Shown: positions 1-25,084 of the stretch, in pieces
How the letters are laid out: each line of letters opens with the position of its first letter
How positions within the stretch are numbered: position 1 is the stretch's first letter
Origin: a virus
Taxonomy: Duplodnaviria; Heunggongvirae; Uroviricota; Caudoviricetes
Direction: 5' to 3' (one strand)
IMG/VR virus record: IMGVR_UViG_2778261154_000008
Length of the DNA stretch: 25,084 nt
Notes under the pieces: generated by a model
Databases searched by the model: none
What the model was told of the DNA's origin: nothing
The model's input: the letters and a program-made list of their open reading frames with translations, nothing else
Made by a program: the position numbers and the translations under genes

Positions 1-868
1 GGGCATCAAAGTTTCCGTAGTCTGACGGTGTTACCCGTCCTGTAACGTTTACAGCTTTATTACTCTGGATACTGCCACTCTGAAAACGCAACACATGCAC
101 GCTATTGGCATAAACATCCAGCAGGCCATCACCATTCTGTTTAAATCCGGTGTCATTATCACCAAGAACAATTGAATTCCCCCCCAGGGCGTTCTGAACG
201 CCGATACCCAGCGCACCATTGACCTGCGAACCACCGCCAACAGACACTTTATGCGACATGGATATTTCACCCGTCCGCAGATTAATGGTGAACGGGCGCA
301 GGGGACCAATATCGCCATTCTCGCCCTGACCTTCACTGGTAGGGATAAGGTGCAGGCACTCTTCCGAACGACGAAAAATCAGGCCAAAAGCTTCGTTGAA
401 AATCCTCAGCGCATTAACACCACGGATTTTCAGCTCTCCTGTCATCGTGCCGCCTGATTGTTTTATGACTTTCAGTGCATCTGCAAAATCTGTTGCACTC
501 TCTTTGCCGAGAATACCGCGCACAAAAGCACTGAGCGGCGTTAATGCCATTGTGTCTTTGCCGGTAAAATACGGGAACATATTATTCTGACCGGTTAATC
601 CGGCAATAGCCCCGGCTGAACCACTGTTCGTAATAAACAGCTTTTTCAGCGCCGTCATAATCTGGTTGGTTGTGTTTTTATCCGGTTTGATATTTGCCTG
701 CCGGAGTATTTCCAGTAATTCAGACTGAATAATATTAAACCAGTCCGGCCCCGGATAGGTGGGCGGAATACCGTTCCCGCCTTCGGTGAAATAAAGCGTT
801 GTTTTGCTTAATTCTGCCGCGACAGGTGGCATTACCGGCACACCCGTCGGGTTATCCACATAAAACAT
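1..868 (-). CDS. Tail fibre protein, N-terminal part (Mu S / P2 H-like position); partial, continues past the window start
   Basis: ATG at 868 lies 3 nt after the upstream stop with GGAG upstream. My own translation (MFYVDNPTGVPVMPPVAAELSKTTLYFTEGG...GALGIGVQNALGG...) stays open to position 1. Gly/Asn/Ser-rich fibre-like composition; lower GC than neighbouring tail genes. Confidence 0.65.
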   Translation of the reverse strand, partial: MFYVDNPTGVPVMPPVAAELSKTTLYFTEGGNGIPPTYPGPDWFNIIQSELLEILRQANIKPDKNTTNQIMTALKKLFITNSGSAGAIAGLTGQNNMFPYFTGKDTMALTPLSAFVRGILGKESATDFADALKVIKQSGGTMTGELKIRGVNALRIFNEAFGLIFRRSEECLHLIPTSEGQGENGDIGPLRPFTINLRTGEISMSHKVSVGGGSQVNGALGIGVQNALGGNSIVLGDNDTGFKQNGDGLLDVYANSVHVLRFQSGSIQSNKAVNVTGRVTPSDYGNFDA

Positions 869-871
869 AAA

Positions 872-1456
872 TTATTCTCCGGTGTAATAATATTCATATT
901 CCGTGCCCGCCAGCCGGTAATGCTTCAGCAGGCATTCCAGCTCGCGGGTCCGTTCGCTGATTAATGGTGTCATGACGCCATCAATACAGGTAAACCGCCC
1001 GGCATCTTTACCCGGGACGTTCACTTTCAGCATCCAGCGATACCGCGCCGGATGCAGCGGATACATGCAGTCGCGCAGACAGTGGTGCGGCAGAACGGCT
1101 GTCACCTTAATGGTGAAGCCCAGCGCCGCTGCTGCGGCTTCAGTCTGCCAGGTTGCCAGCCCGCCCCTGCGACGGTATTTCTCCACCACGGCACGGCGGC
1201 GGGCTTCCCTGGTGGTGGGGGCAATTCCGCATTCCGGCAGCGCCAGATACTGCTCCCACTCCGGCAGCAGCCGGAGCGTGGTTTCCGGGCGCATCTCCAC
1301 ATGCAGACGCGAGGCGTCGTATTCAGTGCGGTTTAAACGTTCTGCAAGCGCCCTTAAAAAGCGGTTTAAATCCGCGTCGTTATCACGCGGCCATGCCTTA
1401 CCCCGTGGCATGACCTGTTGCAGTGCGGCCAGCCATTCCGTCACGCTGTGAGCCAT
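872..1456 (-). CDS. Tail/baseplate protein, Mu gp48 / P2 gpI-like (DUF2313-like)
   Basis: 194-aa ORF immediately downstream of the baseplate J-like gene, with overlapping start/stop; position and size fit Mu gp48. Family assignment from memory. Confidence 0.65.
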   Translation of the reverse strand: MAHSVTEWLAALQQVMPRGKAWPRDNDADLNRFLRALAERLNRTEYDASRLHVEMRPETTLRLLPEWEQYLALPECGIAPTTREARRRAVVEKYRRRGGLATWQTEAAAAALGFTIKVTAVLPHHCLRDCMYPLHPARYRWMLKVNVPGKDAGRFTCIDGVMTPLISERTRELECLLKHYRLAGTEYEYYYTGE

Positions 1457-2517
1457 GTCACCTCCCCGATGGTGATAAGCTCATCCACATCACTGGTGGT
1501 GTCCTCCCCGATGTTAAGGAAGTAATCCGTGATGCCGGACGTCATACCGATGGCCGTGCGCAGCGAGGACACCGGCAGCGTCTGACCGGGTGCCAGTGTC
1601 TTCTGTAACGCGGTCAGGTTTGCCCGGACGGCGCTCCTGTTCGCCAGGCTGTCCGGTGTCAGACGGATGGATATGCTGACTTTCTTCAGCCTGACCTGTA
1701 CCGGCCAGACCTCAATGCCGCCCGGTTTGCCCACCATCACGCCCGTGGCCGGGTGTTTGTGGCAGAACAGATACTGCTCCATTGTCTTCAGGTCTTCGCG
1801 GGTTGGCACGATGTTTTCCCGGTCATCATAAAGCCATGCCAGCCCGACCGTGCCGGGGCCGTGCCATGCATCCCACGCCCACGCGCGGCTGACGCCCGGC
1901 ACTTCACGCGCCCATATCACGTAGTCATGCAACGCGCCGCCTGTCGGTGGATTGCGGCGCACATACAGCAGACGGTCCAGCAGCGCTGCGATGGATTCAG
2001 TGTCTGCGCCACCGGTGATGCCACCTTCAGCCACCGCGCCTGTGCTGGCCGTTCCGGGCAGCGGGGACAGCAGGGTGAGTACGGCACCGGCAGCAAGATT
2101 GCCCGCCACACCGGCTTCTTCAGCCTGCACGATGACGGTGACCTCGCCGTCCTGCACCTCGCCGGACGTGAGTACCTGATACACCTGGTTCGTGTCGGAC
2201 TGCATCCGGGTTTCTGCCGGAAGGGGGGACTGACTGGTGAAGGTCACCCGCCCGCTGGCAAAGGTGGCCTGCTTGCGGATAACCCCTTCATACTTTGCTG
2301 TTTTGATAATGGTTTCATCATCAGACGTGGTGGACGGGATTATCTGGTCCTTAATCCAGCTCTGATGGTCGTATAAATCCCGGACCTGACTGCTGAATGA
2401 CACGTTCAGCGCCTGCTCAACACTGACAGGCGGCAGCTTTTGCAGGCCGAGTTCATACGCAATATCTTTTTCGCCGTCGGCAATCAGTTTGCCCAGCGTG
2501 GGGATTTCATACGGCAT
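1441..2517 (-). CDS. Baseplate J-like protein (Mu gp47)
   Basis: 358-aa ORF overlapping its upstream neighbour; size and position in the baseplate module. Confidence 0.75.
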   Translation of the reverse strand: MPYEIPTLGKLIADGEKDIAYELGLQKLPPVSVEQALNVSFSSQVRDLYDHQSWIKDQIIPSTTSDDETIIKTAKYEGVIRKQATFASGRVTFTSQSPLPAETRMQSDTNQVYQVLTSGEVQDGEVTVIVQAEEAGVAGNLAAGAVLTLLSPLPGTASTGAVAEGGITGGADTESIAALLDRLLYVRRNPPTGGALHDYVIWAREVPGVSRAWAWDAWHGPGTVGLAWLYDDRENIVPTREDLKTMEQYLFCHKHPATGVMVGKPGGIEVWPVQVRLKKVSISIRLTPDSLANRSAVRANLTALQKTLAPGQTLPVSSLRTAIGMTSGITDYFLNIGEDTTSDVDELITIGEVTWLTA

Positions 2518-2959
2518 TAATGGTGGCCTCCCATCGACGGGTGATTTCGATTCTGAGTGTGGTTTTGTCCGGGCGGGTTAACACCACCAGAAAGGCAATA
2601 CGGTCGGGAATGATGATGCTGGCCGTGACGGTGGCGTTACGGGCGTAACCGGCACGCAGAAGCGGCTGCATGGACAGCCGCGCGTAATCTTCCACGCGCA
2701 GGCGGACATCTTCCGTCAGCTTTTCACGCTCAAGCAGCCACAGGCGGGAACCCCACGAAAAATCGCTGTACGTGTCGCCCGGCCAGCCGCGCGGGTCGCC
2801 GGAGCCGTCAGGAATGACATCATCGTCATCAGCGCGGGCATCGGTGAAAAGGCAGATAAGAACCTGAGTGACCAGCCCCTCATCCCGTGAGAGGCCGTTA
2901 TGGGTGACGGTGATGTCACCCCGTGAGAGCATGTTATTCCAGCGGATTTCTGTCGTCAT
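2507..2959 (-). CDS. GP46-family baseplate protein (Mu gp46 / P2 gpW-like)
   Basis: 150-aa ORF between the spike-like and J-like genes, with ATGA-type coupling to its neighbours. Confidence 0.65.
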   Translation of the reverse strand: MTTEIRWNNMLSRGDITVTHNGLSRDEGLVTQVLICLFTDARADDDDVIPDGSGDPRGWPGDTYSDFSWGSRLWLLEREKLTEDVRLRVEDYARLSMQPLLRAGYARNATVTASIIIPDRIAFLVVLTRPDKTTLRIEITRRWEATINAV

Positions 2960-3492
2960 ACGGGCGGTGATGTCTTCTCATTGTCGCCGTCCTTATGAAT
3001 GTGTTCGCTGAATGATTTACCCTTGATTCTGACATCTTCAGTAAATTCACAGGGACCGACGAATTTCATTTGTTTACCGATAATATTCAGCAATTCGTCG
3101 GCGGTGAGATTTACCGTTTTCCCTGAAACGTCTACCTGTTCTCCTGTGATTTCAATGACGCCGTTTTCCTTCAGGGTGATGTGTGATTTGCCGTCCCGGT
3201 GATACACCCTGACATCGCCGGGGGACAGTCCTTTCGGGCGACATCGCTTGTCTTCCACCGCGATGGCAACCAGCCCGTCACGCCGTCCGCCAACGGCCAG
3301 CACAATGGCTTCAGAACCTTCCGGCGGAACGGACGTAAACCCGTAGTTCTGGAAGCGTTCCACGTCGTCATCGGTGGCATCTGCCAGCGTCTGAATTTGC
3401 AGGTTCTGCCGTGCCAGACCGTCAGACACCAGGCGGACAACAGCGCGGTCAACCATCAGTCGCAGGCGGCGGGCAATTGCGTTTAATCCCAT
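2956..3492 (-). CDS. Baseplate assembly protein V / central spike (Mu gp45-like)
   Basis: 178-aa ORF downstream of the Mu P-like gene; size and position typical of the gpV spike. Confidence 0.65.
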   Translation of the reverse strand: MGLNAIARRLRLMVDRAVVRLVSDGLARQNLQIQTLADATDDDVERFQNYGFTSVPPEGSEAIVLAVGGRRDGLVAIAVEDKRCRPKGLSPGDVRVYHRDGKSHITLKENGVIEITGEQVDVSGKTVNLTADELLNIIGKQMKFVGPCEFTEDVRIKGKSFSEHIHKDGDNEKTSPPV

Positions 3493-4553
3493 GTGGCCAC
3501 CGCCTTTGTTTTTTTCGTCTTCGCTTTCATTTCCGGCATGTCCAGTGATTCAGGCGGAACCAGCGCCAGAACCGTCATCCTCCCCTGTGCGCCATCCGTC
3601 CATGTCACCCCGGATATCAGCCAGGTGGTTTTCAGGTTCTGAATGCTGTCGTCGATATCGACAAGGCGGTTGGTCTGCCACAGCGGGCCGCTGTCGCCCT
3701 GTTCGCGCCAGCCTGCCACCGTGATTTCCGTCGTGCGGGACTCTCCCAGCATCCGGGCTTTGTACCATTCCCCGCGAATGCTGGCCCCGCCCACGGTCAG
3801 GCTGTCTTCATTGACCAGAATGCGCGGGCGGTAACGGTTAATTTCCGGGTCTTCGGTGATGTACTGGCGACCGCCCACCATCGGGGCAGGCTGGCTGTCC
3901 CACAGTTTGCCACCGGCACTGGTGGTGCCCTTGATGATGTACTGGCTGTTACGCTCCCGCCAGCTGAAGCGCCCACGGGCGGCGAGGATATTTTTTCCCA
4001 GCACCAGTGACACGCCCGCGCGAACGGAAGAGGCGCGGGTGATAATCAGGTTACCCGCGCCGTCAGACGTCAGCAGAACGCCGCGCTGTTTTGCCAGCCG
4101 GTCGAGCAGTTCAAAGCCCGTTTCACCCTGTTCCAGAACGACAGACGCAAATGCCTCCCCGGTCGGGGTTTCCGTGATGACGGTTATCCCGAACGGGCGG
4201 CAGACATCAGCCGCCACCTGTTCAAGCCGCACGCCTTTCCATTTCCCGGACGAATGCACCACAGAGCAGTCCACCAGGTCGCCGGTTTTATCGCGCCCCA
4301 TGACGCGAATCTCCACGTTTTCAGCGTCATAGCCGGGGATAAAATCATCGATATACCCCGTCAGCACGGTATCCGCGCCCAGCCTGACCGTGCAGGGTTG
4401 CCCCTCACGAATCACGCGCGGTGCCGCCGCTGACCAGCGGGTTGTCACACTGAGTTCAAACTCACCGGCAATCGCCTTCAGGGAACGGCTGACGGACATT
4501 TCCGTCCAGCCTTCCCACAGTTTGCCGTCAACGGTAAGAATCACGGATTCCAT
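3483..4553 (-). CDS. Tail protein, Mu P (gp44) / P2 gpD-like
   Basis: 356-aa ORF whose start overlaps the stop of the DNA circulation gene; synteny with Mu N-P-Q-V-W-R-S. Confidence 0.7.
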   Translation of the reverse strand: MESVILTVDGKLWEGWTEMSVSRSLKAIAGEFELSVTTRWSAAAPRVIREGQPCTVRLGADTVLTGYIDDFIPGYDAENVEIRVMGRDKTGDLVDCSVVHSSGKWKGVRLEQVAADVCRPFGITVITETPTGEAFASVVLEQGETGFELLDRLAKQRGVLLTSDGAGNLIITRASSVRAGVSLVLGKNILAARGRFSWRERNSQYIIKGTTSAGGKLWDSQPAPMVGGRQYITEDPEINRYRPRILVNEDSLTVGGASIRGEWYKARMLGESRTTEITVAGWREQGDSGPLWQTNRLVDIDDSIQNLKTTWLISGVTWTDGAQGRMTVLALVPPESLDMPEMKAKTKKTKAVATWD

Positions 4554-5827
4554 CAGTCGGTGATCTCCACAGGTTGCGTCGGCAGGATGAATGACGGATG
4601 ACGCAGGCGGTTACGCTGCACGATTTCATCCCGTCGGCGTGTGTCACCATGCTCGCGCCATGCCAGCAATGCGGCAGAGGTGGTTGTGGTCAGCGTCACC
4701 TGCCGGGTTTCCGGCAGACGGGCGGCACGCTCGCGGGCATCCGTAATCACGGCCTGCCGTAAATCGCGCAGCGTTCGCCACAATGTCCGCTGGTTGTTTT
4801 CCACCGCCGCCACCGCCTGCTCATGCAGTTCAGCCGCCAGCGTGTCACCGGCAGATAACGCCGCATCACGGGTATCGAACGTCATCGAGGCCACGGCACT
4901 GGCCTGTCCCAGCAGGGCTCCCAGCACAACCACCTGGCGGAAGTCGTCAATGTTCTTTTGCAGGCTGTCAGATACCGGCTGATAATCCGGTGACAGCCCG
5001 ATGGCAAAGCCGGGGTTGCCGTCTGCCACGCTGCCGGGCTTCACGGTGATATCTTCCGGCAGTGCGCCGGTGGCAATCTGCCTGGCACGTTCTCCGGCCC
5101 ACTGGTTGCGTAATGTCGTGTAAACCGCCAGTGCTTCGGGTGGTTCCGTCACAAGGCCCGCAATATCTTCCACCCGTGCTGACAGCTCACTGACCAGACG
5201 CCCCGGTGTGGCAATGAGGGTTCCGGCCATCGCCTTAAAATGCTTCAGCCTGTCCATCCACTGATTCAGTGCTGCCGGTAACGTGGGCAGGTTAGCCACA
5301 AGGTTTTCCATATCGGCCAGAAAACTGTCGGCCATGTCACCCAGCCCGTCGAGTGCGCCGAACCAGTCGCCATCGTCAATGGCGGCTTTCACCGCATCAA
5401 TGCCTGTCAGCACTTCCTGCTGCGTGTTATCCGCCGCAGACGGGAACAGGCGCTCGCCTGCCTCAAACACTTCAAAGGTGACATACGCAATGCCGTCTTC
5501 CTCCGTGCTGAGGCGATGGGTGACCTTGCCAACCTGTACGGTCTGTATCCCGAACCACGGGTGGACAAGCTCGCCGGGGCCGGGGGTATTGAGCGCATCT
5601 AAAAGGGCGTTTAAATCATCCCGGAAGTTTTTACCTGGCAGCTTTGCGTTAATCTGCTGTTGCCCCGGAACGGCCCCGTTATCATCCGTCCAGGCGGTTT
5701 CACGCCGGGGATAAGCACGGGGAATGGCACGACGACCACCGGTGCCCTCCGTATCCACCAGAAAGAAGGGGACGCCACGAAACGAGGCGTCGCGCAGCCC
5801 GTCCCATTTACCGTTGCTCGTTGTCAT
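4553..5827 (-). CDS. DNA circulation protein (Mu N / gp43-like)
   Basis: 424-aa ORF directly downstream of the tape measure gene; N-terminus (MTTSNGKWDGLRDASFRGVPFF...) resembles the DNA-circulation N-terminal domain as I recall it. Confidence 0.7.
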   Translation of the reverse strand: MTTSNGKWDGLRDASFRGVPFFLVDTEGTGGRRAIPRAYPRRETAWTDDNGAVPGQQQINAKLPGKNFRDDLNALLDALNTPGPGELVHPWFGIQTVQVGKVTHRLSTEEDGIAYVTFEVFEAGERLFPSAADNTQQEVLTGIDAVKAAIDDGDWFGALDGLGDMADSFLADMENLVANLPTLPAALNQWMDRLKHFKAMAGTLIATPGRLVSELSARVEDIAGLVTEPPEALAVYTTLRNQWAGERARQIATGALPEDITVKPGSVADGNPGFAIGLSPDYQPVSDSLQKNIDDFRQVVVLGALLGQASAVASMTFDTRDAALSAGDTLAAELHEQAVAAVENNQRTLWRTLRDLRQAVITDARERAARLPETRQVTLTTTTSAALLAWREHGDTRRRDEIVQRNRLRHPSFILPTQPVEITD

Positions 5828-7620
5828 TAACCCTGCTCCACGCTGGTGACGCCAGCCTGCGCACTGAGTCTGACGCCGGGTTGATCCACTCTGACGCTTT
5901 TCACGCGGGCATCACCTTCCACCACCACACGGATTTCCCCCTGCAATTGTTGCGGAAGGAAAGGATAATTCTGAGTGGGTTGCATACCAGCCCACGGTCG
6001 CGGGTCGGCAATATTCTTTTTTTCCAGAGAGTTAAACCAGTTCCTGATATCCGTCCATACCGTCGGGCGGTTGTTGTTTTCCTGAACCCGTGCGATTAAC
6101 GCATCTGCTTCCTCTTTGTTCTTAGGGAAAGCAGAGAGCACCATGTCAAGGAGATTAAATCCTGATGCAGTTTGTGGTGTAACCAGCGCTGGCGTCTTTG
6201 GCCCACGTGGGTTGCGGGAGTTACGGGGATTGCGCGATGAATCCGGCGCATCCGGCAGACCGCCGGTATTACCCTTCATCCCGCCACTGCCCATATTGAC
6301 CACATAAACCGGCATCACACCGGAGCCGAAAACATCCGTAATGCTGCCGGGTATCCCTTTGCCTTTCCCTTTGGGATTCATGATGTCGTGGATGGTTTTA
6401 CCGAACTGATACGTCTTTCTGATGGCGATAATGCCGCCCAGCGCGATCGCCATATATTTACCGACCTGCAACCAGTTCTGGGCAGTGTTCTGGTCCACGC
6501 TGTTGAGCGCATCCGCCAGGTCCTGAACGGGCTTTGCCAGTTGCCCTTCAGCAAAACGTTGCCATTCGTTATTCAGTGACTGTATTGCGGCATTAAAGCC
6601 TTCGGCATTGGTCTGTGCGGCCTTTTGCGTGGAACCCAGCTCAATCGTGCCGTAAATCATTTGTTCCATCAGTTGCCGGTTTTCAGGGTTAAGCAGCGCC
6701 TTAATCCCCTGCATTCCGGTCAGATCAAACACATCCTGAAGTTTCAGCGGGTCGTATTTGGCCCGTTTAAGGATTTCCATCATCAGCTCATAGGGCTTTT
6801 TGATGTCTTTTGTGCCTTTGACAAAAACGTCAATGCCGTTTTTTTTCAGGAACTCGATGTTCTTTTTGTCCGACAGGGAAGCATACATGGCCTGAATACT
6901 GGTTACCGTCTCATCAATGCTGCCTTTGTTTTTGGCGAACACCTGAGCAAATGCCCCCATCTGGGCAATGGCTTCCGGTCCCTGATCCTGAATGATGGAA
7001 AACAGTTTCGGGGCAGCGCGGGCAACATCGGCAACGCTTACAGACCCCACTGCGAACTGCGAATACAGCCTGTCCATCATGTTATTGACCGCATCAGCAC
7101 CCCGGACGTTTTTTTCCCAGAACTGGGCCATCAGCCCGGCTGCAACCTGTCCGTCAACACCGAACGCCTGCATCATCAACCCCATGTTGCGGAGGTTGTC
7201 CACCACATACTGATAATCACCGGTTTTCCCCAGAAGTTCGCTGGCCCCCTGACCAAGCGCAGAAGCATCAATACGAATATCTTTCTGGTTCGATACATCC
7301 CTGATTTTGTCGTGAAGCGTCTTTACCTGTTCAGTGGTTAACTGGGCATCCGTACCCATCCGGCGCATCTGCGCATCAAAATCGGCAACCTGTTTGATGG
7401 TAAGACTACTGCCAAGCCCGGCTATCATTGCCGTGTAGCGGTTACCAAGCGTATCAAGGCCGCGTCCTGCGGCCTCCGTTGTGGCTTTGACAAGGCGCAT
7501 GGCCTTCTGGTTGTTCCGGGCGAACTGCGACATGTTTGCGCCGTACTGCCGGGCTTTGGCGGTCAGGTTCCCGGCAAGGTTGATCATGATTTCCGTGCTG
7601 AGACGGTTACCTGTTGCCAT
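5827..7620 (-). CDS. Tail tape measure protein
   Basis: 597-aa ORF, largely helical-looking with a Gly/Pro/Asn-rich C-terminal tract; sits between the chaperone and DNA circulation genes. Confidence 0.8.
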   Translation of the reverse strand: MATGNRLSTEIMINLAGNLTAKARQYGANMSQFARNNQKAMRLVKATTEAAGRGLDTLGNRYTAMIAGLGSSLTIKQVADFDAQMRRMGTDAQLTTEQVKTLHDKIRDVSNQKDIRIDASALGQGASELLGKTGDYQYVVDNLRNMGLMMQAFGVDGQVAAGLMAQFWEKNVRGADAVNNMMDRLYSQFAVGSVSVADVARAAPKLFSIIQDQGPEAIAQMGAFAQVFAKNKGSIDETVTSIQAMYASLSDKKNIEFLKKNGIDVFVKGTKDIKKPYELMMEILKRAKYDPLKLQDVFDLTGMQGIKALLNPENRQLMEQMIYGTIELGSTQKAAQTNAEGFNAAIQSLNNEWQRFAEGQLAKPVQDLADALNSVDQNTAQNWLQVGKYMAIALGGIIAIRKTYQFGKTIHDIMNPKGKGKGIPGSITDVFGSGVMPVYVVNMGSGGMKGNTGGLPDAPDSSRNPRNSRNPRGPKTPALVTPQTASGFNLLDMVLSAFPKNKEEADALIARVQENNNRPTVWTDIRNWFNSLEKKNIADPRPWAGMQPTQNYPFLPQQLQGEIRVVVEGDARVKSVRVDQPGVRLSAQAGVTSVEQG

Positions 7621-7816
7621 GCTGTTTCTCCAGTTGCTTTATCAGGCGGAACAGCTGCCGCAGGGGCAGCTGTTCCAGGTACTGAATGCTGAATCGCGAA
7701 GACAGGTTAACCAGCAGGTTCATCAGTGCCGACGCCAGCGGCATCAGTTCGCCCCCGCGTTGCCACCTCCTCAAGCATGTCATCCAGCACAGCCGCTTTC
7801 GTGCTGATAAGCTCAA
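7607..7816 (-). CDS. Probable frameshift extension of the tail assembly chaperone (G/GT-like arrangement)
   Basis: Frame open from 7816 to 7607, overlapping the chaperone 3' end by 110 nt and the tape measure start by 14 nt. The listed start is TTG with no convincing RBS. This frame is +1 (equivalently -2) relative to the chaperone frame. Confidence 0.4.
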   Translation of the reverse strand: MSLSARKRLCWMTCLRRWQRGGELMPLASALMNLLVNLSSRFSIQYLEQLPLRQLFRLIKQLEKQHGNR

Positions 7817-8102
7817 GGTCTGCCGGGTGGAGCATTCGCAGCTGTTTCATGTCCAGCGGGCCGGGGATATTACCGATTGACGCAACCTGACGGCGCATCA
7901 TCTCCAGTCCCATCAGCACCTCAGAACAGTAGGCCACCGCCTTTCCGTTCCCGCCCATGACGACGCGTTCTGCGGCCAGTTGCGCATCAATCACATCACT
8001 GGCGGTCAGTTCGCGCAGTTTCACGGTTTTATGCAGGGTTTCATCTGCCGTGCCTTTGCCGGTCAGAAGCCCGTGTTTCAGTTCAAATTCCATTGCGGCC
8101 AT
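7707..8102 (-). CDS. Tail assembly chaperone (Mu gp41-like)
   Basis: 131-aa acidic ORF between tube and tape measure genes; its 3' end is overlapped by a second open frame (7607-7816). Confidence 0.55.
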   Translation of the reverse strand: MAAMEFELKHGLLTGKGTADETLHKTVKLRELTASDVIDAQLAAERVVMGGNGKAVAYCSEVLMGLEMMRRQVASIGNIPGPLDMKQLRMLHPADLELISTKAAVLDDMLEEVATRGRTDAAGVGTDEPAG

Positions 8103-8103
8103 G

Positions 8104-8460
8104 TCACACCTTCACGCATTTTTCACCGATAAAGTTGGCACTGATGGTGCCGGAATCCTCGTCCAGCTCTGCCGGGTTATCCGTGGCGGAACCCGTCATC
8201 ATGTAGTTCAGGCCGTTGTCGCCGTAGAACATCACCGTGACATCTTCCCAGCTGCTGATTTCAATCACGTCCATATCCGCTGCCGCCGCAATGGTTACCT
8301 TGATGGACGGCGAGGCCATCTTGCTGGAGATACCCCAGACCTTGCCGCCGCCCATATGCTGGGTGCGGCTGAAGCCGCCCGGATTCAGCGTGGATTTCCC
8401 CTCGGTTTTAATTTCGCGGCCATTCACGCGAATGGTCGCCATACCAAGAATTTTTGCCAT
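8104..8460 (-). CDS. Tail tube protein (Mu M-like)
   Basis: 118-aa ORF immediately downstream of the sheath gene. Confidence 0.75.
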   Translation of the reverse strand: MAKILGMATIRVNGREIKTEGKSTLNPGGFSRTQHMGGGKVWGISSKMASPSIKVTIAAAADMDVIEISSWEDVTVMFYGDNGLNYMMTGSATDNPAELDEDSGTISANFIGEKCVKV

Positions 8461-8469
8461 GTGGCCCCC

Positions 8470-9945
8470 TTAAAGCTTGAACTGAATCAGGCCTGCCAGC
8501 ACACGCAGCTGGTTCACCAGATTCGGGTGGCAGATAAAGTTCAGGCGGTTTTTATCACTGCTGTCACGTGTCACCTGAAGCGTGTCTTTGTAATCGCTGA
8601 AGTTCTCCACAAGGCCCGCCGGGAGAAGTTCGGTCTGGCAGATATCCAGCAGTTCTGCGGTGCACAGCTTCGGCGTCATCACCGGCTGCCCCGCATCCAG
8701 CGAGTCCAGCACGTCATCATCCGCCAGCTTGTGGCGCGGATAACGGTTCGTGAAACGGTTCTTGATGATGTAACGGATACGGCCCAGCGTGGCGGGTGAC
8801 TGCACATCCAGGTACGACACATCCGCATCACCGTACTGGTTAACCCGGTACATGGTGATTTCGCGCTCGATGCAGACGTTATCCCCGGCGTCCACCATGT
8901 GCGTGGCAATGCCGTCATGCAGCAGCAGATTACGCTCCGGCATATCCCAGCGAACATTACGCGCAGGCGGCAGAATGCCGGTCAGGACCAGCGTCTGAAG
9001 CGGTCGCGCCGGGTCAATGGCAAGGTGATACGCTGCCGTTGCGCCGTATGACGCGGCCCACATCCACGCCGGGTGCGGTGACAGGTTGGTGCCGATACAG
9101 CTAATCAGCCAGTCATTGCGGGTTTCACCAAACGTGCCGGTTTCCCCGTGTGTGCCACGAAACGCCGTCCACAGCTGCGCTTCCATCATTTTGAGCGGCC
9201 CCCAGCGGTTCAGCAGTTCATCACGCAGGGTGTTCAGGCTTTTCGTGTCGGTGAACGGGGCGATGATATCGGTAAACCACTCCGGGCCGATGGCCGCAAC
9301 GGCGTCTGCCATTTCCGGTGTCCCGGTGCCGCCGGTAAACGCGGTTGCGGTCACCTTCACACCTGCCGGGAAGGCTTCACCGGTGTGGTAGTTCAGGCGA
9401 ACGTCGGCACCGTTGCCGGTGACGCCGTGCCAGTTCACGGTCAGCTCCACGGTATCCGTGGCATCATCCTTCACCGCAGCGGCCACCTGCGTGGCAGGCT
9501 TTTTCGTCACCGCATCAGCAATGGCTTTTGCAATGTTTTCCTTCGTATCCCCGGCGCTCACGCTCACCTGAACGGACACACCGTTAATCAGCAGTGCCAC
9601 CGTTCCGGCTTCGGTCGCTGTACCCAGCACGGTCAGCGTGGCTTTTGCGGCAGCGCCTTCAGGAGCGGCAACCGGCATCGCCCAGGTTTCCGTGTACGTG
9701 TTGGCACGACGCAGCATTTTGAGCATTTCAGCCAGCATCGACCCTTTGCCATAAAGCTGGTCTGCCTGGCTGTCACTGGTGATGCGGGTCAGTGACAGGG
9801 CGTCTGCGCTGCCGGACGATACCGCATGGCCCATGACCAGAATTTTTCGGCTTTGCGCGGATGCACCCTCCAGCGCCTGTGAATTGTCGATATCGATCCA
9901 GACAAGCGGGACGCGGATATCATCAGGAATGGAACCCAGCGACAT
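8470..9945 (-). CDS. Contractile tail sheath protein (Mu L-like)
   Basis: 491-aa ORF with the size and composition of a sheath protein, followed by the tube gene. Confidence 0.85.
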   Translation of the reverse strand: MSLGSIPDDIRVPLVWIDIDNSQALEGASAQSRKILVMGHAVSSGSADALSLTRITSDSQADQLYGKGSMLAEMLKMLRRANTYTETWAMPVAAPEGAAAKATLTVLGTATEAGTVALLINGVSVQVSVSAGDTKENIAKAIADAVTKKPATQVAAAVKDDATDTVELTVNWHGVTGNGADVRLNYHTGEAFPAGVKVTATAFTGGTGTPEMADAVAAIGPEWFTDIIAPFTDTKSLNTLRDELLNRWGPLKMMEAQLWTAFRGTHGETGTFGETRNDWLISCIGTNLSPHPAWMWAASYGATAAYHLAIDPARPLQTLVLTGILPPARNVRWDMPERNLLLHDGIATHMVDAGDNVCIEREITMYRVNQYGDADVSYLDVQSPATLGRIRYIIKNRFTNRYPRHKLADDDVLDSLDAGQPVMTPKLCTAELLDICQTELLPAGLVENFSDYKDTLQVTRDSSDKNRLNFICHPNLVNQLRVLAGLIQFKL

Positions 9946-10145
9946 TATTTTTTCCCTCTGGTTTTGTTGTTATTTTTCGGAAGTGTGGTTATTTCCACAT
10001 CTCCCTCGGCTTCACGGCGCAGCCAGTAAGCGCAGACGTTGAGACGTTCCCCTTCCGGGGATAAATGTGCGCCATCCGGTTTACGGACACGGACGTTTTC
10101 CCGCGCTGGCTTAATCAGTTTCTGTTCCATCGTCACCCCGTACAT
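9945..10145 (-). CDS. Small conserved Mu-like protein (gp38-like position)
   Basis: 66-aa basic ORF whose stop overlaps the sheath start by 1 nt; start may be the internal Met. Confidence 0.4.
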   Translation of the reverse strand: MYGVTMEQKLIKPARENVRVRKPDGAHLSPEGERLNVCAYWLRREAEGDVEITTLPKNNNKTRGKK

Positions 10146-10722
10146 GGATCACGTCGTTAATTTCAGTGTGTTCGCCGCAGCGCAGCGTTGCCCCGAGGCG
10201 CAGGAAATCAGGGAGCGCGGCGAGATCAATCTCTTCATCCAGCCGGAATTCCTGCTCCCACGTCACCGCCCACATGGTGACACCCAGCCCGTCGAGGCTG
10301 ACGGAGTAAATGTTGTCTGCCCGCACATCAGCGGCCATACGTTCAGCCCCCATGCCCCCGGTGGCATCCGACGACAGCAGGCGTTTGATCACCTTCCCGG
10401 CCAGCACTTCACAGCGCACGTCGCGGGAGTACCCCCACGAATCCGTCGCCATGATGTAAGCCACCCAGGTAACCAGACCGGACAGCCCGCCGCGCGGGTT
10501 GATATCCCGGACACGCAGGGCAGCTACCCGGATACAGCCGGTGCGACCGGACAGATAGCGTTTCACTTCATCCGTGCTGTTGAACTGGCCGATGTGACGC
10601 TCCACCACATCAGCCCGGTCGGGGGTGTCCCCCTGAAGGGCCGTCTGCAGCCAGGCCACAATGCGCTCTGCGGCCGCAACGGTGCTCCCCGGTGTGCGCA
10701 GTTCAGGGCGTTGTTCTGTCAT
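10111..10722 (-). CDS. Mu gp37-like head-tail joining / tail completion protein
   Basis: 203-aa ORF in the head-tail junction module, coupled to its upstream neighbour. Confidence 0.5.
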   Translation of the reverse strand: MTEQRPELRTPGSTVAAAERIVAWLQTALQGDTPDRADVVERHIGQFNSTDEVKRYLSGRTGCIRVAALRVRDINPRGGLSGLVTWVAYIMATDSWGYSRDVRCEVLAGKVIKRLLSSDATGGMGAERMAADVRADNIYSVSLDGLGVTMWAVTWEQEFRLDEEIDLAALPDFLRLGATLRCGEHTEINDVIHVRGDDGTETD

Positions 10723-11264
10723 GGCAGAACCTCCTTCCAGAAATGACTGATAACCTGTTGCAGCTCCTGCTGGCTGGCAGAAGACAGCCCCAGAAATTCA
10801 CGTTGCGGAATGTTCATCATGCGGTGATGTGCACCGACGGTCTGCCAGACCGGATATTTCAGCGCCCGCCCGAAACACTGCGAGATAAGCCGTTTGTGGG
10901 CGCTGACCGGCACGCTGCCGGAAAAGCCGTCATTCATGATGCGGGCATAATCCAGCGGTGAACCGATACGCACCACGCGGTTTTCCACGATGTACTGGAT
11001 ACTCTCCAGCAGATGGCCTTCACCGCGCAGCAGACTCTGGTTGCCGTGGCGGGTCTTTTTGTACCCGTCAGACCAGTCCGGCCAGCGTTCGCCACCCGGA
11101 CTGGTTTTCTCATCGATGATGCGGCGGCGGGTCTGTGATTCCACCACCGCACCGATGCTTTCCAGCAGCTCTGACTGCAATGAACCCTCTGCCAGCTTTT
11201 CAACGGCGCGGCGGATATCCTCCAGACGCTGGTCACCGCTGACCTGTACAGAAATCCCCATCAC
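10719..11264 (-). CDS. Phage virion morphogenesis protein (P2 gpS-like tail completion)
   Basis: 181-aa ORF with ATGA start/stop overlap to the upstream gene; position between head and tail modules. Confidence 0.55.
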   Translation of the reverse strand: MMGISVQVSGDQRLEDIRRAVEKLAEGSLQSELLESIGAVVESQTRRRIIDEKTSPGGERWPDWSDGYKKTRHGNQSLLRGEGHLLESIQYIVENRVVRIGSPLDYARIMNDGFSGSVPVSAHKRLISQCFGRALKYPVWQTVGAHHRMMNIPQREFLGLSSASQQELQQVISHFWKEVLP

Positions 11265-11698
11265 AGCACCCCTTTCAGGTTGTTACGGGTGAACAGCCGG
11301 GCATTGGCACCCACCACAATAATTTTCCCGTTGTCGGTTTCTGCCGGGGTGGCATACGTCGGCAGGCCCAGGTCACGGGTGCCGTTCGCCATTTCACGCA
11401 GGGTTTTAATGGCGTCGTCGTAGCGTTTCTGGATCAGCTCCGTGATTTGATTGTCACGCTCTGATAACCAGTAAAACGCCAGCGATACCGCCACGCGTTG
11501 CAGCGGGCGCGGGATTTCCGTCACCCCCAGCGGCAGCTGGTAGCGGCGGGACAGAAACGAATCAATTTCCGCTTCCGCATCACTGATGGCCTGACGGATT
11601 TTGTCTTCATCCAGCCCGTTGGTTTCCCGGTTAATCGCCATGTTCCAGACAAGATTGCCGTCCGCGCGTAACAGGTCTTCCTGCGTGATGTATCCCAT
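11261..11698 (-). CDS. Mu gp36-like protein (DUF1320-like), probable head-tail connector
   Basis: 145-aa ORF, translationally coupled on both sides. Confidence 0.5.
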   Translation of the reverse strand: MGYITQEDLLRADGNLVWNMAINRETNGLDEDKIRQAISDAEAEIDSFLSRRYQLPLGVTEIPRPLQRVAVSLAFYWLSERDNQITELIQKRYDDAIKTLREMANGTRDLGLPTYATPAETDNGKIIVVGANARLFTRNNLKGVL

Positions 11699-12009
11699 CA
11701 GCCTTTCTCCGCTTCCCGGACAATCAGATTCGGCTCTGCCATCAGGCGGGTGGCAACCGCAGCGCTCACCGCCACATCCTCACCGATATGTGACCAGAAA
11801 CGGCCACAGCGCCAGAACCCGTTTTCAGACACGGCCCTGACGTTCAGCCGGACAGGGGCGTCACCCTGTACAGCAACCGGGTCTTCAGCCGGACGTGGTT
11901 CATTCGCCTGACCGTCAGCCACAATAACGTCTGCCAGCGGTGCCGGGTTTTCCTGTGCAGCGCTGTTCTTTGCGGCTTTCGCGCCTTTGGTTTCTGCTTT
12001 TTCACTCAT
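11698..12009 (-). CDS. Hypothetical head-associated protein (first gene after the major head gene)
   Basis: 103-aa ORF with an Ala/Pro/Glu-rich N-terminal half; ATG at 12009 preceded by a palindrome-rich leader. Confidence 0.45.
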   Translation of the reverse strand: MSEKAETKGAKAAKNSAAQENPAPLADVIVADGQANEPRPAEDPVAVQGDAPVRLNVRAVSENGFWRCGRFWSHIGEDVAVSAAVATRLMAEPNLIVREAEKG

Positions 12010-12013
12010 GACT

Positions 12014-12063
12014 CTGCCTTTTAAAAGGCAGTTAAAAGGGCATTCACAGCACCTTTTAACTGC
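12014..12063 (-). promoter_or_regulatory. Nested palindromes between the major head gene and the next gene (attenuator or RBS-sequestering structure)
   Basis: 18-bp perfect palindrome ctgccttttaaaaggcag (12014-12031) overlaps a 12-bp perfect inverted repeat gcagttaaaagg-N12-ccttttaactgc (12028-12063); the downstream gene's RBS/ATG (12007-12009) abuts the first palindrome. Confidence 0.45.
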
Positions 12064-12080
12064 GGTTTACGGATGACGGG

Positions 12081-12986
12081 TTATGCCGGGGTGGTGATGT
12101 ACGGGCTGTCCACGATCTTCACATCCTTGTACCAGATGTTGGAATCGCCGCCGTTAACCAGCATGGCGTCAATAATGAGCTTCGCGTCCGCACGGTTTTT
12201 CGGCCCCACCACAAGGGTGGTCGGGCGGATGCCCAGCGGCTCACCGTTGGTGCCCTTCATGCCCCGCAGCAACTCATTGGCTTTTTTGTAGTTCTCCACC
12301 GTCAGTGCTGCATGGGAACCGACGGCGGTCTGCCAGAAGCCGAAGCCCGCATTACAGCGACCGTCCACGCCGTACAGGAACTCGTGGTTCTTGAAGGTGT
12401 GCTCGCTGTTCAGATCGTCCAGGGCTTCAAACTTAAAGGCGCGTCGCGTCTGCCAGATGATGGGTTTCAGCACCTGCGACTCATCAATCAGGAACCACGG
12501 TTCGCCCTTGTCTGATGCCGGGGTGCCGACAACGTTGCTGTACGTACCGTCACCCAGCGGGTGGTCTTCATCAAAGAAGTTCTGGCCGTCAAAGCACAGG
12601 GTGTTAAAACCGGCACACAACAGGGCGTAACACAGCTTGTCCGGGAACACAGCAGTCATACGGCCATAGCGTTCGGCGGTAATGCTGTACTGACCAATCT
12701 GGTCATCTTCAATGTGTTCACGCTTAACGCGAATGGAACTTTCCCAGAGTTTGTTGGTGATGGTGTAACCATAACCGTCCAGCGTTGCCAGCTGACGCTC
12801 ACCGACCCATTCTTTGATGTCCGGTAAATCTTTCATCCAGCCGTAAGTGTTGGAGGCGGACGAACTCGGCACCTCAGAAGCAATACGATTCCACTGCGGT
12901 TCGACACCACTCAGTCCACGGGTAAAGGCGGCGCTCAGGCAGGTGGTCAGTGCATGAAGGATTTCAGAACTGATAGTCTGTGACAT
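12081..12986 (-). CDS. Major head subunit (Mu T / gp34-like)
   Basis: 301-aa ORF directly downstream of the protease/scaffold gene, followed by a strong stem-loop, as is common after major capsid genes. Confidence 0.85.
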   Translation of the reverse strand: MSQTISSEILHALTTCLSAAFTRGLSGVEPQWNRIASEVPSSSASNTYGWMKDLPDIKEWVGERQLATLDGYGYTITNKLWESSIRVKREHIEDDQIGQYSITAERYGRMTAVFPDKLCYALLCAGFNTLCFDGQNFFDEDHPLGDGTYSNVVGTPASDKGEPWFLIDESQVLKPIIWQTRRAFKFEALDDLNSEHTFKNHEFLYGVDGRCNAGFGFWQTAVGSHAALTVENYKKANELLRGMKGTNGEPLGIRPTTLVVGPKNRADAKLIIDAMLVNGGDSNIWYKDVKIVDSPYITTPA

Positions 12987-12993
12987 GTGTTAC

Positions 12994-13950
12994 TTACTCC
13001 TGTTTCGGTTTAGCGGCGAGGAACTCTTCCCCGGTAATACCCATGCTGCGACACATCGCCAGTTCGGCATCGGTCAGTGTCTGCGCGGGTTTATCCTTGC
13101 CCTGGCTGGGCTTGTCGTTGTTAACCAGCGGCTGTGCACCTTTGGTGTACTCCGCAAACTGTTTGCGGCCTTCTTCCGTGCGGCAGGTGGCAAGGAACAT
13201 GTCACGGTTTGCCGGGGCGACTTTTCCGGCCCCGATGGCCGCATCCACAAGCGCCTCGGCTTCCTTCTCTTCCAGTTGCTGAAGGCGTTTTTCTGCGGTT
13301 TCGGCACGGTTCAGTGCCAGATTGTGGGTTTCCACCGGCACAAACTTCGTCAGGTCAGGTGTCTGTGCGCGGTTCAGCGCCACCTGTTCGTTCTCCTGAA
13401 GTTGTTTAATGGCGGCCACGGTATCGTCCACCGTGGCGGATTCAGCCAGCCCAAGCAGGCCGGTGATTTGCACAGGTACTGTCATCGGGTTTTTCTCCGT
13501 ATTCAGTGCAGGAAAATCCAGGTTAGGTTTGTTGGTCAGCCCGACGCTGGACAGGCGCGTCACCGCACCGTCTGCGTCATGGAAAAACGCCGGGCTGTAA
13601 TAGCGGTAGCGGCGCTCGCTCAGCATCCACCGGGCGGACTCACTCCAGACAACACGCCCTTCAATGGTGCCGCTGTCCGTCACCCGCAGTGCTTCCACCC
13701 AGCCATACGCCGGAGCCTCTTCACCCCGCGGGCCTTTAATTTCGGTGGCATGTTCAATGTCCACCGGAATGTTGATGTCGGACGAACGGGCAACCACCTC
13801 ATGTGGATTGCGGTTCATCCACGTCCGGCCATCGCGCCCGGTGAACTCACCCGCAGGAACGAGTTCAAGCCATTCCGGCAGTTGAGCGGGTGTCAGCTCA
13901 GGGATGGGTTCTGGCAGGGAAAAACACAGCGCCAGCAGTTCCGGTTGCAT
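12994..13950 (-). CDS. Head maturation protease / scaffold (Mu I / gp32-like)
   Basis: 318-aa ORF with a C-terminal helical Ala/Glu/Lys-rich scaffold-like region; first gene after the F-I intergenic gap. Confidence 0.8.
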   Translation of the reverse strand: MQPELLALCFSLPEPIPELTPAQLPEWLELVPAGEFTGRDGRTWMNRNPHEVVARSSDINIPVDIEHATEIKGPRGEEAPAYGWVEALRVTDSGTIEGRVVWSESARWMLSERRYRYYSPAFFHDADGAVTRLSSVGLTNKPNLDFPALNTEKNPMTVPVQITGLLGLAESATVDDTVAAIKQLQENEQVALNRAQTPDLTKFVPVETHNLALNRAETAEKRLQQLEEKEAEALVDAAIGAGKVAPANRDMFLATCRTEEGRKQFAEYTKGAQPLVNNDKPSQGKDKPAQTLTDAELAMCRSMGITGEEFLAAKPKQE

Positions 13951-13999
13951 GTCAGTCTCCGTCGTCTGGGGTTACCGACGGTCAGTATGCGGAAGGCAG

Positions 14000-14025
14000 A
14001 AAAAAAGCCGGATTTACCGGCTTCA
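14000..14025 (-). terminator. Exact second copy of the same 26-bp hairpin plus T-tract element, ~50 nt upstream of the protease/scaffold gene
   Basis: aaaaaaagccggatttaccggcttca is identical at 14000-14025 and 21712-21737; flanks differ. Position matches where Mu has its late promoter for gene I. Confidence 0.5.
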
Positions 14026-14043
14026 CTGAAAACGGGGAAATAC

Positions 14044-14066
14044 CCCCTTCAAAACCCCTTCAAAAA
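14044..14066. repeat. Tandem direct repeat CCCCTTCAAAA x2 (third, degenerate copy GCTTCAAAAAA at 14077-14087) in the F-I intergenic region
   Basis: Read directly from the sequence; minus-strand form TTTTGAAGGGG. The TGAAG core also occurs in both copies of the 26-bp element and in the endolysin-leader hairpin. Confidence 0.4.
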
Positions 14067-14113
14067 CGCCACAGACGCTTCAAAAAAGCCAGGGTGTACA
14101 TTCATGCCATCAG

Positions 14114-14140
14114 AATAAAAAACGCGTTTCTGATGCGTTT
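14114..14140 (-). terminator. Candidate intrinsic terminator just downstream of the head morphogenesis gene
   Basis: Minus-strand RNA AAACGC-AUCAGAAAC-GCGUUU-UUUAUU, starting ~25 nt after the stop at 14165; the stem is short and AU-rich, so the call is weak. Confidence 0.3.
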
Positions 14141-14164
14141 CAGGGGTATTTACGGCGGGGTGGG

Positions 14165-14929
14165 TTATTCACTGTTAAAACGGGCCTGTCTGGCCGCCAG
14201 CTGGCGCGCCAGCTCCTGCTCACGGTTTATACCGGGATTGTAGTTCCAGCCCGGATCAATCCCTTCCGGCACATCTTCCTCTTCGCCCGTGCGTTTGTTC
14301 ACCCAGCGGACAGTTCTGATTTCCGGCGCTTCGGTGTGAATGGTGCCCTGTGCCGCCAGTTGCGCATACTCACCACGGCTGACCTGACGGATGGTGCATT
14401 TGCAGCCCCAGCCGTTAGGGGCAAAATGCGTCTGCCAGAACGGATGATCTACCGGCAGACACAGACGCGCCCATTTCACATGCTCCACCCGGTGCTCACG
14501 GGATGGCCCCAGCTCGTACATCAGATACGGCATGGCCTGCTTTGTCCGCTGAATGCGTTCCCACTGGCCCGCCGCGCGGGCGGTGCGCATGTTGGTATCA
14601 AAAATCGTGCGGAGGCGGCGGTCGCTGCCCAGTTGCACGGTGCGGGTTTCACCCGTCAGCGGATCATCCATCTCCTGTACGCCCCACCATCCGCGTTTTA
14701 TCAGCAACGGTTGCAGCATCTCCCGGAACTCGCTGAACGTCTGCCCGCTTTGCAGGGCGTCTTCCACAAGGGCTTTCACATCCGACAACAAATCCAGTTG
14801 CAGCATTCTGGCCACGGGGAAGCTGTACCGGTACTCTTCCCGCCACACATCCCGGTAATCAAAACCGGGACGCAGCTTCTTCGCCTTCAGCCACGCCAGC
14901 GCCTCTTTCGGGATGAGGGTTTCACGCAT
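14165..14929 (-). CDS. Head morphogenesis protein (Mu F / gp30-like)
   Basis: ORF listed as 14165..14986. I prefer the internal ATG at 14929, which has GGGAGA 9 nt upstream and overlaps the portal stop by 8 nt. Confidence 0.75.
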   Translation of the reverse strand: MRETLIPKEALAWLKAKKLRPGFDYRDVWREEYRYSFPVARMLQLDLLSDVKALVEDALQSGQTFSEFREMLQPLLIKRGWWGVQEMDDPLTGETRTVQLGSDRRLRTIFDTNMRTARAAGQWERIQRTKQAMPYLMYELGPSREHRVEHVKWARLCLPVDHPFWQTHFAPNGWGCKCTIRQVSRGEYAQLAAQGTIHTEAPEIRTVRWVNKRTGEEEDVPEGIDPGWNYNPGINREQELARQLAARQARFNSE

Positions 14930-16493
14930 GAGCAGTGTCTCCCAGCGCACGCGCCTTAAAGCACACCTCCGCCAGTTGCAGGGCAAAGTCGTCCGCGTTC
15001 AGCGTTTCCTGAAGCTCAGGCAGGCGTTTCAGAAAGTCATCAAAACTGTCGCACTCCTGCGCCAGTGTCAGCACCGGGTTCGTGAACGCCTCGCCGGTTT
15101 TCTGCCAGTCACGCAGGGCATCATCCACCATCTGTGCCAGTTCGTCGGGGTGTTCCCTGTTCAGGGCGACGCGCTCGCGGTTCATCGCCATATCACCCGG
15201 CATCCCGGCGGAAACCGGATGCAGAACATCAGCCCCTTCGTCTGGCTCAGTCAGGCCGAACCGGTCCCGCAGCTCCGATTCCTGAACCCGCATCCCCCGG
15301 TCAATCAGCGGCACCAGAGCATCCGTCAGCGCCTTCAGATCTTCGGCTTCACTGATACGCAGAACAACACGGGGGTAGTGCGCCTGTGGCCCGTAGTTGG
15401 CCTCGATGTAGGGCCGCACCAGATATTCATTCAGCGTGTTAGCCAGCTGTCGCGCGTCCCAGCGCACAATGTCCATGCGCACCTGATTGTGCACGTCCGC
15501 CTGTGAACGCGAACTGCCGTTATCCGTGGTCATGGTCTGCCCCAGCACAGCCTTACTGATTTGCGCATCGCACCATTCCGCCATTTCACGGAACAGTGCG
15601 CCGCCGTTATTCCGGCTGGCGGTTTCCTGCATCTCCAGTTGCATGGACTGCGGAATGGCACACCCGGCATCCGAGGCAATGGAGGCAATCGCATCAATCA
15701 GCACGCGGATTTGCTCCTCCGTGGCGTTGGGACCGTATTTCCCCACCGTAACCGGAATGCCGAATTTTTCCGCAAATGCCCACCAGTCGCGCACGGTAAA
15801 TGATTTCAGCATGTACATCACAGCCACCAGACGGGCCAGACCGTTACGCAGCGGCAGACCGGATTTCAGACGCGGCTGGTGAACAATGAATTTTCCCGGT
15901 GTCAGCGGTACGCCATCCACCGGTTCATCGTCCGTCAGCAGGCGGAACTGGCGCAGTGTGGGCTTTTCGGCTTTCAGAAAACGGGGATCAACCCACTCAT
16001 AATCACGGGGCATCCAGTGGTTGTTGCGGGTGTCCCACAGGATTTCACAGACCGCCACGCCTTTTCCCAGCCCGTCGAGCAAATCAAACATCAGTTCGGG
16101 GATTTGCGGGGCTTCCATCAGCGCACGGATGGCGTCCGCCAGCTGCACGTCGGCATCGTCATCACTGGCGGCCACCACCACCGGTTCGATACCTGCCACT
16201 GTCAGCTTGCGGGTGCGCAGCACCGAGGCGTAATGCAAATCACGTTCTTCCATCTCTTCGGCAAGGATAAAAAAATCACGCGTGATGCCGTCGGCGGCAT
16301 TGCGCAGAATGCCTGCCAGCCTGCCGGGGTTCAGCCCGGAGGCGACGCTGATACCCGGCGAGGCCGGACGCACACCGGCATGACGCGGACGGGCCTGTGC
16401 TTCGTTGAGCGCCTCTTTTTTCAGCGTGTCTTCCTCACCGGTTGCCGGATTCAGCAGACGGCGAACGGCCCCGGCCAGTTGTTTCAGGTTCAC
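14922..16493 (-). CDS. Portal protein (Mu H / gp29-like, DUF935-type)
   Basis: 523-aa ORF immediately downstream of the terminase large subunit, with overlapping stop/start. Confidence 0.85.
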   Translation of the reverse strand: MNLKQLAGAVRRLLNPATGEEDTLKKEALNEAQARPRHAGVRPASPGISVASGLNPGRLAGILRNAADGITRDFFILAEEMEERDLHYASVLRTRKLTVAGIEPVVVAASDDDADVQLADAIRALMEAPQIPELMFDLLDGLGKGVAVCEILWDTRNNHWMPRDYEWVDPRFLKAEKPTLRQFRLLTDDEPVDGVPLTPGKFIVHQPRLKSGLPLRNGLARLVAVMYMLKSFTVRDWWAFAEKFGIPVTVGKYGPNATEEQIRVLIDAIASIASDAGCAIPQSMQLEMQETASRNNGGALFREMAEWCDAQISKAVLGQTMTTDNGSSRSQADVHNQVRMDIVRWDARQLANTLNEYLVRPYIEANYGPQAHYPRVVLRISEAEDLKALTDALVPLIDRGMRVQESELRDRFGLTEPDEGADVLHPVSAGMPGDMAMNRERVALNREHPDELAQMVDDALRDWQKTGEAFTNPVLTLAQECDSFDDFLKRLPELQETLNADDFALQLAEVCFKARALGDTAHA

Positions 16494-18025
16494 AGTAAAC
16501 CTCCCTCATTTTTCAGGCCGCGTGTCAGCTTCATCTGGCGGCGCGCGTTGCCTTCTTCCGGTTTCGCCGGGCGGTTCAGGCGGTGCAGCTCGTAACGGTG
16601 GCAGTCATCCTTGCTGGCAAGGAAGCCCAGGAAAATGGCCACAGCGGCGTCGCCGTGACGCTTGCGGCCATCACTGCCTTTAGTACGGGCATCGTCAATG
16701 CCGGGAACACCACGCAGTAACTGAATGGCCCCGAGGTCATTGATCACGTCTTCATGCTTCGGAAGGATCAGCTCATCATCTTCAAACGCTGCACGGAAAC
16801 GGGGCATGTTTTCGCGGTAGAACGCCACGGACAGCATCACCTGTTCCACCTCATCGCCGTACCGCTCCGCCGCCTGTTCTGCCAGATACTGACCATTCCC
16901 CCGCGCATCCATTTTGATACCGTCACGACGGGGCAGACGATCGCAAAGCCAGAACAGCACCTGCTCCTGCTGTTTAAACGGCACATTGGCAAGCTCAACC
17001 AGGAACGGCACCTCGCGGGTGGTGTCGTCGTTCACCGTTACCGGGGCCAGCACGGTCAGGTCACCCGAACGCGCAAAGTCTTCCCCCAGACAGTGGCGCA
17101 GGCTCTGCGGGAGTTTTTCCAGTTCAGGGCGCACCACCGTTTCCAGCCATTCCCGGATATCTGCCCGGCGCTGGCTTTCCGTCAGTGCGTTAAACTCCGG
17201 CGTGCCGGTAAAGCGCAACACTTTTCCGGTGCCACGGGCCGCACGTTCACGCAGTGAGCGGGGGATATACGTGCCGCCGCCGTTTTTCGGGACGCAGTAA
17301 TACTCCTCCAGCGCATCTTCGCGGGTGGCGGTATTTCGCAGCAGGCCTTCTTTCCATTCCGCCTCGGCTTCCGGTGACCACACCATGCCGCGCACCTGAC
17401 AGATACGCCGGTACAGACCGTCATTGCAGGCGTCATCCAGCGTGATGGTGTGAATACGGTAATCTTTTTTGCCTGCGCGGCTTTCCTGAATCAGCTGGTT
17501 AAACGGGTTGTCCACGCCGTCATGGGTGGAGATAAGGCGAACCTTACCGCCCCACGTGGTCAGTGGTGTGACCGCCTTGAGTACCTCATCCAGCTTTTCA
17601 TGAAACGCCGCTTCGTCGATGGTGACATTCCCCTGCATCCCGCGAATGTTGCCCGGATTACTGGACAGCGCCTTGACCTTAAATCCGCTGGCGAAGTACA
17701 CGACGAACGTCAGAATGTCCTTGTCTTCGTCGGTGATCACTTCCTCGCGGATTTCTTCCGCGGCTGCATTAAACGCTTTCGCCCACATCGCCACGGCGTC
17801 GATAAATTCGCGGGCCATCTCCTTATTCGAACCGATGTAAAAGTGATCGCGCCCGCCGTTTTCCTTCTTCAGTGATGCGGTCAGTGCCGCATCTGCCGCT
17901 TCTGCCCAGGTTAAACCGGTACGGCGGGATTTTTCGGCGATTTTCAGTTTTGAATCATCCGCCACCCAACGTTTCTGATACGGCAGCAGAACATCGGATT
18001 CACTGAATGCGTTCATCTGTGTCAT
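16490..18025 (-). CDS. Terminase large subunit (Mu gp28-like)
   Basis: 511-aa ORF with an ATPase-like N-terminal half (acidic NVTIDEAAF motif resembling a Walker B / catalytic carboxylate) and a nuclease-sized C-terminal half; ATGA overlap with the small subunit. Confidence 0.9.
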   Translation of the reverse strand: MTQMNAFSESDVLLPYQKRWVADDSKLKIAEKSRRTGLTWAEAADAALTASLKKENGGRDHFYIGSNKEMAREFIDAVAMWAKAFNAAAEEIREEVITDEDKDILTFVVYFASGFKVKALSSNPGNIRGMQGNVTIDEAAFHEKLDEVLKAVTPLTTWGGKVRLISTHDGVDNPFNQLIQESRAGKKDYRIHTITLDDACNDGLYRRICQVRGMVWSPEAEAEWKEGLLRNTATREDALEEYYCVPKNGGGTYIPRSLRERAARGTGKVLRFTGTPEFNALTESQRRADIREWLETVVRPELEKLPQSLRHCLGEDFARSGDLTVLAPVTVNDDTTREVPFLVELANVPFKQQEQVLFWLCDRLPRRDGIKMDARGNGQYLAEQAAERYGDEVEQVMLSVAFYRENMPRFRAAFEDDELILPKHEDVINDLGAIQLLRGVPGIDDARTKGSDGRKRHGDAAVAIFLGFLASKDDCHRYELHRLNRPAKPEEGNARRQMKLTRGLKNEGGLL

Positions 18026-18603
18026 ACACTAATCCCCAGAATTTCACGTTTGATGGTGTCAGCCGCACCGCCTGACAGACCGCCCGCTCTGACCAGCTCT
18101 TCGGTTTTCTCTGCCATTTCCTGCGCAAACGCATCGCGGATTGCTTTTTCGCGTTTATGGCTGGTCATGGCTGCCGCTTCCAGACGCTGGGCAACCAGCG
18201 CCAGTTGCCCCAGCGCCTTCGGTGCAACAGGTTTGTCATCTTCTGCCATCGACATGGACGTTTCAAAGGCCAGCGTTTTTACAAACTCCATCAGCAGCTT
18301 GCCGACGTCTGACGTCGGCGCGGAACCCAGCTTTGCCGCCCAGACTTCGGCCATTTCGCGGGAGGCGCGGATTTTTGCCCCGACTTTTTCCATGCGGATG
18401 GCATAGCGGTTTAAGCCCGTCCGGCTTAACTGCATCTCCCCCGGCAGGTTGTGTTCGTCAATCAGGGCATTGATGGCTTCGCGGATTTCTTCCTGCGTGT
18501 GCCGCTTTTCCCGCAGCATCTGATGCAACTGCTCCCGGATGCTGTCCGGGAGTAAATCCACTTTGGAAAGACGGCCACGGGTGGGGCGTTGTTCATTTTC
18601 CAT
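18022..18603 (-). CDS. Terminase small subunit (Mu gp27-like, DUF3486-type)
   Basis: ORF listed from a GTG at 18624; the ATG at 18603 (MENEQRPTRG...) has GGAGG 7 nt upstream. Stop overlaps the terminase large start. Confidence 0.7.
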   Translation of the reverse strand: MENEQRPTRGRLSKVDLLPDSIREQLHQMLREKRHTQEEIREAINALIDEHNLPGEMQLSRTGLNRYAIRMEKVGAKIRASREMAEVWAAKLGSAPTSDVGKLLMEFVKTLAFETSMSMAEDDKPVAPKALGQLALVAQRLEAAAMTSHKREKAIRDAFAQEMAEKTEELVRAGGLSGGAADTIKREILGISV

Positions 18604-18740
18604 GTGTGCCCTCCTGTTGCTCACTACGCTGTGAACTTTCGTATGCAGATTTCAGTGCGCCGCTCTGGATTTCCCGCCATGTCAGGTTGTGCGCCAGACG
18701 GCGGAGCTCATCACGGGACGCTTTACTTATCGGATTCTTT

Positions 18741-19040
18741 TTACGGTTCACGACGGCCCCCGTCTTCAGTTCCCGGTGTTTTCAGACCGGCGTATATTTC
18801 TTCACGAACGGACTGAATATCCTTACTTAACAGCTTCCACAGCCGCGCACATGCCGGTGATGACCGCAGGGCGCGTTTCATGGGGGTATCCGGTGCATCC
18901 GGGTTCCAGGGCTTTCCTGTATGTTTTTCGTATGCACGGACAATGGCGTTTTGCTCAATGTCTGCCAGCACAAGGCAGTACGCCAGCTGCCGCACGACGG
19001 CCCGTTCTCCACGACTTAACGGCTTCAGTTTTCGGGCCAT
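18741..19040 (-). CDS. Hypothetical small basic protein upstream of terminase (Mu gp26-like position)
   Basis: 99-aa ORF; part of a chain of tightly coupled small genes. Confidence 0.45.
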   Translation of the reverse strand: MARKLKPLSRGERAVVRQLAYCLVLADIEQNAIVRAYEKHTGKPWNPDAPDTPMKRALRSSPACARLWKLLSKDIQSVREEIYAGLKTPGTEDGGRREP

Positions 19041-19042
19041 GT

Positions 19043-19336
19043 TCAGTCCCTCGCACGGGGTTTTTTAACGCCCGGCACACCGGACAGGCCGTTTGCCACA
19101 TCCTCGCCGCTGCCGGTGATTTCAGCCACGTAACAGCCGCCCACATCAGACAGACGAACCAGCCCCTGCTCGCGCAGCCATGCAAGCTGGGTGCGCACCA
19201 CATCACGGGATACCTTATGACCGTAGGCCTGAAGGCAGGTCTGCAACACGGATTCATTCGCGCTGTCGCCACAGTCCAGCAGGGAACGCAGCAACACCAG
19301 ACGACGGTCTTCAGTGAGGATCTCTTTCATCGCCAT
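19043..19336 (-). CDS. Hypothetical protein, possible winged-helix fold
   Basis: 97-aa ORF; start overlaps the upstream stop by 1 nt (TAATG). Confidence 0.45.
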   Translation of the reverse strand: MAMKEILTEDRRLVLLRSLLDCGDSANESVLQTCLQAYGHKVSRDVVRTQLAWLREQGLVRLSDVGGCYVAEITGSGEDVANGLSGVPGVKKPRARD

Positions 19337-19641
19337 TAATTTTTTTCCTTTAATTCGTTCTCTAATAACAAATCGCTGATGCGGGATACCTGGCGGATGG
19401 ATGGCCCCAGCTCTTTGATTTCACCCCGCAGGTTGCTGATATCCAGTTGCAGGCGGTGAAATTCATTGCGGTCGGGTAGCTGATTCACCAGGCCTTCCAT
19501 CACCGACACGCGGGAACGCAGCGAATCAAACTCTTCGCGTTTGACGTAAGTCTTCGCCAGAATCAGCTGAATCAGGTTTATTGCTGTCATCAACAGCGCC
19601 CATAAAACAGGCCAGTTGGCCCGGATCACTTCCCAGGACAC
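19336..19641 (-). CDS. Membrane-anchored coiled-coil protein (Mu gp25-like position; possible lysis/spanin-like role)
   Basis: 101-aa ORF with an N-terminal hydrophobic segment (WPVLWALLMTAINLIQLILA) followed by a heptad-like region. Confidence 0.45.
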   Translation of the reverse strand: MSWEVIRANWPVLWALLMTAINLIQLILAKTYVKREEFDSLRSRVSVMEGLVNQLPDRNEFHRLQLDISNLRGEIKELGPSIRQVSRISDLLLENELKEKN

Positions 19642-19853
19642 GTCTTCCTCCTGTGTTCCCGCGCCTGCTGGCAGTCAATACAGGTCACCACATCCGGCAG
19701 CACCGCAAGGCGCTGTGCCGGAATAACGTTCCCGCAGTCATTGCAGAAGCCCCGACTGTGGGGTGCTTCTTTTATCCGCATCAGCCAGGCGTTAACGACG
19801 TCCTGACGTTCGTTTAAAACCACTTCACTGATGCGGTCGGTTTCATCGGTCAT
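19626..19853 (-). CDS. TraR/DksA-family C4 zinc-finger protein
   Basis: 75-aa ORF with CxxC...CxxC (FCNDCGNVIP...VTCIDCQQ), typical of phage TraR-like proteins; ATGA coupling to the upstream gene. Confidence 0.65.
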   Translation of the reverse strand: MTDETDRISEVVLNERQDVVNAWLMRIKEAPHSRGFCNDCGNVIPAQRLAVLPDVVTCIDCQQAREHRRKTCPGK

Positions 19854-20458
19854 TTCGGCCCCGCTGATATTTTGTGACAGCTCGATTTGCTGTAACGGGC
19901 AAAGCCGTCAAGGGTTCTTACCCCGAGATAGCCCAGCGCCGGGGTAAACAACATCAGCGTGATATCCCAGTCCGGTGACGGCATATGCAGCGTGATACCG
20001 TTCGCACCGGCAACCGCACCGGCAATCTGGCCACAGGAGAGCAACAGCACATAGGCCAGACTGCTGTAACAGGACAGACGGGCCAGCAACGGGCGCGTCT
20101 GGCGCACATAGCTGTCCGTGGCGTTGTCACCGTTGCGGATGGTTTCCTGTTGTTCGTGGTGAGCGGCCTGCTGGTCAGCCAGCACCAGCTTCTGCCGCTC
20201 CACCTCCAGCTGTTGCAGCTGGACTTTCAGGGTTTCCAGCTGCACCAGTTGCTCCGGTGACAGCATCACCAGTTTTTGTTCCAGAATGCGTTGCTGTTCA
20301 GCCACCGGCAGGCTTTCCCGGACGCTTTCCACCATACCGGCCACCGAGTCAGCGGCGGCAGATGTGCTGCCACCAAACCAGCGCCCGACGGAACGAATCA
20401 GCCCCGGCCCGGCTTTCAGCAGAACGGAGGCGATGCCTGAAAGGGTTAACGGGTCCAT
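19850..20458 (-). CDS. Lysis-associated membrane protein (holin or lysis-regulator candidate)
   Basis: 202-aa ORF: amphipathic N-terminus, central coiled coil (LETLKVQLQQLEVERQKL), C-terminal hydrophobic segments; AAGGGGGA RBS upstream of the ATG. Confidence 0.45.
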   Translation of the reverse strand: MDPLTLSGIASVLLKAGPGLIRSVGRWFGGSTSAAADSVAGMVESVRESLPVAEQQRILEQKLVMLSPEQLVQLETLKVQLQQLEVERQKLVLADQQAAHHEQQETIRNGDNATDSYVRQTRPLLARLSCYSSLAYVLLLSCGQIAGAVAGANGITLHMPSPDWDITLMLFTPALGYLGVRTLDGFARYSKSSCHKISAGPK

Positions 20459-20856
20459 GAATCCCCCTTATGAAAACGGCGCTGATGTTTATAAAGTGCC
20501 GCACAAAAGATACCGCCCAGCCAGAACGCCAGCTGATAAGGCTCCTTCAGATAAAGAAGGCCGAATGTCAGCATGAAAAAACCAACGGCCCAGACCACCC
20601 ATGACCACACGACAATTCGAAGGGAGGCGGCCCGGAAACGCCTTTTGGGTTGCAGGCGATAAGGTACGTTGCCCAGCTGGAAACTGTGAATCAGGCAGAG
20701 TGTCGCGCCGTATGCCAGCACCATGACCGCAAACGCCTGCCATCCGGCAAAACAGCTCGCCAGAAAAAGGACTGCCGACAGCCCCAGAAACGACCACTGG
20801 CACAACATAAAGCGGGAGTAAATAACGCGAACAAAAAGACTATTCATTCTGTGCAT
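20446..20856 (-). CDS. Polytopic membrane protein, ~4 predicted TM segments (holin or superinfection-exclusion candidate)
   Basis: Start taken at the internal ATG 20856 (MHRMNSLF...) with AAGGA upstream; four hydrophobic stretches by eye. The longer listed form (to 21027) would overlap the adjacent 75-aa ORF. Confidence 0.45.
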   Translation of the reverse strand: MHRMNSLFVRVIYSRFMLCQWSFLGLSAVLFLASCFAGWQAFAVMVLAYGATLCLIHSFQLGNVPYRLQPKRRFRAASLRIVVWSWVVWAVGFFMLTFGLLYLKEPYQLAFWLGGIFCAALYKHQRRFHKGDSWTR

Positions 20857-21067
20857 TGAGTTTTTCCTTGTACTTCTGGCACTGCCAGAAAATGTCCCGT
20901 GTATCCACGGTGTTCCAGCCACGCATGTAGTGGCTGGCGTGTGTGCCGTCATGACCGGTATAGTCCAGCGGTTTCGGGGGCGGACCTCCGGCCATACGAT
21001 GTAAAACCTCCTGACGCAGGCGGTCACGCCGCCCGGCTCTCAGCGAGGCATCCCAGCCTTTGCCCAT
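20840..21067 (-). CDS. Hypothetical 75-aa protein downstream of the endolysin gene
   Basis: Start 2 nt after the endolysin stop with GGGGA upstream; hydrophilic, no TM segment; no family recognised. Confidence 0.3.
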   Translation of the reverse strand: MGKGWDASLRAGRRDRLRQEVLHRMAGGPPPKPLDYTGHDGTHASHYMRGWNTVDTRDIFWQCQKYKEKLNAQNE

Positions 21068-21068
21068 A

Positions 21069-21656
21069 TCATCCCCGCGTGACGGACGACACGTTGTCGA
21101 TAATTTCCAGACAGGCGTCGGTCACTTTCTCCATGCGGTTAAACCAGCCGTTCAGGTATTTGCCCTGGGCAGGTTTGGATTTGATGATGTCGGCATAAAA
21201 GCGGGAACGACGGACAATGCAGCGGGTCAGCAACCAGTCCGGGGTGGACAGGCTCACTGCCTTACGGGTACGCGGACCGATGATGCCGTCAGCATCCACA
21301 TCAGCGGCTTCCTGCAAAATCCTGATAGCTTTTTTAACGCCATGCTGAACCGCCGCATCGAACACAAACATCGCCACGCCATCAGGCCACTGGTCACATC
21401 CGGCAGGCAGCCAGTAATCGCGCCAGTAAATCTGCGCGACCTGTTCGCGGGTTAAATCCCTGATGCGGGTATCCGGTTTACCGTCGCCGCTGACATCGGT
21501 TTTGCCGTCAATCACACCGTCGCGGCGGTCAGAAATGCCGTATCTGGTTTCGCCGCCACGGTCAGTGGGGTCATTGACATAGACGCCTTCGATATCGGGA
21601 CGCAGAATAAAATTCAGCGCATACTCAAAGGCCGGGGAGAATTTTTGATTTTCCAT
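21069..21656 (-). CDS. Endolysin, GH108-type muramidase with C-terminal peptidoglycan-binding domain
   Basis: 195-aa ORF; N-terminal FEYALNF...EGVYVNDPTDRGGETRYGIS matches the GH108 signature as I recall it; C-terminal DGIIGPRTRKAV resembles a PG-binding domain. No N-terminal hydrophobic/SAR segment. AGGTG RBS. Confidence 0.8.
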   Translation of the reverse strand: MENQKFSPAFEYALNFILRPDIEGVYVNDPTDRGGETRYGISDRRDGVIDGKTDVSGDGKPDTRIRDLTREQVAQIYWRDYWLPAGCDQWPDGVAMFVFDAAVQHGVKKAIRILQEAADVDADGIIGPRTRKAVSLSTPDWLLTRCIVRRSRFYADIIKSKPAQGKYLNGWFNRMEKVTDACLEIIDNVSSVTRG

Positions 21657-21667
21657 AAAAGCACCTG

Positions 21668-21696
21668 TGAAGCAGATTTAAACGTGGTCTGCTTCA
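21668..21696 (-). promoter_or_regulatory. 9-bp perfect inverted repeat in the endolysin leader, immediately upstream of its RBS
   Basis: tgaagcaga-N11-tctgcttca; on the mRNA the hairpin ends 12 nt before the ATG, next to AGGUG. Shares the TGAAGC motif with the 26-bp element. Confidence 0.4.
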
Positions 21697-21711
21697 TGGT
21701 GCCGGAGGCAT

Positions 21712-21737
21712 AAAAAAAGCCGGATTTACCGGCTTCA
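21712..21737 (-). terminator. Hairpin plus T-tract between the Mor/C gene and the lysis operon: intrinsic terminator and/or late-promoter activator site (copy 2 of a 26-bp repeat)
   Basis: Minus-strand RNA reads UGAAGCCGG-UAAAU-CCGGCUU-UUUUUUA: 7-bp GC-rich stem, 5-nt loop, U7. Begins 4 nt after the Mor/C stop and lies ~55 nt upstream of the endolysin ATG. Confidence 0.55.
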
Positions 21738-21741
21738 TTGA

Positions 21742-22191
21742 TTAAGGACGTCGTGGCGGACGACGAACGGGGTGAGGCAGGTTCGGGGAGTGGTAAAACA
21801 AATCCGGCTGGTATTTATTACACTCCAGACGCCGCATCCGCTTGATGGCCTTGTAGACGGTTTTATACGTCACCCCGTAACGCTGAACCAGTTCAGGAAT
21901 ATTATGGCCGTTAAAATCACGCCAGATACGCATATCCCGGACAAGATTCTCCAGAATATTCCCCCTCGGAACATAAACCTGCATCCCGCCGATATAGCGA
22001 CAAATCGCCACAACCAGCTCAAGGGAATGGGCAGGGTCTGCGCCAATCCGGGCCAGCTCTTTACGCAGCAGTGCGTTCAGTTCAGAAAGTAACGCCGGAT
22101 AAGCCGTGTTTTCCTGGTAATCGTTAAGGTATTCCAGAACGCTGTCGTCCCGGAAGTCTTCGAATAAATCCTGCTCTTTCATCTGTTTCAT
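21742..22191 (-). CDS. Mor/C-family transcriptional activator of middle/late genes
   Basis: 149-aa ORF; the segment DPAHSLELVVAICRYIGGMQVYVPRG...YGVTYKTVYKAIKRMRR closely resembles the Mu Mor/C family as I recall it; ATGA overlap with gemA; sits directly upstream of the lysis operon. Confidence 0.75.
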   Translation of the reverse strand: MKQMKEQDLFEDFRDDSVLEYLNDYQENTAYPALLSELNALLRKELARIGADPAHSLELVVAICRYIGGMQVYVPRGNILENLVRDMRIWRDFNGHNIPELVQRYGVTYKTVYKAIKRMRRLECNKYQPDLFYHSPNLPHPVRRPPRRP

Positions 22192-22739
22192 ACAGCAATT
22201 CTCCCGCTGTTTCGTGCGCGGGCATATGCACTGGTCAGTGCATCATAGCCGCGCAGCTTCCGCCCGGTTTCGCTCACAGGTAAAGGCACACCATGTCGGG
22301 CAAAGGCTTCCCGGATGCAGCGCATATGCCACTGTTTGAGCGTTTCGAGCACAACATGCAACGATTCCCCGTGACACCAGGCCAGCGTGGAAACACCCTG
22401 ACCGCCATTACGTCTGACCGTCAGGCGTTCAACGTATTTGTCCAGCGCAGCGTCGCTGATATCGGAGACGAAACCATCAAGGAACATCTGCTGCCAGATT
22501 TTATAAATCTTCTCGCGCGGTGTGACATGCCCCTTAAAGCGACGGCGGGGATGTTTTTTCTGCTTCTTAAAACCGCGCTCTTTCATGGCATCGAGCACAC
22601 GTTCCAGTTGTGCAACGGACAGCTCGCGGCAACTGGTTTTGCCCGTGTGCTGCACCAGAAAGGCGCGGTAAGTGTCATCGTCGAGTTGTAGATCACGACG
22701 GGCGACATGAATTAATTTAATCAGGGATGTGCGATTCAT
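22188..22739 (-). CDS. gemA: GemA-like regulatory protein (Mu gp16, DUF1018-type)
   Basis: Start taken at ATG 22739 (MNRTSLIKLIHVARRDLQLDDDTYRAF...) with GGAGG 8 nt upstream, rather than the longer listed form from 22793. Confidence 0.7.
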   Translation of the reverse strand: MNRTSLIKLIHVARRDLQLDDDTYRAFLVQHTGKTSCRELSVAQLERVLDAMKERGFKKQKKHPRRRFKGHVTPREKIYKIWQQMFLDGFVSDISDAALDKYVERLTVRRNGGQGVSTLAWCHGESLHVVLETLKQWHMRCIREAFARHGVPLPVSETGRKLRGYDALTSAYARARNSGRIAV

Positions 22740-22760
22740 TATCGTACCTCCAGAAAAGGG

Positions 22761-22780
22761 GGCGGTGCGGCAACACCGCC
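22761..22780 (-). promoter_or_regulatory. GC-rich hairpin upstream of the gemA RBS (possible attenuator between the accessory cassette and gemA)
   Basis: ggcggtg-cggcaa-caccgcc; on the minus strand it is followed by CCCUUUUCU and then GGAGG...AUG of gemA. It also lies ~30 nt upstream of the plus-strand ORF's ATG. Confidence 0.3.
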
Positions 22781-22812
22781 AGAATCCACTCACTAAACAG
22801 AGGAAACTTTTT

Positions 22813-23079
22813 ATGAAAAACAGTGAACAGCCTTATGATGTTGCAGGGTATGTCATTGCCTCAAGGTTGCTGATACTCCTTGTCAGAAAGGGGCTAATTA
22901 CCGCAGAAGAAGGCAAAACGATCCTCGAAGCCGCAGCAAGCGGAGCGGCAGAGGCTCCGGCATTGAGAACAACGAATAATCCCATCCTGCAAATATCACA
23001 GCTAATCACTGATACCATCAGTTTGTTAGACCAAGATTCTGATGAATATCAAAAGCCTCAGCCATCTGAGCATCCGTAA
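22813..23079 (+). CDS. Hypothetical 88-aa protein on the opposite strand to the phage operons (candidate moron or antisense-regulated gene)
   Basis: ATG 22813 preceded by AGAGGAAA. Lies in an otherwise non-coding 278-bp minus-strand gap in lower-GC DNA (hand count ~44%). Overlaps the 3' end of the convergent minus gene by 62 bp. One hydrophobic stretch (YVIASRLLILLV). Confidence 0.4.
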   Translation: MKNSEQPYDVAGYVIASRLLILLVRKGLITAEEGKTILEAAASGAAEAPALRTTNNPILQISQLITDTISLLDQDSDEYQKPQPSEHP

Positions 23080-23365
23080 GAATATCTTTATTTGATAGTC
23101 CCAGCCTGCGACGAATGTATTCCTCGCGGGCTGCTTCATTTTGTAGCGCCACGGCAGCTTCCACCTGGTTCATTTCACGGTTGATAATGCTCCGGACTTC
23201 TCTGGCGGTGAGGTCATGCTCAATACCATATTTAACAATATCATGCATACGTTCCAGCATCCTTAAATTAGCCATGACGTCATCAATATTAACTGGTGTG
23301 AATTTCATTTCTTTATTCTCTGGTTTATTCATTTCGTAATACCTCTTCGCAATAAAAGATTTCAT
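23018..23365 (-). CDS. Hypothetical 115-aa protein, lower-GC accessory gene
   Basis: ATG 23365 overlaps the stop of the upstream small ORF (ATGA); largely helical-looking; hand-counted GC ~43% over 23101-23340. Confidence 0.5.
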   Translation of the reverse strand: MKSFIAKRYYEMNKPENKEMKFTPVNIDDVMANLRMLERMHDIVKYGIEHDLTAREVRSIINREMNQVEAAVALQNEAAREEYIRRRLGLSNKDILTDAQMAEAFDIHQNLGLTN

Positions 23366-23508
23366 TGGGATAACGTTTTTGTATGCGCTCCATCACCTGC
23401 ATACATGTCTGCTCTGTGGGCCAGATTTTTTTCCGTTACCGGAATGGCATCGCAGGCATCATTTCCGCAGGTGCCAACCAGCAGGACAAAGCCAGTTGAC
23501 TTAATCAT
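23362..23508 (-). CDS. Hypothetical small Cys-containing protein (48 aa)
   Basis: Start taken at the internal ATG 23508 (MIKSTGFVLLVGTCGNDACD...) with AGGAAA upstream; stop overlaps the next start. The longer listed form would overlap the upstream gene by ~100 nt. Confidence 0.3.
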   Translation of the reverse strand: MIKSTGFVLLVGTCGNDACDAIPVTEKNLAHRADMYAGDGAHTKTLSQ

Positions 23509-24040
23509 GCTCGCTGATTTCCTGTGTTTCCGCCGGAACCGGTGAATAATCAAGAATGAGATAGCGCAGGACGTGGTCGGTGATATTCCAGCCACTGGAG
23601 CCACAAATAAAACGACCCAGCCGGATATCGATATAAGCCATCACAAAACGGGGCATTCCCTGTTTACACATCTCGTCATCCACTTCAGCAACGATGTAAA
23701 CCGACTCGCAGGTCAGTACGCCTGTCGCAAATTCTTTTGCCAGTGCCGGAATGGCATTGCCTTCCAGCCAGGGCAAAGAGCGGCGGAACGTGCACCATTG
23801 CGCACCATCAACATCGGGGTGCTCCGTTGAATTTCGCCCGGCAGGCGGCTCTGCCCGGGAGCGCGGAACGTCGTAAAAGCCGTTCAGTTCAGTCAGCACT
23901 CCGGCATCAACCGCATCACGCAGGAAATACACCATTGCAGAGACCGGCATCCTCATTTTGTCCGCCAGAACACCACAGGTCAGACGTCCGTAAGCCCGTA
24001 ATAATGTGCTGACACCGTTCAGAACTTTTGCATCAATCAC
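23501..24040 (-). CDS. Hypothetical 179-aa protein, early/accessory region
   Basis: GTG start at 24040 with GGAGG 7 nt upstream, 3 nt after the upstream stop; no family recognised. Confidence 0.5.
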   Translation of the reverse strand: MIDAKVLNGVSTLLRAYGRLTCGVLADKMRMPVSAMVYFLRDAVDAGVLTELNGFYDVPRSRAEPPAGRNSTEHPDVDGAQWCTFRRSLPWLEGNAIPALAKEFATGVLTCESVYIVAEVDDEMCKQGMPRFVMAYIDIRLGRFICGSSGWNITDHVLRYLILDYSPVPAETQEISEHD

Positions 24041-24043
24041 CGG

Positions 24044-24548
24044 TTATTCCTCCGTCAGTGCCACAAATTCAGAATGTTTAATGCGCTGGCATTCGGCAGG
24101 AACCGGTCCCTTAACCTCACCATCCAGCAGGCACACCTCAAACAAAATGCCGAATCCGTCACGGCTGTGGTGCATCGTCCAGACTGATTTGAGATCAAAC
24201 ATGTTGGGTACAACATCAACCCCGAGTTCATTACACAACCAGACCGGGAATGTGGGATATTTCCGGAGTTGCTCTTCATGTTCCTGAATAAGCGTCGCAT
24301 TGTTTCGGCCTTCCGGTGTTGTTATATCCGGTACAACGCCATAAAACTGAAATCCACCAATAAACAGTCCGTCTGATTTACCACGCCATAATTCCGGCGC
24401 TAATTGATTCATCCAGATACATTCAACCCGTTCATACCCTCTGTTACTGACAAGGGAAACACCGTCTGCGCCAAACGCACGCTGCAATGAGCAGATGATT
24501 TTGTCACGCTTAACAGAAACATCTTTCAGCCAGCGAATCGTATAACCG
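24044..24548 (-). pseudogene. Hypothetical early-region gene, probably 5'-truncated by the IS insertion
   Basis: The listed ORF runs to a GTG at 24574, but its first nine codons lie inside the IS3-family left end (which starts at 24549), so the native N-terminus appears to be missing. An internal Met at ~24412 could still give a shorter product. Confidence 0.45.
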
Positions 24549-24580
24549 TGAGGTAGCCTGAGTTTAACGGACACTCCTTC
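24549..24580. repeat. Left terminal inverted repeat of the IS3-family element (approximate extent)
   Basis: Begins with TG at 24549; the right end is outside the window, so the IR length cannot be confirmed. Confidence 0.45.
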
Positions 24581-24612
24581 CTGAAATAGAATGGCATCAG
24601 AAGGAGCTAATA

Positions 24613-24915
24613 ATGAGCAGAAAAACCCAACGTTACTCTAAAGAGTTCAAAGCCGAAGCTGTCAGAACGGTTCTTGAAAATCAACTTTCGATCAGTGAAG
24701 GCGCTTCCCGATTATCCCTTCCTGAAGGCACTTTAGGACAATGGGTTACCGCCGCCAGAAAAGGGCTCGGTACTCCTGGTTCCCGCACGGTGGCTGAACT
24801 GGAATCTGAAATTCTGCAACTGCGTAAGGCGTTAAATGAAGCTCGCCTTGAGCGAGATATATTAAAAAAAGCAACAGCGTATTTTGCACAGGAGTCGCTG
24901 AAAAATACGCGTTAA
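24613..24915 (+). CDS. IS3-family transposase OrfA (HTH / leucine-zipper subunit)
   Basis: 100-aa ORF MSRKTQRYSKEFKAEAVRTVLENQLSISEGASRLSLPEGTLGQWV... with a helix-turn-helix and a C-terminal heptad region typical of IS3 OrfA. Confidence 0.9.
   Translation: MSRKTQRYSKEFKAEAVRTVLENQLSISEGASRLSLPEGTLGQWVTAARKGLGTPGSRTVAELESEILQLRKALNEARLERDILKKATAYFAQESLKNTR
24864..24871 (+). promoter_or_regulatory. Candidate -1 programmed frameshift site of the IS (A7-G slippery run)
   Basis: AAAAAAAG sits in the orfA/orfB overlap (orfA codons TTA AAA AAA GCA); IS3-family elements classically shift on A6G-type motifs. Confidence 0.55.
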
Positions 24916-25084
24916 TCGAACAATGGCGACAACAATTTCCCATTGAAGCGATGTGTCAGGTATTTGGTGTATCCAGGAGCGGTTATTACAACTGGGTACA
25001 GCATGAACCCTCAGACAGAAAACAAAGTGATGAGCGGCTAAAACTGGAGATTAAGGTGGCACATATCCGCACTCGCGAAACATA
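24872..25084 (+). CDS. IS3-family transposase OrfB, N-terminal part (made as an OrfAB fusion by -1 frameshift); partial
   Basis: -1 frame relative to orfA, open to the window end; my translation reads LIEQWRQQFPIEAMCQVFGVSRSGYYNWVQHEPSDRKQSDERLKLEIKVAHIRTRET, typical of IS3 OrfB N-termini. Exact fusion point not determinable by eye. Confidence 0.75.

What the first reader, a model, noticed from the sequence alone, without database searches (positions are those of the whole stretch)
7607..7816. Tail assembly chaperone overlap that would need a +1/-2 frameshift rather than the canonical -1
Between tube and tape measure genes lies the expected chaperone pair: a 131-aa ORF (7707-8102) whose 3' 110 nt are overlapped by a second open frame running to 7607. 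By coordinate arithmetic the second frame is +1 (equivalently -2) relative to the first; the -1 frame is not the open one. The overlap contains a G-rich run (ACG CGG GGG CGA) as a possible shift site. Most tailed phages use a -1 slip here, so this would be a non-canonical recoding event.
Basis: partly seen in the sequence, partly recalled or inferred. Interest (0 to 1): 0.5.

Follow-up and report, generated by a model that had tools for sequence, protein, structure and literature searches.

The report
Mu-type −2 frameshift in tail chaperone
The overlap is real and is the already documented phage Mu-style "two bases back" ribosomal slip that makes a longer version of the tail assembly chaperone, here in an unannotated E. 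coli Mu-like prophage, so it is a known mechanism, not a new one.

Summary
On the minus strand a 131-aa gene (8102-7707) lies between the tail tube and tape measure genes. It matches Pfam Gp41_Mu (E=4e-37). Its 3' end is overlapped by a +1/-2 frame that is open from 7846 to the TAA at 7609-7607, ending 11 nt inside the tape measure gene. The -1 frame closes after three codons.

GenBank annotates that site as a "verified -2 translational frameshift" (PMID 15469818).

GGGGGCGA in this phase occurs in 117 of 126 homologous loci, and in all 18 clusters (75% aa identity) formed by those loci. In each, the +1/-2 frame encodes a conserved 45-52 aa extension that ends at the tape measure start. On its own the window is weak evidence: P is about 0.04 for the open frame, and the motif occurs once against 1.3 expected. 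The comparative data decide the case.

The best reading is a programmed -2 slip giving a minor 165-aa fusion product. This is a new member of a known kind, in an E. coli Mu-like prophage where RefSeq annotates only the 131-aa protein. One small possibly new point is a Shine-Dalgarno-like GAGGAGGUG 9-11 nt upstream.

The parts
8104..8460 (-). Tail tube protein gene (118 aa), immediately upstream of the chaperone gene
   Evidence: Pfam PF10618 Tail_tube E=4e-38; phrog_185 tail tube E=9e-39
7707..8102 (-). Tail assembly chaperone gene, zero-frame product of 131 aa (Mu gp41 homologue, functional analogue of lambda G)
   Evidence: Pfam PF23746 Gp41_Mu E=4.1e-37 and PF10109 Phage_TAC_7; phrog_508 tail assembly chaperone E=9e-37; 43.5% identity to Mu gp41 by tblastn
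7764..7772 (-). Shine-Dalgarno-like GAGGAGGUG. The AGGAGG core lies 11 nt 5' of the P-site GGG codon. Candidate 5' stimulator of backward slippage (inferred, not shown).
   Evidence: Duplex with the anti-SD is -13 kcal/mol, stronger than any other 16-nt window in the gene. An SD-like element occupies the same position in 15 of 18 homologue clusters. The Glu codon there is GAG 99 times and GAA 6 times, against 493:456 elsewhere in these genes.
7749..7757 (-). Shift site CGG_GGG_CGA (zero-frame codons R116 G117 R118); GGGGGCGA is the conserved octamer
   Evidence: Same sequence and phase as the Mu site. Invariant in 117 of 126 loci. The site is described as GG_GGG_CGA in PMC3458567.
7607..7753 (-). 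The +1/-2 frame extension ('T' part): 48 aa, GELMPLASALMNLLVNLSSRFSIQYLEQLPLRQLFRLIKQLEKQHGNR, plus stop TAA at 7609-7607. The fusion product is 165 aa in the -2 model.
   Evidence: Translation; phrog_38797 E=1.4e-32; 64 distinct homologous extensions of 45-52 aa; hhalign against the Mu-clade extension E=2.4e-4
7607..7846 (-). Full stop-to-stop open stretch of the +1/-2 frame (79 codons). The part upstream of 7756 is probably never translated.
5827..7620 (-). Tape measure protein gene (597 aa). Its ATG at 7620 lies 11 nt upstream of the stop of the frameshift product.
   Evidence: phrog_973 tail length tape measure protein E=7e-128; position

Best explanation
This is the tail assembly chaperone locus of an E. 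coli Mu-like prophage, and it uses the Mu-type programmed -2 ribosomal frameshift.

Most ribosomes translate the 131-aa gp41 homologue (8102-7707) to its TAA. A small fraction slip two nucleotides backwards. This happens when tRNA-Gly sits on GGG (7754-7752) and the slowly decoded CGA (7751-7749) is in or entering the A site. The peptidyl-tRNA re-pairs perfectly with the GGG formed by the first three Gs of the G5 run. In the tandem version, tRNA-Arg(ICG) re-pairs with GGC, which it cannot do with the -1 frame codon GCG.

Translation then continues in the +1/-2 frame to the TAA at 7609-7607. The result is a 165-aa fusion: 117-118 aa of the chaperone plus a 47-48 aa extension.

By analogy with lambda G/GT, the abundant short protein and the rare fusion both coat the tape measure protein. 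The extension recruits the tail tube protein so that the tube polymerises to the right length. Neither protein ends up in the virion.

Shown here: gene identities, frame geometry, identity of the site with Mu's, and family-wide conservation of the site and of the extension.

Inferred: that the fusion is made in this prophage, that the shift is -2 and not +1, its efficiency, and the chaperone roles.
For: 1. The upstream ORF is a Mu gp41 homologue (Pfam Gp41_Mu E=4e-37). It sits in sheath-tube-chaperone-tape measure synteny.

2. Mu carries GAA CGG GGG CGA GTG in the same phase near the 3' end of gp41. The GenBank record annotates the joined CDS Mu_56 as 'verified -2 translational frameshift in PMID 15469818'.

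3. The literature agrees. PMC5009743 says the -2 shift is used in Mu. PMC3498833 gives an efficiency of about 2.2%. PMC3458567 describes tandem -2 slippage on GG_GGG_CGA.

4. GGGGGCGA in phase 1 is present in 117 of 126 loci from Escherichia, Klebsiella, Raoultella, Pluralibacter, Vibrio, Shewanella, Aeromonas, Pasteurella, Marinomonas, Marinobacter and others, while the flanks vary.

5. In some lineages the +1 frame opens only 6-9 nt before the G run, and the zero frame stops 11 nt after its first G. This confines the shift to a stretch of about 17 nt that contains the octamer.

6. There is nucleotide-level constraint. The codon before GGG is NGG in 18 of 18 clusters (16 CGG, 1 AGG, 1 GGG), although CGG and AGG together make up only 10 of 98 Arg codons elsewhere in these genes. 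CGA follows in 18 of 18 clusters, against 13 of 98 elsewhere. The first G of the run is needed only for -2 re-pairing.

7. The zero-frame tail after R-G-R varies in length and sequence. The +1/-2 frame peptide is conserved, 45-52 aa long, and ends within -41 to +20 nt of the tape measure start in the 55 of 64 distinct extensions where that start could be located.

8. Beyond the zero-frame stop, variable sites are fewest at codon position 2 of the +1 frame in all three clades tested.

9. The SD-like element lies 9-11 nt 5' of the site. That is the 9-14 nt spacing reported to stimulate backward shifts; forward shifts use 3 nt (PMC5009743 section 36).
Against: - There is no protein or ribosome-profiling evidence for this prophage.
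- Within the window alone, the open frame and the motif are not much beyond chance.
- Direct similarity between the window's extension and Mu's is weak (BLASTP E=0.008 over 17 residues; hhalign probability 44%). The link rests on intermediates and on position.
- No conserved 3' stimulatory RNA structure was found.
- Sequence alone cannot separate -2 from +1.
- Public records disagree on the Mu junction residue, RG|GE versus RGR|E.
Confidence: 0.83

Rival explanations
1. A +1 ribosomal slip at the same site. The peptidyl-tRNA-Gly moves from GGG to GGC while the A site waits for the poorly decoded CGA. The fusion would be 164 aa, with no extra residue at the junction.
For: It reaches the same frame. 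CGA is a slow codon of the kind that favours P-site slippage (general knowledge). Homologues with only four Gs exist, in which perfect -2 re-pairing is impossible: Xenorhabdus GAG_GGG_CGA_TAG and Sodalis/Pantoea GCG_GGG_CGA.
Against: The identical Mu site was determined experimentally to be -2. The first two Gs of the run are invariant across 18 clusters despite rare-codon cost, which a +1 slip does not need. tRNA-Gly re-pairing on GGC has a wobble mismatch, whereas -2 re-pairing is perfect. The SD-like element sits at the spacing typical of backward shifts, not the 3 nt typical of forward shifts.
Confidence: 0.08
2. Independent initiation. The downstream frame is a separate small gene translated from its own start. 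Candidates are ATG 7743-7741, 7 nt after the G run (which could act as a weak SD), or TTG 7816. D108 gene 41.5 is annotated in this way.
For: Start codons exist in the +1 frame of the window. D108 carries a separately annotated 48-aa '41.5' protein. PHROG families exist for the stand-alone ORFs.
Against: The Met is not conserved: V, K, Q, N or L occupy that position in homologues, and the Mu extension has no Met at all. Conservation of the extension begins at G-E/D, immediately at the G run. In several lineages the +1 frame opens only 6-9 nt upstream of the run, which leaves no room for a start there. The invariance of the octamer is unexplained by this model.
Confidence: 0.04
3. Transcriptional slippage. 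RNA polymerase adds two Gs or drops one G in the G5 run, and standard translation of the edited mRNA then yields the fusion.
For: A homopolymer run lies at the junction. The products would be indistinguishable from -2 (two extra Gs) or +1 (one G fewer) ribosomal products. Logan assemblies hold contiguous 187-aa Mu fusions with one G fewer, which shows the run is error-prone at some level.
Against: Known bacterial transcriptional slippage uses runs of about 9 A or T (PMC5009743), and five Gs is short. The strictly conserved CGA after the run and the SD-like element are explained by a ribosomal model and not by this one. The purified PURExpress system gave 14% shifting at the Mu site (bioRxiv 10.1101/2025.10.02.679949), but that does not by itself exclude slippage by the polymerase that made the template.
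Confidence: 0.03
4. Chance overlap with no recoding. Only the 131-aa protein is made, and the 86-nt gap before the tape measure gene is simply non-coding.
For: RefSeq/PGAP annotates it exactly this way. Single-sequence statistics are weak.
Against: The octamer, the frame, the length, the end point and the peptide sequence of the extension are conserved across distant genera.
Confidence: 0.02

Closest known systems
Phage Mu gp41 / FS-gp41 (Mu_41/Mu_56; UniProt P0DJY4): programmed -2 frameshift on GG_GGG_CGA (Xu, Hendrix & Duda 2004, PMID 15469818)
   Same: Homologous chaperone (Pfam Gp41_Mu). Same gene order. The CGG_GGG_CGA site is identical and in the same codon phase near the 3' end. Same target frame. 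An extension of about 50 aa ends at the tape measure start.
   Different: - Only about 43% aa identity in the chaperone part, and weak similarity in the extension.
- The zero-frame tail after the site is longer here (13 aa versus 6 aa).
- The fusion's stop overlaps the tape measure ATG by 11 nt here, whereas Mu has a 17-nt gap.
- The window has a strong SD-like GAGGAGGUG 9-11 nt upstream, which Mu lacks.
- There is no experimental verification here.
Lambda G/GT and P2 E/E+E': canonical -1 frameshift in tail assembly chaperone genes
   Same: Same position between the major tail/tube gene and the tape measure gene. Same logic of an abundant short product plus a rare C-terminally extended product (PMC5009743).
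   Different: The direction is -2, not -1. There is no X_XXY_YYZ heptamer. The -1 frame here closes after three codons. No detectable sequence similarity to lambda G was sought or found; only Phage_TAC_7, the P2 E / Mu gp41 group, matches.
E. coli dnaX and IS-element -1 frameshifting stimulated by an internal Shine-Dalgarno sequence
   Same: An anti-SD-complementary element lies 9-14 nt 5' of the shift site, the spacing associated with backward slippage. The window's AGGAGG core is 11 nt from the P-site codon.
   Different: The shift size is -2 versus -1, and the slippery sequence differs. No 3' stem-loop was detected here. The stimulatory role here is only inferred.

Membership tests
Mu-type tail assembly chaperone with programmed -2 frameshift (gp41/FS-gp41) | Upstream ORF homologous to Mu gp41 | tested here: met
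   Pfam PF23746 Gp41_Mu E=4.1e-37, 127 bits against a cut-off of 27; tblastn to Mu 43.5% identity, E=3e-16
Mu-type tail assembly chaperone with programmed -2 frameshift (gp41/FS-gp41) | Located between the tail tube and tape measure genes of a contractile-tail module | tested here: met
   Sheath, tube, chaperone, tape measure and hub identified by Pfam and PHROGs. Same order in Mu.
Mu-type tail assembly chaperone with programmed -2 frameshift (gp41/FS-gp41) | [quoted passage not shown] | tested here: met
   CGG_GGG_CGA at 7757-7749, codons 116-118. Identical to Mu and to the published site.
Mu-type tail assembly chaperone with programmed -2 frameshift (gp41/FS-gp41) | The +1/-2 frame is open from the site to the tape measure start and encodes an extension homologous to those of other members | tested here: met
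   Open to the TAA at 7609-7607, 11 nt past the tape measure ATG. phrog_38797 E=1e-32. Graded alignment through 64 distinct extensions to Mu's. Profile-profile E=2.4e-4. Direct BLASTP to Mu is weak, E=0.008.
Mu-type tail assembly chaperone with programmed -2 frameshift (gp41/FS-gp41) | The fusion protein is actually synthesised, with a junction showing a -2 shift (one extra residue relative to +1) | not testable with these tools
   Needs expression and mass spectrometry. Only indirect support is available: conservation of the first two Gs of the run and the Mu precedent.
Lambda-type G/GT canonical -1 frameshift | X_XXY_YYZ heptamer with an open -1 frame that extends to the tape measure gene | tested here: not met
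   The -1 frame after the G run reads G-A-N-stop. The -1 open stretch around the zero-frame stop is only 25 codons and does not reach the tape measure start.
Frameshift sites with a 3' stimulatory RNA structure | A stable, conserved stem-loop or pseudoknot 5-9 nt 3' of the slippery sequence | tested here: not met
   Window fold z-score 0.35 against shuffles. RNAalifold on 19 diverse homologues predicts no pairs. No Rfam match. A clade-specific GCCG...CGGC hairpin starts only 1 nt after CGA and shows no informative covariation.

The most novel reading that the evidence does not exclude
In this prophage and in most non-Mu lineages of the family, the -2 shift is boosted by an internal Shine-Dalgarno-like element placed 9-13 nt upstream of the P-site codon. 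Here it is GAGGAGGUG; elsewhere it is GGAG or GAGG. Mu itself lacks it.

If true, this would be an SD-stimulated -2 frameshift with lineage-specific tuning of the ratio of short to long chaperone. It would imply a higher efficiency here than Mu's roughly 2%.

Support: 15 of 18 clusters carry such an element in the top 16% or better of windows in their own gene. The Glu codon at that spot is GAG 99 times and GAA 6 times, against 52% GAG elsewhere.

Caveats: the loci are phylogenetically related, the Glu residue itself may be under protein-level selection, and the effect is untested.
Probability: 0.35. Interest if true: 0.35.

Novelty: new member of a known kind. Interest (0 to 1): 0.2.

Why it matters
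The main value is for annotation. The frameshift product of this prophage lineage is missing from RefSeq and from a 15-billion-protein collection. The lineage occurs in 49 of 5426 complete E. coli genomes. An 86-nt 'intergenic gap' is in fact coding.

The family-wide survey also shows that the rare -2 site GGGGGCGA is near-universal among Gp41_Mu chaperones across many Gammaproteobacteria genera. That gives a simple rule for annotating it.

The possible SD-like stimulator would add a testable detail to the mechanism of the best-known natural bacterial -2 frameshift. None of this changes the current understanding of tail assembly or of recoding.

Tried and rejected
- **3' stimulatory structure.** A single-sequence fold of 7756-7680 gave z=0.35. 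RNAalifold on 19 homologues gave no consensus pairs. Rejected as unsupported.
- **Rfam.** A scan of 7300-8300 at E<=1 found only a spurious sRNA hit far below threshold.
- **Promoter and terminator scan.** The scan of 7300-8400 found nothing on the coding strand. The gap is therefore not an obvious regulatory region.
- **Nucleotide search of the phage collection.** Only one close relative turned up, Klebsiella phage Kp4866-3 at 73.6%. A protein search was needed to reach Mu.
- **Primary paper.** Xu et al. 2004 is not in the library, so the site and mechanism were taken from papers that cite it and from the GenBank note.
- **Literature search for the octamer.** A search for 'GGGGGCGA' returned only unrelated papers.
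- **Settling the junction residue from databases.** Exact-sequence look-up found both versions of the Mu fusion, GenBank RG|GE and UniProt RGR|E. The databases do not settle single versus tandem slippage.
- **Codon-position variability test.** In all three clades position 2 of the +1 frame is least variable. In the small window clade, however, position 1 varies more than position 3. This is supportive but not strong.
Full report
**1. What is there.**

On the minus strand the window carries a contractile-tail module:
- tail sheath, 9945-8470
- tail tube, 8460-8104
- a 131-aa ORF, 8102-7707
- a 597-aa tape measure protein, 7620-5827
- a baseplate hub / DNA circularization protein, 5827-4553

These were identified. 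The 131-aa ORF matches Pfam Gp41_Mu (PF23746, E=4.1e-37), Phage_TAC_7 and phrog_508 'tail assembly chaperone'.

The window is 99.7% identical over 4.1 kb to a Mu-like prophage of E. coli FDAARGOS_943. That prophage has Mor, Com and a Mu gpT-type major head gene. Related copies occur in 49 of 5426 complete E. coli genomes.

**2. Check of the observation.**

8102-7816 = 286 = 3x95+1, so the second ORF is in the +1 (= -2) frame.

Stop to stop, this frame is open from 7846 to the TAA at 7609-7607. That is 79 codons, with a 137-nt overlap. Its stop lies 11 nt inside the tape measure gene, whose ATG is at 7620.

The -1 frame is closed. Re-reading one base back from the G run gives Gly-Ala-Asn-stop. 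The sequence ACG CGG GGG CGA is at 7760-7749, and CGG, GGG and CGA are codons 116-118 of the 131-aa ORF.

Taken alone this is weak evidence:
- With a +1-frame stop frequency of 0.039 per codon in the window's own genes, 79 open codons have P of about 0.04. Nine of 304 +1-frame runs are as long.
- GGGGGCGA occurs once, against 1.3 expected by chance.

**3. Identity with the Mu site.**

Mu (AF083977) has ...CAA GAA CGG GGG CGA GTG GCT... at the 3' end of gp41, in the same phase. The record carries a two-piece CDS, Mu_56. Its note reads 'verified -2 translational frameshift in PMID 15469818; tail assembly chaperone frameshift product'.

Three reviews and papers in the library confirm this:
The event is the documented Mu mechanism.

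**4. Comparative test.**

I collected 125 homologous loci:
- 11 annotated phage records
- 34 loci from species-representative genomes
- 80 loci from IMG/VR

With the window included, 117 of 126 have GGGGGCGA in phase 1 within the last 150 nt of the chaperone gene. These reduce to 96 distinct gene sequences, 64 distinct extension peptides and 18 clusters at 75% aa identity. The hosts include Escherichia, Klebsiella, Raoultella, Pluralibacter, Vibrio, Shewanella, Aeromonas, Plesiomonas, Pasteurella, Marinomonas, Marinobacter and Alteromonadaceae.

Findings from these loci:
- In all of them the +1/-2 frame runs on from the octamer for 45-52 codons. The single outlier is 33 codons, in a disrupted copy.
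- Where a tape measure start could be located (55 of the 64 distinct extensions), the frame ends within -41 to +20 nt of it.
- The flanking nucleotides vary freely.
- In several lineages the +1 frame opens only 6-9 nt upstream of the G run, and the zero frame stops 11 nt after its first G. The frame change must therefore occur within about 17 nt that contain the octamer.
- The zero-frame tail after the invariant Arg-Gly-Arg varies from 1 to 13 residues with no conservation.
- The +1/-2 peptides align as a graded family (G-E/D-L/W ... L-P-L-R-x-L ...) that joins the window to Mu.
- The window's extension hits phrog_38797 at E=1.4e-32 and the Vibrio-type phrog_10716 at E=3e-4.
- A profile of the window clade matches a profile of the Mu clade at E=2.4e-4. 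Direct BLASTP to Mu is weak, E=0.008.
- Beyond the zero-frame stop, codon position 2 of the +1 frame is the least variable in all three clades examined.

**5. Is it -2 or +1?**

Sequence cannot separate the two directly. The products are 165 aa and 164 aa respectively. Three lines favour -2.

- The identical site is -2 in Mu by experiment.
- The codon before GGG is NGG in 18 of 18 clusters (16 CGG, 1 AGG, 1 GGG). Yet CGG and AGG together are only 10 of 98 Arg codons elsewhere in the same genes. The first G of the run is needed only for perfect re-pairing after a two-base backward slip. The invariant CGA (18 of 18, against 13 of 98 elsewhere) fits the published argument that tRNA-Arg(ICG) can re-pair with the -2 codon GGC but not with the -1 codon GCG.
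- The window has an SD-like GAGGAGGUG at 7772-7764. Its AGGAGG core is 11 nt from the P-site codon. SD stimulators lie 9-14 nt upstream for backward shifts and 3 nt upstream for forward shifts (PMC5009743 section 36).

The junction residue remains open. GenBank UIW09302.1 writes the Mu fusion as ...QERG|GEWL..., while UniProt P0DJY4 writes ...QERGR|EWL.... Both are 188 aa.

**6. Rival readings.**

- Independent initiation is disfavoured. The ATG at 7743 is not conserved (V, K, Q, N or L in homologues). Mu's extension has no Met. Conservation starts exactly at the G run.
- Transcriptional slippage on five Gs is unlikely, given that known bacterial cases use runs of about nine A or T. It also would not explain the conserved CGA. 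I cannot exclude it.
- A chance overlap is excluded by the comparative data.

**7. Stimulators.**

No conserved 3' structure was found:
- The window fold has z=0.35.
- The alignment fold of 19 diverse homologues predicts no pairs.
- There is no Rfam hit.

Upstream, an anti-SD-complementary element lies in the -22 to -6 window in 15 of 18 clusters. It ranks in the top 16% or better of equal windows in the same gene, with a median percentile of 0.04. The Glu codon at -4/-5 is GAG 99 times and GAA 6 times, against 493:456 elsewhere. Mu, D108 and SfMu lack the element. This is the only possibly new point. It is an inference from related, non-independent sequences.

**8. Annotation status.**

RefSeq annotates only the 131-aa 'phage tail assembly protein'. 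It leaves the next 86 nt empty and calls the tape measure protein hypothetical. The window's fusion protein, under any junction model, is absent from the 15-billion-protein collection. The 131-aa protein is present there in a cluster of 193 members.

**9. Verdict.**

The mechanism is already known from Mu. This locus is a new, unannotated member of that kind. Interest is low (0.2), with a modest side hypothesis about an SD-like stimulator.

Noticed in passing
window 7764-7772 (minus strand): A strong Shine-Dalgarno-like GAGGAGGUG lies inside the chaperone gene, 9-11 nt upstream of the slip codon. Similar GGAG/GAGG elements sit at the same place in 15 of 18 homologue clusters but not in Mu. The Glu codon there is almost always GAG (99 versus 6 GAA).
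   Followed up: partly
L037 and L038 (Xenorhabdus), about 7 nt before the chaperone stop; L043 and L044 (Sodalis, Pantoea persica); L042 (Enterobacteriaceae MAG): These homologues lack the G5 run. Xenorhabdus has GAG_GGG_CGA_TAG, with the zero-frame stop right after CGA. Sodalis and Pantoea have GCG_GGG_CGA. L042 has a G7 run. With four Gs a perfect -2 re-pairing is impossible, so these copies may use +1, may shift poorly, or may be decaying prophages.
   Followed up: no
Mu fusion protein records (P0001 = GenBank UIW09302.1; P0002 = UniProt P0DJY4): The two public sequences of the Mu frameshift product differ at the junction (...QERG-G-EWL... versus ...QERG-R-EWL...). This reflects single-tRNA versus tandem -2 slippage models. 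Both are 188 aa.
   Followed up: partly
P0003 and P0008 (Logan assemblies, Mu-like contigs of 65 kb and 6 kb): These are contiguous 187-aa ORFs that read ...QERGEWLRC... or ...QERGQWLRC.... They are Mu chaperone-extension fusions with one G fewer in the run. They may be homopolymer assembly errors or natural constitutively fused variants.
   Followed up: no
L126 14245-14330 (E. coli FDAARGOS_943, NZ_CP065615.1), equal to window 7621-7706: RefSeq/PGAP leaves this 86-nt stretch unannotated and calls the 597-aa tape measure protein 'hypothetical protein'. The frameshift product is not annotated in this prophage lineage.
   Followed up: yes
window 7741-7756 (minus strand): A one-base backward slip on the same G run would re-pair perfectly but meets TGA after three codons (G-A-N-stop). 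The by-product would be a chaperone of about 120 aa, slightly truncated, and not an extension.
   Followed up: partly
window 7729-7747 (minus strand): A local hairpin, CUGAUGCC-GCU-GGCGUCGG, starts 1 nt after the CGA codon. The GCCG...CGGC core is kept in the enterobacterial clade, but it also encodes the conserved P-L-A motif and shows no informative covariation. It sits too close to the slip site to be a classical 3' stimulator.
   Followed up: partly
window 4553-7620 (minus strand): phrog_23801 (unknown function) matches residues 1-430 of the tape measure protein and, with its last 160 positions, residues 264-424 of the next gene (baseplate hub / DNA circularization protein). This suggests that the PHROG profile was built from fused or mis-called proteins.
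   Followed up: no

What the first reader, a model, noticed from the sequence alone, without database searches (positions are those of the whole stretch)
12014..12063. Nested perfect palindromes after the major head gene that could sequester the next gene's RBS
The 71-bp gap after the major head gene contains a 12-bp perfect inverted repeat with a 12-nt loop (12028-12063) overlapping an 18-bp perfect palindrome (12014-12031) that abuts the RBS/ATG of the following 103-aa gene. The two structures are mutually exclusive, so the region could act as a transcriptional attenuator or mRNA-stabilising hairpin giving high major-capsid expression, and/or as a switch limiting translation of the downstream gene. 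The repeated CCTTTTAA / TTAAAAGG units could equally be a protein-binding site.
Basis: seen in the sequence. Interest (0 to 1): 0.45.

Follow-up and report, generated by a model that had tools for sequence, protein, structure and literature searches.

The report
Conserved RNA hairpin after capsid gene
The two overlapping palindromes are real, but they are this E. coli Mu-like prophage's version of the terminator-like RNA hairpin that phage Mu and many relatives carry right after their major capsid gene, an ordinary way to make more capsid message than downstream message.

Summary
The genes lie on the minus strand. The 71-bp gap (12010-12080) between the Mu-type major head gene gpT (12081-12986) and a 103-aa ORF (11698-12009) holds two structures. 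H1 is a 12-bp perfect inverted repeat (12028-12063). H2 is an 18-bp perfect palindrome (12014-12031). They share 4 bases.

H1 is the counterpart of the hairpin after gene T of phage Mu. The two share the arms TTAAAAGG/CCTTTTAA and the leader TAACCGTCA. GenBank annotates the Mu hairpin as a predicted terminator.

A sister clade (capsid about 73% identical) has a different hairpin at the same place. There 6 of 11 pairs show compensatory changes, 97% of cells are paired, and G·U pairs occur only in the sense orientation. Close relatives keep H1, the U-run and the ribosome-binding site almost invariant, while the adjacent spacer varies freely.

The best reading is an RNA hairpin in the late mRNA that acts as a leaky terminator and/or a 3' exonuclease barrier. 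It would favour the scaffold/protease/capsid segment over the roughly 11 kb of head-completion and tail genes that must be read through it.

The RBS-sequestering switch is not supported, because H1 dominates the predicted ensemble and H2 is absent from relatives. A DNA protein-binding site is unsupported. This is a new member of a known kind, of low interest.

The parts
12081..12986 (-). Major head (capsid) gene, Mu gpT family, 301 aa, stop UAA at 12083-12081
   Evidence: ORF list. Pfam Mu-like_gpT E 6e-111 and PHROG 371 major head protein E 3e-119. RefSeq annotation of the 99.9% identical E. coli prophage.
12064..12080 (-). 17-nt spacer between the stop codon and H1. It keeps H1 outside the footprint of a terminating ribosome.
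   Evidence: Sequence. It is the most variable stretch among close relatives, with 16 of 27 alignment columns variable, including 7-10 nt indels. The leader UAACC(C)GUCA is shared with Mu and the sister clade.
12052..12063 (-). H1 5' arm GCAGUUAAAAGG
   Evidence: the repeat finder I1. Pairing probability is above 0.93 for every base. UUAAAAGG is identical to the 5' arm of the Mu hairpin.
12040..12051 (-). H1 apical part UGCUGUGAAUGC: bulged U12051, two inner G-C pairs (12050-49 with 12041-40) and a 7-nt loop
   Evidence: MFE and centroid structures. Only 2 of 12 columns vary in 19 haplotypes.
12028..12039 (-). H1 3' arm CCUUUUAACUGC. Its last four bases, CUGC, are shared with H2.
   Evidence: CCUUUUAA is identical to the 3' arm of the Mu hairpin.
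12023..12026 (-). Run of four U, one base after H1 (C-UUUU-AAAA): a short terminator-type tail
   Evidence: Sequence. It is invariant in 19 haplotypes. With 4 U in 8 it falls below the 5-of-8 threshold of the consensus scan, which does not call it.
12014..12031 (.). H2, the 18-bp perfect palindrome CTGCCTTTTAAAAGGCAG. As RNA it is a 7-bp stem with a UUAA loop, -9.6 kcal/mol.
   Evidence: the repeat finder I2 and energies. Its core CCUUUUAAAAGG corresponds to the box CCUUUAAAGAGG (sister clade) and GAUUUAAAGG (Mu) just upstream of the start codon.
12017..12020 (-). Shine-Dalgarno AAGG of the 103-aa gene, 7 nt before AUG 12009-12007, preceded by the A/U-rich UUUUAAAA
   Evidence: Read from the sequence. 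The opening cost is 1.7-2.4 kcal/mol.
11698..12009 (-). 103-aa ORF of unknown function (PHROG 10420), in the position of Mu gp35
   Evidence: No Pfam, NCBIfam or PDB match and no BLASTP similarity to Mu gp35. Homologues in some E. coli genomes are labelled 'HI1506-related protein'.

Best explanation
H1 (12028-12063, minus strand) is an RNA stem-loop at the 3' end of the major-capsid cistron of the late polycistronic mRNA. It is the local version of the terminator-like hairpin that follows gene T in phage Mu.

Proposed mechanism (inferred). The hairpin folds as soon as it is transcribed, and it lies beyond the reach of the ribosome that terminates at UAA. With its short U-run it makes a fraction of RNA polymerases stop. 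On read-through transcripts that are cut further downstream, it blocks 3'-to-5' exonucleases. Either way, the promoter-proximal protease/scaffold/capsid segment becomes more abundant than the head-completion and tail cistrons behind it. This matches the hundreds of capsid and scaffold copies needed per virion against about a dozen connector subunits.

The element must be leaky. Roughly 11 kb of tightly packed essential genes downstream have no intergenic space for a promoter.

H2 is mainly the overlap of three things: H1's base, the U-run, and the conserved A/U-rich box plus Shine-Dalgarno of the next gene. It is a minor conformer, not a switch.

Shown: the structure, its conservation, covariation at the homologous site, and its strand. 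Inferred: termination and/or stabilisation, and the effect on expression ratios.
For: 1. Mu, SfMu and Yersinia phage Tongde carry UAACCGUCA-UUAAAAGGCGG-UUCAGA-CCGCCUUUUAA between T and gp35. This shares the same outer arms and leader, although the capsid proteins are only 37% identical. The Mu record annotates 20068-20087 as 'terminator predicted by TransTermHP'.

2. The sister clade has capsids about 73% identical and gives 24 distinct sequences from Klebsiella, Raoultella, Serratia, Brenneria and others. It has a different 11-bp hairpin at the same place. There 97% of cells are paired, 6 pairs have compensatory double changes, and there are 45 compensatory cells against 14 +/- 2.7 in shuffles (0 of 500 reach the observed value). 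Slid controls give only 33-45% pairing.

3. There are ten G·U cells against one C·A cell, so the sense-strand RNA is the folded species.

4. In 19 haplotypes of the window's own clade, 17% of columns vary in the coding flanks and 59% in the spacer. Only 3 of 24 vary in the H1 arms, 2 of 12 in the loop, and 0 of 14 in the U-run/SD stretch.

5. Stable hairpins follow the gpT gene in Vibrio, Rhodovulum and Ralstonia phages. Full canonical terminators sit there in Salinibacter phage M8CC-19 and locus L079. In a broad IMG/VR sample, 23 of the 31 loci with a gap of at least 40 nt have a hairpin of -12 kcal/mol or better.

6. H1 folds at -20.2 kcal/mol and its pairs have probability above 0.93.

7. 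Minus-strand genes from 12009 down to 872 overlap or are at most 9 nt apart. The one exception is a stretch that encodes a frameshift extension. They therefore depend on read-through.

8. There are precedents. A strong terminator lies immediately after the capsid gene in T7 and LUZ100 (PMC10134795). 3' protective hairpins set mRNA ratios within E. coli operons, as in malE-malF (PMC5927463).
Against: No transcript data exist for this prophage or, as far as I could find, for the Mu T-gp35 junction.

The consensus terminator scan calls neither H1, nor the Mu hairpin, nor the sister-clade hairpin. The tail has only 4 U in 8, and the stem is A/U-rich (7 G-C pairs of 14).

Most post-capsid hairpins in relatives lack a U-tract (16 of 23 have 3 U or fewer). 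A canonical intrinsic terminator therefore cannot be the conserved function. I cannot separate termination from exonuclease protection.

Within the window's own clade the stem hardly varies, so covariation is shown only at the homologous site of the sister clade. The loop is as conserved as the stem, which a plain hairpin does not explain.

About 60% of distant gpT phages have almost no gap after the capsid gene and no hairpin, so the feature is clade-specific.
Confidence: 0.6

Rival explanations
1. Translational switch. H1 and H2 compete for the shared CUGC. When H2 (or the alternative pairing 12039-12032 with 12024-12017) forms, the Shine-Dalgarno AAGG is buried and the 103-aa gene is translated less. 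The balance might be set by a protein or by cleavage of H1.
For: H2 contains the SD and ends 4 nt before the AUG. The bare states differ by only 1.2 kcal/mol: H1 alone is -20.2, and 8-bp H1 plus H2 is -19.0. The two helices would abut and could stack coaxially, which the energy model ignores. If the 5' arm of H1 is removed, H2 becomes the MFE fold and the SD opening cost rises to 3.2 kcal/mol. H2 is invariant in 17 of 19 close haplotypes. From my own knowledge, Mu has a precedent for a translation-inhibiting stem opened by a protein (Com at mom).
Against: Ensemble P(outer H2 pair) is 0.004 against 0.98 for H1. The SD opening cost is no higher than in relatives without H2. H2 is absent from the sister clade and from Mu. 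H1 starts 17 nt after the stop codon, so upstream translation cannot melt it to flip the switch. Haplotypes L021 and L022 break the third H2 pair (CTGC to CTCC) with no compensating change.
Confidence: 0.1
2. RNase III (or other endonuclease) processing site. The extended H1 helix is cleaved, separating the capsid mRNA from the downstream message and leaving a hairpin remnant at the new 3' end, as at the T7 intercistronic R sites.
For: H1 plus its flanking pairs gives up to 18 pairs interrupted by an internal loop (I1), which resembles T7 R sites (own knowledge). The loop sequence is conserved as strongly as the stem. Most relatives' hairpins have no U-tract.
Against: The continuous helix is 12-14 bp, shorter than the roughly two helical turns RNase III prefers (own knowledge). 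The flanking UAAA/UUUA extension is not conserved in close relatives, where GTAAACC becomes GTAACCC. The sister-clade helix is only 11 bp.
Confidence: 0.1
3. DNA-level element. The palindromes would be the binding site of a dimeric protein (late activator, repressor or nucleoid protein) or a cruciform-forming site.
For: Both are perfect palindromes with repeated 8-mers. Some sister-clade versions are perfect palindromes through the loop, for example TTTATCGGGCGTTTAAACGCCCGATAAA in L012.
Against: CCTTTTAA/TTAAAAGG occurs nowhere else in 25 kb. There is no promoter-like site in the gap. The stem sequence is completely replaced between clades while pairing is kept, and G·U wobbles are tolerated in one orientation only. 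That pattern fits RNA, not a sequence-specific DNA site. The putative late-promoter element of this prophage is a different sequence.
Confidence: 0.05
4. No current function. The palindromes are by-products of a short tandem and inverted duplication of the CCTTTTAA box next to the ribosome-binding site, conserved only because the clade is young.
For: The arrangement CCTTTTAA-CTG-CCTTTTAA-AAGG looks like an 11-nt tandem duplication. A 9+9 palindrome alone is not rare (P about 0.13). The motif TTAAAAGG...CCTTTTAA is generic in phage DNA: more than 120 IMG/VR hits, of which only 11 lie next to gpT.
Against: The flanking spacer and synonymous sites have diverged a lot in the same haplotypes while H1/H2 stayed nearly fixed. 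A hairpin is kept at this position across clades with compensatory changes.
Confidence: 0.1

Closest known systems
Phage Mu T-gp35 intergenic hairpin (AF083977 20068-20087, annotated 'terminator predicted by TransTermHP'); identical in SfMu and Yersinia phage Tongde
   Same: It has the same position, right after the gpT major capsid gene and before the next head-completion gene. The gap size is similar (66 against 71 bp). It shares the leader UAACC(C)GUCA and the outer arms UUAAAAGG/CCUUUUAA. A UUUAAAGG box lies before the Shine-Dalgarno.
   Different: The inner stem and loop differ: Mu has CGG-UUCAGA-CCG, the window has (U)GC-UGUGAAU-GC. The window adds a GCAG/CUGC clamp at the base and a second CCUUUUAA copy, which creates the H2 palindrome. 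Mu has no H2. The capsid proteins are only 37% identical, and the downstream proteins are not detectably similar.
Terminator immediately downstream of the major capsid gene in T7-like phages (T7 T-phi; LUZ100, PMC10134795)
   Same: The hairpin is placed directly after the capsid gene, so that capsid mRNA exceeds downstream structural mRNA, and read-through is needed for later genes.
   Different: Those act on phage RNA polymerases and have been mapped experimentally. Here the host polymerase is used, the U-tail is short, and nothing has been measured.
Intercistronic 3' protective hairpins that cause differential decay within operons (malE-malF REP; operon-wide survey in PMC5927463)
   Same: This is a stable stem-loop just after the highly expressed cistron of a polycistronic mRNA. 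It has no full U-tract and is conserved through compensatory changes.
   Different: It is not a REP sequence. Its sequence is confined to this phage locus, and no decay data exist.
Canonical Rho-independent terminators at the same position in distant gpT phages (Salinibacter phage M8CC-19; IMG/VR locus L079)
   Same: They have the same gene context and are hairpins of similar or greater stability.
   Different: Those have G+C-rich stems followed by 6-7 U. The window has an A/U-rich stem and 4 U.

Membership tests
Canonical intrinsic (Rho-independent) terminator | Stable G+C-rich stem with a short loop (3-8 nt) | tested here: inconclusive
   The stem is 14 bp with one bulge, the loop is 7 nt, and the energy is -20.2 kcal/mol. 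Only 7 of the 14 pairs are G-C, and the pairs next to the loop are weak.
Canonical intrinsic (Rho-independent) terminator | U-rich tract (about 5 or more U in 8) directly after the stem | tested here: not met
   The tail is CUUUUAAA, with 4 U of 8. The consensus scan does not call the site, nor the Mu or sister-clade hairpins.
Canonical intrinsic (Rho-independent) terminator | Transcript 3' ends map to the U-tract | not testable with these tools
   No transcript data are available. This needs Term-seq, 3'-RACE or in vitro transcription.
Mu-type post-capsid (T-gp35) hairpin | Lies between a gpT-family capsid gene and the next head-completion gene, on the coding strand | tested here: met
   Pfam Mu-like_gpT upstream and a Gp36/J homologue two genes downstream. 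The layout matches Mu.
Mu-type post-capsid (T-gp35) hairpin | Sequence similarity of the element itself to the Mu element | tested here: met
   Shared UAACC(C)GUCA leader and shared 8-bp arms UUAAAAGG/CCUUUUAA. Of 120 IMG/VR hits to the arm pattern, 11 lie next to gpT, and those are all of the window type or the Mu type. The arm motif is generic, so convergence cannot be excluded.
Structured cis-acting RNA (conserved helix) | Base pairs maintained by compensatory substitutions | tested here: met
   This is met at the homologous site of the sister clade: 6 of 11 pairs have double changes, and the covariation score is 0.519 against 0.160 in shuffles. It could not be tested in the window's own clade, where the arms are nearly invariant.
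3' protective (mRNA-stabilising) intercistronic hairpin | The upstream cistron has a longer half-life that depends on the hairpin | not testable with these tools
   This needs a rifampicin-chase RNA-seq or Northern blot with hairpin mutants.
SD-sequestering translational switch | The Shine-Dalgarno is paired in a dominant or inducible conformer | tested here: not met
   P(outer H2 pair) is 0.004, and the SD opening cost is 1.7-2.4 kcal/mol, within the range of relatives that lack H2.
SD-sequestering translational switch | The alternative pairing is conserved in relatives | tested here: not met
   H2 is absent from the sister clade and Mu, and it is weakened without compensation in L021 and L022.
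Any Rfam family | Score at or above the gathering threshold | tested here: not met
   There are no hits at gathering scores in the whole window. There are only chance-level miRNA-hairpin hits at E above 1 in 11950-12150.

The most novel reading that the evidence does not exclude
H1 and H2 form a genuine two-state RNA device. The 8-bp H1 plus H2 conformer, stabilised by coaxial stacking or by a phage protein, would couple 3'-end formation or processing of the capsid message to translation of the downstream connector-position gene. After cleavage in H1, for example, H2 would cap the 5' end of the downstream fragment and mask its ribosome-binding site.
Probability: 0.07. Interest if true: 0.45.

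Novelty: new member of a known kind. Interest (0 to 1): 0.2.

Why it matters
If the reading is right, this is one more example of a common phage tactic: a hairpin after the capsid gene sets the ratio of high-copy to low-copy virion proteins inside a single late operon. Its modest value is comparative. The position is conserved from Mu to several enterobacterial prophage clades while the sequence turns over, with clear compensatory changes. This shows that the Mu 'predicted terminator' is under selection as an RNA structure. It also gives annotators a reason to mark it. It does not open a new question.

Tried and rejected
1. Rfam, at gathering scores and with permissive E-values, found nothing meaningful.

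2. The consensus promoter/terminator scan of the gap, of Mu and of a sister-clade locus called no site. A canonical terminator could therefore not be claimed.

3. A raw sliding-window MFE over the whole window was uninformative. G+C-rich coding windows fold more strongly than the A/U-rich H1 (-20.5, about 1.8 sd below the mean).

The arm motif is therefore generic and is not a signature.

5. I tried to give the 103-aa protein a function through Pfam, NCBIfam, PDB sequences and BLASTP against Mu gp35. There were no matches.

6. I read the gap by eye for an RNase E motif (RN|WUU, as described in PMC5927463) and found no clear match. No tool was run for this.

7. Literature searches found no transcript mapping of the Mu T-gp35 junction. 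The Mu genome paper (PubMed 11922669) is not held in the library.

8. Three E. coli genomes match only up to the gap. I checked whether the palindrome is a deletion hotspot. One junction (UMNF18) is explained by an 8-bp direct repeat, and another (E94) lies 11 nt upstream of H1, so I rejected this idea.

Full report
**What is there**

The window is the late region of a Mu-like prophage of Escherichia coli. It is 99.9% identical to the chromosome of strain FDAARGOS_943, and the element occurs in 48 of 5426 complete E. coli genomes.

All genes run on the minus strand. In order they are terminase (16490-18025), portal (14922-16493), a Mu F-like protein (14165-14986), the protease/scaffold gene I (12994-13950) and the major head gene gpT (12081-12986; Pfam Mu-like_gpT, E 6e-111). 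Then comes the 71-bp gap 12010-12080, followed by a 103-aa ORF (11698-12009; PHROG 10420, unknown function), a Gp36/J homologue, and the tail genes.

On the mRNA strand the gap reads UAA-CCCGUCAUCCGUAAACC-GCAGUUAAAAGG-UGCUGUGAAUGC-CCUUUUAACUGC-CUUUUAAAAGGCAGAGUC-AUG.

**Observation check**

The repeat finder confirms both structures at the stated coordinates. One is an 18-bp perfect palindrome at 12014-12031, called H2 here. The other is a 12-bp perfect inverted repeat with 12 nt between the arms at 12028-12063, called H1.

In Markov simulations of the window, a 9+9 palindrome turns up in 13% of trials. A 12-bp perfect repeat with a short loop is expected only 0.03 times per window. The 8-mers CCTTTTAA and TTAAAAGG occur nowhere else in the 25 kb.

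Two refinements apply:
- As RNA, H1 is really a 14-bp stem with one bulged U and a 7-nt loop, at -20.2 kcal/mol.
- H1 and H2 share only the four bases CUGC, so a shortened H1 and H2 can coexist.

**Comparison with relatives**

I collected the region downstream of gpT homologues from GTDB genomes, IMG/VR and GenBank phages.

*Close relatives* (capsid 88-100% identical; 19 haplotypes). These keep H1 and H2. Variable alignment columns make up 17% of the coding flanks and 59% of the spacer between the stop codon and H1, which also has 7-10 nt indels. By contrast only 3 of 24 columns vary in the H1 arms, 2 of 12 in the loop, and 0 of 14 in the U-run/Shine-Dalgarno stretch. The three arm changes all occur in two loci (L021, L022). 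There they weaken the base of H1 and one H2 pair without abolishing H1.

*Sister clade* (capsid about 73% identical; Klebsiella, Raoultella, Serratia, Brenneria, Kluyvera, Pluralibacter). This clade has a different hairpin at the same place. The typical form is GUUACAGCGGGC-GUUAAA-CCCGCUGUAAC, with entirely different stems in some members. It is followed by CCACCUUUAAAGAGGAUGG and the start codon.
- On 24 distinct sequences the 11-bp helix is paired in 97% of cells.
- Six pairs show compensatory double changes.
- There are 45 compensatory cells against 14 +/- 2.7 in shuffles (0 of 500 reach the observed value).
- Sliding the partner by 1-3 columns drops pairing to 33-45%.
- Ten cells are G·U and one is C·A, so the folded species is the sense-strand RNA and not DNA.

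*Phage Mu, SfMu and Yersinia phage Tongde* (capsid 37% identical). Between T and gp35 these carry UAACCGUCA-UUAAAAGGCGG-UUCAGA-CCGCCUUUUAA-CCUGAUUUAAAGGAAAAGGAGG. The leader and the outer eight pairs are the same as in the window. The Mu GenBank record annotates this hairpin as a 'terminator predicted by TransTermHP'.

*More distant gpT phages.* Stable hairpins follow the capsid gene in Vibrio, Rhodovulum and Ralstonia phages. Textbook terminators sit there in Salinibacter phage M8CC-19 and IMG/VR locus L079. Pseudomonas phage MP22 has only a weak hairpin, and Rhodobacter phage RC1 has none.

*Broad IMG/VR sample* (77 distinct loci). Here 31 loci have a gap of at least 40 nt after the capsid gene, and 23 of those hold a hairpin of -12 kcal/mol or better. 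Only 1 of the 23 has 5 or more U in the next 8 nt, 6 have 4, and 16 have 3 or fewer. The next-ORF calls in this sample are crude, and many of these genomes are G+C-rich. This sample is supportive, not decisive.

**How it most likely works**

The conserved object is an RNA hairpin just after the capsid cistron. In the window and in Mu it has the A-tract / hairpin / U-run shape of an intrinsic terminator, but with only four U. The simple consensus scan calls none of the three versions. Most relatives have no U-tract at all.

Downstream of H1, about 11 kb of head-completion and tail genes overlap or are separated by at most 9 nt. The single larger gap, 7621-7706, in fact encodes a frameshift extension. 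These genes must therefore be transcribed through H1.

I infer that H1 is a leaky terminator and/or a barrier to 3' exonucleases. It would raise the level of the promoter-proximal protease/scaffold/capsid message relative to the downstream message.

There are precedents for this logic. A strong terminator lies right after the capsid gene of T7 and LUZ100 (PMC10134795). 3' protective hairpins such as malE-malF shape mRNA ratios within E. coli operons (PMC5927463).

H1 begins 17 nt after the stop codon, outside the footprint of a terminating ribosome (general knowledge), so upstream translation should not melt it.

Termination and stabilisation cannot be told apart with the tools available. No transcript data were found.

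**The proposed switch**

The bare energies of the two states are close: -20.2 for H1 alone and -19.0 for 8-bp H1 plus H2. In the full ensemble, however, the outer H1 pair has probability 0.98 and the outer H2 pair 0.004.

Opening the Shine-Dalgarno AAGG (12020-12017) costs 1.7-2.4 kcal/mol. Mu and sister-clade loci, which have no H2, span 0.8-4.3 kcal/mol.

The core of H2, CCUUUUAAAAGG, corresponds to a box that precedes the start codon in all three clades: CCUUUAAAGAGG in the sister clade and GAUUUAAAGG in Mu. I take it to be an A/U-rich leader plus Shine-Dalgarno. Three extra complementary bases on each side make it a perfect palindrome here.

One caveat remains. The energy model ignores coaxial stacking of the two abutting helices, so a larger share of the H2 state cannot be excluded. 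Only if the 5' arm of H1 is removed does H2 become the main fold.

**DNA-level readings**

There is no promoter-like site in the gap and no second copy of the motif in the window. The prophage's own repeated regulatory-looking element is a different sequence. Together with the sense-specific G·U pairs, this makes a protein-binding site or a cruciform function unlikely.

**Verdict**

The RBS switch and the binding-site ideas are not supported. The element is a new member of a known kind: the post-capsid terminator-like hairpin, already annotated as a prediction in Mu. Interest is low. The useful by-product is covariation evidence that this hairpin position is under selection as RNA across several Mu-like clades.

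Noticed in passing
window 14000-14024 (-) and 21712-21736 (-): An identical 25-nt element GAAGCCGGTAAATCCGGCTTTTTTT (hairpin plus T-run) occurs twice, with none expected by chance. One copy lies in the gap before the protease gene I. The other lies in the gap between the Mor-family activator gene and the endolysin gene. These are the positions of the Mu late promoters PI and Plys, and the Mu record annotates a terminator plus a late promoter at the former. The copies could be terminators that insulate late operons, late-activator sites, or both.
   Followed up: partly
window 7648-7676 (-): This is the only other 12-bp perfect inverted repeat in the window: GGAACAGCTGCC-cctgc-GGCAGCTGTTCC. It lies in the apparent gap between the tail assembly chaperone gene and the tape-measure gene. 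The ORF 7607-7816 reads through it in another frame, as expected for the frameshifted chaperone extension, so the hairpin sits inside that extension. Any role in frameshifting was not examined.
   Followed up: no
window 12032-12043 (-), inside H1: A three-codon mini-ORF AUG-CCC-UUU-UAA starts in the H1 loop, 6 nt after an SD-like AAGGUG in the 5' arm. Its stop codon lies 11 nt before the SD of the 103-aa gene. The AUG is kept in all 19 close haplotypes but is absent from Mu. It is probably a coincidence.
   Followed up: no
sister-clade loci, alignment A1 columns 47-53 (e.g. L012, L045, L054): The hairpin loop is almost always (G/U)UUAAA even where the stem sequence is completely replaced. This makes some versions perfect 28-bp DNA palindromes. 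The centre of H2 in the window is also UUUUAAAA. The reason for the conserved A/U palindromic centre is unexplained.
   Followed up: partly
L296 (E. coli UMNF18) 880-905; L297 (E. coli E94) 865-885: Degraded copies of the prophage are deleted from the post-capsid gap onward. In UMNF18 the junction falls at the first bases of H1 and joins to mid-sheath (window about 9116) across an 8-bp direct repeat AACCCGCA. In E94 and E92 the junction is 10 nt after the stop codon and joins to a baseplate gene. These look like microhomology deletions, not palindrome-driven ones.
   Followed up: partly
window 14100-14140 (-): A further hairpin plus T-run (AAACGC-AUCAGA-AACGCGUUUUUUAUU) lies directly after the Mu F-like gene, upstream of the repeated element at 14024. 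The F-to-I gap may therefore hold two terminator-like structures in tandem.
   Followed up: no
window 18301-18319: A 19-bp near-perfect palindrome GCCGACGTC-T-GACGTCGGC lies inside the DUF3486 gene (18022-18624, minus strand) next to the large terminase gene.
   Followed up: no
E. coli genomes, hits H86, H87, H114-H117: In some RefSeq genomes the gene after the gap is named 'HI1506-related protein', and HI1506 is the FluMu homologue of Mu gp35 according to the Mu GenBank record. The window's own 103-aa product matches no NCBIfam, Pfam or PDB entry. It may still be a diverged gp35-type connector protein.
   Followed up: partly

What the first reader, a model, noticed from the sequence alone, without database searches (positions are those of the whole stretch)
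14026..14164. Repeat-rich intergenic region between the head morphogenesis and protease/scaffold genes
The 214-bp gap carries, in order on the coding strand, a weak terminator-like hairpin (14114-14140), tandem TTTTGAAGGGG repeats (14044-14066, degenerate third copy at 14077-14087), a small GGGG-UAUUU-CCCC hairpin, and the 26-bp conserved hairpin/T-tract (14000-14025). The equivalent head-gene/protease-scaffold junction of Pseudomonas Mu-like phages is the known anti-CRISPR locus. Here I found no ORF longer than ~18 codons on either strand, so the gap looks purely regulatory: a likely late-promoter region with upstream repeats.
Basis: partly seen in the sequence, partly recalled or inferred. 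Interest (0 to 1): 0.4.

Follow-up and report, generated by a model that had tools for sequence, protein, structure and literature searches.

The report
Central gyrase site of Mu-like prophage
The repeat-rich gap is most likely this Mu-like prophage's central strong DNA-gyrase binding site, followed by a terminator and activator-dependent promoter for the head genes; both are known kinds of element, packed unusually tightly here.

Summary
The window is a 34.7-kb Mu-like transposable prophage of E. coli.

The 214-bp gap between the F-like gene and the protease/scaffold gene I holds two homologues of known Mu elements.

1. Positions 14166-14017 match the Mu strong gyrase site (SGS).
- The TTTTGAAGGGG repeats align without gaps to the phased T-tract boxes of the essential SGS right arm.
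- A profile built from 36 diverged relatives gives one significant hit in the window (14168-14042, E=1.4e-6). In Mu it gives one significant hit, the SGS right arm (E=2.2e-8).
- The region has the strongest 10.5-11 bp AT/GC phasing in the 25-kb window.
- It lies 48.3% along the prophage; the Mu SGS lies at 48.7%.
- The predicted 4-bp cleavage stagger is 14103-14100.

2. Positions 14029-13984 match the Mu early-terminator hairpin plus the Mor-dependent middle promoter Pm, with the same spacing. A 90% identical copy sits at 21700-21741, between the Mor orthologue and lys.

The repeats belong to the gyrase site, not the promoter. No gyrase binding or transcription was tested. This is a new member of a known kind.

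The parts
14017..14166 (-). Predicted strong gyrase site (SGS), positions -65 to +85 around the predicted cleavage centre (between 14102 and 14101)
   Evidence: Profile HMM from 36 diverged relatives hits 14168-14042, E=1.4e-6, next best hit 0.13. The same profile hits the Mu SGS right arm, E=2.2e-8. The site lies 48.3% from the left end of the prophage, against 48.7% in Mu. SGS anatomy is taken from PMC6463007.
14127..14166 (-). Left arm (-65 to -26). It starts at the last base of the F stop codon (14167-14165) and contains CCGCCGTAAATACCCCTGAAACGC and the 5' half of the CATCAGAA/TTCTGATG inverted repeat.
   Evidence: This is the least conserved part across 15 representative sites, at 0.61 bits per column, as expected for the dispensable Mu left arm. 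AT runs at -16.5, -37.5 and -48 match the consensus phases 19, 38.5 and 49.5.
14077..14126 (-). Gate (G-segment) region, -25 to +25
   Evidence: Ungapped register alignment with Mu and 57 other sites. Conservation is 1.02 bits per column.
14100..14103 (-). Predicted 4-bp cleavage stagger GAAT, within GGCAT^GAAT^GTACA
   Evidence: This is the same alignment column as the mapped Mu stagger AATC (L004 9877-9880 = Mu 17876-17879). That position comes from the centring of the 133-bp Mu SGS fragment of PMC6379681 and the GenBank 'gyrase cut site'. Cross-correlation of AT phase with the E. coli gyrase consensus peaks at shift 0/+1. The flanks resemble the consensus core GGTAT^NNNN^ATACC, but this match is weak and tied with another shift. 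The prediction is uncertain by about 2 bp.
14037..14076 (-). First 40 bp of the right arm (+26 to +65), the part that is essential in Mu. It contains box 2 (14066-14055, TTTTTGAAGGGG), box 3 (14054-14043, TTTTGAAGGGGG) and TATTT (14042-14038).
   Evidence: This is the most conserved part of the site, at 1.28 bits per column. Its 10.5-11 bp AT/GC periodicity ranks first in the window. AT runs at +37.5, +49 and +61.5 compare with consensus 38.5, 49.5, 61 and Mu 38.5, 50.5, 60.5. A 46-bp stretch is 95.7% identical to the G-I junction of the Mu-type prophage of E. coli SE11.
14076..14087 (-).
   Evidence: It aligns with Mu TTTTTTAAAACG and Klebsiella-type TTCTTAAACGCG.
14012..14027 (-). Predicted Mor-binding site AGTGAAGCCGGTAAAT (-51 to -36 of the gene I promoter)
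   Evidence: Ungapped alignment with the Mu Pm Mor site AGTAAAGCCGGTTAAT. The Mu numbering was checked against the literature bases -57G and -54A. The motif is conserved at fixed spacing in 73 related loci.
13998..14024 (-). Intrinsic-terminator-like hairpin GAAGCCGG-TAAAT-CCGGCTT(T) plus a run of seven T. It overlaps the Mor site.
   Evidence: -12.8 kcal/mol, z = -3.4. Flagged by the terminator scan. Compensatory changes occur in relatives. The T run is absent upstream of gene I in Klebsiella-type relatives.
13984..13989 (-). -10 hexamer CATACT (-13 to -8). No -35 hexamer. Predicted start near 13976.
   Evidence: It aligns with the Mu Pm -10 TATCCT. The positions A2 and T6 are conserved in all relatives. 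The sigma-70 scan finds no complete promoter, as expected for an activator-dependent one.
13959..13981 (-). Second dyad, CCGTCG-N11-CGACGG, between the -10 hexamer and the start codon. Its 3' arm overlaps the Shine-Dalgarno GGAG (13960-13957).
   Evidence: -9.7 kcal/mol. Compensatory changes occur across the family and in Mu. Its function is not resolved.
21700..21741 (-). Second copy of the terminator/promoter module, directly after the Mor orthologue and upstream of lys
   Evidence: 90% identity over 42 nt. Hairpin -12.6 kcal/mol. It sits in the same position as the hairpin and Pm after mor in Mu.
21742..22191 (-). Mor-family activator gene, the presumed trans-acting partner of both promoter modules
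   Evidence: PF08765, E=4.3e-30. 61% identical to Mu Mor and 32% to Mu C. It is the only Mor/C-family gene annotated in the prophage.

Best explanation
The gap is the compact central control region of a Mu-like transposable prophage. It contains two adjacent and slightly overlapping elements.

(1) A strong gyrase site (14166-14017).
- Host DNA gyrase binds here.
- Its G-segment is centred on GGCAT^GAAT^GTACA (14103-14100).
- The right arm carries three T-tract/G-tract boxes, phased at about 10.7 bp. They wrap around a GyrA C-terminal domain and present the T-segment.
- By analogy with Mu, processive supercoiling from the middle of the 34.7-kb prophage forms a plectonemic loop with the site at its apex. 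The loop brings the two prophage ends together for transpososome assembly after induction.

(2) A terminator and promoter module (14029-13984).
- The hairpin plus T7 can stop transcripts arriving from the lys-to-F operon.
- The same DNA holds a 16-bp site for the phage Mor-type activator, centred at -43.5.
- This site, with the -10 hexamer CATACT and no -35 hexamer, starts transcription of I and T (and probably the genes downstream) near 13976.

What is shown: homology, position, phasing and spacing. What is inferred: gyrase binding and cleavage, the role in replication, Mor dependence and termination.
For: Context.
- All head and tail genes, a MuA-like transposase, a MuB-like ATPase, Gam, GemA, Mor, Com and Mom are present.
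- The prophage ends were defined by comparing two lysogens with different insertion sites: L005 5126-39842, 34,717 bp.

Gyrase site.
- GenBank marks a 'gyrase cut site' in the Mu G-I gap.
- The 133-bp Mu SGS fragment of PMC6379681 maps to L004 9813-9945, centred on AATC at 9877-9880.
- Sixty sites, including Mu, the SE11 prophage and the window, align without gaps. The Mu stagger falls on GAAT at 14103-14100.
- A profile HMM trained without Mu, SE11 or the window family gives one significant hit in each target: window 14168-14042 (E=1.4e-6), Mu right arm 9884-9938 (E=2.2e-8), SE11 (E=6.9e-8).
- 70 of 84 related loci carry the block upstream of gene I.
- AT/GC periodicity at 10.5-11 bp ranks first of about 25,000 positions. 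The Mu right arm ranks 1-21 of 16,000.
- AT-run centres coincide within about 2 bp with those of Mu and of the E. coli Topo-Seq gyrase consensus.
- Cross-correlation with that consensus peaks at shift 0 for the family (r = 0.35 and 0.33) and at 0/+1 for the window.
- Conservation rises from left arm (0.61 bits) to gate (1.02) to right arm (1.28). This mirrors the functional dissection of the Mu SGS (PMC6463007, PMC13284261).
- The site lies 48.3% from the left end. The figure is 48.7% for Mu, 48.0% for Klebsiella phage Kp4866-3, and a median of 47.8% in 38 viral contigs of 30-38 kb.
- The only strong DNA match between the SE11 Mu-type head region and the window is the 46-bp right arm.

Promoter and terminator.
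- The module aligns without gaps to the Mu hairpin plus Pm.
- The Mu numbering reproduces the published -57G and -54A.
- The published Mor site, -51 to -36, has 5-bp repeats around a G/C-rich hexamer. This matches AGTGA-AGCCGG-TAAAT.
- The Mor orthologue is 61% identical to Mu Mor.
- A second copy of the module sits after that gene.
Against: - There are no experimental data for this sequence.
- The published gyrase position weight matrix was not available, because the supplementary sheet was cut when stored.
- A raw match count to the consensus failed the Mu positive control.
- The S/W correlation score puts the site only at rank 31-37 of 24,953, against rank 4-7 of 15,870 for Mu.
- The match of the cleavage core to the consensus is weak. 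It is tied with shift +4 for the window, and shifts -8 and -9 score nearly as high for the family.
- The boxes read TTGAAG here, where most relatives and Mu have TTAAAC.
- The boxes are conserved more strongly than indirect readout by gyrase would seem to need. A sequence-specific protein could be involved.
- The site lies at the F-I junction, not G-I, because the G-like gene sits elsewhere (10719-11264).
- If the hairpin terminates efficiently, it would also act on any read-through into gene I.
- The T run is missing upstream of gene I in many relatives. Termination at this position is therefore not a conserved requirement.
Confidence: 0.72

Rival explanations
1. The region is purely transcriptional. 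The tandem boxes would be upstream activator or UP-type elements of the late promoter for gene I, and the other hairpins would be terminators or attenuators.
For: A promoter module is indeed present just downstream. Mu Pm has an A/T-rich alpha-CTD subsite just upstream of the Mor site. The boxes are T-rich.
Against: - The boxes lie at about -67 to -110. Mutations upstream of -57 had no effect on Mu Pm.
- The lys copy of the module lacks the boxes.
- In 7 relatives a 330-350 bp insert separates the boxes from the promoter, yet both are retained.
- The boxes are homologous to the Mu SGS right arm, which is separate from Mu PI.
Confidence: 0.08
2. The three boxes are iteron-like binding sites for a sequence-specific protein other than gyrase. 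This could be a phage or nucleoid protein that organises the centre of the prophage, acting with or without gyrase.
For: - Box sequences and their 21/11-bp spacing are nearly invariant across phages whose I proteins are only 27-62% identical.
- A 46-bp stretch is 95.7% identical between otherwise unrelated head regions.
- Formation of the Mu domain needs IHF, Fis, HU and MuB as well as the SGS (PMC3820752).
Against: No such protein is known for the Mu SGS. In Mu the same arm is sufficient for preferential gyrase action in vitro with purified enzyme. The phasing matches the gyrase motif.
Confidence: 0.1
3. The gap encodes a small RNA that covers the repeats and ends at the hairpin/T7 terminator.
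For: A strong intrinsic-terminator-like hairpin lies at 14024-13998. The upstream sequence is conserved.
Against: - Rfam gives no match with E below 0.45.
- No sigma-70-type promoter is found in the gap.
- The T run is absent at this position in many relatives that keep the boxes.
- Conservation is at the level of primary sequence and phase, without a conserved fold over the boxes. The GGGG/CCCC hairpin varies among close relatives.
Confidence: 0.03
4. The region is a non-functional relic, a remnant left when gene G moved away, and the resemblances are fortuitous.
For: CATCAGAAACGCGT in the gap resembles the 3' end of Mu gene G (CATCAGAAAACGCGT). The G-like gene is elsewhere.
Against: The block is conserved across 70 loci with an ordered conservation gradient. 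Boxes 2 and 3 show a single variable column (one G/T difference in box 2) among the 17 window-family sites.
Confidence: 0.03

Closest known systems
[quoted passage not shown]
   Same: - It lies in the intergenic region directly upstream of the protease/scaffold gene I.
- It is near-central in the genome (48.3% against 48.7%).
- The right arm is homologous and has three phased T-tract boxes with the same spacing to the cleavage column.
- The conservation gradient matches the functional map: left arm dispensable, gate and right arm important.
   Different: - The boxes read TTGAAG(G/C)G instead of TTAAAC(G/C)G.
- The upstream gene is F, not G.
- The distal right arm (+75 to +90) overlaps the promoter's activator site, whereas in Mu about 30 more base pairs separate the SGS from PI.
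- Gyrase binding has not been tested here.
Mu middle promoter Pm with the hairpin that follows mor. From my own memory this hairpin is the early-operon terminator t9.2.
   Same: - The sequence AGT(A/G)AAGCCGGT(T/A)AATCCGGCTTTTTTT is shared.
- The spacing from the Mor site to the -10 hexamer is the same 38 bp.
- There is no -35 hexamer.
- One copy lies directly after the mor orthologue.
   Different: - Here the module drives lys and gene I directly.
- No C-type second activator is encoded, so the cascade appears to have two tiers instead of Mu's three.
- The module is duplicated. Mu uses C-dependent Plys and PI at these places.
E. coli gyrase cleavage motif from Topo-Seq (Sutormin et al. 2019, PMC6379681)
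   Same: It is a roughly 130-bp footprint with about 10.75-bp AT/GC periodicity in both arms. AT-run centres in the window fall within 2 bp of the consensus phases.
   Different: The central core matches only weakly. The score with the published matrix could not be computed.
Anti-CRISPR loci of Pseudomonas Mu-like phages, between the head morphogenesis gene and the protease/scaffold gene (from my own knowledge)
   Same: The map position is the same. Seven relatives carry a variable 104-111 aa ORF between the gyrase-site block and the gene I promoter.
   Different: The window has no ORF there. The relatives' proteins have no Pfam or PHROG match and no adjacent aca-type regulator was seen. An anti-defence function is untested.

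Membership tests
Mu-type strong gyrase site (SGS) | Lies near the centre of a transposable Mu-like phage genome | tested here: met
   Prophage ends are at L005 5126 and 39842. The site is at 48.3% from the left end, against 48.7% in Mu.
Mu-type strong gyrase site (SGS) | Sequence homology to the experimentally defined Mu SGS | tested here: met
   An independent profile HMM hits the window at 14168-14042 (E=1.4e-6) and the Mu right arm at 9884-9938 (E=2.2e-8). These are the only significant hits in each target.
Mu-type strong gyrase site (SGS) | Right arm of at least 40 bp with phased anisotropic bending signals starting about +26 | tested here: met
   Periodicity ranks first in the window. AT runs fall at +37.5, +49 and +61.5, against Mu 38.5, 50.5 and 60.5.
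Mu-type strong gyrase site (SGS) | High score against the E. coli gyrase motif | tested here: inconclusive
   The matrix was not available. The S/W correlation gives rank 31-37 of 24,953 with z about 3, against rank 4-7 for Mu. A raw consensus match failed the Mu control.
Mu-type strong gyrase site (SGS) | Single strong gyrase cleavage with a 4-bp stagger, and very stable gyrase binding | not testable with these tools
   Prediction only: 14103-14100.
Mu-type strong gyrase site (SGS) | Required for efficient replicative transposition after induction | not testable with these tools
   This needs a deletion or replacement in a lysogen.
Mor-dependent promoter of Mu Pm type | A 16-bp dyad (5-bp repeats around a G/C-rich hexamer) centred at -43.5, a -10 hexamer, and no -35 hexamer | tested here: met
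   AGTGA-AGCCGG-TAAAT at 14027-14012 lies 38 bp before CATACT, as in Mu. The scan finds no sigma-70-type promoter. The repeat symmetry is imperfect, 3 of 5 positions.
Mor-dependent promoter of Mu Pm type | A cognate Mor-family activator is encoded by the phage | tested here: met
   Gene 21742-22191, PF08765, 61% identical to Mu Mor.
Mor-dependent promoter of Mu Pm type | Transcription starts there and depends on the activator | not testable with these tools
   The predicted start is near 13976.
Intrinsic (Rho-independent) terminator | G+C-rich stem-loop followed by a U run | tested here: met
   8-bp stem, 5-nt loop, T7, -12.8 kcal/mol, z = -3.4.
Intrinsic (Rho-independent) terminator | U run and stem conserved at this position in relatives | tested here: inconclusive
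   They are kept in the window family and in several diverged phages. They are lost upstream of gene I in Klebsiella-type phages, which keep them upstream of lys.
Anti-CRISPR or other cargo locus at the head-gene/protease junction | A small ORF in the gap | tested here: not met
   The window has no sense-strand ORF of 20 aa or more lying within the gap. Such ORFs are present in 7 relatives.
Known RNA family (Rfam) | A match reaching the family's gathering score | tested here: not met
   The best match is sroD at 19.1 bits, against a gathering score of 50, E=0.45.

The most novel reading that the evidence does not exclude
The right arm of the gyrase site may be a sequence-specific, horizontally exchangeable module rather than a merely bendable stretch.
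- Its three TTWAAS boxes are conserved far more than indirect readout would require.
- The arm has been swapped between unrelated Mu-like lineages. The SE11 prophage has a Mu-type gate and a window-type arm.
- In this phage the gyrase wrap (+75 to +90) physically overlaps the Mor site and terminator of the head-gene promoter.

Gyrase occupancy and late head-gene transcription could therefore exclude each other. That would couple the replication (transposition) phase to the start of morphogenesis. An additional box-binding factor could also exist.
Probability: 0.15. Interest if true: 0.6.

Novelty: new member of a known kind. Interest (0 to 1): 0.4.

Why it matters
The Mu SGS is described as the strongest and highest-affinity gyrase site known. 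It is a model for how DNA sequence directs gyrase.

This work places a second E. coli prophage lineage, found in 49 of 5,426 complete genomes, in one alignable family with dozens of Klebsiella-type and other enteric prophages. The family has a defined consensus and a predicted cleavage column. It also contains a natural arm-swap hybrid.

Together these give a ready-made set of natural variants. They can be used to test which right-arm features matter for processive supercoiling and for synapsis of the prophage ends.

For annotation, a 'repeat-rich regulatory gap' in Mu-like prophages should be read as a gyrase site plus a promoter. The slot between the two is a place to look for cargo genes.

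Tried and rejected
- Megablast of the region against the phage collection found no match. The distant mode found only Klebsiella phage Kp4866-3.
- Rfam found nothing significant.
The alignment-based scan of viral contigs was the productive one.
- Counting raw matches to the 133-bp gyrase consensus failed to recover the Mu SGS, so I discarded it.
- The published gyrase matrix (sheet DS10) is cut off in the stored supplement.
- Oram and Pato 2004 and Oram et al. 2006 are not held. What I say about tested SGS sequences of other prophages rests on memory and on citing papers.
- The cleavage-core match as a function of shift was ambiguous.
- I first tried to fit the dyad to the Mu C-protein site of Plys and PI. 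The spacing was off by about 6 bp. The discrepancy disappeared once the module was recognised as Pm-type, with the Mor site offset 5.5 bp from the hairpin centre.
- The Klebsiella-type block has no match in complete E. coli genomes.
- I considered the antisense ORFs across the gap and rejected them.
- The small proteins in relatives have no Pfam or PHROG match.
Full report
**Observation**

All genes in this part of the window are on the - strand.
- The F-like head morphogenesis gene (ORF 14165-14986, PF04233) and the Mu-I-type protease/scaffold gene (12994-13950, PF10123) flank a 214-bp gap, 13951-14164.
  - two perfect TTTTGAAGGGG units at 14044-14066 (TRF period 11);
  - a degenerate third unit at 14076-14087;
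  - the GGGG-TATTT-CCCC hairpin;
  - the CATCAGAA/TTCTGATG inverted repeat;
  - a strong hairpin with a T run at 14024-13998.
- The hairpin element of 42 nt (13988-14029) recurs at 21700-21741 with 90% identity.
- The only inaccuracy concerns ORFs. Mechanical ORFs do cross the gap on the + strand. They are frames antisense to gene I, and the frame that covers the gap is not preserved among close relatives. RefSeq annotates nothing there.

**Context**

- The window is 99.9% identical to a prophage of E. coli FDAARGOS_943. Related copies occur in 49 of 5,426 complete E. coli genomes.
- The prophage has a full Mu-like gene set: transposase, MuB-like ATPase, Gam, GemA, Mor, lysis genes, terminase, portal, F, I, T, tail genes, Com and Mom.
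- I compared two lysogens with different insertion sites. This places the ends at L005 5126 and 39842, a length of 34,717 bp. In window coordinates the prophage runs from about -3832 to 30884.
- The G-like gene (PF05069) is at 10719-11264, not between F and I as in Mu.

**The repeats belong to a strong gyrase site**

- GenBank marks a 'gyrase cut site' at 17879/17880 in the Mu G-I gap.
- The 133-bp Mu SGS fragment used by Sutormin et al. (PMC6379681, supplement) maps to L004 9813-9945 and is centred on AATC at 9877-9880.
- PMC6463007 summarises the anatomy of the Mu SGS. The left arm, -65 to -26, is dispensable. The gate is -25 to +25. The right arm is +26 to +85, and its first 40 bp are essential and carry phased bending signals. 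PMC13284261 confirms that removing the right arm abolishes preferential gyrase action, while removing the left arm does not.
- Read on the coding strand, the Mu right arm is GATTTTTTAAAACGCGCCACGGGATTTTTAAACCGGTATTTAACGG. It lines up with the window's GGCTTTTTTGAAGCGTCTGTGGCGTTTTTGAAGGGGTTTTGAAGGGGG.

**Related loci**

- A scan of viral contigs with an alignment of I proteins returned 80 loci.
- In 57 of these a regular-expression anchor on the box pattern extracts a block. The blocks align without gaps. The Klebsiella-type consensus is ...TTTGTGGTACGATGATTCTCTGAAAATTTCTTAAACGCGCCACGGCGTTTTTGAACGGGGTTTGAACGCGGTTCCCC.
- In this register the mapped Mu stagger falls on GATG in the Klebsiella type (GGTAC^GATG^ATTC). 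In the window it falls on GAAT (GGCAT^GAAT^GTACA; 14103-14100).

**Tests of the gyrase-site reading**

1. *Profile search.* I built a profile HMM from 36 distinct sites, excluding Mu, SE11 and the window family.
   - In the 25-kb window it gives one significant hit, 14168-14042 (E=1.4e-6; next best 0.13).
   - In 16 kb of Mu it gives one significant hit, 9884-9938, which is the SGS right arm (E=2.2e-8).
   - It gives one in the SE11 locus (E=6.9e-8).
   - 70 of 84 related loci carry the block.
2. *Periodicity.* AT/GC periodicity at 10.5-11 bp in 36- and 58-nt windows ranks first of about 25,000 positions, at 14029 onward. The Mu right arm ranks 1-21 of 16,000, depending on the parameters.
3. 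*AT-run positions.* In the window, AT runs are centred at +17, +37.5, +49 and +61.5, and at -16.5, -37.5 and -48. In Mu they are at +17.5, +38.5, +50.5 and +60.5. In the E. coli gyrase consensus they are at 19, 38.5, 49.5 and 61 on both arms.
4. *Cross-correlation.* The family AT profile was correlated with the S/W pattern of the consensus. Among 67 shifts the correlation peaks at shift 0 (r = 0.35 and 0.33). For the window alone it peaks at 0/+1, and for Mu alone at -1/0.
5. *Conservation.* Across 15 representative sites it rises from the left arm (0.61 bits per column) to the gate (1.02) to the first 40 bp of the right arm (1.28). This is the order of functional importance in Mu.
6. *Position.* The predicted site lies 48.3% from the left end of the prophage. 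The figure is 48.7% for Mu, 48.0% for Klebsiella phage Kp4866-3, and a median of 47.8% for 38 viral contigs of 30-38 kb. The ends of those viral contigs are only approximate.

Weaker or failed tests:
- A raw count of matches to the consensus did not recover the Mu SGS, so I discarded it.
- The S/W correlation scanned along whole sequences ranks the Mu SGS 4-7 of 15,870 and the window site 31-37 of 24,953.
- The match of the cleavage core to the consensus is weak and not unique.
- The published matrix was not available.

**A natural hybrid**

- The Mu-type prophage of E. coli SE11 has F, G and I genes of the same lengths as Mu. Its I protein is only 27% identical to that of the window.
- It has a Mu-like gate, GATAAAATCACGCG. 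Its right arm is 95.7% identical over 46 bp to the window's, in the same register.
- This 46-bp stretch is by far the strongest DNA match between the 8-kb SE11 head region and the whole window.
- The arm therefore behaves as an exchangeable module at a fixed distance from the gate.

**The hairpin/T-tract is a terminator fused to a Mor-dependent promoter**

- The window gene at 21742-22191 is 61% identical to Mu Mor and 32% to Mu C. No other Mor/C-family gene is annotated in the prophage.
- Directly after mor, Mu has ACAGTAAAGCCGGTTAATCCGGCTTTTTTTACGTCCTCAATATCCTGTGATGAA.
- Published data on Pm say that Mor binds a 16-bp element at -51 to -36. The element has two 5-bp inverted repeats around a G/C-rich hexanucleotide. 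There is a -10 hexamer and no -35 hexamer (PMC4390567, PMC4287176).
- I assigned AGTAA-AGCCGG-TTAAT to -51..-36. This puts +1 at L004 1225 and makes TATCCT the -10 hexamer at -13..-8. It also places G at -57 and A at -54, exactly as published.
- Both window copies align to this Mu sequence without gaps:
  - upstream of gene I: AGTGAAGCCGGTAAAT (14027-14012), CATACT (13989-13984), predicted start near 13976;
  - upstream of lys: AATGAAGCCGGTAAAT (21739-21724), CACCAT (21701-21696), predicted start near 21688.
- The hairpin AAGCCGG-TWAAT-CCGGCTT plus T7 overlaps the Mor site and folds at -12.8 and -12.6 kcal/mol. From my own memory, the corresponding Mu hairpin is the early-operon terminator t9.2.
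- Across 24 diverged sequences the dyad shows compensatory changes: GC to AU in six sequences at one pair and CG to GC in four at another.
- Upstream of gene I, Klebsiella-type phages have an imperfect stem and no T run. Upstream of lys they keep the hairpin plus T7. So the conserved function at gene I is the promoter, and termination is an added feature in this lineage.
- The 90% identity of the two window copies suggests that one promoter was converted by the other.

**How it most likely works**

- After induction, gyrase bound at the central site supercoils the prophage processively. This helps the two ends synapse for replicative transposition, as proposed for Mu (PMC3820752). The step is inferred by homology.
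- The Mor orthologue then activates the two Pm-type promoters. There is no C-type intermediate, so the cascade appears to have two tiers.
- In this phage the region is compressed. The distal right arm (+75 to +90) coincides with the Mor site.

**Comparison and novelty**

Strong gyrase sites in Mu and in some Mu-like prophages are known (Oram and Pato 2004, cited), and so are Pm-type promoters. This is a new member of both families. The added value is a family-wide consensus, a predicted cleavage column, an arm-swap hybrid, and the overlap between the gyrase site and the promoter.

**Not resolved**

- Why the boxes are conserved so strongly.
- The role of the second dyad between the -10 hexamer and the start codon.
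- Whether the terminator is used.

Noticed in passing
L028:2066-2380, L040:2055-2390, L045:2074-2403, L054:299-628 (also L042, L043, L055): In 7 of 70 related loci a 330-350 bp low-GC insert lies between the gyrase-site block and the gene I promoter. It encodes a divergent 104-111 aa protein with no Pfam or PHROG match. The map position is that of anti-CRISPR loci in Pseudomonas Mu-like phages. The slot is empty in the window.
   Followed up: partly
window 13959-13981 (- strand): A second dyad, CCGTCG-N11-CGACGG, lies between the -10 hexamer and the gene I start codon. Its 3' arm overlaps the Shine-Dalgarno sequence. The pairing is kept with different sequences in Klebsiella-type and Vibrio-type phages and in Mu (21 double-change cells against 7.8 in shuffles). 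The 5' arm starts at or inside the -10 hexamer. It may therefore act in read-through transcripts or as a DNA operator rather than in the promoter's own mRNA.
   Followed up: partly
L003 3995-4106 (E. coli SE11 prophage, G-I junction): This is a natural hybrid gyrase site. The gate is Mu-like (GATAAAATCACGCG). The right arm is 95.7% identical over 46 bp to the window's, although the I proteins are only 27% identical. The same arrangement occurs in strains TUM9757 and PEC422.
   Followed up: partly
window 14134-14157 (- strand): The left-arm motif CCGCCGTAAATACCCCTGAAACGC, just after the F stop codon, is conserved in relatives. In the Klebsiella type it forms the perfect hairpin GAGGCGG-TAAT-CCGCCTC. 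It also resembles the sequence upstream of gene I in Vibrio-type phages (ACCACCCCCGTAAATCTCACC ... TTATTCTGG). It could be an F terminator, a relic promoter, or part of the gyrase wrap.
   Followed up: no
window 10719-11264 (- strand): The G-like virion morphogenesis gene (PF05069) lies after the gp36-like gene instead of between F and I as in Mu. The gyrase site therefore sits at an F-I junction.
   Followed up: no
L005 6084-6207 (- strand; outside the window, upstream of com/mom): This is a Pmom-like region. It has a cluster of GATC sites followed by GATTAAATACC, then 21 nt, then ATATCC. It suggests a third promoter of the same activator family, with Dam/OxyR-type control as in Mu.
   Followed up: no
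L005 5122-5130 and 39838-39847; L006 3202-3210 and 37821-37830: The prophage ends read TAAAGCGCGC... and ...CCTAGTCATAT rather than TG...CA. The flanking duplications match in only 4 of 5 bases in both lysogens (GTTTC/ATTTC and GTGAA/ATGAA). The duplication may be 4 bp, or the terminal base may be assigned wrongly.
   Followed up: no
L078-L084, L089 (Vibrio/Enterovibrio-type loci): These relatives lack the gyrase-site block upstream of gene I. In contigs of prophage size that junction lies off-centre, at 56-60% instead of 46-50%. If they have a central gyrase site, it is elsewhere.
   Followed up: no

What the first reader, a model, noticed from the sequence alone, without database searches (positions are those of the whole stretch)
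19336..21067. Atypical lysis cassette: SAR-less GH108 endolysin followed by unassigned membrane proteins, with no recognisable spanin pair
The endolysin has no N-terminal hydrophobic/SAR segment and therefore needs a holin. Downstream are a soluble 75-aa ORF, a ~4-TM membrane protein, a 202-aa protein with a coiled coil and C-terminal hydrophobic segments, a TraR-like zinc finger and a TM-anchored coiled-coil protein. I see no lipobox-containing outer-membrane spanin candidate. The 4-TM protein is unusual for a holin and could instead be a superinfection-exclusion or membrane-defence cargo gene inserted in the lysis module.
Basis: partly seen in the sequence, partly recalled or inferred. Interest (0 to 1): 0.4.

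Follow-up and report, generated by a model that had tools for sequence, protein, structure and literature searches.

The report
Mu-like prophage holin–endolysin cassette without spanins
This is the lysis operon of a Mu-like E. coli prophage: a cytoplasmic cell-wall enzyme, a probable hole-forming protein related to gene-transfer-agent holins, and accessory proteins, with no recognisable outer-membrane-breaking pair; it is widespread and already catalogued, so it is mostly ordinary.

Summary
On the minus strand, downstream of a Mor-family activator, lie a signal-less GH108/PG_binding_3 muramidase, a soluble 75-aa protein, a 4-TM protein, a 202-aa coiled-coil/TM protein, a TraR zinc finger and a TM-anchored coiled-coil protein. 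No lipobox ORF fit for an o-spanin exists in the window, the 34-kb prophage or 65 related loci; the same scan finds Mu gp23.1.

Most parts can be assigned. The 202-aa protein is a divergent relative of Pfam GTA_holin_3TM (RcGTA holin, ICP1 TeaA) and is the best holin candidate. The 101-aa protein is DUF2730, the Mu gp25 releasin family. The 75-aa protein is a Mu gp18 homolog.

The 4-TM protein fills the Mu gp19 slot. It is present in every locus of the enterobacterial group I could check, diverges fast, overlaps both neighbouring genes, and is absent from the Vibrio and Shewanella versions. It matches no defence model.

The core cassette (GH108, gp18, holin-like, TraR, DUF2730, gp26) recurs in plaque-forming Vibrio Mu-like phages, whose endolysin–DUF2730 pairing is listed by Chamblee et al. 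2022. This is therefore a new member of a known kind. The outer-membrane step and the roles of the 4-TM and DUF2730 proteins remain unknown. Interest is about 0.3.

The parts
21742..22191 (-). Mor-family transcription activator. It is the only Mor/C-type gene in the prophage.
   Evidence: Pfam Mor E 4e-30. It is 60% identical to the Mor of Yersinia phage vB_YpM_5 and 32% identical to its C protein. No second activator is annotated in the prophage.
21716..21736 (-). Conserved dyad followed by a T-run, immediately after the Mor stop codon. It is terminator-like and is the probable Mor-binding site of a Pm-type promoter for the cassette.
   Evidence: Terminator-like hit. The sequence is invariant across Mu, vB_YpM_5, Kp4866-3 and the window. 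Its position matches the Mor dyad centred at -43.5 in Mu Pm (PMC4390567, PMC4287176). Identification as the binding site is inferred, not shown.
21069..21656 (-). Cytoplasmic GH108 N-acetylmuramidase-type endolysin with a PG_binding_3 domain.
   Evidence: Pfam Glyco_hydro_108 83 bits and PG_binding_3 63.5 bits; phrog_315 endolysin E 1.5e-53. It has no hydrophobic segment. The EG(V)YVND...DRGGETRYGI motif is present in the sequence.
20840..21067 (-). Soluble, basic 75-aa protein, a homolog of Mu gp18 (E18).
   Evidence: phrog_2121 E 2e-37, the same PHROG as Mu gp18. It is 67-68% identical to the Mu and Yersinia phage gp18 proteins. It always sits next to GH108 and/or the holin-like gene.
20446..20856 (-). 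136-aa membrane protein with four TM segments, predicted N-in and C-in. It occupies the same slot as Mu gp19. Its function is unknown; a role as a modulator of lysis timing is possible.
   Evidence: Four family-conserved hydrophobic segments, with positive charge at the N-terminus, the central loop and the C-terminus. It matches phrog_12596. A 109-141-aa 4-TM ORF fills this slot in every related locus that has both flanking genes, always overlapping the start of the 202-aa gene. Only 13 word-search hits were found. There are no Pfam or PADLOC matches.
19850..20458 (-). 202-aa holin candidate, a divergent relative of GTA_holin_3TM (PF11351). It has a weak N-terminal hydrophobic helix, a long cytoplasmic coiled coil and two C-terminal TM segments.
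   Evidence: Its own Pfam score is 18.7 bits, below the gathering threshold of 24.8. Of 77 family representatives, 33 hit PF11351, best E 8e-9. The AF2 model has pLDDT 91.7. The top Foldseek hit in BFVD is 'Holin of 3TMs', E 1.8e-7. The HS6 protein in the same slot scores 43.5 bits.
19626..19853 (-). TraR/DksA-type C4 zinc-finger protein, in the same slot as Mu gp24.
   Evidence: Pfam zf-dskA_traR E 1.8e-11. TIGR02419 scores 56.7 bits, just under its cut-off of 59.7. Mu gp24 has a CxxC...CxxC pattern in the same slot (one search shows the identical Yersinia phage ortholog).
19336..19641 (-). DUF2730 protein of the Mu gp25 'releasin' family, with an N-terminal TM segment and a cytoplasmic coiled coil.
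   Evidence: Pfam PF10805 103 bits, against a gathering threshold of 24.9. It is 27% identical to the gp25 ortholog, E 1e-10. The TM segment spans residues 11-29 and is followed by a positively charged stretch.
19043..19336 (-). Mu gp26 homolog (VpaChn25_0724 family), soluble and probably a winged-helix protein. Membership of the lysis function is uncertain.
   Evidence: NF050184 120.7 bits. It is 61% identical to the gp26 ortholog.
18741..19040 (-). 99-aa soluble protein (phrog_8988) conserved in the cassette. Its function is unknown.
   Evidence: phrog_8988 E 2e-42. In phage HS6 its homolog lies between the gp18-like gene and the holin.

Best explanation
This is the lysis operon of a Mu-like E. 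coli prophage. It is probably transcribed from a Mor-dependent promoter just downstream of mor and runs on into the terminase genes.

The GH108/PG_binding_3 muramidase accumulates folded in the cytoplasm. The 202-aa protein, a divergent relative of the GTA-release/TeaA holin family, accumulates in the inner membrane. It has a weak N-terminal hydrophobic helix, a cytoplasmic coiled coil of about 100 residues and two C-terminal TM segments. At a set time it forms holes that let the muramidase reach the cell wall.

The small proteins around it are accessories rather than the core machine. They are the gp18-like soluble protein, the fast-evolving 4-TM protein in the Mu gp19 position, and the DUF2730 protein. 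They most likely tune holin timing or assembly.

No spanin is encoded. Outer-membrane rupture is therefore either spanin-independent or done by an unrecognised component.

Shown here: the gene content, the homologies, the synteny and the absence of lipobox ORFs. Inferred: holin activity of the 202-aa protein, the promoter assignment and all accessory roles.
For: The window is identical to a prophage of E. coli FDAARGOS_943, which also carries transposase A/B, Gam, GemA, Mor, Mu-type head and tail genes and com.

The endolysin has GH108 and PG_binding_3 domains above the Pfam thresholds and has no TM or SAR segment.

Several results tie the 202-aa protein to the holin family. Of 77 representatives of its family, 33 hit PF11351, best E 8e-9. 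A confident AF2 model (pLDDT 91.7) has as its best viral structural match a protein annotated 'Holin of 3TMs', E 1.8e-7. The protein in the same slot of phage HS6 passes the PF11351 threshold at 43.5 bits and is annotated as a holin. PF11351 contains two proteins with experimental support. RcGTA rcc00556 is required for release (PMC5026251). ICP1 TeaA collapses the PMF and is triggered by DNP (PMC7182436).

The topology follows from the family hydropathy and charge profile.

The core cassette is conserved in 65 IMG/VR loci, in Kp4866-3, MuM16-2 and HS6, and in plaque-forming Vibrio phage 1.028.O.

The dyad after mor is invariant with the Mu mor-gene 18 spacer. Mor binds a dyad centred at -43.5 in Pm (PMC4390567).
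Against: The window protein itself scores below the PF11351 gathering threshold, 18.7 against 24.8 bits.

No member of this particular subfamily has been tested.

In Mu itself, the membrane proteins of the corresponding region (gp19, gp20, gp25) are not holins, and Mu lyses without one (PMC9239132). Membrane proteins next to a Mu-type endolysin therefore cannot be assumed to be holins.

The two C-terminal TM segments are only moderately hydrophobic, with a family mean Kyte-Doolittle value of about 1.55.

The Yersinia phages vB_YpM_5 and vB_YpM_6 keep GH108 and gp18 without the 202-aa gene. GH108 may therefore have a role that does not depend on that protein.
Confidence: 0.6

Rival explanations
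1. The 4-TM protein is the real holin, and the 202-aa protein is its regulator, an antiholin or something unrelated.
For: The 4-TM protein has a holin-like size and several TM segments. It lies close behind the endolysin and overlaps the next gene. Samanta et al. proposed the positional equivalent, Mu gp19, as a holin (cited in PMC9239132).
Against: The 4-TM gene is absent from the otherwise identical cassettes of plaque-forming Vibrio phage 1.028.O and of MuM16-2, which keep the 202-aa homolog. Mu gp19 is non-lethal, is not triggered by DNP and is dispensable for lysis (PMC9239132). SfMu and vB_YpM_3 lack gp19 altogether. Some E. coli copies of the 4-TM gene are frameshifted. It matches no holin family.
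Confidence: 0.1
2. The 4-TM protein is a cargo gene unrelated to lysis. This is the first reader's alternative: superinfection exclusion, membrane defence or another accessory function, lodged in a permissive slot behind gp18.
For: The gene is lineage-specific, present in enterobacterial cassettes but not in the Vibrio or Shewanella ones. It diverges very fast, with 11-87% identity inside an otherwise 60-100% conserved cassette. It has a narrow database footprint of 13 hits. The same slot in Mu holds a different 4-TM protein, gp19, that is dispensable for lysis (PMC9239132).
Against: It matches no PADLOC model. The slot was filled by a 4-TM ORF in every locus that has both flanking genes, always with overlapping start and stop codons and a conserved C-terminal W-I-(R/Q). 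It lies inside an operon that appears to be expressed only in lytic growth, so it would not protect a lysogen (inference).
Confidence: 0.25
3. As in Mu, no holin is involved. The DUF2730 protein, with or without the other small proteins, mediates export or activation of the endolysin by a releasin-like or otherwise unknown route.
For: DUF2730 is strongly conserved here at 103 bits. [quoted passage not shown] Its role in those phages is an acknowledged open question.
Against: The releasin mechanism acts on a membrane-tethered SAR domain with basic N-terminal residues (PMC9239132), and the GH108 enzyme has no such domain. Mu gp25 alone is not lethal. A holin-family relative is present in the same operon.
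Confidence: 0.12
4. The cassette is a decayed remnant. The prophage lost its spanin genes and is lysis-impaired.
For: It is a prophage flanked by IS elements. At least one early gene is frameshifted. MuM16-2 was judged inactive by its describers (PMC8541194).
Against: The same spanin-less layout is conserved over 65 loci and several genera with intact ORFs. It is also present in Vibrio myophages isolated from plaques.
Confidence: 0.05

Closest known systems
Lysis region of the Vibrio Mu-like myophages of the Nahant collection (for example 1.028.O) and Martha 12B12. Chamblee et al. 2022, Table S1, list them as pairs of a DUF2730 protein with (except Martha) a non-SAR GH108 endolysin.
   Same: The gene order is the same: Mor, GH108+PG_binding_3, gp18-like, a 202-aa homolog (41% identity), TraR zinc finger, DUF2730, gp26, TerS. 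These phages also have no annotated spanin.
   Different: They have no 4-TM gene between the gp18-like and holin-like genes. They carry an extra gene for a protein of about 150 aa upstream of GH108; its Shewanella MuM16-2 counterpart has a signal peptide. Their hosts are marine.
Bacteriophage Mu middle and lysis region (gp18-gp19-gp20-C-gp22-gp23/23.1-gp24-gp25-gp26).
   Same: gp18, gp25 (DUF2730), gp26 and gp27 are homologous. A 4-TM protein directly follows gp18. A C4 zinc-finger protein precedes DUF2730. The dyad after mor is identical.
   Different: Mu has a SAR lysozyme (PF00959), an Rz/Rz1 spanin pair and a second activator, C. It has no holin and no relative of the 202-aa protein. The window has a cytoplasmic GH108 enzyme, a holin-family relative, no spanin and no C gene. 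Homology between gp19 and the window's 4-TM protein is not demonstrable.
ICP1 TeaA holin and ArrA antiholin (Vibrio cholerae phage ICP1).
   Same: TeaA carries the GTA_holin_3TM domain and has shown holin activity. A neighbouring TM protein acts as its antiholin (PMC7182436). This provides a model for the pair formed by the 202-aa protein and the adjacent membrane protein.
   Different: No direct sequence comparison with TeaA or ArrA was possible here. ICP1 is a large lytic phage with a different gene context. The window's 4-TM protein has no detected relation to ArrA.
Rhodobacter capsulatus GTA lysis pair rcc00555 (endolysin) and rcc00556 (holin), the founding member of PF11351.
   Same: An endolysin is paired with a holin of the same Pfam family, and the holin is required for particle release (PMC5026251).
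   Different: That locus is chromosomal and alphaproteobacterial, under host regulation. It is only distantly related, and the window protein is below the family threshold.
Spanin-less phages listed by Kongari et al. 2018.
   Same: No two-component or unimolecular spanin can be found. About 13% (91 of 677) of the genomes of phages of Gram-negative hosts were in this class (PMC6139136).
   Different: I did not check that list for Mu-like phages with this cassette. The only characterised alternative, the phiKT cationic peptide, has no evident counterpart here.

Membership tests
GTA_holin_3TM (Pfam PF11351; RcGTA rcc00556, ICP1 TeaA) | The sequence passes the Pfam gathering threshold. | tested here: not met
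   The window protein scores 18.7 bits against a cut-off of 24.8, E 0.0027. I therefore file it only as a divergent relative, not as a strict member.
GTA_holin_3TM (Pfam PF11351; RcGTA rcc00556, ICP1 TeaA) | Homology to family members at the family or profile level. | tested here: met
   Of 77 representatives of the window protein's own family, 33 hit PF11351, best E 8.4e-9, and no other Pfam family recurs. The protein in the same slot of phage HS6 scores 43.5 bits.
GTA_holin_3TM (Pfam PF11351; RcGTA rcc00556, ICP1 TeaA) | The fold resembles that of annotated members. | tested here: met
   The AF2 model has pLDDT 91.7. Foldseek hits 1 and 4 in BFVD are 'Holin of 3TMs' proteins, E 1.8e-7 with probability 1.0 and E 0.12 with probability 0.8. 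TM-scores are modest at about 0.4, as expected for long flexible helices.
GTA_holin_3TM (Pfam PF11351; RcGTA rcc00556, ICP1 TeaA) | Three hydrophobic segments, with the gene next to an endolysin that lacks a signal. | tested here: met
   Family-mean hydropathy peaks fall at residues 1-21 (weak), 128-152 and 161-180. Positive charge lies before TM2 and after TM3. The GH108 endolysin lies two genes upstream.
GTA_holin_3TM (Pfam PF11351; RcGTA rcc00556, ICP1 TeaA) | Holin activity: lethal, PMF-collapsing hole formation that energy poisons can trigger. | not testable with these tools
   This needs inducible expression combined with DNP or CCCP treatment.
DUF2730 / Mu gp25 releasin | PF10805 match over the whole length, above threshold. 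| tested here: met
   103.2 bits against a cut-off of 24.9, covering profile positions 1-102.
DUF2730 / Mu gp25 releasin | N-terminal TM segment with N-out, C-in topology, and a gene within five genes downstream of the endolysin. | tested here: met
   The TM segment spans residues 11-29 and is followed by the K/R-rich stretch KTYVKREEFDSLRSR. It is the fifth gene after GH108.
DUF2730 / Mu gp25 releasin | It acts on a SAR endolysin whose basic cytoplasmic N-terminus makes release depend on the releasin. | tested here: not met
   The endolysin has no SAR or TM segment. The protein is a family member, but the releasin mechanism cannot be transferred to it. This is the open case noted in PMC9239132.
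GH108 endolysin with PG_binding_3 | Both Pfam domains are above threshold, and the conserved catalytic-region motif is present. | tested here: met
   Scores are 83.1 and 63.5 bits. The motif IEGVYVNDPTDRGGETRYGI is read from the sequence. That the Glu is catalytic rests on my own knowledge of GH108, not on a test made here.
Two-component spanin (Rz/Rz1 type) or unimolecular spanin | An outer-membrane lipoprotein ORF with a signal peptide and lipobox, whether embedded, overlapping or separate. | tested here: not met
   No candidate was found in the window, the prophage or 65 related loci. The positive control finds Mu gp23.1.
Two-component spanin (Rz/Rz1 type) or unimolecular spanin | An i-spanin: an N-terminal TM segment with a periplasmic coiled-coil domain. 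| tested here: not met
   The only protein with a TM segment plus a coiled coil is DUF2730, whose charge distribution puts the coiled coil in the cytoplasm (PMC9239132). phrog_214, the Rz-like family, matches Mu gp23 but none of the window proteins.
Mu gp19 (phrog_4975) | Detectable sequence homology. | tested here: inconclusive
   BLASTP finds nothing. hhalign of A2 against gp19 gives a collinear alignment of 102 columns, E 0.006 but probability 6%. The two proteins belong to different PHROGs. They share the slot after gp18, a similar size and four TM segments.
Mu gp18 (phrog_2121) | Sequence homology over the whole length. | tested here: met
   E 2e-37 to phrog_2121, which Mu gp18 also matches. 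tblastn gives 66-68% identity to the gp18 proteins of Mu, D108, SfMu and the Yersinia phages.
Known anti-phage defence or exclusion proteins (PADLOC-DB) | A match to any defence-system model. | tested here: not met
   None of seven cassette proteins matches at E <= 0.01. The library dates from 2023 and is weak on small membrane Sie proteins, so this is only weak negative evidence.

The most novel reading that the evidence does not exclude
This cassette is widespread in Mu-like phages. It combines a cytoplasmic GH108 enzyme, a GTA/TeaA-type holin relative, gp18, TraR, DUF2730 and gp26, with an extra 4-TM protein in enterobacteria. The most novel reading is that it breaches the outer membrane without spanins, using one of its conserved proteins of unknown function.

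On the same reading, Mu's orphan middle genes 18 and 19 are leftovers of such a cassette, whose holin was displaced by the C, SAR-lysozyme and Rz/Rz1 block.

Because the host is E. coli, both the missing outer-membrane step and the non-releasin role of DUF2730 could be tested directly.
Probability: 0.25. Interest if true: 0.6.

Novelty: new member of a known kind. Interest (0 to 1): 0.3.

Why it matters
The practical value is in annotation. The 'hypothetical proteins' of this common enterobacterial prophage can now be labelled: holin-family relative, gp18-like, gp19-slot membrane protein, DUF2730, gp26-like.

It also places in E. coli a case that Chamblee et al. 2022 left open, namely what a DUF2730 protein does when the endolysin has no SAR domain. 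It adds a further example of a spanin-less lysis cassette in a genetically tractable host.

The comparison with Mu, SfMu and the Yersinia Mu phages suggests how Mu's unusual holin-less system and its unexplained middle genes 18 and 19 arose. None of this overturns current understanding.

Tried and rejected
(1) The 'LASC' motif in the 4-TM protein and the 'LLSC' motif in the 202-aa protein look like lipoboxes. I rejected both. They lie in frame inside TM helices, are followed by more TM sequence, and are not conserved outside the E. coli clade.

(2) A 48-aa lipoprotein-like ORF lies at window 23362-23508. I rejected it. It is the frameshifted remnant of a Mu gp13-like Cys-rich protein, and PGAP annotates that region as a pseudogene.

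(3) I tested homology of the 4-TM protein to Mu gp19 by BLASTP and hhalign. The result is inconclusive. A gp19 profile could not be deepened, because gp19 has only 6 close relatives and SfMu and vB_YpM_3 lack the gene.

(4) The word-based homolog search for the 4-TM protein returned only 13 close hits. Its divergent relatives had to be recovered by synteny from the IMG/VR loci.

(5) A PDB sequence search and a PDB fold search with the 202-aa protein gave nothing meaningful.

I did not pursue it with the shallow alignment A4.

(7) PADLOC and NCBIfam gave no names for the unknown proteins.

(8) The profile of phrog_2121 spans both gp18-like and 202-aa-like sequences, which suggested that fused proteins exist. 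I found no fused protein among 135 representatives, the longest being 230 aa, so I treat this only as a hint.
Full report
**Identity of the window.**
The stretch 18600-21700 is 100% identical to the chromosome of E. coli FDAARGOS_943. At 92-95% identity it occurs in about 50 of 5426 complete E. coli genomes. The surrounding annotation shows a Mu-like prophage of about 34 kb. It has a repressor, Ner, transposase A/B, Gam, gp16/GemA, one Mor-family activator, Mu-type terminase, portal, head and contractile-tail genes, and com. All genes of interest are on the minus strand.

**Checking the observation.**
- a 195-aa GH108+PG_binding_3 enzyme with no hydrophobic N-terminus (21069-21656);
- a soluble, basic 75-aa ORF (20840-21067);
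- a 4-TM protein (20446-20856);
- a 202-aa protein with a long helix and C-terminal hydrophobic segments (19850-20458);
- a TraR/DksA C4 zinc finger (19626-19853);
- a 101-aa protein with one N-terminal TM segment and a coiled coil (19336-19641).

The genes abut or overlap, and no promoter-like site lies inside the cassette.

To test the 'no spanin' claim I scanned every ATG, GTG and TTG start in all frames for a signal peptide plus lipobox. The scan covered the window, the full prophage and the cassette strand of 65 related loci. Nothing suitable turned up. The hits are in-frame motifs inside TM helices and are not conserved, plus one frameshifted gp13-like remnant. The same scan recovers Mu gp23.1 and its Yersinia phage ortholog, and finds nothing in the whole genome of phage HS6.

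**What the parts are.**

*The 101-aa protein* is a full-length DUF2730 protein, at 103 bits. This is the family of Mu gp25, the 'releasin' that frees Mu's SAR endolysin (PMC9239132).

*The 75-aa protein* is a homolog of Mu gp18. It matches the same PHROG and is 66-68% identical.

*The next genes* downstream are homologs of Mu gp26 and gp27.

*The 202-aa protein* scores only 18.7 bits on Pfam GTA_holin_3TM, below the threshold of 24.8. An exhaustive search found 135 cluster representatives of its family. Of 77 aligned full-length representatives, 33 hit that Pfam family, best E 8e-9, and no other family recurs. An AlphaFold model built on this alignment is confident, with pLDDT 91.7 and an all-helical fold. 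Its best structural match among viral proteins is annotated 'Holin of 3TMs, for gene-transfer release', E 1.8e-7. No solved structure is similar. The family hydropathy and charge profile shows three features:
- a weak N-terminal hydrophobic helix and two C-terminal TM segments;
- positive charge before TM2 and after TM3;
- an acidic loop between TM2 and TM3.

The coiled coil of about 100 residues is therefore probably cytoplasmic. PF11351 contains two proteins with functional evidence. One is the RcGTA holin rcc00556 (PMC5026251). The other is ICP1 TeaA, which works with a neighbouring membrane antiholin, ArrA (PMC7182436).

**Comparative context.**
A scan of IMG/VR with the 202-aa protein returned 65 loci. 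All loci with enough flanking sequence show the same order: gp16, Mor, GH108, gp18, 4-TM slot, 202-aa, TraR, DUF2730, gp26, orf99, gp27, TerL. Klebsiella phage Kp4866-3 has the same layout.

In every locus that has both flanking genes, the slot between gp18 and the 202-aa gene holds a 4-TM ORF of 109-141 aa. This ORF overlaps the next start codon by 13 nt and ends in W-I-(R/Q/L). Its sequence identity to the window protein ranges from 87% down to 11%.

More distant relatives keep the core but lack the 4-TM gene:
- Vibrio myophage 1.028.O, isolated from plaques, has Mor, p19, GH108, gp18-like, a 41%-identical homolog of the 202-aa protein, TraR, DUF2730, gp26 and TerS.
- Shewanella MuM16-2 has the same arrangement.
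- Pseudoalteromonas phage HS6 has endolysin, gp18-like, orf99-like, a bona fide PF11351 'holin', a zinc finger and DUF2730. No spanin is annotated anywhere in its genome.

These Vibrio phages are the same ones Chamblee et al. list as pairing DUF2730 with a non-SAR GH108 endolysin. That paper states that the role of DUF2730 in such phages is unknown.

**Relation to Mu.**
Mu has Mor, gp18, gp19 (4 TM), gp20, C, a SAR lysozyme, Rz/Rz1, gp24 (a C4 zinc finger), gp25, gp26 and gp27. Yersinia phages vB_YpM_5 and vB_YpM_6 have Mor, GH108 (72% identical to the window enzyme), gp18, C and then the Mu late lysis genes. SfMu and vB_YpM_3 lack gp19.

The window's activator resembles Mor (60% identity) rather than C (32%). 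The dyad plus T-run after mor is invariant between Mu, the Yersinia phage, Kp4866-3 and the window. Its position fits the Mor-binding dyad centred at -43.5 of Mu Pm (PMC4390567, PMC4287176).

I infer two things. First, the cassette heads a Mor-dependent operon. Second, in Mu the block of C, SAR lysozyme and spanin replaced the holin-type gene, leaving gp18 and possibly gp19 behind. Sequence homology between gp19 and the window's 4-TM protein could not be shown.

**Mechanism.**
The best-supported model is a conventional first two steps. A cytoplasmic muramidase is released by a holin of the GTA/TeaA lineage, the 202-aa protein.

The 4-TM protein is an addition to the cassette specific to enterobacterial hosts. 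I rank the possibilities for it as follows.
- *Modulator of holin timing.* It overlaps both neighbouring genes, which suggests coupled translation. It is constant across the clade. The ICP1 holin–antiholin pair offers a precedent.
- *Unrelated accessory or exclusion function.* This is supported only by its rapid divergence and its absence from the marine relatives. No defence model matches it.
- *The holin itself.* This is unlikely. The gene is absent from plaque-forming relatives, and Mu gp19 is harmless and dispensable.

DUF2730 cannot act here as a releasin, because there is no SAR domain to release. Its role is open.

The outer-membrane step has no candidate. About 13% of the genomes of phages of Gram-negative hosts are in the same position.

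**Verdict.**
The description is accurate, but 'atypical' overstates the case. This is the standard lysis region of a large group of Mu-like phages and prophages. Its endolysin–DUF2730 pairing is already tabulated in the literature, and its holin-family gene is recognisable by profile and fold. It is a new member of a known kind. What remains open are the missing spanin function, the role of DUF2730 with a soluble endolysin, and the role of the gp19-slot protein. All three are of real but moderate interest and can be tested in E. coli.

Noticed in passing
window 21716-21736 (- strand), between the Mor stop codon and the GH108 start: The dyad plus T-run AAGCCGGTAAATCCGGCTTTTTTTA is invariant with the Mu mor-gene 18 spacer and with Yersinia vB_YpM_5 and Klebsiella Kp4866-3. 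It looks like a terminator, yet it sits where the Mor-binding dyad of Mu Pm is expected.
   Followed up: partly
whole prophage (L071 6000-41000; the window covers most of it): Only one Mor/C-family activator is annotated, and it is Mor-like. A com gene with a downstream mom-position gene is present. In Mu these late functions need the separate activator C, so late-gene control here may be a single-step cascade.
   Followed up: no
window 23325-23508 (- strand): A 48-aa ORF with a lipoprotein-like N-terminus (MIKSTGFVLLVGTC...) is really the frameshifted remnant of a Mu gp13-like Cys-rich protein. The two share a TCGN(D/E) motif. PGAP marks the region as a frameshifted pseudogene.
   Followed up: yes
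window 18593-18751 (- strand): A 52-aa ORF overlapping the end of orf99 and the start of gp27 resembles the N-terminal 38 residues of orf99, so it is a partial tandem duplicate. PGAP annotates the equivalent ORF in strain STEC383 but not in this genome.
   Followed up: partly
L003 3973-4756 (Yersinia phage vB_YpM_5; the same in vB_YpM_6): These true Muvirus phages carry a GH108 enzyme (72% identical to the window's) plus gp18 in the middle operon between Mor and C. They also carry the Mu SAR lysozyme and Rz/Rz1. That makes two muralytic enzymes, one of them expressed early and without a holin partner.
   Followed up: partly
proteins P0130, P0131, P0133 (other E. coli genomes), aligned in A4: Some E. 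coli copies of the 4-TM gene are frameshifted into the alternative frame seen at window 20489-20803. One copy is fused to the C-terminal part of gp18. This suggests the gene decays or is dispensable in some prophages.
   Followed up: no
L005 1999-2331 and many IMG/VR loci (gap of about 600 nt between Mor and GH108): Klebsiella phage Kp4866-3 and many related loci have extra sequence between Mor and GH108. In Kp4866-3 it holds an AT-rich gene for a 110-aa membrane protein. The window has no such insert. This looks like a variable cargo slot.
   Followed up: no
phrog_2121 matches: A single PHROG profile of 284 positions matches gp18-like proteins at positions 3-75 and the 202-aa protein at positions 91-273. 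This hints that fused versions of the two proteins exist somewhere. None was found among 135 representatives.
   Followed up: partly
L071 1-6100 and 40800-44001 (flanks of the prophage): The prophage is embedded in a region of fragmented host genes (pieces of yehI/DUF4132 and MolR) with IS5 and IS600 copies on both sides.
   Followed up: no

What the first reader, a model, noticed from the sequence alone, without database searches (positions are those of the whole stretch)
21657..21741. Two tandem dyads sharing a TGAAGC motif in the lysis leader
Between the activator gene and the endolysin gene the minus strand reads ...TGAAGCCGG-taaat-CCGGCTT-TTTTT...TGAAGCAGA-ccacgtttaaa-TCTGCTTCA-cAGGTGcttttATG. 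The second dyad (9-bp perfect stem) ends 12 nt before the endolysin ATG, next to the RBS. TGAAG also recurs in the direct repeats upstream of gene I (14044-14087). This recurrent motif is a candidate half-site for the late activator, or the second hairpin is an RNA structure controlling endolysin translation or mRNA stability.
Basis: seen in the sequence. Interest (0 to 1): 0.45.

Follow-up and report, generated by a model that had tools for sequence, protein, structure and literature searches.

The report
Terminator, promoter and RBS-hiding hairpin cassette
The two dyads are probably one control cassette of a Mu-like prophage: the first is the activator (Mor) site fused to a terminator, and the second appears to hide the endolysin ribosome-binding site only in RNAs that leak through from upstream, much as phage T4 does for its lysozyme gene.

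Summary
Both dyads are real: a 7-8 bp stem plus T7, and a perfect 9-bp stem with an 11-nt loop, 12 nt before the ATG. They do not share a function through TGAAGC.

**Dyad 1** is the orthologue of the phage Mu middle promoter Pm. It combines the 16-bp Mor-binding site (AATGAAGCCGGTAAAT, 13/16 identical to Mu) with an intrinsic terminator. The upstream gene is a Mor orthologue (61% identity to Mu Mor, 32% to Mu C). The same 22-nt box recurs upstream of gene I.

**The promoter lies between the dyads.** The -10 (CACCAT, 21701-21696) sits in the register mapped in Mu. The predicted start (~21688) is the last base of dyad 2's left arm.

**Dyad 2** is the top of a two-tier RNA stem whose base pairs GGCACC (over the -10) with the Shine-Dalgarno GGUGCU. 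Among 87 related leaders (21 hairpin types) the arm sequences change but pairing is kept.

| RNA | Cost of opening the start region (kcal/mol) |
|---|---|
| Read-through | ~14-15 |
| Promoter-initiated | ~7 |
| Shuffled controls | ~8 |

Most likely this blocks translation of read-through transcripts, as at T4 gene e. I found no description of it for Mu-like phages. No start site or translation data exist for this phage.

The parts
21742..22191 (-). mor orthologue. It is the only Mor/C-family activator gene seen between gam and the terminase gene.
   Evidence: Pfam Mor PF08765, E = 4e-30. 61% identity to Mu Mor and 32% to Mu C. Its DNA matches Mu, D108 and SfMu gemA-mor. RefSeq annotation of the identical E. 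coli locus agrees.
21724..21739 (-). Predicted Mor-binding site AATGA-AGCCGG-TAAAT. The layout is a 5-6-5 element whose centre lies 43.5 bp upstream of the predicted start.
   Evidence: 13 of 16 positions match the Mu Pm site AGTAAAGCCGGTTAAT at -51..-36. The Mu numbering is fixed by primer JM1 in PMC4390567. A second copy with one mismatch lies at 14012-14027, against 0.24 matches expected by chance.
21712..21736 (-). Dyad 1: an intrinsic-terminator hairpin GAAGCCGG/CCGGCUUU plus a U7 tract. It would end the upstream (early, mor) transcript and overlaps the Mor site.
   Evidence: Terminator scan and RNA fold. The homologous Mu hairpin is annotated as a terminator inside the middle-promoter feature of AF083977.
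21696..21701 (-). -10 hexamer CACCAT of the Mor-dependent promoter. No -35 element is present.
   Evidence: It occupies the same register as the Mu Pm -10, TATCCT. All 87 related leaders have a hexamer there, and A at position 2 and T at position 6 are invariant across 13 different hexamers.
21688..21688 (-). Predicted transcription start: the 8th nt after the hexamer, as in Mu Pm.
   Evidence: Inferred by register from Mu +1, which is L002 position 4037. It has not been mapped in this phage.
21698..21703 (-). 5' strand of the lower stem, GGCACC. It overlaps the -10 hexamer.
   Evidence: MFE and centroid structures of the read-through RNA. The GCAC/GUGC pairs are present in 34 of 35 aligned leaders.
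21688..21696 (-). Dyad 2 left arm UGAAGCAGA, the 5' strand of the upper stem. It occupies promoter positions -8 to +1.
21668..21676 (-). Dyad 2 right arm UCUGCUUCA, the 3' strand of the upper stem.
   Evidence: In the related leaders, 8 of the 9 upper-stem pairs show changes on both sides.
21660..21666 (-). Shine-Dalgarno AGGUG, lying within the 3' strand of the lower stem (GGUGCU).
   Evidence: The cost of opening positions -14..+5 is 15.0-15.1 kcal/mol in read-through RNA, 6.4 in promoter-initiated RNA and 7.5-8.0 in shuffles.
21069..21656 (-). GH108 endolysin gene with a PG_binding_3 domain. It is the first gene of the Mor-dependent operon.
   Evidence: Pfam PF05838, E = 2e-23, and PF09374. 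RefSeq places the CDS start at the same ATG.
13959..14027 (-). Second copy of the cassette, upstream of gene I. It comprises the Mor box and terminator (14027-14000), the -10 CATACT (13989-13984), a predicted start near 13976, and the dyad CCGTCG-N11-CGACGG (13981-13959). The gene I ATG is at 13950.
   Evidence: In this lineage the start-region opening cost does not differ between read-through and promoter-initiated RNA, 8.2-8.8 against 8.8 kcal/mol.

Best explanation
The 85-bp spacer between mor and the endolysin gene is a compact cassette with three jobs.

**1. Dyad 1 with its T-tract.** As RNA it is the intrinsic terminator of the upstream (early, mor) transcript. As DNA, its left arm and loop form the binding site for the Mor dimer, centred at -43.5.

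**2. The promoter.** Mor recruits sigma-70 RNA polymerase to a promoter that has a -10 hexamer (CACCAT, 21701-21696) but no -35 element. Transcription would start near 21688.

**3. Dyad 2.** It is the upper part of a two-tier RNA stem-loop.
- The 5' strand (GGCACC plus UGAAGCAGA) lies over the -10 hexamer and the spacer between the -10 and the start.
- The 3' strand (UCUGCUUCA plus GGUGCU) ends in the Shine-Dalgarno sequence.
- RNA that leaks through the terminator from upstream contains both strands. It folds and hides the ribosome-binding site, so endolysin is not made.
- RNA started by Mor lacks the 5' strand and is translated.

**Consequence.** Lysis-gene expression would depend on Mor twice, once for transcription and once for translation.

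**Shown here:**
- sequence homology to Mu Pm;
- the fixed promoter register;
- conservation of the structure by covariation;
- a computed difference in accessibility of the start region.

**Inferred:**
- the start site in this phage;
- that read-through RNA exists;
- the effect on translation.

A likely secondary effect, also inferred, is Rho-dependent polarity on the untranslated read-through RNA.
For: **Homology to Mu Pm**
- The upstream gene is a Mor orthologue.
- The dyad 1 region is nearly identical to Mu Pm: AATGAAGCCGGTAAATCCGGCTTTTTTTATGCC against AGTAAAGCCGGTTAATCCGGCTTTTTTTACGTC.
- In Mu this element is the Mor site at -51..-36, centred at -43.5 (PMC4390567 and PMC4287176). It also carries an annotated terminator.
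- The 22-nt box occurs twice in the window, before the lysis operon and before gene I, where none is expected by chance.

**Promoter register**
- 87 distinct leaders downstream of the box were collected from IMG/VR. The same box also follows mor in Pluralibacter, Raoultella, Klebsiella, Serratia, Kluyvera and Brenneria genomes.
- All 87 have a hexamer with invariant A2 and T6 in the Mu register.

**Conserved structure**
- A hairpin follows the hexamer immediately in every leader. There are 21 sequence types.
- Native left and right halves fold at -19.5 kcal/mol on average, against -11.6 for chimeras between types.
- On the covariance-model alignment, 8 of 9 upper-stem pairs change on both sides.
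- 89% of cells are paired, against 36-44% when partners are slid.
- The covariation score is 0.30 against 0.13 for shuffles, with 0 of 500 shuffles as high.

**Accessibility of the start region (opening cost)**
- Window: 15.0 kcal/mol for read-through RNA, 6.4 for promoter-initiated RNA, 8.0 for shuffles (0/100).
- 20 of 21 types behave alike, Wilcoxon p = 2e-6.
- The result does not depend on the exact start position, because the lower 5' strand overlaps the -10 hexamer.
- The Mor-start leader is essentially unstructured: -5.7 kcal/mol, z = -0.45.

**Mu itself**
- In Mu, where +1 is mapped, the left arm of a 10-bp stem that covers the gp18 AUG ends exactly at -1. Opening costs are 13.4, 5.5 and 8.5 kcal/mol.
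- Mu PI behaves the same way: 14.5, 2.8 and 6.5 kcal/mol, 0 of 200 shuffles as high.
- Mu Pm -62..+10 and Plys -60..+8 are the fragments used for promoter assays. Neither contains the right arm, so the dyad is not needed for activation.

**Precedent**
- T4 genes e, soc, 49 and I-TevI use the same design (PMC3014915).
Against: - No start site, read-through measurement or translation assay exists for this phage or its close relatives. The start is transferred from Mu by register.
- The -10 hexamer CACCAT matches the consensus at only 3 of 6 positions.
- The upstream terminator looks strong, so read-through RNA may be scarce.
- The lower stem that actually covers the Shine-Dalgarno sequence (GCAC/GUGC) is nearly invariant. 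Its pairing is therefore supported by conservation and energy, not by covariation.
- The second copy of the cassette, at gene I, shows no difference between read-through and promoter-initiated RNA in this lineage.
- Mu Plys is not better than shuffles, and Pmom does not fit. The principle is therefore not universal.
- All comparison sequences were collected by an exact match to the Mor box, so they form one clade.
- The covariance-model alignment is fitted to the structure.
Confidence: 0.68

Rival explanations
1. Dyad 2, and the shared TGAAGC motif, is a DNA operator. In this reading a dimeric protein binds it over the -10 and start region to regulate the lysis promoter. The protein could be the activator itself, a repressor or a host factor.
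For: - The dyad spans about -8 to +21 of the predicted promoter, a classical operator position.
- It is a perfect 9-bp inverted repeat.
- ATGAAGC is shared with dyad 1.
Against: - Relatives with an identical Mor box have unrelated arm sequences at this position. Symmetry is preserved by compensatory change, which is the signature of an RNA stem.
- Arm length and loop length vary widely, 3 to 12 nt in the representative folds. The TGAAGC spacing differs between the two dyads.
- The Mu promoter fragments used for activity assays lack the right arm.
Confidence: 0.06
2. The hairpin is present in the Mor-dependent mRNA itself because the true start lies upstream of it. It would then act as a 5' stabiliser or as a constitutive translational block. 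A trans-acting factor would open the block, as Com does for Mu mom.
For: - The start site is unmapped in this phage.
- The hairpin is very stable, and Mu uses a Com-opened hairpin at mom.
- At Mu Pmom the leader hairpin does begin at +1.
Against: - The 5' strand of the lower stem overlaps the only plausible -10 hexamer. That hexamer is fixed in register with the Mor box and has invariant A2 and T6.
- RNA polymerase cannot start upstream of its own -10.
- No other sigma-70-like promoter is found in the spacer.
- In Mu the mapped +1 lies just 3' of the left arm.
Confidence: 0.1
3. The structure acts on read-through RNA in another way. It could be an RNase III or other processing site, a 3'-end stabiliser, or, in the window lineage where UUUU follows the stem, a second back-up terminator.
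For: - The two-tier stems reach 15-19 bp in several types.
- In the window the full stem is followed by UUUUAU.
Against: - The U-run is not conserved. Most types have CAAAUG, CAGGCAUG or similar after the stem.
- Many stems are shorter than typical RNase III substrates.
- The one constant feature is that the 3' strand ends in the Shine-Dalgarno sequence or the start codon.
- This reading is compatible with a translational block and could coexist with it.
Confidence: 0.12
4. Both dyads are chance palindromes with no function.
For: Short inverted repeats are common. The window holds about nine loci with perfect 9-bp repeats.
Against: - Only 0.6% of shuffled spacers have such a repeat.
- Fold z-score is -5.3.
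- Dyad 1 is conserved to the nucleotide across genera.
- Dyad 2 is conserved as a structure across 21 sequence types.
Confidence: 0.01

Closest known systems
Phage Mu middle promoter Pm, comprising the Mor-binding site and the overlapping early terminator
   Same: - A Mor orthologue is encoded immediately upstream.
- The 16-bp site has the same 5-6-5 layout and the same AGCCGG spacer.
- The hairpin and T7 tract match.
- The -10 hexamer is at the same distance and there is no -35 element.
- The cassette starts the same few bases after the mor stop codon.
   Different: - In Mu the promoter drives gp18-20 and the second activator C. Here it drives a GH108 endolysin and the lysis and head genes directly.
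- No C gene is present.
- The same box is re-used before gene I, where Mu uses a C-dependent promoter.
- The half-site bases differ at 3 of 16 positions.
- The -10 hexamer is CACCAT rather than TATCCT.
Phage T4 gene e (lysozyme), and also soc, 49 and I-TevI: a late promoter placed inside a hairpin that sequesters the ribosome-binding site
   Same: - Transcripts that start upstream fold so that the Shine-Dalgarno sequence or AUG is paired.
- The stage-specific promoter lies in the DNA that encodes the 5' strand, so its own transcripts lack that strand and are translated.
- The protected gene is a lysis enzyme.
- Related phages keep the structure (PMC3014915).
   Different: - The phage family is unrelated.
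- The promoter is sigma-70 plus a Mor activator, rather than gp55 with the TATAAATA late promoter.
- Here the cassette also includes an intrinsic terminator just upstream.
- The T4 effect, reported as a 100-fold reduction in lysozyme synthesis, is experimental. The effect here is computed only.
IS10/Tn10 'fold-back inhibition' of transposase translation in transcripts that enter from outside. This comparison rests on my own recollection of Davis, Simons and Kleckner, 1985; the paper was not retrieved here.
   Same: Read-through transcripts contain a 5' segment that pairs with the translation start region. Transcripts from the element's own promoter start inside the pairing region and escape.
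   Different: That case concerns an insertion sequence and protection from host promoters. Here it concerns stage timing within a transposable phage. Protection of a randomly inserted prophage from host read-through is conceivable but untested.
The Mu mom leader hairpin, which is opened by Com
   Same: Both belong to the Mu family, and in both a stem-loop occludes a translation start region.
   Different: At mom the hairpin lies within the promoter's own transcript and needs a protein to open it. Here the promoter's position removes the 5' strand, so no trans-acting factor is required.

Membership tests
Mu Pm-type Mor-dependent promoter | A Mor-family activator is encoded by the phage. | tested here: met
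   Pfam Mor, E = 4e-30. 61% identity to Mu Mor.
Mu Pm-type Mor-dependent promoter | A 16-bp imperfect dyad (5 bp, G/C-rich 6 bp, 5 bp) is centred 43.5 bp upstream of the start. | tested here: met
   AATGA-AGCCGG-TAAAT at 21739-21724 matches the Mu site at 13 of 16 positions. The distance to the start is inferred.
Mu Pm-type Mor-dependent promoter | A recognisable -10 hexamer is present in fixed register, with no -35 hexamer. | tested here: met
   CACCAT lies in the Mu register. A2 and T6 are invariant across 87 leaders. The best -35 candidate, TCCGGC, matches 1 of 6 positions (sequence).
Mu Pm-type Mor-dependent promoter | Mor binding and Mor-dependent transcription are demonstrated. | not testable with these tools
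   This needs a gel-shift or footprint assay and a reporter assay.
Intrinsic (Rho-independent) terminator | A G+C-rich stem-loop is followed directly by a U-tract. | tested here: met
   8-pair stem with 5 G-C pairs, loop of 5, and U7. Termination efficiency was not measured.
T4 gene e-type control (promoter inside a hairpin that sequesters the start region) | The Shine-Dalgarno sequence or AUG is paired in transcripts that start upstream. | tested here: met
   In both MFE and centroid structures GGCACC pairs with GGUGCU, and UCC pairs with the GGA that overlaps the AUG. Opening cost is 15 against 6.4 kcal/mol.
T4 gene e-type control (promoter inside a hairpin that sequesters the start region) | The stage-specific promoter is placed so that its transcripts lack the 5' strand. 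| tested here: met
   The 5' strand of the lower stem overlaps the -10 hexamer, and the upper arm spans -8..+1. The result holds for any start 4-10 nt after the hexamer. The start site itself is inferred from Mu.
T4 gene e-type control (promoter inside a hairpin that sequesters the start region) | The structure is maintained in relatives. | tested here: met
   21 sequence types; chimera test and pair counts.
T4 gene e-type control (promoter inside a hairpin that sequesters the start region) | Long and short transcripts are shown to be translated differently. | not testable with these tools
   This needs reporter fusions or toeprinting.
   The dyad 2 arms differ completely among relatives that carry the same Mor box.
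   Centre-to-centre spacing is 14 bp in dyad 1 and 22 bp in dyad 2. Loops range from 3 to 12 nt in the representative folds of relatives.
Any curated Rfam family | The match reaches the family's gathering score. | tested here: not met
   The only match is a sub-threshold hit to sroD, 23 bits against a gathering score of 50, lying over the terminator.

The most novel reading that the evidence does not exclude
Mu-family phages of Enterobacterales carry a portable regulatory cassette with four parts in order: an intrinsic terminator, the Mor site, a promoter without a -35 element, and an anti-RBS stem.

The cassette would make the first late or lysis gene depend on the activator at both transcription and translation. 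The same logic appears to operate at Mu Pm and Mu PI, and I found no description of it in decades of Mu work, within the limits of the held literature.

It may also shield a randomly inserted transposable prophage from host read-through, in the way insertion sequences protect their transposase genes.
Probability: 0.5. Interest if true: 0.65.

Novelty: new member of a known kind. Interest (0 to 1): 0.55.

Why it matters
**Timing of lysis.** If the model is right, it explains how phages that place lysis genes directly behind the early operon avoid premature lysis. A single activator would then give a sharp switch.

**A testable prediction for Mu.** The first middle gene, and gene I, should be translationally silent on read-through RNA. 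This can be checked in the best-studied transposable phage.

**Convergence.** The same design would have arisen independently in two unrelated phage families, T4 and Mu. That suggests placing a promoter inside an anti-RBS hairpin is a general solution to leaky terminators.

**Practical uses.**
- The cassette is a compact natural insulator part.
- The box together with the invariant A2/T6 hexamer allows late promoters to be annotated in Mu-like prophages.

Tried and rejected
- **MAFFT plus RNAalifold on 20 representative leaders.** This found nothing because the variable loops misalign the right arms. I replaced it with a covariance-model alignment and an alignment-free chimera test.
- **TGAAGC as a regulatory word.** It is enriched in the window, but mostly outside the two leaders and not conserved in dyad 2 of relatives. 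Rejected.
- **A third Mor-like site at 19014-19029.** It has 3 mismatches and lies just inside the 18741-19040 ORF, with no hairpin or T-run. Rejected as chance.
- **TTTAAAT in the dyad 2 loop as the -10.** It would sit 20 bp too far from the Mor site, has no -35 element, and the loop is not conserved. Rejected.
- **Extension to all Mu late promoters.** Plys has a 7-bp arm pair (GCCATCA/TGATGGC) in the expected place, but its start region is no less accessible than in shuffles. Pmom does not fit.
- **The gene I copy in the window lineage.** It shows no difference in start-region accessibility.
- **Classic Mu papers.** Artsimovitch and Howe 1996, Stoddard and Howe 1990, and Margolin et al. 1989 are not held. 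I could not check whether they mention these hairpins. Full-text searches of the held literature found no such description.
- **Rfam.** No family matched.
Full report
**Where the window comes from and what flanks the finding**

The window is a Mu-like prophage of Escherichia coli, read on the minus strand.
- It is 100% identical over the tested stretch to strain FDAARGOS_943.
- Related copies occur in 50 of 5426 complete E. coli genomes.

The gene upstream of the finding (21742-22191) belongs to the Mor family (Pfam, E = 4e-30).
- Its DNA aligns with gemA-mor of Mu, D108 and SfMu, not with C.
- Its protein is 61% identical to Mu Mor and 32% identical to Mu C.

The gene downstream (21069-21656) is a GH108 endolysin with a peptidoglycan-binding domain. 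No second Mor/C-family gene lies between mor and the lysis and terminase genes. This phage therefore seems to run on one activator.

**The observation**

- Dyad 2 has 9-nt arms that are 100% complementary, separated by 11 nt. It ends 12 nt before the ATG.
- Dyad 1 with its T-run is called as a terminator-like site.
- The spacer RNA folds at -35.4 kcal/mol, z = -5.3.
- A perfect inverted repeat of 9 bp or more appears in 0.6% of shuffled spacers.
- The heptamer ATGAAGC is shared by the two dyads.

**Dyad 1 is the Mu Pm element**

Mu reads ACAGTAAAGCCGGTTAATCCGGCTTTTTTTACGTCC just after mor. The window reads TCAATGAAGCCGGTAAATCCGGCTTTTTTTATGCC.

What is known in Mu:
- A Mor dimer binds a 16-bp element made of two 5-bp inverted repeats around a G/C-rich hexanucleotide.
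- The element spans -51 to -36 and is centred at -43.5 (PMC4390567, PMC4287176).
- Primer JM1 in PMC4390567 fixes -51 as the A of AGTAA. The site is therefore AGTAA-AGCCGG-TTAAT, and +1 is position 4037 of locus L002.
- The AF083977 record also annotates a terminator inside this promoter. I recall this as the early terminator t9.2, but I could not retrieve the source.

What this implies for the window:
- The window site AATGA-AGCCGG-TAAAT (21739-21724) matches at 13 of 16 positions.
- The symmetry Mor uses is offset from the hairpin symmetry. It covers the left arm and the loop of the hairpin.
- Hence one piece of DNA is both an RNA terminator and an activator site.

The 22-nt box AAGCCGGTAAATCCGGCTTTTT occurs a second time at 14023-14002, directly upstream of gene I. 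None is expected by chance.

**The promoter lies between the dyads**

In Mu the -10 hexamer TATCCT begins 10 nt after the T-tract, and +1 is the 8th nt after it. An exact-pattern scan of IMG/VR for the box returned 120 stretches, which yielded 87 distinct leaders.
- Every leader has a hexamer in that register.
- The hexamers seen are TATCCT, TATTCT, CACCAT, CACTAT, CACAAT, CACACT, CACCCT, CAAAAT, CAAACT, CATGAT, CATACT, TAAATT and AATAAT.
- A at position 2 and T at position 6 are invariant. These are the two bases most important in sigma-70 -10 elements.

In the window the hexamer is CACCAT (21701-21696). No -35 element is present. The predicted start is A21688, which is the last base of dyad 2's left arm.

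**Dyad 2 is a conserved RNA structure**

Sequence immediately after the hexamer is hypervariable among these phages, yet it always forms a hairpin. Examples of arm pairs:
- GGAAGC / GCUUUCC
- GGGAUUUGUCA / UGACUCAAUCCC
- GAGAAGG / CCUUCUU
- GAGGAAAGUG / CACUUUCCUU
- GGUGGAA / UUCCAUC

I distinguished 21 sequence types.

*Chimera test.* This test needs no alignment.
- Joining the left half of one type to the right half of another raises the mean MFE from -19.5 to -11.6 kcal/mol.
- For 18 of 21 types, at most 1 of 20 chimeras is as stable as the native sequence.

*Pair counts.* A covariance model seeded on nine window-type variants aligned 38 leaders. Results on that alignment:

| Measure | Observed | Control |
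|---|---|---|
| Upper-stem pairs changed on both sides | 8 of 9 | - |
| Upper-helix cells paired | 95% | - |
| All cells paired | 89% | 36-44% with partners slid |
| Covariation score | 0.301 | 0.127 shuffled (0 of 500 as high) |

The alignment is fitted to the model, so these counts lean towards the structure. The chimera test does not share this bias.

**What the structure covers**

In the window's read-through RNA the upper stem (dyad 2) sits on a lower stem.
- GGCACC (21703-21698), which overlaps the -10 hexamer, pairs with GGUGCU (21665-21660), which contains the Shine-Dalgarno AGGUG.
- A further UCC/GGA pairing reaches the G of the AUG.
- In other types the base of the stem is AUGCCUG/CAGGCAU, which includes the start codon.
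- The GCAC/GUGC pairs are nearly invariant, present in 34 of 35 leaders. They neither prove nor disprove pairing by covariation.

I computed the ensemble cost of unpairing positions -14..+5 around the start codon:

| Leader | Read-through RNA | RNA from predicted start | 5' part shuffled |
|---|---|---|---|
| Window | 15.0 | 6.4 | 8.0 (0 of 100 as high) |
| Mean of 56 distinct cores | 13.9 | 7.3 | 8.0 |

All values are in kcal/mol.
- 20 of 21 types show a difference of at least 4 kcal/mol and are reached by at most 5 of 100 shuffles. Wilcoxon p = 2e-6.
- The result is unchanged for any start 4-10 nt after the hexamer, because much of the sequestering strand lies within or upstream of the -10.
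- The Mor-start leader alone is unstructured: -5.7 kcal/mol, z = -0.45.

**Mechanism proposed**

- Early transcripts mostly stop at dyad 1.
- Those that leak through contain both strands of the two-tier stem and cannot load ribosomes on the endolysin start. This step is inferred.
- When Mor accumulates, it binds the box and starts transcripts at about 21688. These lack the 5' strand and are translated.
- Untranslated read-through RNA would also be exposed to Rho. This too is inferred.

**Support from Mu itself**

With the mapped Mu +1:

| Mu promoter | Pairing | Read-through | Promoter-initiated | Shuffled |
|---|---|---|---|---|
| Pm | CCUGUGAUGA (-10..-1) with UCAUCAUGGG over the gp18 AUG | 13.4 | 5.5 | 8.5 (8 of 200) |
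| PI | - | 14.5 | 2.8 | 6.5 (0 of 200) |
| Plys | GCCAUCA at -6..+1 with UGAUGGC over the lys AUG | 12.7 | 6.1 | 12.8 |

Values are in kcal/mol.
- Plys has the arm pair in the expected place but is not distinguishable from shuffles.
- Pmom does not fit.
- The Plys numbering is inferred from the aligned -53..+14 features and the -43.5 centre of the C site.
- Published promoter fragments, Pm -62..+10 and Plys -60..+8, lack the right arms. The dyads are therefore not needed for activation.

**Limits**

- The gene I copy of the cassette in the window has a dyad in the same place: CCGTCG-N11-CGACGG, centred about +7 like dyad 2. It shows no accessibility difference, 8.2-8.8 against 8.8 kcal/mol.
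- A related gene I lineage (L044) does show a difference, 15.5 against 3.9 kcal/mol.
- All leaders were gathered through an exact Mor-box match. They therefore represent one clade of Enterobacterales phages. Hosts seen include Pluralibacter, Raoultella, Klebsiella, Serratia, Kluyvera and Brenneria.
- Nothing here measures start sites, read-through or translation.

**Comparison with what is known**

- Dyad 1 is an orthologue of a well-studied element, Mu Pm.
- The dyad 2 logic is that of T4 genes e, soc, 49 and I-TevI. There, early read-through RNA hides the ribosome-binding site, and late promoters lie in the DNA for the 5' strand (PMC3014915).
- It also resembles IS10 fold-back inhibition. 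This comparison rests on my own recollection.
- I found no description of such a structure for Mu or Mu-like phages in the held full-text library.
- No Rfam family matched.
- The classic Mu transcript papers could not be read.

**Verdict**

- The shared-motif, half-site reading is not supported.
- The reading of dyad 2 as an RNA structure controlling endolysin translation is supported in a sharper form: it would be specific to read-through RNA.
- I rate the finding a new member of a known kind, with moderate to good interest. The comparative signal is strong and the experiments are simple.

Noticed in passing
window 14047-14087 (-); compare L044, L073 and L121 upstream of their gene I boxes: Three phased repeats TTTTGAAG lie 20-70 bp upstream of the gene I Mor box, with TGAAG at 14082-78, 14062-58 and 14051-47 (spacing 20 and 11 bp). 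In two other lineages all three copies read TTAAAC or TTGAAC at the same positions, while the Mor box stays GTGAAGCCGG. This concerted change suggests a separate binding-site array or phased T-tract curvature, not Mor half-sites.
   Followed up: partly
window 21745 (-); loci L003 and L085: Other E. coli prophages match the window only from position 21745 onward. They have a different gene upstream, and in L003 an extra ORF lies between mor and the box. The cassette of box, hairpin and GH108 gene therefore behaves as a mosaic module, with a recombination junction at the upstream edge of the Mor box.
   Followed up: partly
window 19626-22191 (-): The prophage has a single Mor/C-family activator and no C gene. 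A GH108 endolysin, small ORFs, a possible holin and a TraR/DksA zinc-finger gene follow mor directly. This implies a two-stage rather than a three-stage cascade.
   Followed up: partly
L001 (Yersinia phage vB_YpM_5) 4065-5993: The Yersinia pestis Muvirus phages carry what looks like a GH108-like gene as the first middle-operon gene. The identification rests on DNA similarity to the window's GH108 gene, since the record calls it a hypothetical protein. A 140-aa CDS in the position of C follows, and the annotated lysozyme RrrD lies further downstream. If so, there are two lysozyme-type genes under different promoters.
   Followed up: no
window 12028-12063 (-): A perfect 12-bp inverted repeat, GCAGTTAAAAGG-N12-CCTTTTAACTGC, lies in the gap after the 12081-12986 ORF. 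The next segment, CTTTTAAAAGGCAG, can pair alternatively with its right arm and overlaps the Shine-Dalgarno region of the next gene (ATG at 12009). It may be a terminator or a translational switch.
   Followed up: no
window 14112-14142 (-): A further terminator-like hairpin, AAACGC-N9-GCGUUUUUUAUU, lies between the upstream gene's stop codon and the gene I box. Gene I is therefore preceded by two terminators in tandem.
   Followed up: no
window ~578-590: CCGGATTAACCGG on the minus strand, which reads CCGGTTAATCCGG on the plus strand, is the core of the Mor-box hairpin. Here it lacks the AAG/CTT flanks and the T-run. It may be a remnant or a coincidence.
   Followed up: no
window 7648-7676, 9770-9798, 11072-11105, 20214-20244, 4032-4061, 397-432, 24877-24910: The window holds about nine loci with perfect inverted repeats of 9 bp or more and loops of 3-20 nt. 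That is 17 raw counts including nested ones, against about 2 in shuffles. Some, judged by coordinates, fall inside ORFs.
   Followed up: no

What the first reader, a model, noticed from the sequence alone, without database searches (positions are those of the whole stretch)
21712..21737. Identical 26-bp hairpin-plus-T-tract element at two late-operon boundaries (Mor/C-to-lys and F-to-I)
aaaaaaagccggatttaccggcttca occurs exactly twice (14000-14025 and 21712-21737), both times on the coding strand as UGAAGCCGG-UAAAU-CCGGCUU-U7, 50-55 nt upstream of the first gene of a late transcription unit (endolysin; protease/scaffold). In Mu the C activator drives four late promoters (Plys, PI, PP, Pmom), and these two positions match Plys and PI. 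The element therefore could be an intrinsic terminator insulating each late operon, the dyad recognition site of the Mor/C-family activator, or both. Exact conservation of a 26-mer inside an otherwise diverged phage argues for sequence-specific recognition, not just RNA folding.
Basis: partly seen in the sequence, partly recalled or inferred. Interest (0 to 1): 0.6.

Follow-up and report, generated by a model that had tools for sequence, protein, structure and literature searches.

The report
Mor-activated promoter with built-in terminator
The repeated 26-base hairpin is the core of a phage-Mu "middle promoter" type module, a transcription terminator whose left half doubles as the binding site of the phage activator Mor, placed here in front of the lysis genes and the head genes of a Mu-like E. 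coli prophage that lacks Mu's second activator C; it is a clear new instance of a known design, not a new kind of element.

Summary
The 26-mer occurs exactly twice (14000-14025 and 21712-21737) on the coding (minus) strand, 49 and 55 nt upstream of the protease/scaffold gene I and the GH108 endolysin gene.

It aligns without gaps to the footprinted Mor-dependent middle promoter Pm of phage Mu. Mu has AGTAA-AGCCGG-TTAAT followed by CCGGC-T7; the window has A(A/G)TGA-AGCCGG-TAAAT followed by CCGGC-T7. A -10 hexamer sits at the same distance.

The 149-aa activator is 61% identical to Mu Mor and 32% to Mu C. The prophage has no C gene and no C-type box.

By transfer from Mu Pm, the Mor box is the 5 nt before the stem, the left arm and the loop. 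It is not the hairpin's own dyad.

In 60 related phage contigs, all 35 distinct lys sites keep the perfect hairpin and T-run. Only 10 of 30 distinct I sites keep both, yet all keep the Mor box and a -10.

A third, hairpin-less Mor box lies inside the gp45 baseplate gene. The same hairpin also occurs in unrelated bacteria in terminator-like context.

Verdict: a dual terminator and Mor-promoter module. Its function is inferred and was not tested. Also seen: an anti-RBS fold-back expected to silence read-through transcripts.

The parts
21712..21737 (-). lys-proximal copy of the 26-mer (hairpin plus T7)
   Evidence: Exact match. Stem-loop 21736-21716 and T-run 21718-21712.
14000..14025 (-). I-proximal copy of the 26-mer (hairpin plus T7)
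   Evidence: Exact match. Stem-loop 14024-14004 and T-run 14006-14000.
21724..21739 (-). Predicted Mor box of the lys promoter, AATGA-AGCCGG-TAAAT (-51..-36)
   Evidence: Gapless alignment to Mu Pm; 12 of 16 positions identical to Mu's box. Mor dyad positions taken from PMC4287176 and PMC4390567. PWM score 28.5, against a maximum of 18.5 in 200 shuffles.
14012..14027 (-). Predicted Mor box of the I promoter, AGTGA-AGCCGG-TAAAT (-51..-36)
   Evidence: 13 of 16 positions identical to Mu's box; PWM score 28.4.
21696..21701 (-). Predicted -10 hexamer CACCAT of the lys promoter; predicted +1 near 21688
   Evidence: Same distance from the box as TATCCT in Mu Pm. Relatives carry an nAnnnT hexamer at the same distance, +/-1 nt.
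13984..13989 (-). Predicted -10 hexamer CATACT of the I promoter; predicted +1 near 13976
21742..22191 (-). Gene for the 149-aa Mor orthologue, the presumed activator
   Evidence: Pfam Mor E=4e-30. 61% identical to Mu Mor and 32% to Mu C. It is the only Mor/C-family gene in the prophage.
21069..21656 (-). GH108 endolysin, first gene downstream of copy 2
   Evidence: Pfam Glyco_hydro_108 plus PG_binding_3.
12994..13950 (-). Mu-like I protease/scaffold, first gene downstream of copy 1
   Evidence: Pfam Mu-like_Pro E=6e-45.
3109..3124 (-). Third, hairpin-less Mor box (AGGGA-AAACGG-TAAAT) inside the gp45 baseplate gene, with TATTAT at 3085-3080
   Evidence: PWM score 25.9; next best site in the prophage 12.1; maximum in 200 shuffles 18.5. 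Sequence. Kept at synonymous codon positions in relatives.
21657..21711 (-). lys leader: the pre-+1 segment (GGCACC, 21703-21698) pairs with the SD region (GGUGCU) around an inner hairpin

Best explanation
Each copy is a composite module of the phage Mu Pm type. Read as RNA coming from upstream, the 8-bp GC-rich hairpin plus U7 is a Rho-independent terminator. At 21712-21737 it would end the early, mor-containing transcript. At 14000-14025 it would end the lys-to-F late transcript.

Read as DNA, the 5 nt before the stem, the left arm and the loop form the 16-bp Mor box (-51..-36). The prophage's single Mor-family activator would bind there and recruit sigma-70 RNA polymerase to a promoter with a weak -10 (CACCAT or CATACT at -13..-8) and no -35. 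Transcription would restart about 37 nt downstream of the loop, giving 32-nt and 26-nt leaders for lys and I.

The prophage has no C gene. Mor would therefore drive the late operons directly (a two-tier cascade) from at least two such modules, and probably from a third, terminator-less Mor box inside the baseplate gene gp45.

Shown here: the sequence homology to the footprinted Mu site, the comparative conservation pattern and the predicted fold. Inferred: actual Mor binding, the start sites and the termination.
For: - **Homology to Mu Pm.** Mu's DNA after mor reads CAGTAAAGCCGGTTAATCCGGCTTTTTTTACGTCCTCAATATCCT. GenBank annotates there both a predicted terminator (9179-9200) and the Mor-activated middle promoter (9163-9233). 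The window copies align to it without gaps from -53 to -8 and differ by one loop base within the hairpin.
- **Published Mor site.** The Mor dyad is at -51..-36, centred at -43.5, with two 5-bp repeats and a G/C-rich 6-bp spacer. The footprint is -56..-36, with G, T, A, A, A at -57..-53 (PMC4390567, PMC4287176). Only one register on the Mu sequence fits these facts.
- **Activator identity.** 61% identical to Mu Mor, 32% to Mu C. It is the only Mor/C gene in the prophage and in 60 related contigs.
- **Conservation in relatives.** All 35 distinct lys sites keep the perfect stem and T-run. Of 30 distinct I sites, 16 keep the full stem, 13 the T-run and 10 both. All I sites keep A-51, G-48, A-47, A-46, C-43, G-42, G-41, T-40, A-38, A-37 and T-36, and a -10 at +/-1 nt spacing.
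- **Position.** Where an extra ORF separates mor from lys, the element stays next to lys.
- **Third box.** A Mor box without hairpin scores 25.9, against a shuffle maximum of 18.5.
- **Terminator side.** Canonical geometry. The identical 22-mer lies in non-Mu contexts with A-rich 5' flanks in unrelated bacteria.
- **Start site.** RBS-occluding pairing that begins upstream of the predicted +1 is conserved, including at Mu's published +1 (as mapped here on the Mu sequence). This fits a start site inside the structure.
Against: - No transcript, binding or reporter data exist for this prophage.
- The -10 hexamers are weak (3/6 and 4/6 matches to TATAAT).
- The left half-site differs from Mu's (G instead of A at -48 in all 43 distinct 24-nt sites in the tally), and two residues at the start of the recognition helix differ from Mu Mor. 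Specificity is therefore presumed, not proven.
- The mapping of Mor positions onto the Mu sequence was reconstructed from numbers given in text, because the figures are not held.
- That Mu's hairpin really terminates early transcripts rests on a TransTermHP annotation and on my recollection of the 't9.2' terminator, which I could not verify.
Confidence: 0.8

Rival explanations
1. The two copies are ordinary intrinsic terminators and nothing more. The late promoters lie elsewhere, or late genes are expressed by read-through.
For: Canonical hairpin plus U7. The lys copy starts 4 nt after the mor stop codon. The identical 22-mer occurs in dozens of unrelated genomes in non-Mu contexts that look like ordinary terminators.
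Against: - Unrelated copies have A-rich 5' flanks. All Mu-like copies carry CA(A/G)TG-type flanks and an nAnnnT hexamer at a fixed distance.
- At I sites the terminator features decay while the Mor box stays invariant.
- A third box has no hairpin.
- No sigma-70 consensus promoter lies in the 49-55 nt before either gene.
- The element is homologous to a footprinted promoter.
Confidence: 0.1
2. The hairpin's own perfect dyad (AAGCCGG-N5-CCGGCTT) is the activator's recognition site, as at a C-type late promoter.
For: The dyad is perfect, and the promoter positions match Mu Plys and PI. Some relatives show compensatory changes that keep the stem without a T-run, for example L122 AAGGCGG..CCGCCTT. 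Bases just downstream of the Mor dyad are reported to be needed for activation (PMC2582627).
Against: - The Mu Mor dyad and footprint end at -36, that is, at the loop (PMC4287176).
- The hairpin centre would lie at about -38, not -43.5.
- 14 of 30 distinct I sites lack a full stem.
- The third box has no right arm.
- There is no TTAT-N5-6-ATAA box and no C gene.
Confidence: 0.06
3. The identity of the two copies is a neutral by-product of recent duplication or gene conversion, with no function at the I site.
For: The 42-nt similarity ends abruptly. Related phages show a patchy distribution of exact versus diverged I-site copies, which suggests mosaic exchange.
Against: Both copies are unchanged in more than 20 contigs whose flanking genes are 89-100% identical. 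The 19-mer core is exact in lineages with only about 60% protein identity. Diverged I sites still keep every invariant Mor-box position.
Confidence: 0.04

Closest known systems
Phage Mu middle promoter Pm, with the hairpin after mor (also in D108, SfMu and Yersinia phage vB_YpM_5)
   Same: Same 16-bp box layout, with 12-13 of 16 bases identical. Same left arm, right arm and T7 tract. Same box-to-(-10) spacing. It lies directly downstream of the mor-containing early region. The cognate activator is 61% identical. The pre-+1 anti-RBS pairing is also present.
   Different: In Mu there is one copy, and it drives a middle operon (gp18-gp20 and C). Here there are two full copies plus one hairpin-less box, and they drive the late lysis, head and probably baseplate genes directly. 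Position -48 is G instead of A, and the loop is TAAAT instead of TTAAT.
[quoted passage not shown]
   Same: Same genomic positions (before lys, before I, and an intragenic tail promoter). Same logic of a terminator followed at once by an activator-dependent promoter lacking a -35.
   Different: Different box (TTAT-N5-6-ATAA, PMC12867686) and a different activator (C), both absent here. Mu PP lies in gene N, whereas the third box here lies in gp45. No Mor box was found before com/mom.
C-less Mu-like phages of Pasteurellaceae (3927AP2, phiMhaMu2, SuMu)
   Same: A GH108 lys gene lies immediately after mor and there is no C gene. This was already noted in PMC4553209.
   Different: That paper describes gene order only, and no promoter or terminator element was defined. 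I did not examine those genomes.
Fold-back inhibition of IS10/IS50 transposase translation (from my own knowledge)
   Same: Sequence upstream of the element's own start site pairs with the ribosome-binding site. Only transcripts that begin at the proper promoter would be translatable.
   Different: A phage late-gene context, combined with a terminator and an activator site. Not tested experimentally.

Membership tests
Mu Pm-type (Mor-dependent) promoter | 16-bp imperfect dyad (5-bp repeats plus a G/C-rich 6-bp spacer) centred near -43.5 | tested here: met
   AATGA-AGCCGG-TAAAT and AGTGA-AGCCGG-TAAAT align without gaps to Mu AGTAA-AGCCGG-TTAAT. Positions are from PMC4287176 and PMC4390567.
Mu Pm-type (Mor-dependent) promoter | Recognisable -10 hexamer at the Mu spacing, and no -35 hexamer | tested here: met
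   CACCAT and CATACT sit at -13..-8, and relatives keep an nAnnnT hexamer at this spacing. The -35 region reads TCCGGC. No sigma-70 consensus promoter was found there.
Mu Pm-type (Mor-dependent) promoter | A/T-rich proximal UP subsite at -57..-52 | tested here: inconclusive
   The window has TTAATC (lys) and GTTTTC (I), against GTAAAC in Mu. Both are A/T-rich, but the critical A-55 and A-54 are kept only at lys (PMC4390567).
Mu Pm-type (Mor-dependent) promoter | A cognate Mor protein is encoded by the same phage | tested here: met
   Pfam Mor E=4e-30; 61% identity to Mu Mor.
Mu Pm-type (Mor-dependent) promoter | Transcription depends on Mor, and Mor footprints the box | not testable with these tools
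   Needs EMSA or footprinting, reporter fusions and TSS mapping.
Rho-independent terminator | G+C-rich stem, short loop and a following U-run | tested here: met
   8-bp stem (5 G-C pairs), 5-nt loop and U7. The hairpin is about -12.6 kcal/mol.
Rho-independent terminator | Transcript 3' ends at the U-run | not testable with these tools
   Needs Term-seq or 3'-RACE. Indirect support: the identical 22-mer sits in non-Mu, terminator-like contexts in unrelated bacteria.
Mu C-dependent late promoter | TTAT-N5-6-ATAA C box at about -43.5 | tested here: not met
   No match anywhere in the window.
Mu C-dependent late promoter | A C activator gene is present | tested here: not met
   There is a single Mor/C-family locus in the prophage and in 60 relatives, and it is closer to Mor than to C.

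The most novel reading that the evidence does not exclude
The module may be a three-layer insulator conserved from Mu Pm to its C-less relatives. The layers are a terminator, an activator box built into the terminator's left half, and a pre-+1 'anti-RBS' segment. Any transcript that leaks through from the early operon would fold back and hide the lys (or I) ribosome-binding site. Only RNA started at the Mor-dependent +1 would be translated. A corollary: Mu's Pm would be the orthologue of the ancestral Mor-dependent lys promoter. Mu's three-tier cascade would then have arisen by inserting the gp18-C operon behind it and rewiring the late promoters to C.
Probability: 0.45. Interest if true: 0.55.

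Novelty: new member of a known kind. Interest (0 to 1): 0.38.

Why it matters
It gives concrete, testable promoter, terminator and start-site coordinates for a Mu-like prophage family found in about 1% of complete E. coli genomes (49 of 5426) and in several other Enterobacterales genera among the genome-scan hits.

It suggests how a phage without C could run its late programme with Mor alone. It also offers a natural mutational series for separating activator binding from termination in an overlapping element: I sites with and without the right arm and T-run, and one intragenic box.

The fold-back observation, if confirmed, would add a translational fail-safe to the textbook Mu transcription cascade.

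Tried and rejected
- **C-type late promoter.** Rejected: no TTAT-N5-6-ATAA box and no C gene.
- **Further full copies of the 26-mer** (up to 3 mismatches), or of GCCGG-N5-CCGGC, in the whole prophage: none found.
- **Mor box before com/mom.** None. The region has only a TAAAT and a TATCCT at Pm-like spacing, plus a GATC cluster.
- **SD-only unpaired probability** as a test of fold-back. It gave mixed results for I and the opposite of the prediction for lys. I replaced it with the opening energy of the whole RBS window, with shuffle controls.
- **RNAalifold on a MAFFT alignment of lys leaders.** It predicted no pairs, because the leaders are too diverged to align by sequence.
- **Literature.** Artsimovitch & Howe 1996 and Mathee & Howe 1990 are not held. 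A search for 't9.2' found nothing. The SfMu paper has nothing on terminators or promoters. The Pm sequence is not printed in the text of the held papers, so I rebuilt the register from stated base identities.
- **REP-like or mobile repeat.** Rejected: only two copies, both at conserved operon boundaries.

Full report
**Observation.** The 26-mer AAAAAAAGCCGGATTTACCGGCTTCA is present exactly twice, at 14000-14025 and 21712-21737. There are no further matches at up to 3 mismatches and none in 100 shuffles. The 48-kb region that holds the whole prophage gives the same two hits. All genes run on the minus strand. On that strand the element is an 8-bp stem, a 5-nt loop and U7. The MFE structures of the 46-nt segments around it are -13 to -16 kcal/mol, and the hairpin itself is about -12.6 kcal/mol. 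The similarity extends to 42 nt at 90% identity. The lys-proximal 26-mer starts 4 nt after the stop codon of a Mor-family gene. Its T-run ends 55 nt before the ATG of a GH108 endolysin. The other copy lies in the 215-nt gap between a Mu-F-like gene and the Mu-I-like protease. Its T-run ends 49 nt before that ATG.

**Source.** The window is identical to a Mu-like prophage of E. coli FDAARGOS_943, and 49 of 5426 complete E. coli genomes carry relatives. Along the direction of transcription the gene order is: transposase genes A and B, gam, gemA, mor, lys, terminase, portal, F, I, T, tail genes, baseplate genes, fibres, com and mom.

**What it is.** Phage Mu's own sequence after mor reads GTAAAC AGTAA AGCCGG TTAAT CCGGC TTTTTTT ACGTCCTCAA TATCCT. 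GenBank AF083977 annotates there a predicted terminator (9179-9200) nested inside the Mor-activated middle promoter Pm (9163-9233). The two window copies align to it without gaps from about -53 to -8. Within the hairpin they differ by one loop base. Yersinia phage vB_YpM_5, a Muvirus with C, has the Mu form.

**Register of the Mor box.** Published work places the Mor dyad at -51..-36, centred at -43.5. It has two 5-bp inverted repeats and a G/C-rich hexanucleotide spacer. The Mor footprint is -56..-36, and the bases at -57..-53 are G, T, A, A, A (PMC4390567, PMC4287176). Only one register on the Mu sequence satisfies all of this:
- AGTAA at -51..-47
- AGCCGG at -46..-41
- TTAAT at -40..-36
- TATCCT at -13..-8
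- +1 at Mu 9224

The Mor box is therefore the 5 nt before the stem, the left arm and the loop. The hairpin's own centre lies about 6 bp further downstream. The figures of these papers are not held, so this register is my reconstruction.

**Transfer to the window.**

| Promoter | Mor box | -10 hexamer | Predicted +1 |
|---|---|---|---|
| lys | 21739-21724, AATGA-AGCCGG-TAAAT | 21701-21696, CACCAT | about 21688 |
| I | 14027-14012, AGTGA-AGCCGG-TAAAT | 13989-13984, CATACT | about 13976 |

**The activator.** The 149-aa protein is 61% identical to Mu Mor and 32% to Mu C. It is the only Mor/C-family locus in the prophage and in each of 60 related viral contigs. No C-type box (TTAT-N5-6-ATAA, PMC12867686) occurs anywhere in the window. 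The absence of C and the adjacency of mor and lys were already noted for Pasteurellaceae Mu-like phages (PMC4553209).

**Comparative test.** An exact scan for the 19-mer core found 66 viral stretches. Nearly all lie either between mor and lys or between F and I. That sample was selected by the sequence itself, so I also took a sample through the Mor protein. In that sample:
- All 35 distinct lys-upstream sequences keep a full stem and a T-run. The loop is TAAAT or TTAAT.
- Of 30 distinct I-upstream sequences, 16 keep a full stem, 13 a T-run and 10 both.
- Every I site keeps A-51, G-48, A-47, A-46, C-43, G-42, G-41, T-40, A-38, A-37 and T-36.
- An nAnnnT hexamer follows at the Mu distance, +/-1 nt (CACCAT, CAAAAT, TAAATT, CACTAT, CATACT, GACACT, CACACT).
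- Where an extra ORF separates mor from lys, the element stays next to lys.

The promoter features are thus the common denominator. The terminator features are universal only at the boundary between early and late genes. That is where leakage into lysis genes would be expected to be most harmful.

**Third site.** A position weight matrix of the box (-52..-35) gave these scores:
- lys site: 28.5
- I site: 28.4
- A third minus-strand site at 3125-3108, inside the gp45 baseplate gene: 25.9
- Next best site in the prophage: 12.1
- Maximum in 200 dinucleotide shuffles: 18.5
- Mu Pm itself: 22.8

The third site has no right arm and no T-run, and TATTAT lies at -12..-7 (3085-3080). In relatives whose gp45 protein is 63-70% identical to the window's, the box survives at synonymous codon positions as GGG AAR nnG GTW AAT. 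Mu's PP promoter is likewise intragenic, inside gene N.

**Terminator side.** The geometry is canonical. The identical 22-mer occurs in at least 80 species genomes. About 17 are Enterobacterales with mor/lys or F/I neighbours and CA(A/G)TG-type 5' flanks. The rest are unrelated bacteria (Bacteroidota, Spirochaetes, Pantoea housekeeping loci) with A-rich 5' flanks, which look like ordinary terminators. Exact conservation of the hairpin is therefore not in itself evidence of protein recognition; the flanks are. That Mu's hairpin terminates early transcripts rests on the TransTermHP annotation and on my memory of 't9.2', which I could not verify.

**Mechanism proposed.** Early transcripts stop at the lys-proximal hairpin. 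Once Mor accumulates, it binds the box that overlaps the terminator's left half and starts late transcription about 37 nt downstream of the loop. The same module restarts transcription before I, and a bare box probably boosts the baseplate and fibre genes. Binding, start sites and termination are inferred, not shown.

**Noticed: fold-back in the leaders.** RNA that reads through from upstream folds so that the segment before +1 pairs with the SD or start-codon region around an inner hairpin. In the window the pairing is GGCACC with GGUGCU; elsewhere it is, for example, AUGCCUGC with GCAGGCAU. I measured the energy needed to open the RBS window (-13..+3 around the start codon) in 46 distinct lys leaders:
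- Read-through RNA: mean 14.2 kcal/mol.
- RNA starting at the predicted +1: mean 6.8 kcal/mol.
- Upstream segment shuffled: mean 7.6 kcal/mol.
- Read-through exceeded the +1 value in 46 of 46 leaders.
- In 91% of leaders, at most 1 of 30 shuffles reached the observed value.

The arm sequences differ between lineages in a compensatory way, for example CCGGCA/UGCC, UCGGCA/UGCCGA and CCGGAA/UUCCGG. Sliding the 5' end shows the drop between -7 and -1. This includes Mu Pm at its published start as mapped here, where the energy falls from 12.0 to 2.5 kcal/mol. Distant I leaders behave the same way (12-19 against 3-4 kcal/mol). The window's own I leader does not (7.9 against 6.0; shuffles 7.9). This resembles IS10-type fold-back inhibition (my own knowledge). 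It also independently fits a start site inside the structure.

**Comparison and novelty.** By every feature that could be tested, the element is a member of the Mu Pm (Mor-dependent) promoter kind with its embedded terminator. It is not a member of the C-dependent late promoters. What differs from Mu is deployment: two full copies and one bare box driving late operons in a C-less, two-tier cascade. I rate it a new member of a known kind, of moderate interest. The fold-back layer and the inference that Mu's Pm is orthologous to an ancestral Mor-dependent lys promoter are the most novel readings left open.

Noticed in passing
window 3109-3124 (-), with TATTAT at 3080-3085: A hairpin-less Mor box lies inside the gp45 baseplate gene. 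Its PWM score is 25.9, against a shuffle maximum of 18.5. The box is kept at synonymous codon positions in relatives. It is a candidate intragenic late promoter, analogous to Mu PP, which lies inside gene N.
   Followed up: partly
window 21657-21711 (-); relatives L071-L128; Mu L070 1197-1251: Sequence upstream of the predicted +1 pairs with the SD or start-codon region around an inner hairpin. The RBS opening energy is about 14 kcal/mol in read-through RNA and about 6-7 kcal/mol in RNA from +1 or in shuffled controls. Arm changes between lineages are compensatory. The same step occurs at Mu Pm's published +1 as mapped here.
   Followed up: partly
window 13951-13983 (-): The I leader hairpin CCGUCG...CGACGG straddles the predicted +1. 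In this phage it barely occludes the RBS (7.9 vs 6.0 kcal/mol). In distant relatives a 9-bp version (CUGUCCGUC/GACGGACAG) occludes it strongly.
   Followed up: partly
window 14029-14090 (-): Three TTTT(T)GAAG(G/C)G repeats (TGAAG at 14082, 14062 and 14051) and a GGGGGTATTTCCCC mini-palindrome lie upstream of the I-site box, which itself contains TGAAG. Relatives and Mu have similar TTTTAAAC(G/C)G motifs. In Mu the equivalent G-I gap holds the annotated strong gyrase cut site. Possible roles are extra Mor contacts or a gyrase-site arm.
   Followed up: no
window 14117-14140 (-): A second, weak terminator-like hairpin (AAACGC-N9-GCGTTT followed by a T-run) lies about 25 nt after the F stop codon and about 110 nt upstream of the strong hairpin.
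   Followed up: no
window 21742-21800 (-), C-terminus of the 149-aa protein: The Mor orthologue ends ...KYQPDLFYHSPNLP. It therefore carries the QPDLF motif reported as MuC's C-terminal beta-clamp-binding motif (PMC12867686), whereas Mu Mor ends QPSLL. This fits a Mor that also does C's late-gene job.
   Followed up: partly
L003 7083-7215 (-), outside the window (upstream of com/mom): The prophage has com and mom (Pfam Mom E=1e-75). Upstream of com there is no Mor box. There is only a TAAAT 23 nt before a TATCCT hexamer, preceded by a palindrome containing two GATC sites, reminiscent of the Dam/OxyR region of Mu Pmom. How mom is activated without C is unexplained.
   Followed up: partly
L176, L178, L179, L197, L223, L225, L250 (Pantoea, Enterobacter and a Plautia stali symbiont): The identical hairpin with a TTAAT loop sits upstream of a conserved TTGCCTTGCCGCGCGCCCCTGATTCGCGTAAAA sequence in non-prophage context. 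This is a host locus that uses the same sequence, apparently as a terminator.
   Followed up: no
L082-L128 (relatives), between mor and lys: Many relatives carry an extra stretch of about 0.5-0.6 kb (one ORF) between mor and lys. The promoter-terminator module then follows that ORF instead of mor.
   Followed up: no

What the first reader, a model, noticed from the sequence alone, without database searches (positions are those of the whole stretch)
21742..22191. A single Mor/C-family activator between gemA and the lysis operon
In Mu, gemA is followed by mor, and a second homologous activator, C, lies further downstream before lys (established Mor-to-C-to-late cascade). Here only one Mor/C-family gene is present between gemA and the endolysin gene, immediately followed by the hairpin/T-tract element and the late operon. 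That suggests either a compressed two-tier cascade in which one factor activates late promoters directly, or a second activator elsewhere, possibly lost with the early region.
Basis: partly seen in the sequence, partly recalled or inferred. Interest (0 to 1): 0.4.

Follow-up and report, generated by a model that had tools for sequence, protein, structure and literature searches.

The report
Single Mor activator drives late genes
This Mu-like prophage has one Mor-type activator gene, and copies of Mu's known Mor-dependent promoter sit in front of its lysis and head genes, so one factor most likely switches late genes on directly; this is the usual layout in Mu relatives, and phage Mu's two-activator cascade is the exception.

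Summary
Window 21742-22191 (-) encodes a 149-aa Mor/C-family protein. It lies between gemA (22188-22739) and a GH108 endolysin gene (21069-21656).

No second paralogue exists in the window. None exists in a complete prophage that is 100% identical over the 6.5 kb compared (E. coli FDAARGOS_943). None lies within 10 kb of mor in ten related prophages, and none anywhere in one complete related phage genome.

The protein is a Mor orthologue: 61% identical to Mu Mor and 32% to Mu C.

The "hairpin/T-tract" after the gene is the homologue of Mu's middle promoter Pm. It combines a Mor box, an overlapping terminator and a -10 hexamer at the same spacing as in Mu.

An exact 26-nt copy lies upstream of the head protease gene (Mu gene I equivalent). 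A third, weaker box lies inside a baseplate gene.

The best model is therefore a two-tier cascade in which Mor activates late promoters directly. This rests on sequence comparison; nothing was tested experimentally.

The layout is not unusual. In the phage collection, only Mu and its near-identical relatives carry both Mor and C. A Salmonella prophage shows an intermediate layout.

In this window the prophage is cut by IS600 at about 24531, so this copy may be defective.

Verdict: real, now explained, and a new member of a known kind. Interest is low to moderate.

The parts
22188..22739 (-). gemA (Mu gp16 homologue), the gene before mor. Its stop overlaps the mor start codon.
   Evidence: Pfam GemA 6.9e-33. 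79% identical to Mu GemA over 182 aa. Annotated 'gp16 family protein' in the identical prophage.
21742..22191 (-). mor orthologue, the only Mor/C-family gene of the prophage (149 aa). It has a Mor-type recognition helix, the motif QPDLF at residues 128-132, and a lineage-specific Pro/Arg-rich tail.
21724..21739 (-). Mor box of the lysis-operon promoter, AATGAAGCCGGTAAAT. It corresponds to Mu Pm positions -51 to -36 (AGTAAAGCCGGTTAAT).
   Evidence: Alignment with Mu Pm. Pm numbering was anchored with Table 3 of PMC4390567. PWM score 30.2 bits. Conserved in 11 related (pro)phages.
21712..21736 (-). Hairpin GAAGCCGG-TAAAT-CCGGCTTT plus a T7 run. It looks like an intrinsic terminator for early transcripts and overlaps the Mor box, as the predicted terminator does at Mu Pm.
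   Evidence: The Mu annotation places a predicted terminator inside Pm.
21688..21701 (-). -10-like hexamer CACCAT (21696-21701) and the predicted transcription start (about 21688-21690) for the lysis operon.
   Evidence: The hexamer is at the same offset (32-37 nt from GCCGG) as TATCCT in Mu Pm, and as the CAnnAT hexamers in 10 of the 11 relatives (the eleventh, L007, has ATAAAT one base off). The start site is inferred from Mu, not measured.
21069..21656 (-). GH108 endolysin, the first gene of the Mor-box-driven operon.
   Evidence: Pfam Glyco_hydro_108 2e-23 and PG_binding_3 2.2e-17.
20840..21067 (-). Homologue of Mu gp18, which is the first gene of Mu's middle operon. Here it is the second gene after the Pm-like promoter.
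   Evidence: 67% identity over 69 aa to Mu gp18.
14012..14027 (-). Mor box of the head-operon promoter, AGTGAAGCCGGTAAAT. It lies within an exact 26-nt repeat of the first site.
   Evidence: PWM score 30.0 bits. A box is present in the F-I gap of all 10 relatives whose fetched DNA covers that gap.
13976..14024 (-). Hairpin plus T7 (14000-14024), -10-like CATACT (13984-13989) and predicted start (about 13976) upstream of the protease gene.
   Evidence: The core CCTTCCGCATACTGAC aligns with the Mu PI core CCTCCCGCAAACTGAC.
12994..13950 (-). Head maturation protease (Mu gene I equivalent), the first gene after the second Mor box.
   Evidence: Annotated 'phage protease' in the identical prophage. 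Syntenic in the relatives.
3080..3125 (-). Candidate third Mor-dependent promoter inside the baseplate V gene: box CAGGGAAAACGGTAAATC (3108-3125) and TATTAT (3080-3085) with a 22-nt spacing.
   Evidence: PWM score 22.0 bits; in 50 shuffles the mean maximum was 10.0 and the top score 16.6. A box of 18.9 bits lies at the same gene position in Klebsiella phage Kp4866-3. Sequence checked. The site is inside a coding region, so protein constraints may explain its conservation.
24531..25084 (+). IS600 (IS3 family). It cuts the 5' end of the DUF5420 gene and separates mor from the upstream early region in this copy.
   Evidence: The intact gene order is seen in L001.

Best explanation
The gene is the orthologue of Mu Mor and the only Mor/C-family activator of this Mu-like prophage. 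In an intact copy it would be made at the end of the early operon, right after gemA. It would then bind a Pm-type box, consensus [CAG]A[AG][TG]GAA[GA][CG]CGGT[AT]AAT. That box replaces the -35 region of at least two promoters. One lies 85 bp downstream of mor and drives the operon that runs from the GH108 endolysin and the gp18-like gene through the terminase and portal genes to the F-like head-morphogenesis gene. The other lies upstream of the head protease gene and drives head genes and probably tail genes. A third box inside the baseplate V gene may boost baseplate and tail-fibre expression. At the first two sites the box is embedded in a hairpin/T-tract that should also terminate transcripts coming from upstream. 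Each late operon would then depend on Mor rather than on read-through. The result is a two-tier (early then late) programme. It lacks Mu's middle tier, in which Mor turns on C and C turns on the late promoters. Shown here: the homology of the protein and of the promoters, the absence of a paralogue, and conservation across genera. Inferred: DNA binding, activation, start sites and termination.
For: (1) Orthology. The protein is 61% identical to Mu Mor and 32% to Mu C; Mor and C are 37% identical to each other. PDB hits: Mor 1rr7 at 3.8e-51, C at 2.1e-14. The recognition helix VTYKTVYKAIKRMRR is nearly identical to Mor's VTFNTVYKAIRRMRR and unlike C's LSQPQIYQIIARQRK. An NJ tree puts it in one clade with Mu Mor, with C on a long branch.
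(2) No paralogue, with Mu as a positive control.
(3) The 3' flank aligns with Mu Pm, with 26 of 28 invariant core positions and a -10 hexamer at the same offset. Mu Pm is experimentally shown to be Mor-dependent, with the box at -51 to -36 (PMC4390567, PMC4287176).
(4) An exact 26-nt second copy lies upstream of the protease gene. The 15-nt core matches exactly only at these two places in 25 kb, and both face the gene strand.
(5) In 11 related (pro)phages from six other genera (Mor 66-71% identical), a box sits just upstream of the GH108 gene. A box also sits in the F-I gap in all 10 whose DNA reaches it. In 7 of those 10 the hairpin's 3' arm and T-tract have decayed while the box and -10 are kept. 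That points to selection on the activator site rather than on the terminator.
(6) The Mu PI core and the window's protease-promoter core are homologous, with a Mor box where Mu has a C box.
(7) The Mu gp18 homologue lies in the same operon downstream of the endolysin gene. A Salmonella prophage carrying both Mor and C has the GH108 gene in its Pm-driven middle operon.
(8) The third box scores 22 bits against a shuffle maximum of 16.6.
Against: There is no experimental evidence for binding, activation or start sites in this phage. The -10 hexamer of the lysis promoter is weak (CACCAT, 3 of 6 matches). No Mor box was found upstream of com-mom in the intact relative, so at least one Mu late-operon equivalent is unexplained. 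The third box lies in a coding region, where protein constraints could account for its conservation. The PWM was built partly from the window's own two sites. In this window the early operon is interrupted by IS600, so Mor may not be expressed from this copy.
Confidence: 0.8

Rival explanations
1. A second Mor/C paralogue (a C equivalent) exists elsewhere in the prophage, or was lost with the IS-truncated early region, so the cascade is still three-tier.
For: The window is cut by IS600 at about 24531 and does not show the early region or the com-mom end.
Against: The complete prophage in FDAARGOS_943 (100% identical over the 6.5 kb compared) and the complete phage Kp4866-3 each have a single hit. 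This holds by tblastn at E<=50 and by unfiltered HMM search, while the Mu control gives two. All ten related loci have one hit within 10 kb of mor. No C-type box replaces the Mor boxes at the lysis and protease promoters.
Confidence: 0.03
2. The hairpin/T-tract elements are only intrinsic terminators between operons. Late genes are switched on by another factor encoded in the lysis operon (the TraR/DksA-type zinc-finger protein at 19626-19853 or the gp26-like winged-helix protein at 19043-19336), or by read-through or antitermination.
For: Both copies score as terminators. A TraR/DksA-like protein is encoded downstream, and the gene at 19043-19336 is 61% identical to Mu gp26, which the Mu record annotates as a winged-helix protein. 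No Mor box was found at com-mom.
Against: Conservation extends 5' of the hairpin over exactly the bases of the Mu Mor box. It persists in seven relatives in which the stem and T-tract have decayed. The spacing to a -10 hexamer is fixed. The same element in Mu is an experimentally defined Mor-dependent promoter (PMC4390567).
Confidence: 0.1
3. Evolutionary rival: this lineage once had the Mu-type Mor-to-C cascade and secondarily lost C and the C boxes, rather than keeping an ancestral single-activator state.
For: Mu Mor and the window protein are close (61%), and C is a deep branch, so C could predate their split. A Salmonella prophage combines the GH108 gene with C.
Against: Every non-Mu-type record with a Mor/C hit in the phage collection has one copy. 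No C homologue falls between 39% and 98.6% identity there. Secondary loss would require three or four promoters to be rewritten back to Mor boxes.
Confidence: 0.2

Closest known systems
Bacteriophage Mu Mor (middle operon regulator; PDB 1rr7, 9l0y) and its promoter Pm
   Same: 61% identity. Same position after gemA, with overlapping stop and start codons. Same recognition helix and the same linker motif GG..Y.P.G. The target element downstream of the gene is homologous: box, overlapping terminator hairpin with T7, and -10 spacing.
   Different: In Mu, Pm is the only Mor target and drives gp18-gp19-gp20-C. Here the box occurs two or three times and sits in front of lysis and head genes (and possibly baseplate genes), and there is no C. 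The window protein has QPDLF near its C-terminus plus a 17-aa Pro/Arg-rich tail; Mu Mor ends in QPSLL.
[quoted passage not shown]
   Same: Same family and fold. The presumed role is the same: direct activation of lysis and morphogenesis operons from a site centred near -43.5. The protease promoter core is homologous to Mu PI. The C-terminal QPDLF motif is identical to the C clamp-binding motif (PMC12867686).
   Different: Only 32% identity. The recognition helix differs. The boxes here are Pm-type (GAAGCCGGTAAAT), not the C-type TTAT-N5-6-ATAA.
Single Mor/C 'late regulator' of other transposable phages (BcepMu, KS10, phiE255, Vibrio martha, Klebsiella Kp4866-3, Pseudomonas Mu-like phages)
   Same: One Mor-family gene next to gemA (immediately after it, where the order was examined), followed by late genes (PMC2628397, PMC8705779, PMC9936078). 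Kp4866-3 shares the whole layout and the boxes.
   Different: Those proteins are mostly 30-35% identical to the window protein. I found no description of their promoter boxes in the papers searched.
Salmonella enterica subsp. diarizonae Mu-type prophage (GCA_007773785.1, locus L018)
   Same: gemA, mor, Pm box, GH108 endolysin (71% identical to the window's) and gp18, in the same order as in the window.
   Different: It then carries C (81% identical to Mu C), a C-box promoter and a Mu-type lysozyme gene. It is therefore a three-tier phage in which the GH108 gene belongs to the middle operon.

Membership tests
[quoted passage not shown] | Full-length match to the Mor family profile | tested here: met
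   E 4.3e-30, profile positions 3-107 of 107, 104 bits against a cut-off of 24.9. PHROG 532 at 8.5e-41.
[quoted passage not shown] | Small protein (about 100-150 aa) with an acidic N-terminal half, a basic C-terminal half with an HTH, and the invariant linker residues G, G, Y, P, G (PMC2582627) | tested here: met
   149 aa. The motif IGGMQVYVPRG aligns with Mor GGGQVYIPRG and C GGRQFYIPCG. HTH-type Pfam hits cover residues 94-121.
[quoted passage not shown] | Dimeric or tetrameric binding to a dyad box centred at -43.5 and recruitment of sigma-70 RNA polymerase | not testable with these tools
   Only the presence of a homologous box at the right spacing could be shown.
Mor orthologue group (as opposed to C) | Closer in sequence to Mu Mor than to Mu C, including the recognition helix | tested here: met
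   61% against 32% identity. PDB E-values 3.8e-51 against 2.1e-14. Alignment and tree.
Mor orthologue group (as opposed to C) | Last gene of the early operon, immediately after gemA and overlapping it | tested here: met
   gemA ends at 22188 and mor starts at 22191. This is the same arrangement as Mu 8781-8784.
Mor orthologue group (as opposed to C) | Pm-type box AGTAAAGCCGGTTAAT directly downstream of the gene | tested here: met
   AATGAAGCCGGTAAAT at 21724-21739.
Mu-type three-tier cascade (Mor, then C, then late promoters) | A second paralogue, C, encoded in a Mor-dependent middle operon | tested here: not met
   No second hit in the window, the complete identical prophage or the relatives. 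The Mu control gives two.
Mu-type three-tier cascade (Mor, then C, then late promoters) | C-type boxes (TTAT-N5-6-ATAA followed by CCCC) at the lysis, I, P and mom promoters | tested here: not met
   The lysis and protease promoters carry Mor boxes. The alignment with Mu PI shows the box swapped.
Pm-type activator-dependent promoter | No -35 hexamer, a -10 hexamer about 22 nt after the box, and a terminator hairpin overlapping the box | tested here: met
   CACCAT and CATACT lie at offset 32-37, as TATCCT does in Mu. The sigma-70 scan finds no canonical promoter there. Hairpins are shown.
Pm-type activator-dependent promoter | Transcription that depends on Mor in vivo or in vitro | not testable with these tools
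   This needs reporter or transcription assays.

The most novel reading that the evidence does not exclude
This prophage group preserves the ancestral two-tier programme of enterobacterial Mu-like phages. Mu's three-tier cascade would have arisen by inserting a C / C-box / lysozyme cassette into the Pm-driven operon and rewriting the Mor boxes at the protease and tail promoters into C boxes. The Salmonella diarizonae prophage would be a surviving intermediate. In addition, the single Mor here keeps the C-type QPDLF clamp-binding motif. One protein could therefore combine Mor's DNA specificity with C's replication-coupled late activation.
Probability: 0.45. Interest if true: 0.45.

Novelty: new member of a known kind. 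Interest (0 to 1): 0.3.

Why it matters
The finding removes an apparent anomaly. A lone Mor gene next to the lysis genes is the default design of Mu-like phages, not a sign of a missing gene.

It also gives concrete, testable promoter predictions for a widespread group of enterobacterial Mu-like prophages: two strong boxes and one candidate box, each with predicted -10 and start sites.

It offers a natural comparison set for asking how a regulatory tier is added to a phage cascade. The set runs from single-activator phages, through the Salmonella intermediate, to Mu.

It could also help test whether clamp coupling, recently shown for Mu C, applies to single Mor-type late activators.

Tried and rejected
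- A second paralogue was searched for by tblastn at E<=50 and by an unfiltered HMM search of six-frame translations. The targets were the window, the complete identical prophage, PSS-15 and Kp4866-3. None was found.
- I first read the GCCGG-N5-CCGGC hairpin itself as the Mor dyad. Anchoring the Pm numbering with Table 3 of PMC4390567 showed that the published box (-51 to -36) is AGTAAAGCCGGTTAAT. It overlaps only the 5' arm of the hairpin.
- The original Pm mutagenesis paper (PMC145667) is not held.
- A near-match to the hairpin at window 590-604 lies inside the tail-fibre gene. It has no T-tract and no 5' box bases, so I judged it to be chance.
- No Mor box was found upstream of com in the intact relative. 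Only a TATCCT hexamer and a half-site are present, with the wrong spacer.
- No Mor box was found at the position equivalent to Mu PP, inside the 3' part of gene N.
- The Rfam gathering search of the whole window gave no hit.
- A megablast of the prophage-IS600 junction found no complete E. coli genome with that junction. The source strain, and the fate of the early region beyond the IS, remain unknown.
- The search for homologous proteins returned only close relatives (61% identity or more), so a deep family tree that could place the origin of C was not built.
- Pfam scans of the small lysis-operon ORFs revealed no further regulator.

Full report
**What is in the window**

All relevant genes are on the minus strand. 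They form a Mu-like late region that runs from a truncated early region down to baseplate and tail-fibre genes.

- ORF 21742-22191 (-) encodes 149 aa. It matches Pfam Mor (PF08765) over the whole profile at E 4.3e-30 and PHROG 532 'late transcriptional activator' at 8.5e-41.
- The gene before it is gemA (22188-22739). It is 79% identical to Mu GemA, and its stop overlaps the mor start.
- The gene after it (21069-21656) is a GH108 endolysin with a PG_binding_3 domain.
- An IS600 copy starts at about 24531 and cuts the 5' end of the DUF5420 gene. The upstream early region is therefore not visible in this copy.

**Is there a second Mor/C gene?**

No. The evidence is as follows.

- A prophage that is 100% identical over the 6.5 kb compared is complete in E. 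coli FDAARGOS_943. It runs from the repressor, ner, A, B and gam genes to com and a mom-like gene.
- tblastn with Mu Mor, Mu C and the window protein at E<=50 gives exactly one significant hit in the window. It also gives one in that complete prophage and one in the fetched part (baseplate genes to repressor) of a 94%-identical prophage in E. coli PSS-15.
- An HMM built from the family (Mor clade plus C) and run without filters on six-frame translations gives the same result. It also gives one hit in the complete Klebsiella phage Kp4866-3. The Mu control gives two, Mor at 2e-62 and C at 3e-43.

**Which clade does the protein belong to?**

It is a Mor orthologue.

- It is 61% identical to Mu Mor and 32% to Mu C. 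Mor and C are 37% identical to each other.
- Against solved structures it hits Mor (1rr7, 9l0y) at 3.8e-51 and C (9l0x) at 2.1e-14.
- Its recognition helix, VTYKTVYKAIKRMRR, is almost the same as Mor's VTFNTVYKAIRRMRR and unlike C's LSQPQIYQIIARQRK.
- The invariant linker residues of the family are present (PMC2582627).
- In an NJ tree it falls with Mu Mor and about 90 enterobacterial relatives in one clade, with C on a long branch.

**The hairpin/T-tract is a Pm homologue**

I anchored Mu Pm numbering with Table 3 of PMC4390567, in which positions -57 to -52 read GTAAAC. This places +1 at Mu 9224 and the published Mor box (-51 to -36) at AGTAAAGCCGGTTAAT.

The box overlaps the 5' arm of a hairpin, GCCGGTTAATCCGGC, followed by T7. 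The Mu record also annotates this hairpin as a predicted terminator.

The window sequence after mor reads AATGAAGCCGGTAAATCCGGCTTTTTTTATGCC. It aligns with Mu Pm without gaps over the box, hairpin and T-tract. A -10-like hexamer, CACCAT, sits at the same offset as TATCCT in Mu.

The hairpin folds at -12.6 kcal/mol (z = -4.0) and scores as a terminator.

**The element is repeated in front of late genes**

- The 15-nt core has only two exact matches in the window. The second is at 14007-14021 (-).
- The exact repeat is 26 nt long, and similarity continues through the -10 region: ATGCCTCCGGCACCAT against CTGCCTTCCGCATACT.
- The second copy lies in the 214-bp gap between the F-like head gene and the protease gene. 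That is where Mu has its C-dependent promoter PI.
- The two promoter cores are homologous: CCTTCCGCATACTGAC here and CCTCCCGCAAACTGAC in Mu. The window has a Mor box where Mu has a C box.
- A position weight matrix built from 18 boxes finds a third site at 3108-3125 (-). It scores 22.0 bits, whereas 50 shuffles gave a mean maximum of 10.0 and a top score of 16.6. TATTAT follows it 22 nt downstream, inside the baseplate V gene.
- The complete phage Kp4866-3 has its third-best hit (18.9 bits, followed by CATTAT) at the same place in the same gene. Because this site is coding, I treat it as a candidate only.

**Conservation in other genera**

One scan of genome contigs returned ten prophages whose Mor is 66-71% identical to the window protein. 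They come from Pluralibacter, Raoultella, Klebsiella, Serratia, Kluyvera and Brenneria.

- All ten, plus Kp4866-3, have one Mor/C hit within 10 kb of mor.
- All share the gene order gemA, mor, (sometimes a small extra ORF), box, GH108, gp18-like, and so on through terminase, portal and F, then a box, then protease. One locus (L015) ends before the F-I gap.
- Ten of the 11 lysis-side boxes are followed by a CAnnAT hexamer at a fixed offset; the eleventh (L007) has ATAAAT one base off.
- In 7 of the 10 protease-side copies the hairpin's 3' arm and T-tract have decayed. The box [CAG]A[AG][TG]GAA[GA][CG]CGGT[AT]AAT and the xAxACT hexamer are kept.

This pattern argues that the activator site, not the terminator, is the selected feature.

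**Relation to Mu's middle operon**

- Mu gp18, the first gene after Pm, has a 67%-identical homologue in the window at 20840-21067. That gene lies just downstream of the endolysin gene.
- A Salmonella diarizonae prophage (L018) has Mor (81% identical to Mu Mor) and a Pm box. These are followed by GH108 (71% identical to the window's), gp18 and a small membrane protein. Then come C (81% identical to Mu C), a C-box promoter and a Mu-type lysozyme gene.
- The window's 'lysis operon' is therefore the counterpart of Mu's middle operon fused to the late lysis and packaging genes, without C.

**How common is the layout?**

- In the phage collection, 54 records match Mu C. Only Mu, D108, SfMu, Mu_3F6, PhiR68_1 and the Yersinia vB_YpM phages have two places, and their C proteins are at least 98.6% identical to Mu C.
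- All other records have one place. No C homologue lies between 39% and 98.6% identity.
- The literature treats 'late regulator Mor/C' as a single core gene of transposable phages (PMC8705779, PMC9239132). Published gene tables such as that of KS10 show gemA and mor followed directly by structural genes (PMC2628397).

A single activator is thus the norm. I did not find the promoter-box analysis above in the papers searched.

**Mechanism proposed**

Early transcription reaches mor. Mor binds the boxes and recruits sigma-70 RNA polymerase to promoters that lack a -35 element, as shown for Mu Pm (PMC4390567, PMC4287176, bioRxiv 10.1101/2025.05.02.651988). The embedded terminators keep each late operon dependent on Mor.

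The protein also carries QPDLF at residues 128-132. This is the motif through which Mu C binds the sliding clamp (PMC12867686). Mu Mor ends in QPSLL instead. This hints at replication-coupled late activation, but the motif varies among the orthologues, so I treat it as a lead.

Every step beyond sequence homology is inferred.

**Open points**

- No Mor box precedes com-mom in the intact relative.
- The -10 hexamer of the lysis promoter is weak.
- This copy of the prophage is interrupted by IS600 and may be silent.
- The direction of evolution (C gained by Mu, or C lost here) is not settled.

**Verdict**

The feature is real and now explained. It is an ordinary design for Mu-like phages, with some value for specialists as a set of testable promoter predictions and as an evolutionary comparison.

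Noticed in passing
window 24531-25084: An IS600 (IS3-family) copy abuts the prophage and removes the first codons of the DUF5420 gene (24044-24592 in intact relatives). No complete E. coli genome in the collection has this junction, so the source may be Shigella or an unsampled strain. It is unknown whether the early region survives beyond the IS.
   Followed up: partly
window 14030-14165 (-): The gap between the F-like gene and the protease gene carries three direct repeats of TTTTGAAG plus a small hairpin. It aligns with Mu's G-I gap, which holds the strong gyrase site, and the repeats are conserved as TT[AG]AACG in the relatives. It is probably the central gyrase site of this phage group.
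   Followed up: partly
window 21664-21690 (-): A perfect 8-bp inverted repeat, GAAGCAGA-N11-TCTGCTTC, spans the predicted start site of the lysis operon (-13.7 kcal/mol as RNA, z = -3.5). Several relatives have a different stem sequence at the same place; the Serratia and Brenneria relatives have none. Its function is unknown: it could be a 5' stem-loop or an operator.
   Followed up: partly
window 13955-13982 (-): The 5' leader of the protease gene also contains an inverted repeat, CCGTCG...CGACGG. In the relatives it appears as CTGTCCGTC...GACGGACAG.
   Followed up: no
window 21742-21795 (-), residues 133-149 of the Mor protein: A Pro/Arg-rich C-terminal tail, YHSPNLPHPVRRPPRRP, follows QPDLF. 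It is conserved in the E. coli and Salmonella lineage (P0001-P0011) and absent from Mu Mor, from C and from the other orthologues.
   Followed up: partly
L018 (Salmonella enterica subsp. diarizonae, GCA_007773785.1) 5453-8400: A Mu-type prophage with both Mor and C carries two endolysin genes. GH108 lies in the Pm-driven middle operon, and a Mu-type lysozyme gene lies behind a C-box promoter.
   Followed up: partly
L004 9084-9210 (-), upstream of com in E. coli FDAARGOS_943: A GATC-containing palindrome, GACGATCGATAGCATCATATCGATCGTC, precedes a TATCCT hexamer upstream of com. It recalls the Dam/OxyR control region of Mu Pmom. No Mor box is present.
   Followed up: no
window 22813-23079 (+): An 88-aa ORF lies on the opposite strand between gemA and the gp14-like gene. 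It is annotated as hypothetical in the relatives and has only a weak SHOCT-like Pfam hit. It may be a moron.
   Followed up: no
L005, L007-L016, between mor and the lysis-side box: Most relatives have 350-550 bp inserted between mor and the Pm-like box. In Kp4866-3 the insert appears, from reading the DNA, to encode a small hydrophobic protein. The window phage has no such insert.
   Followed up: no
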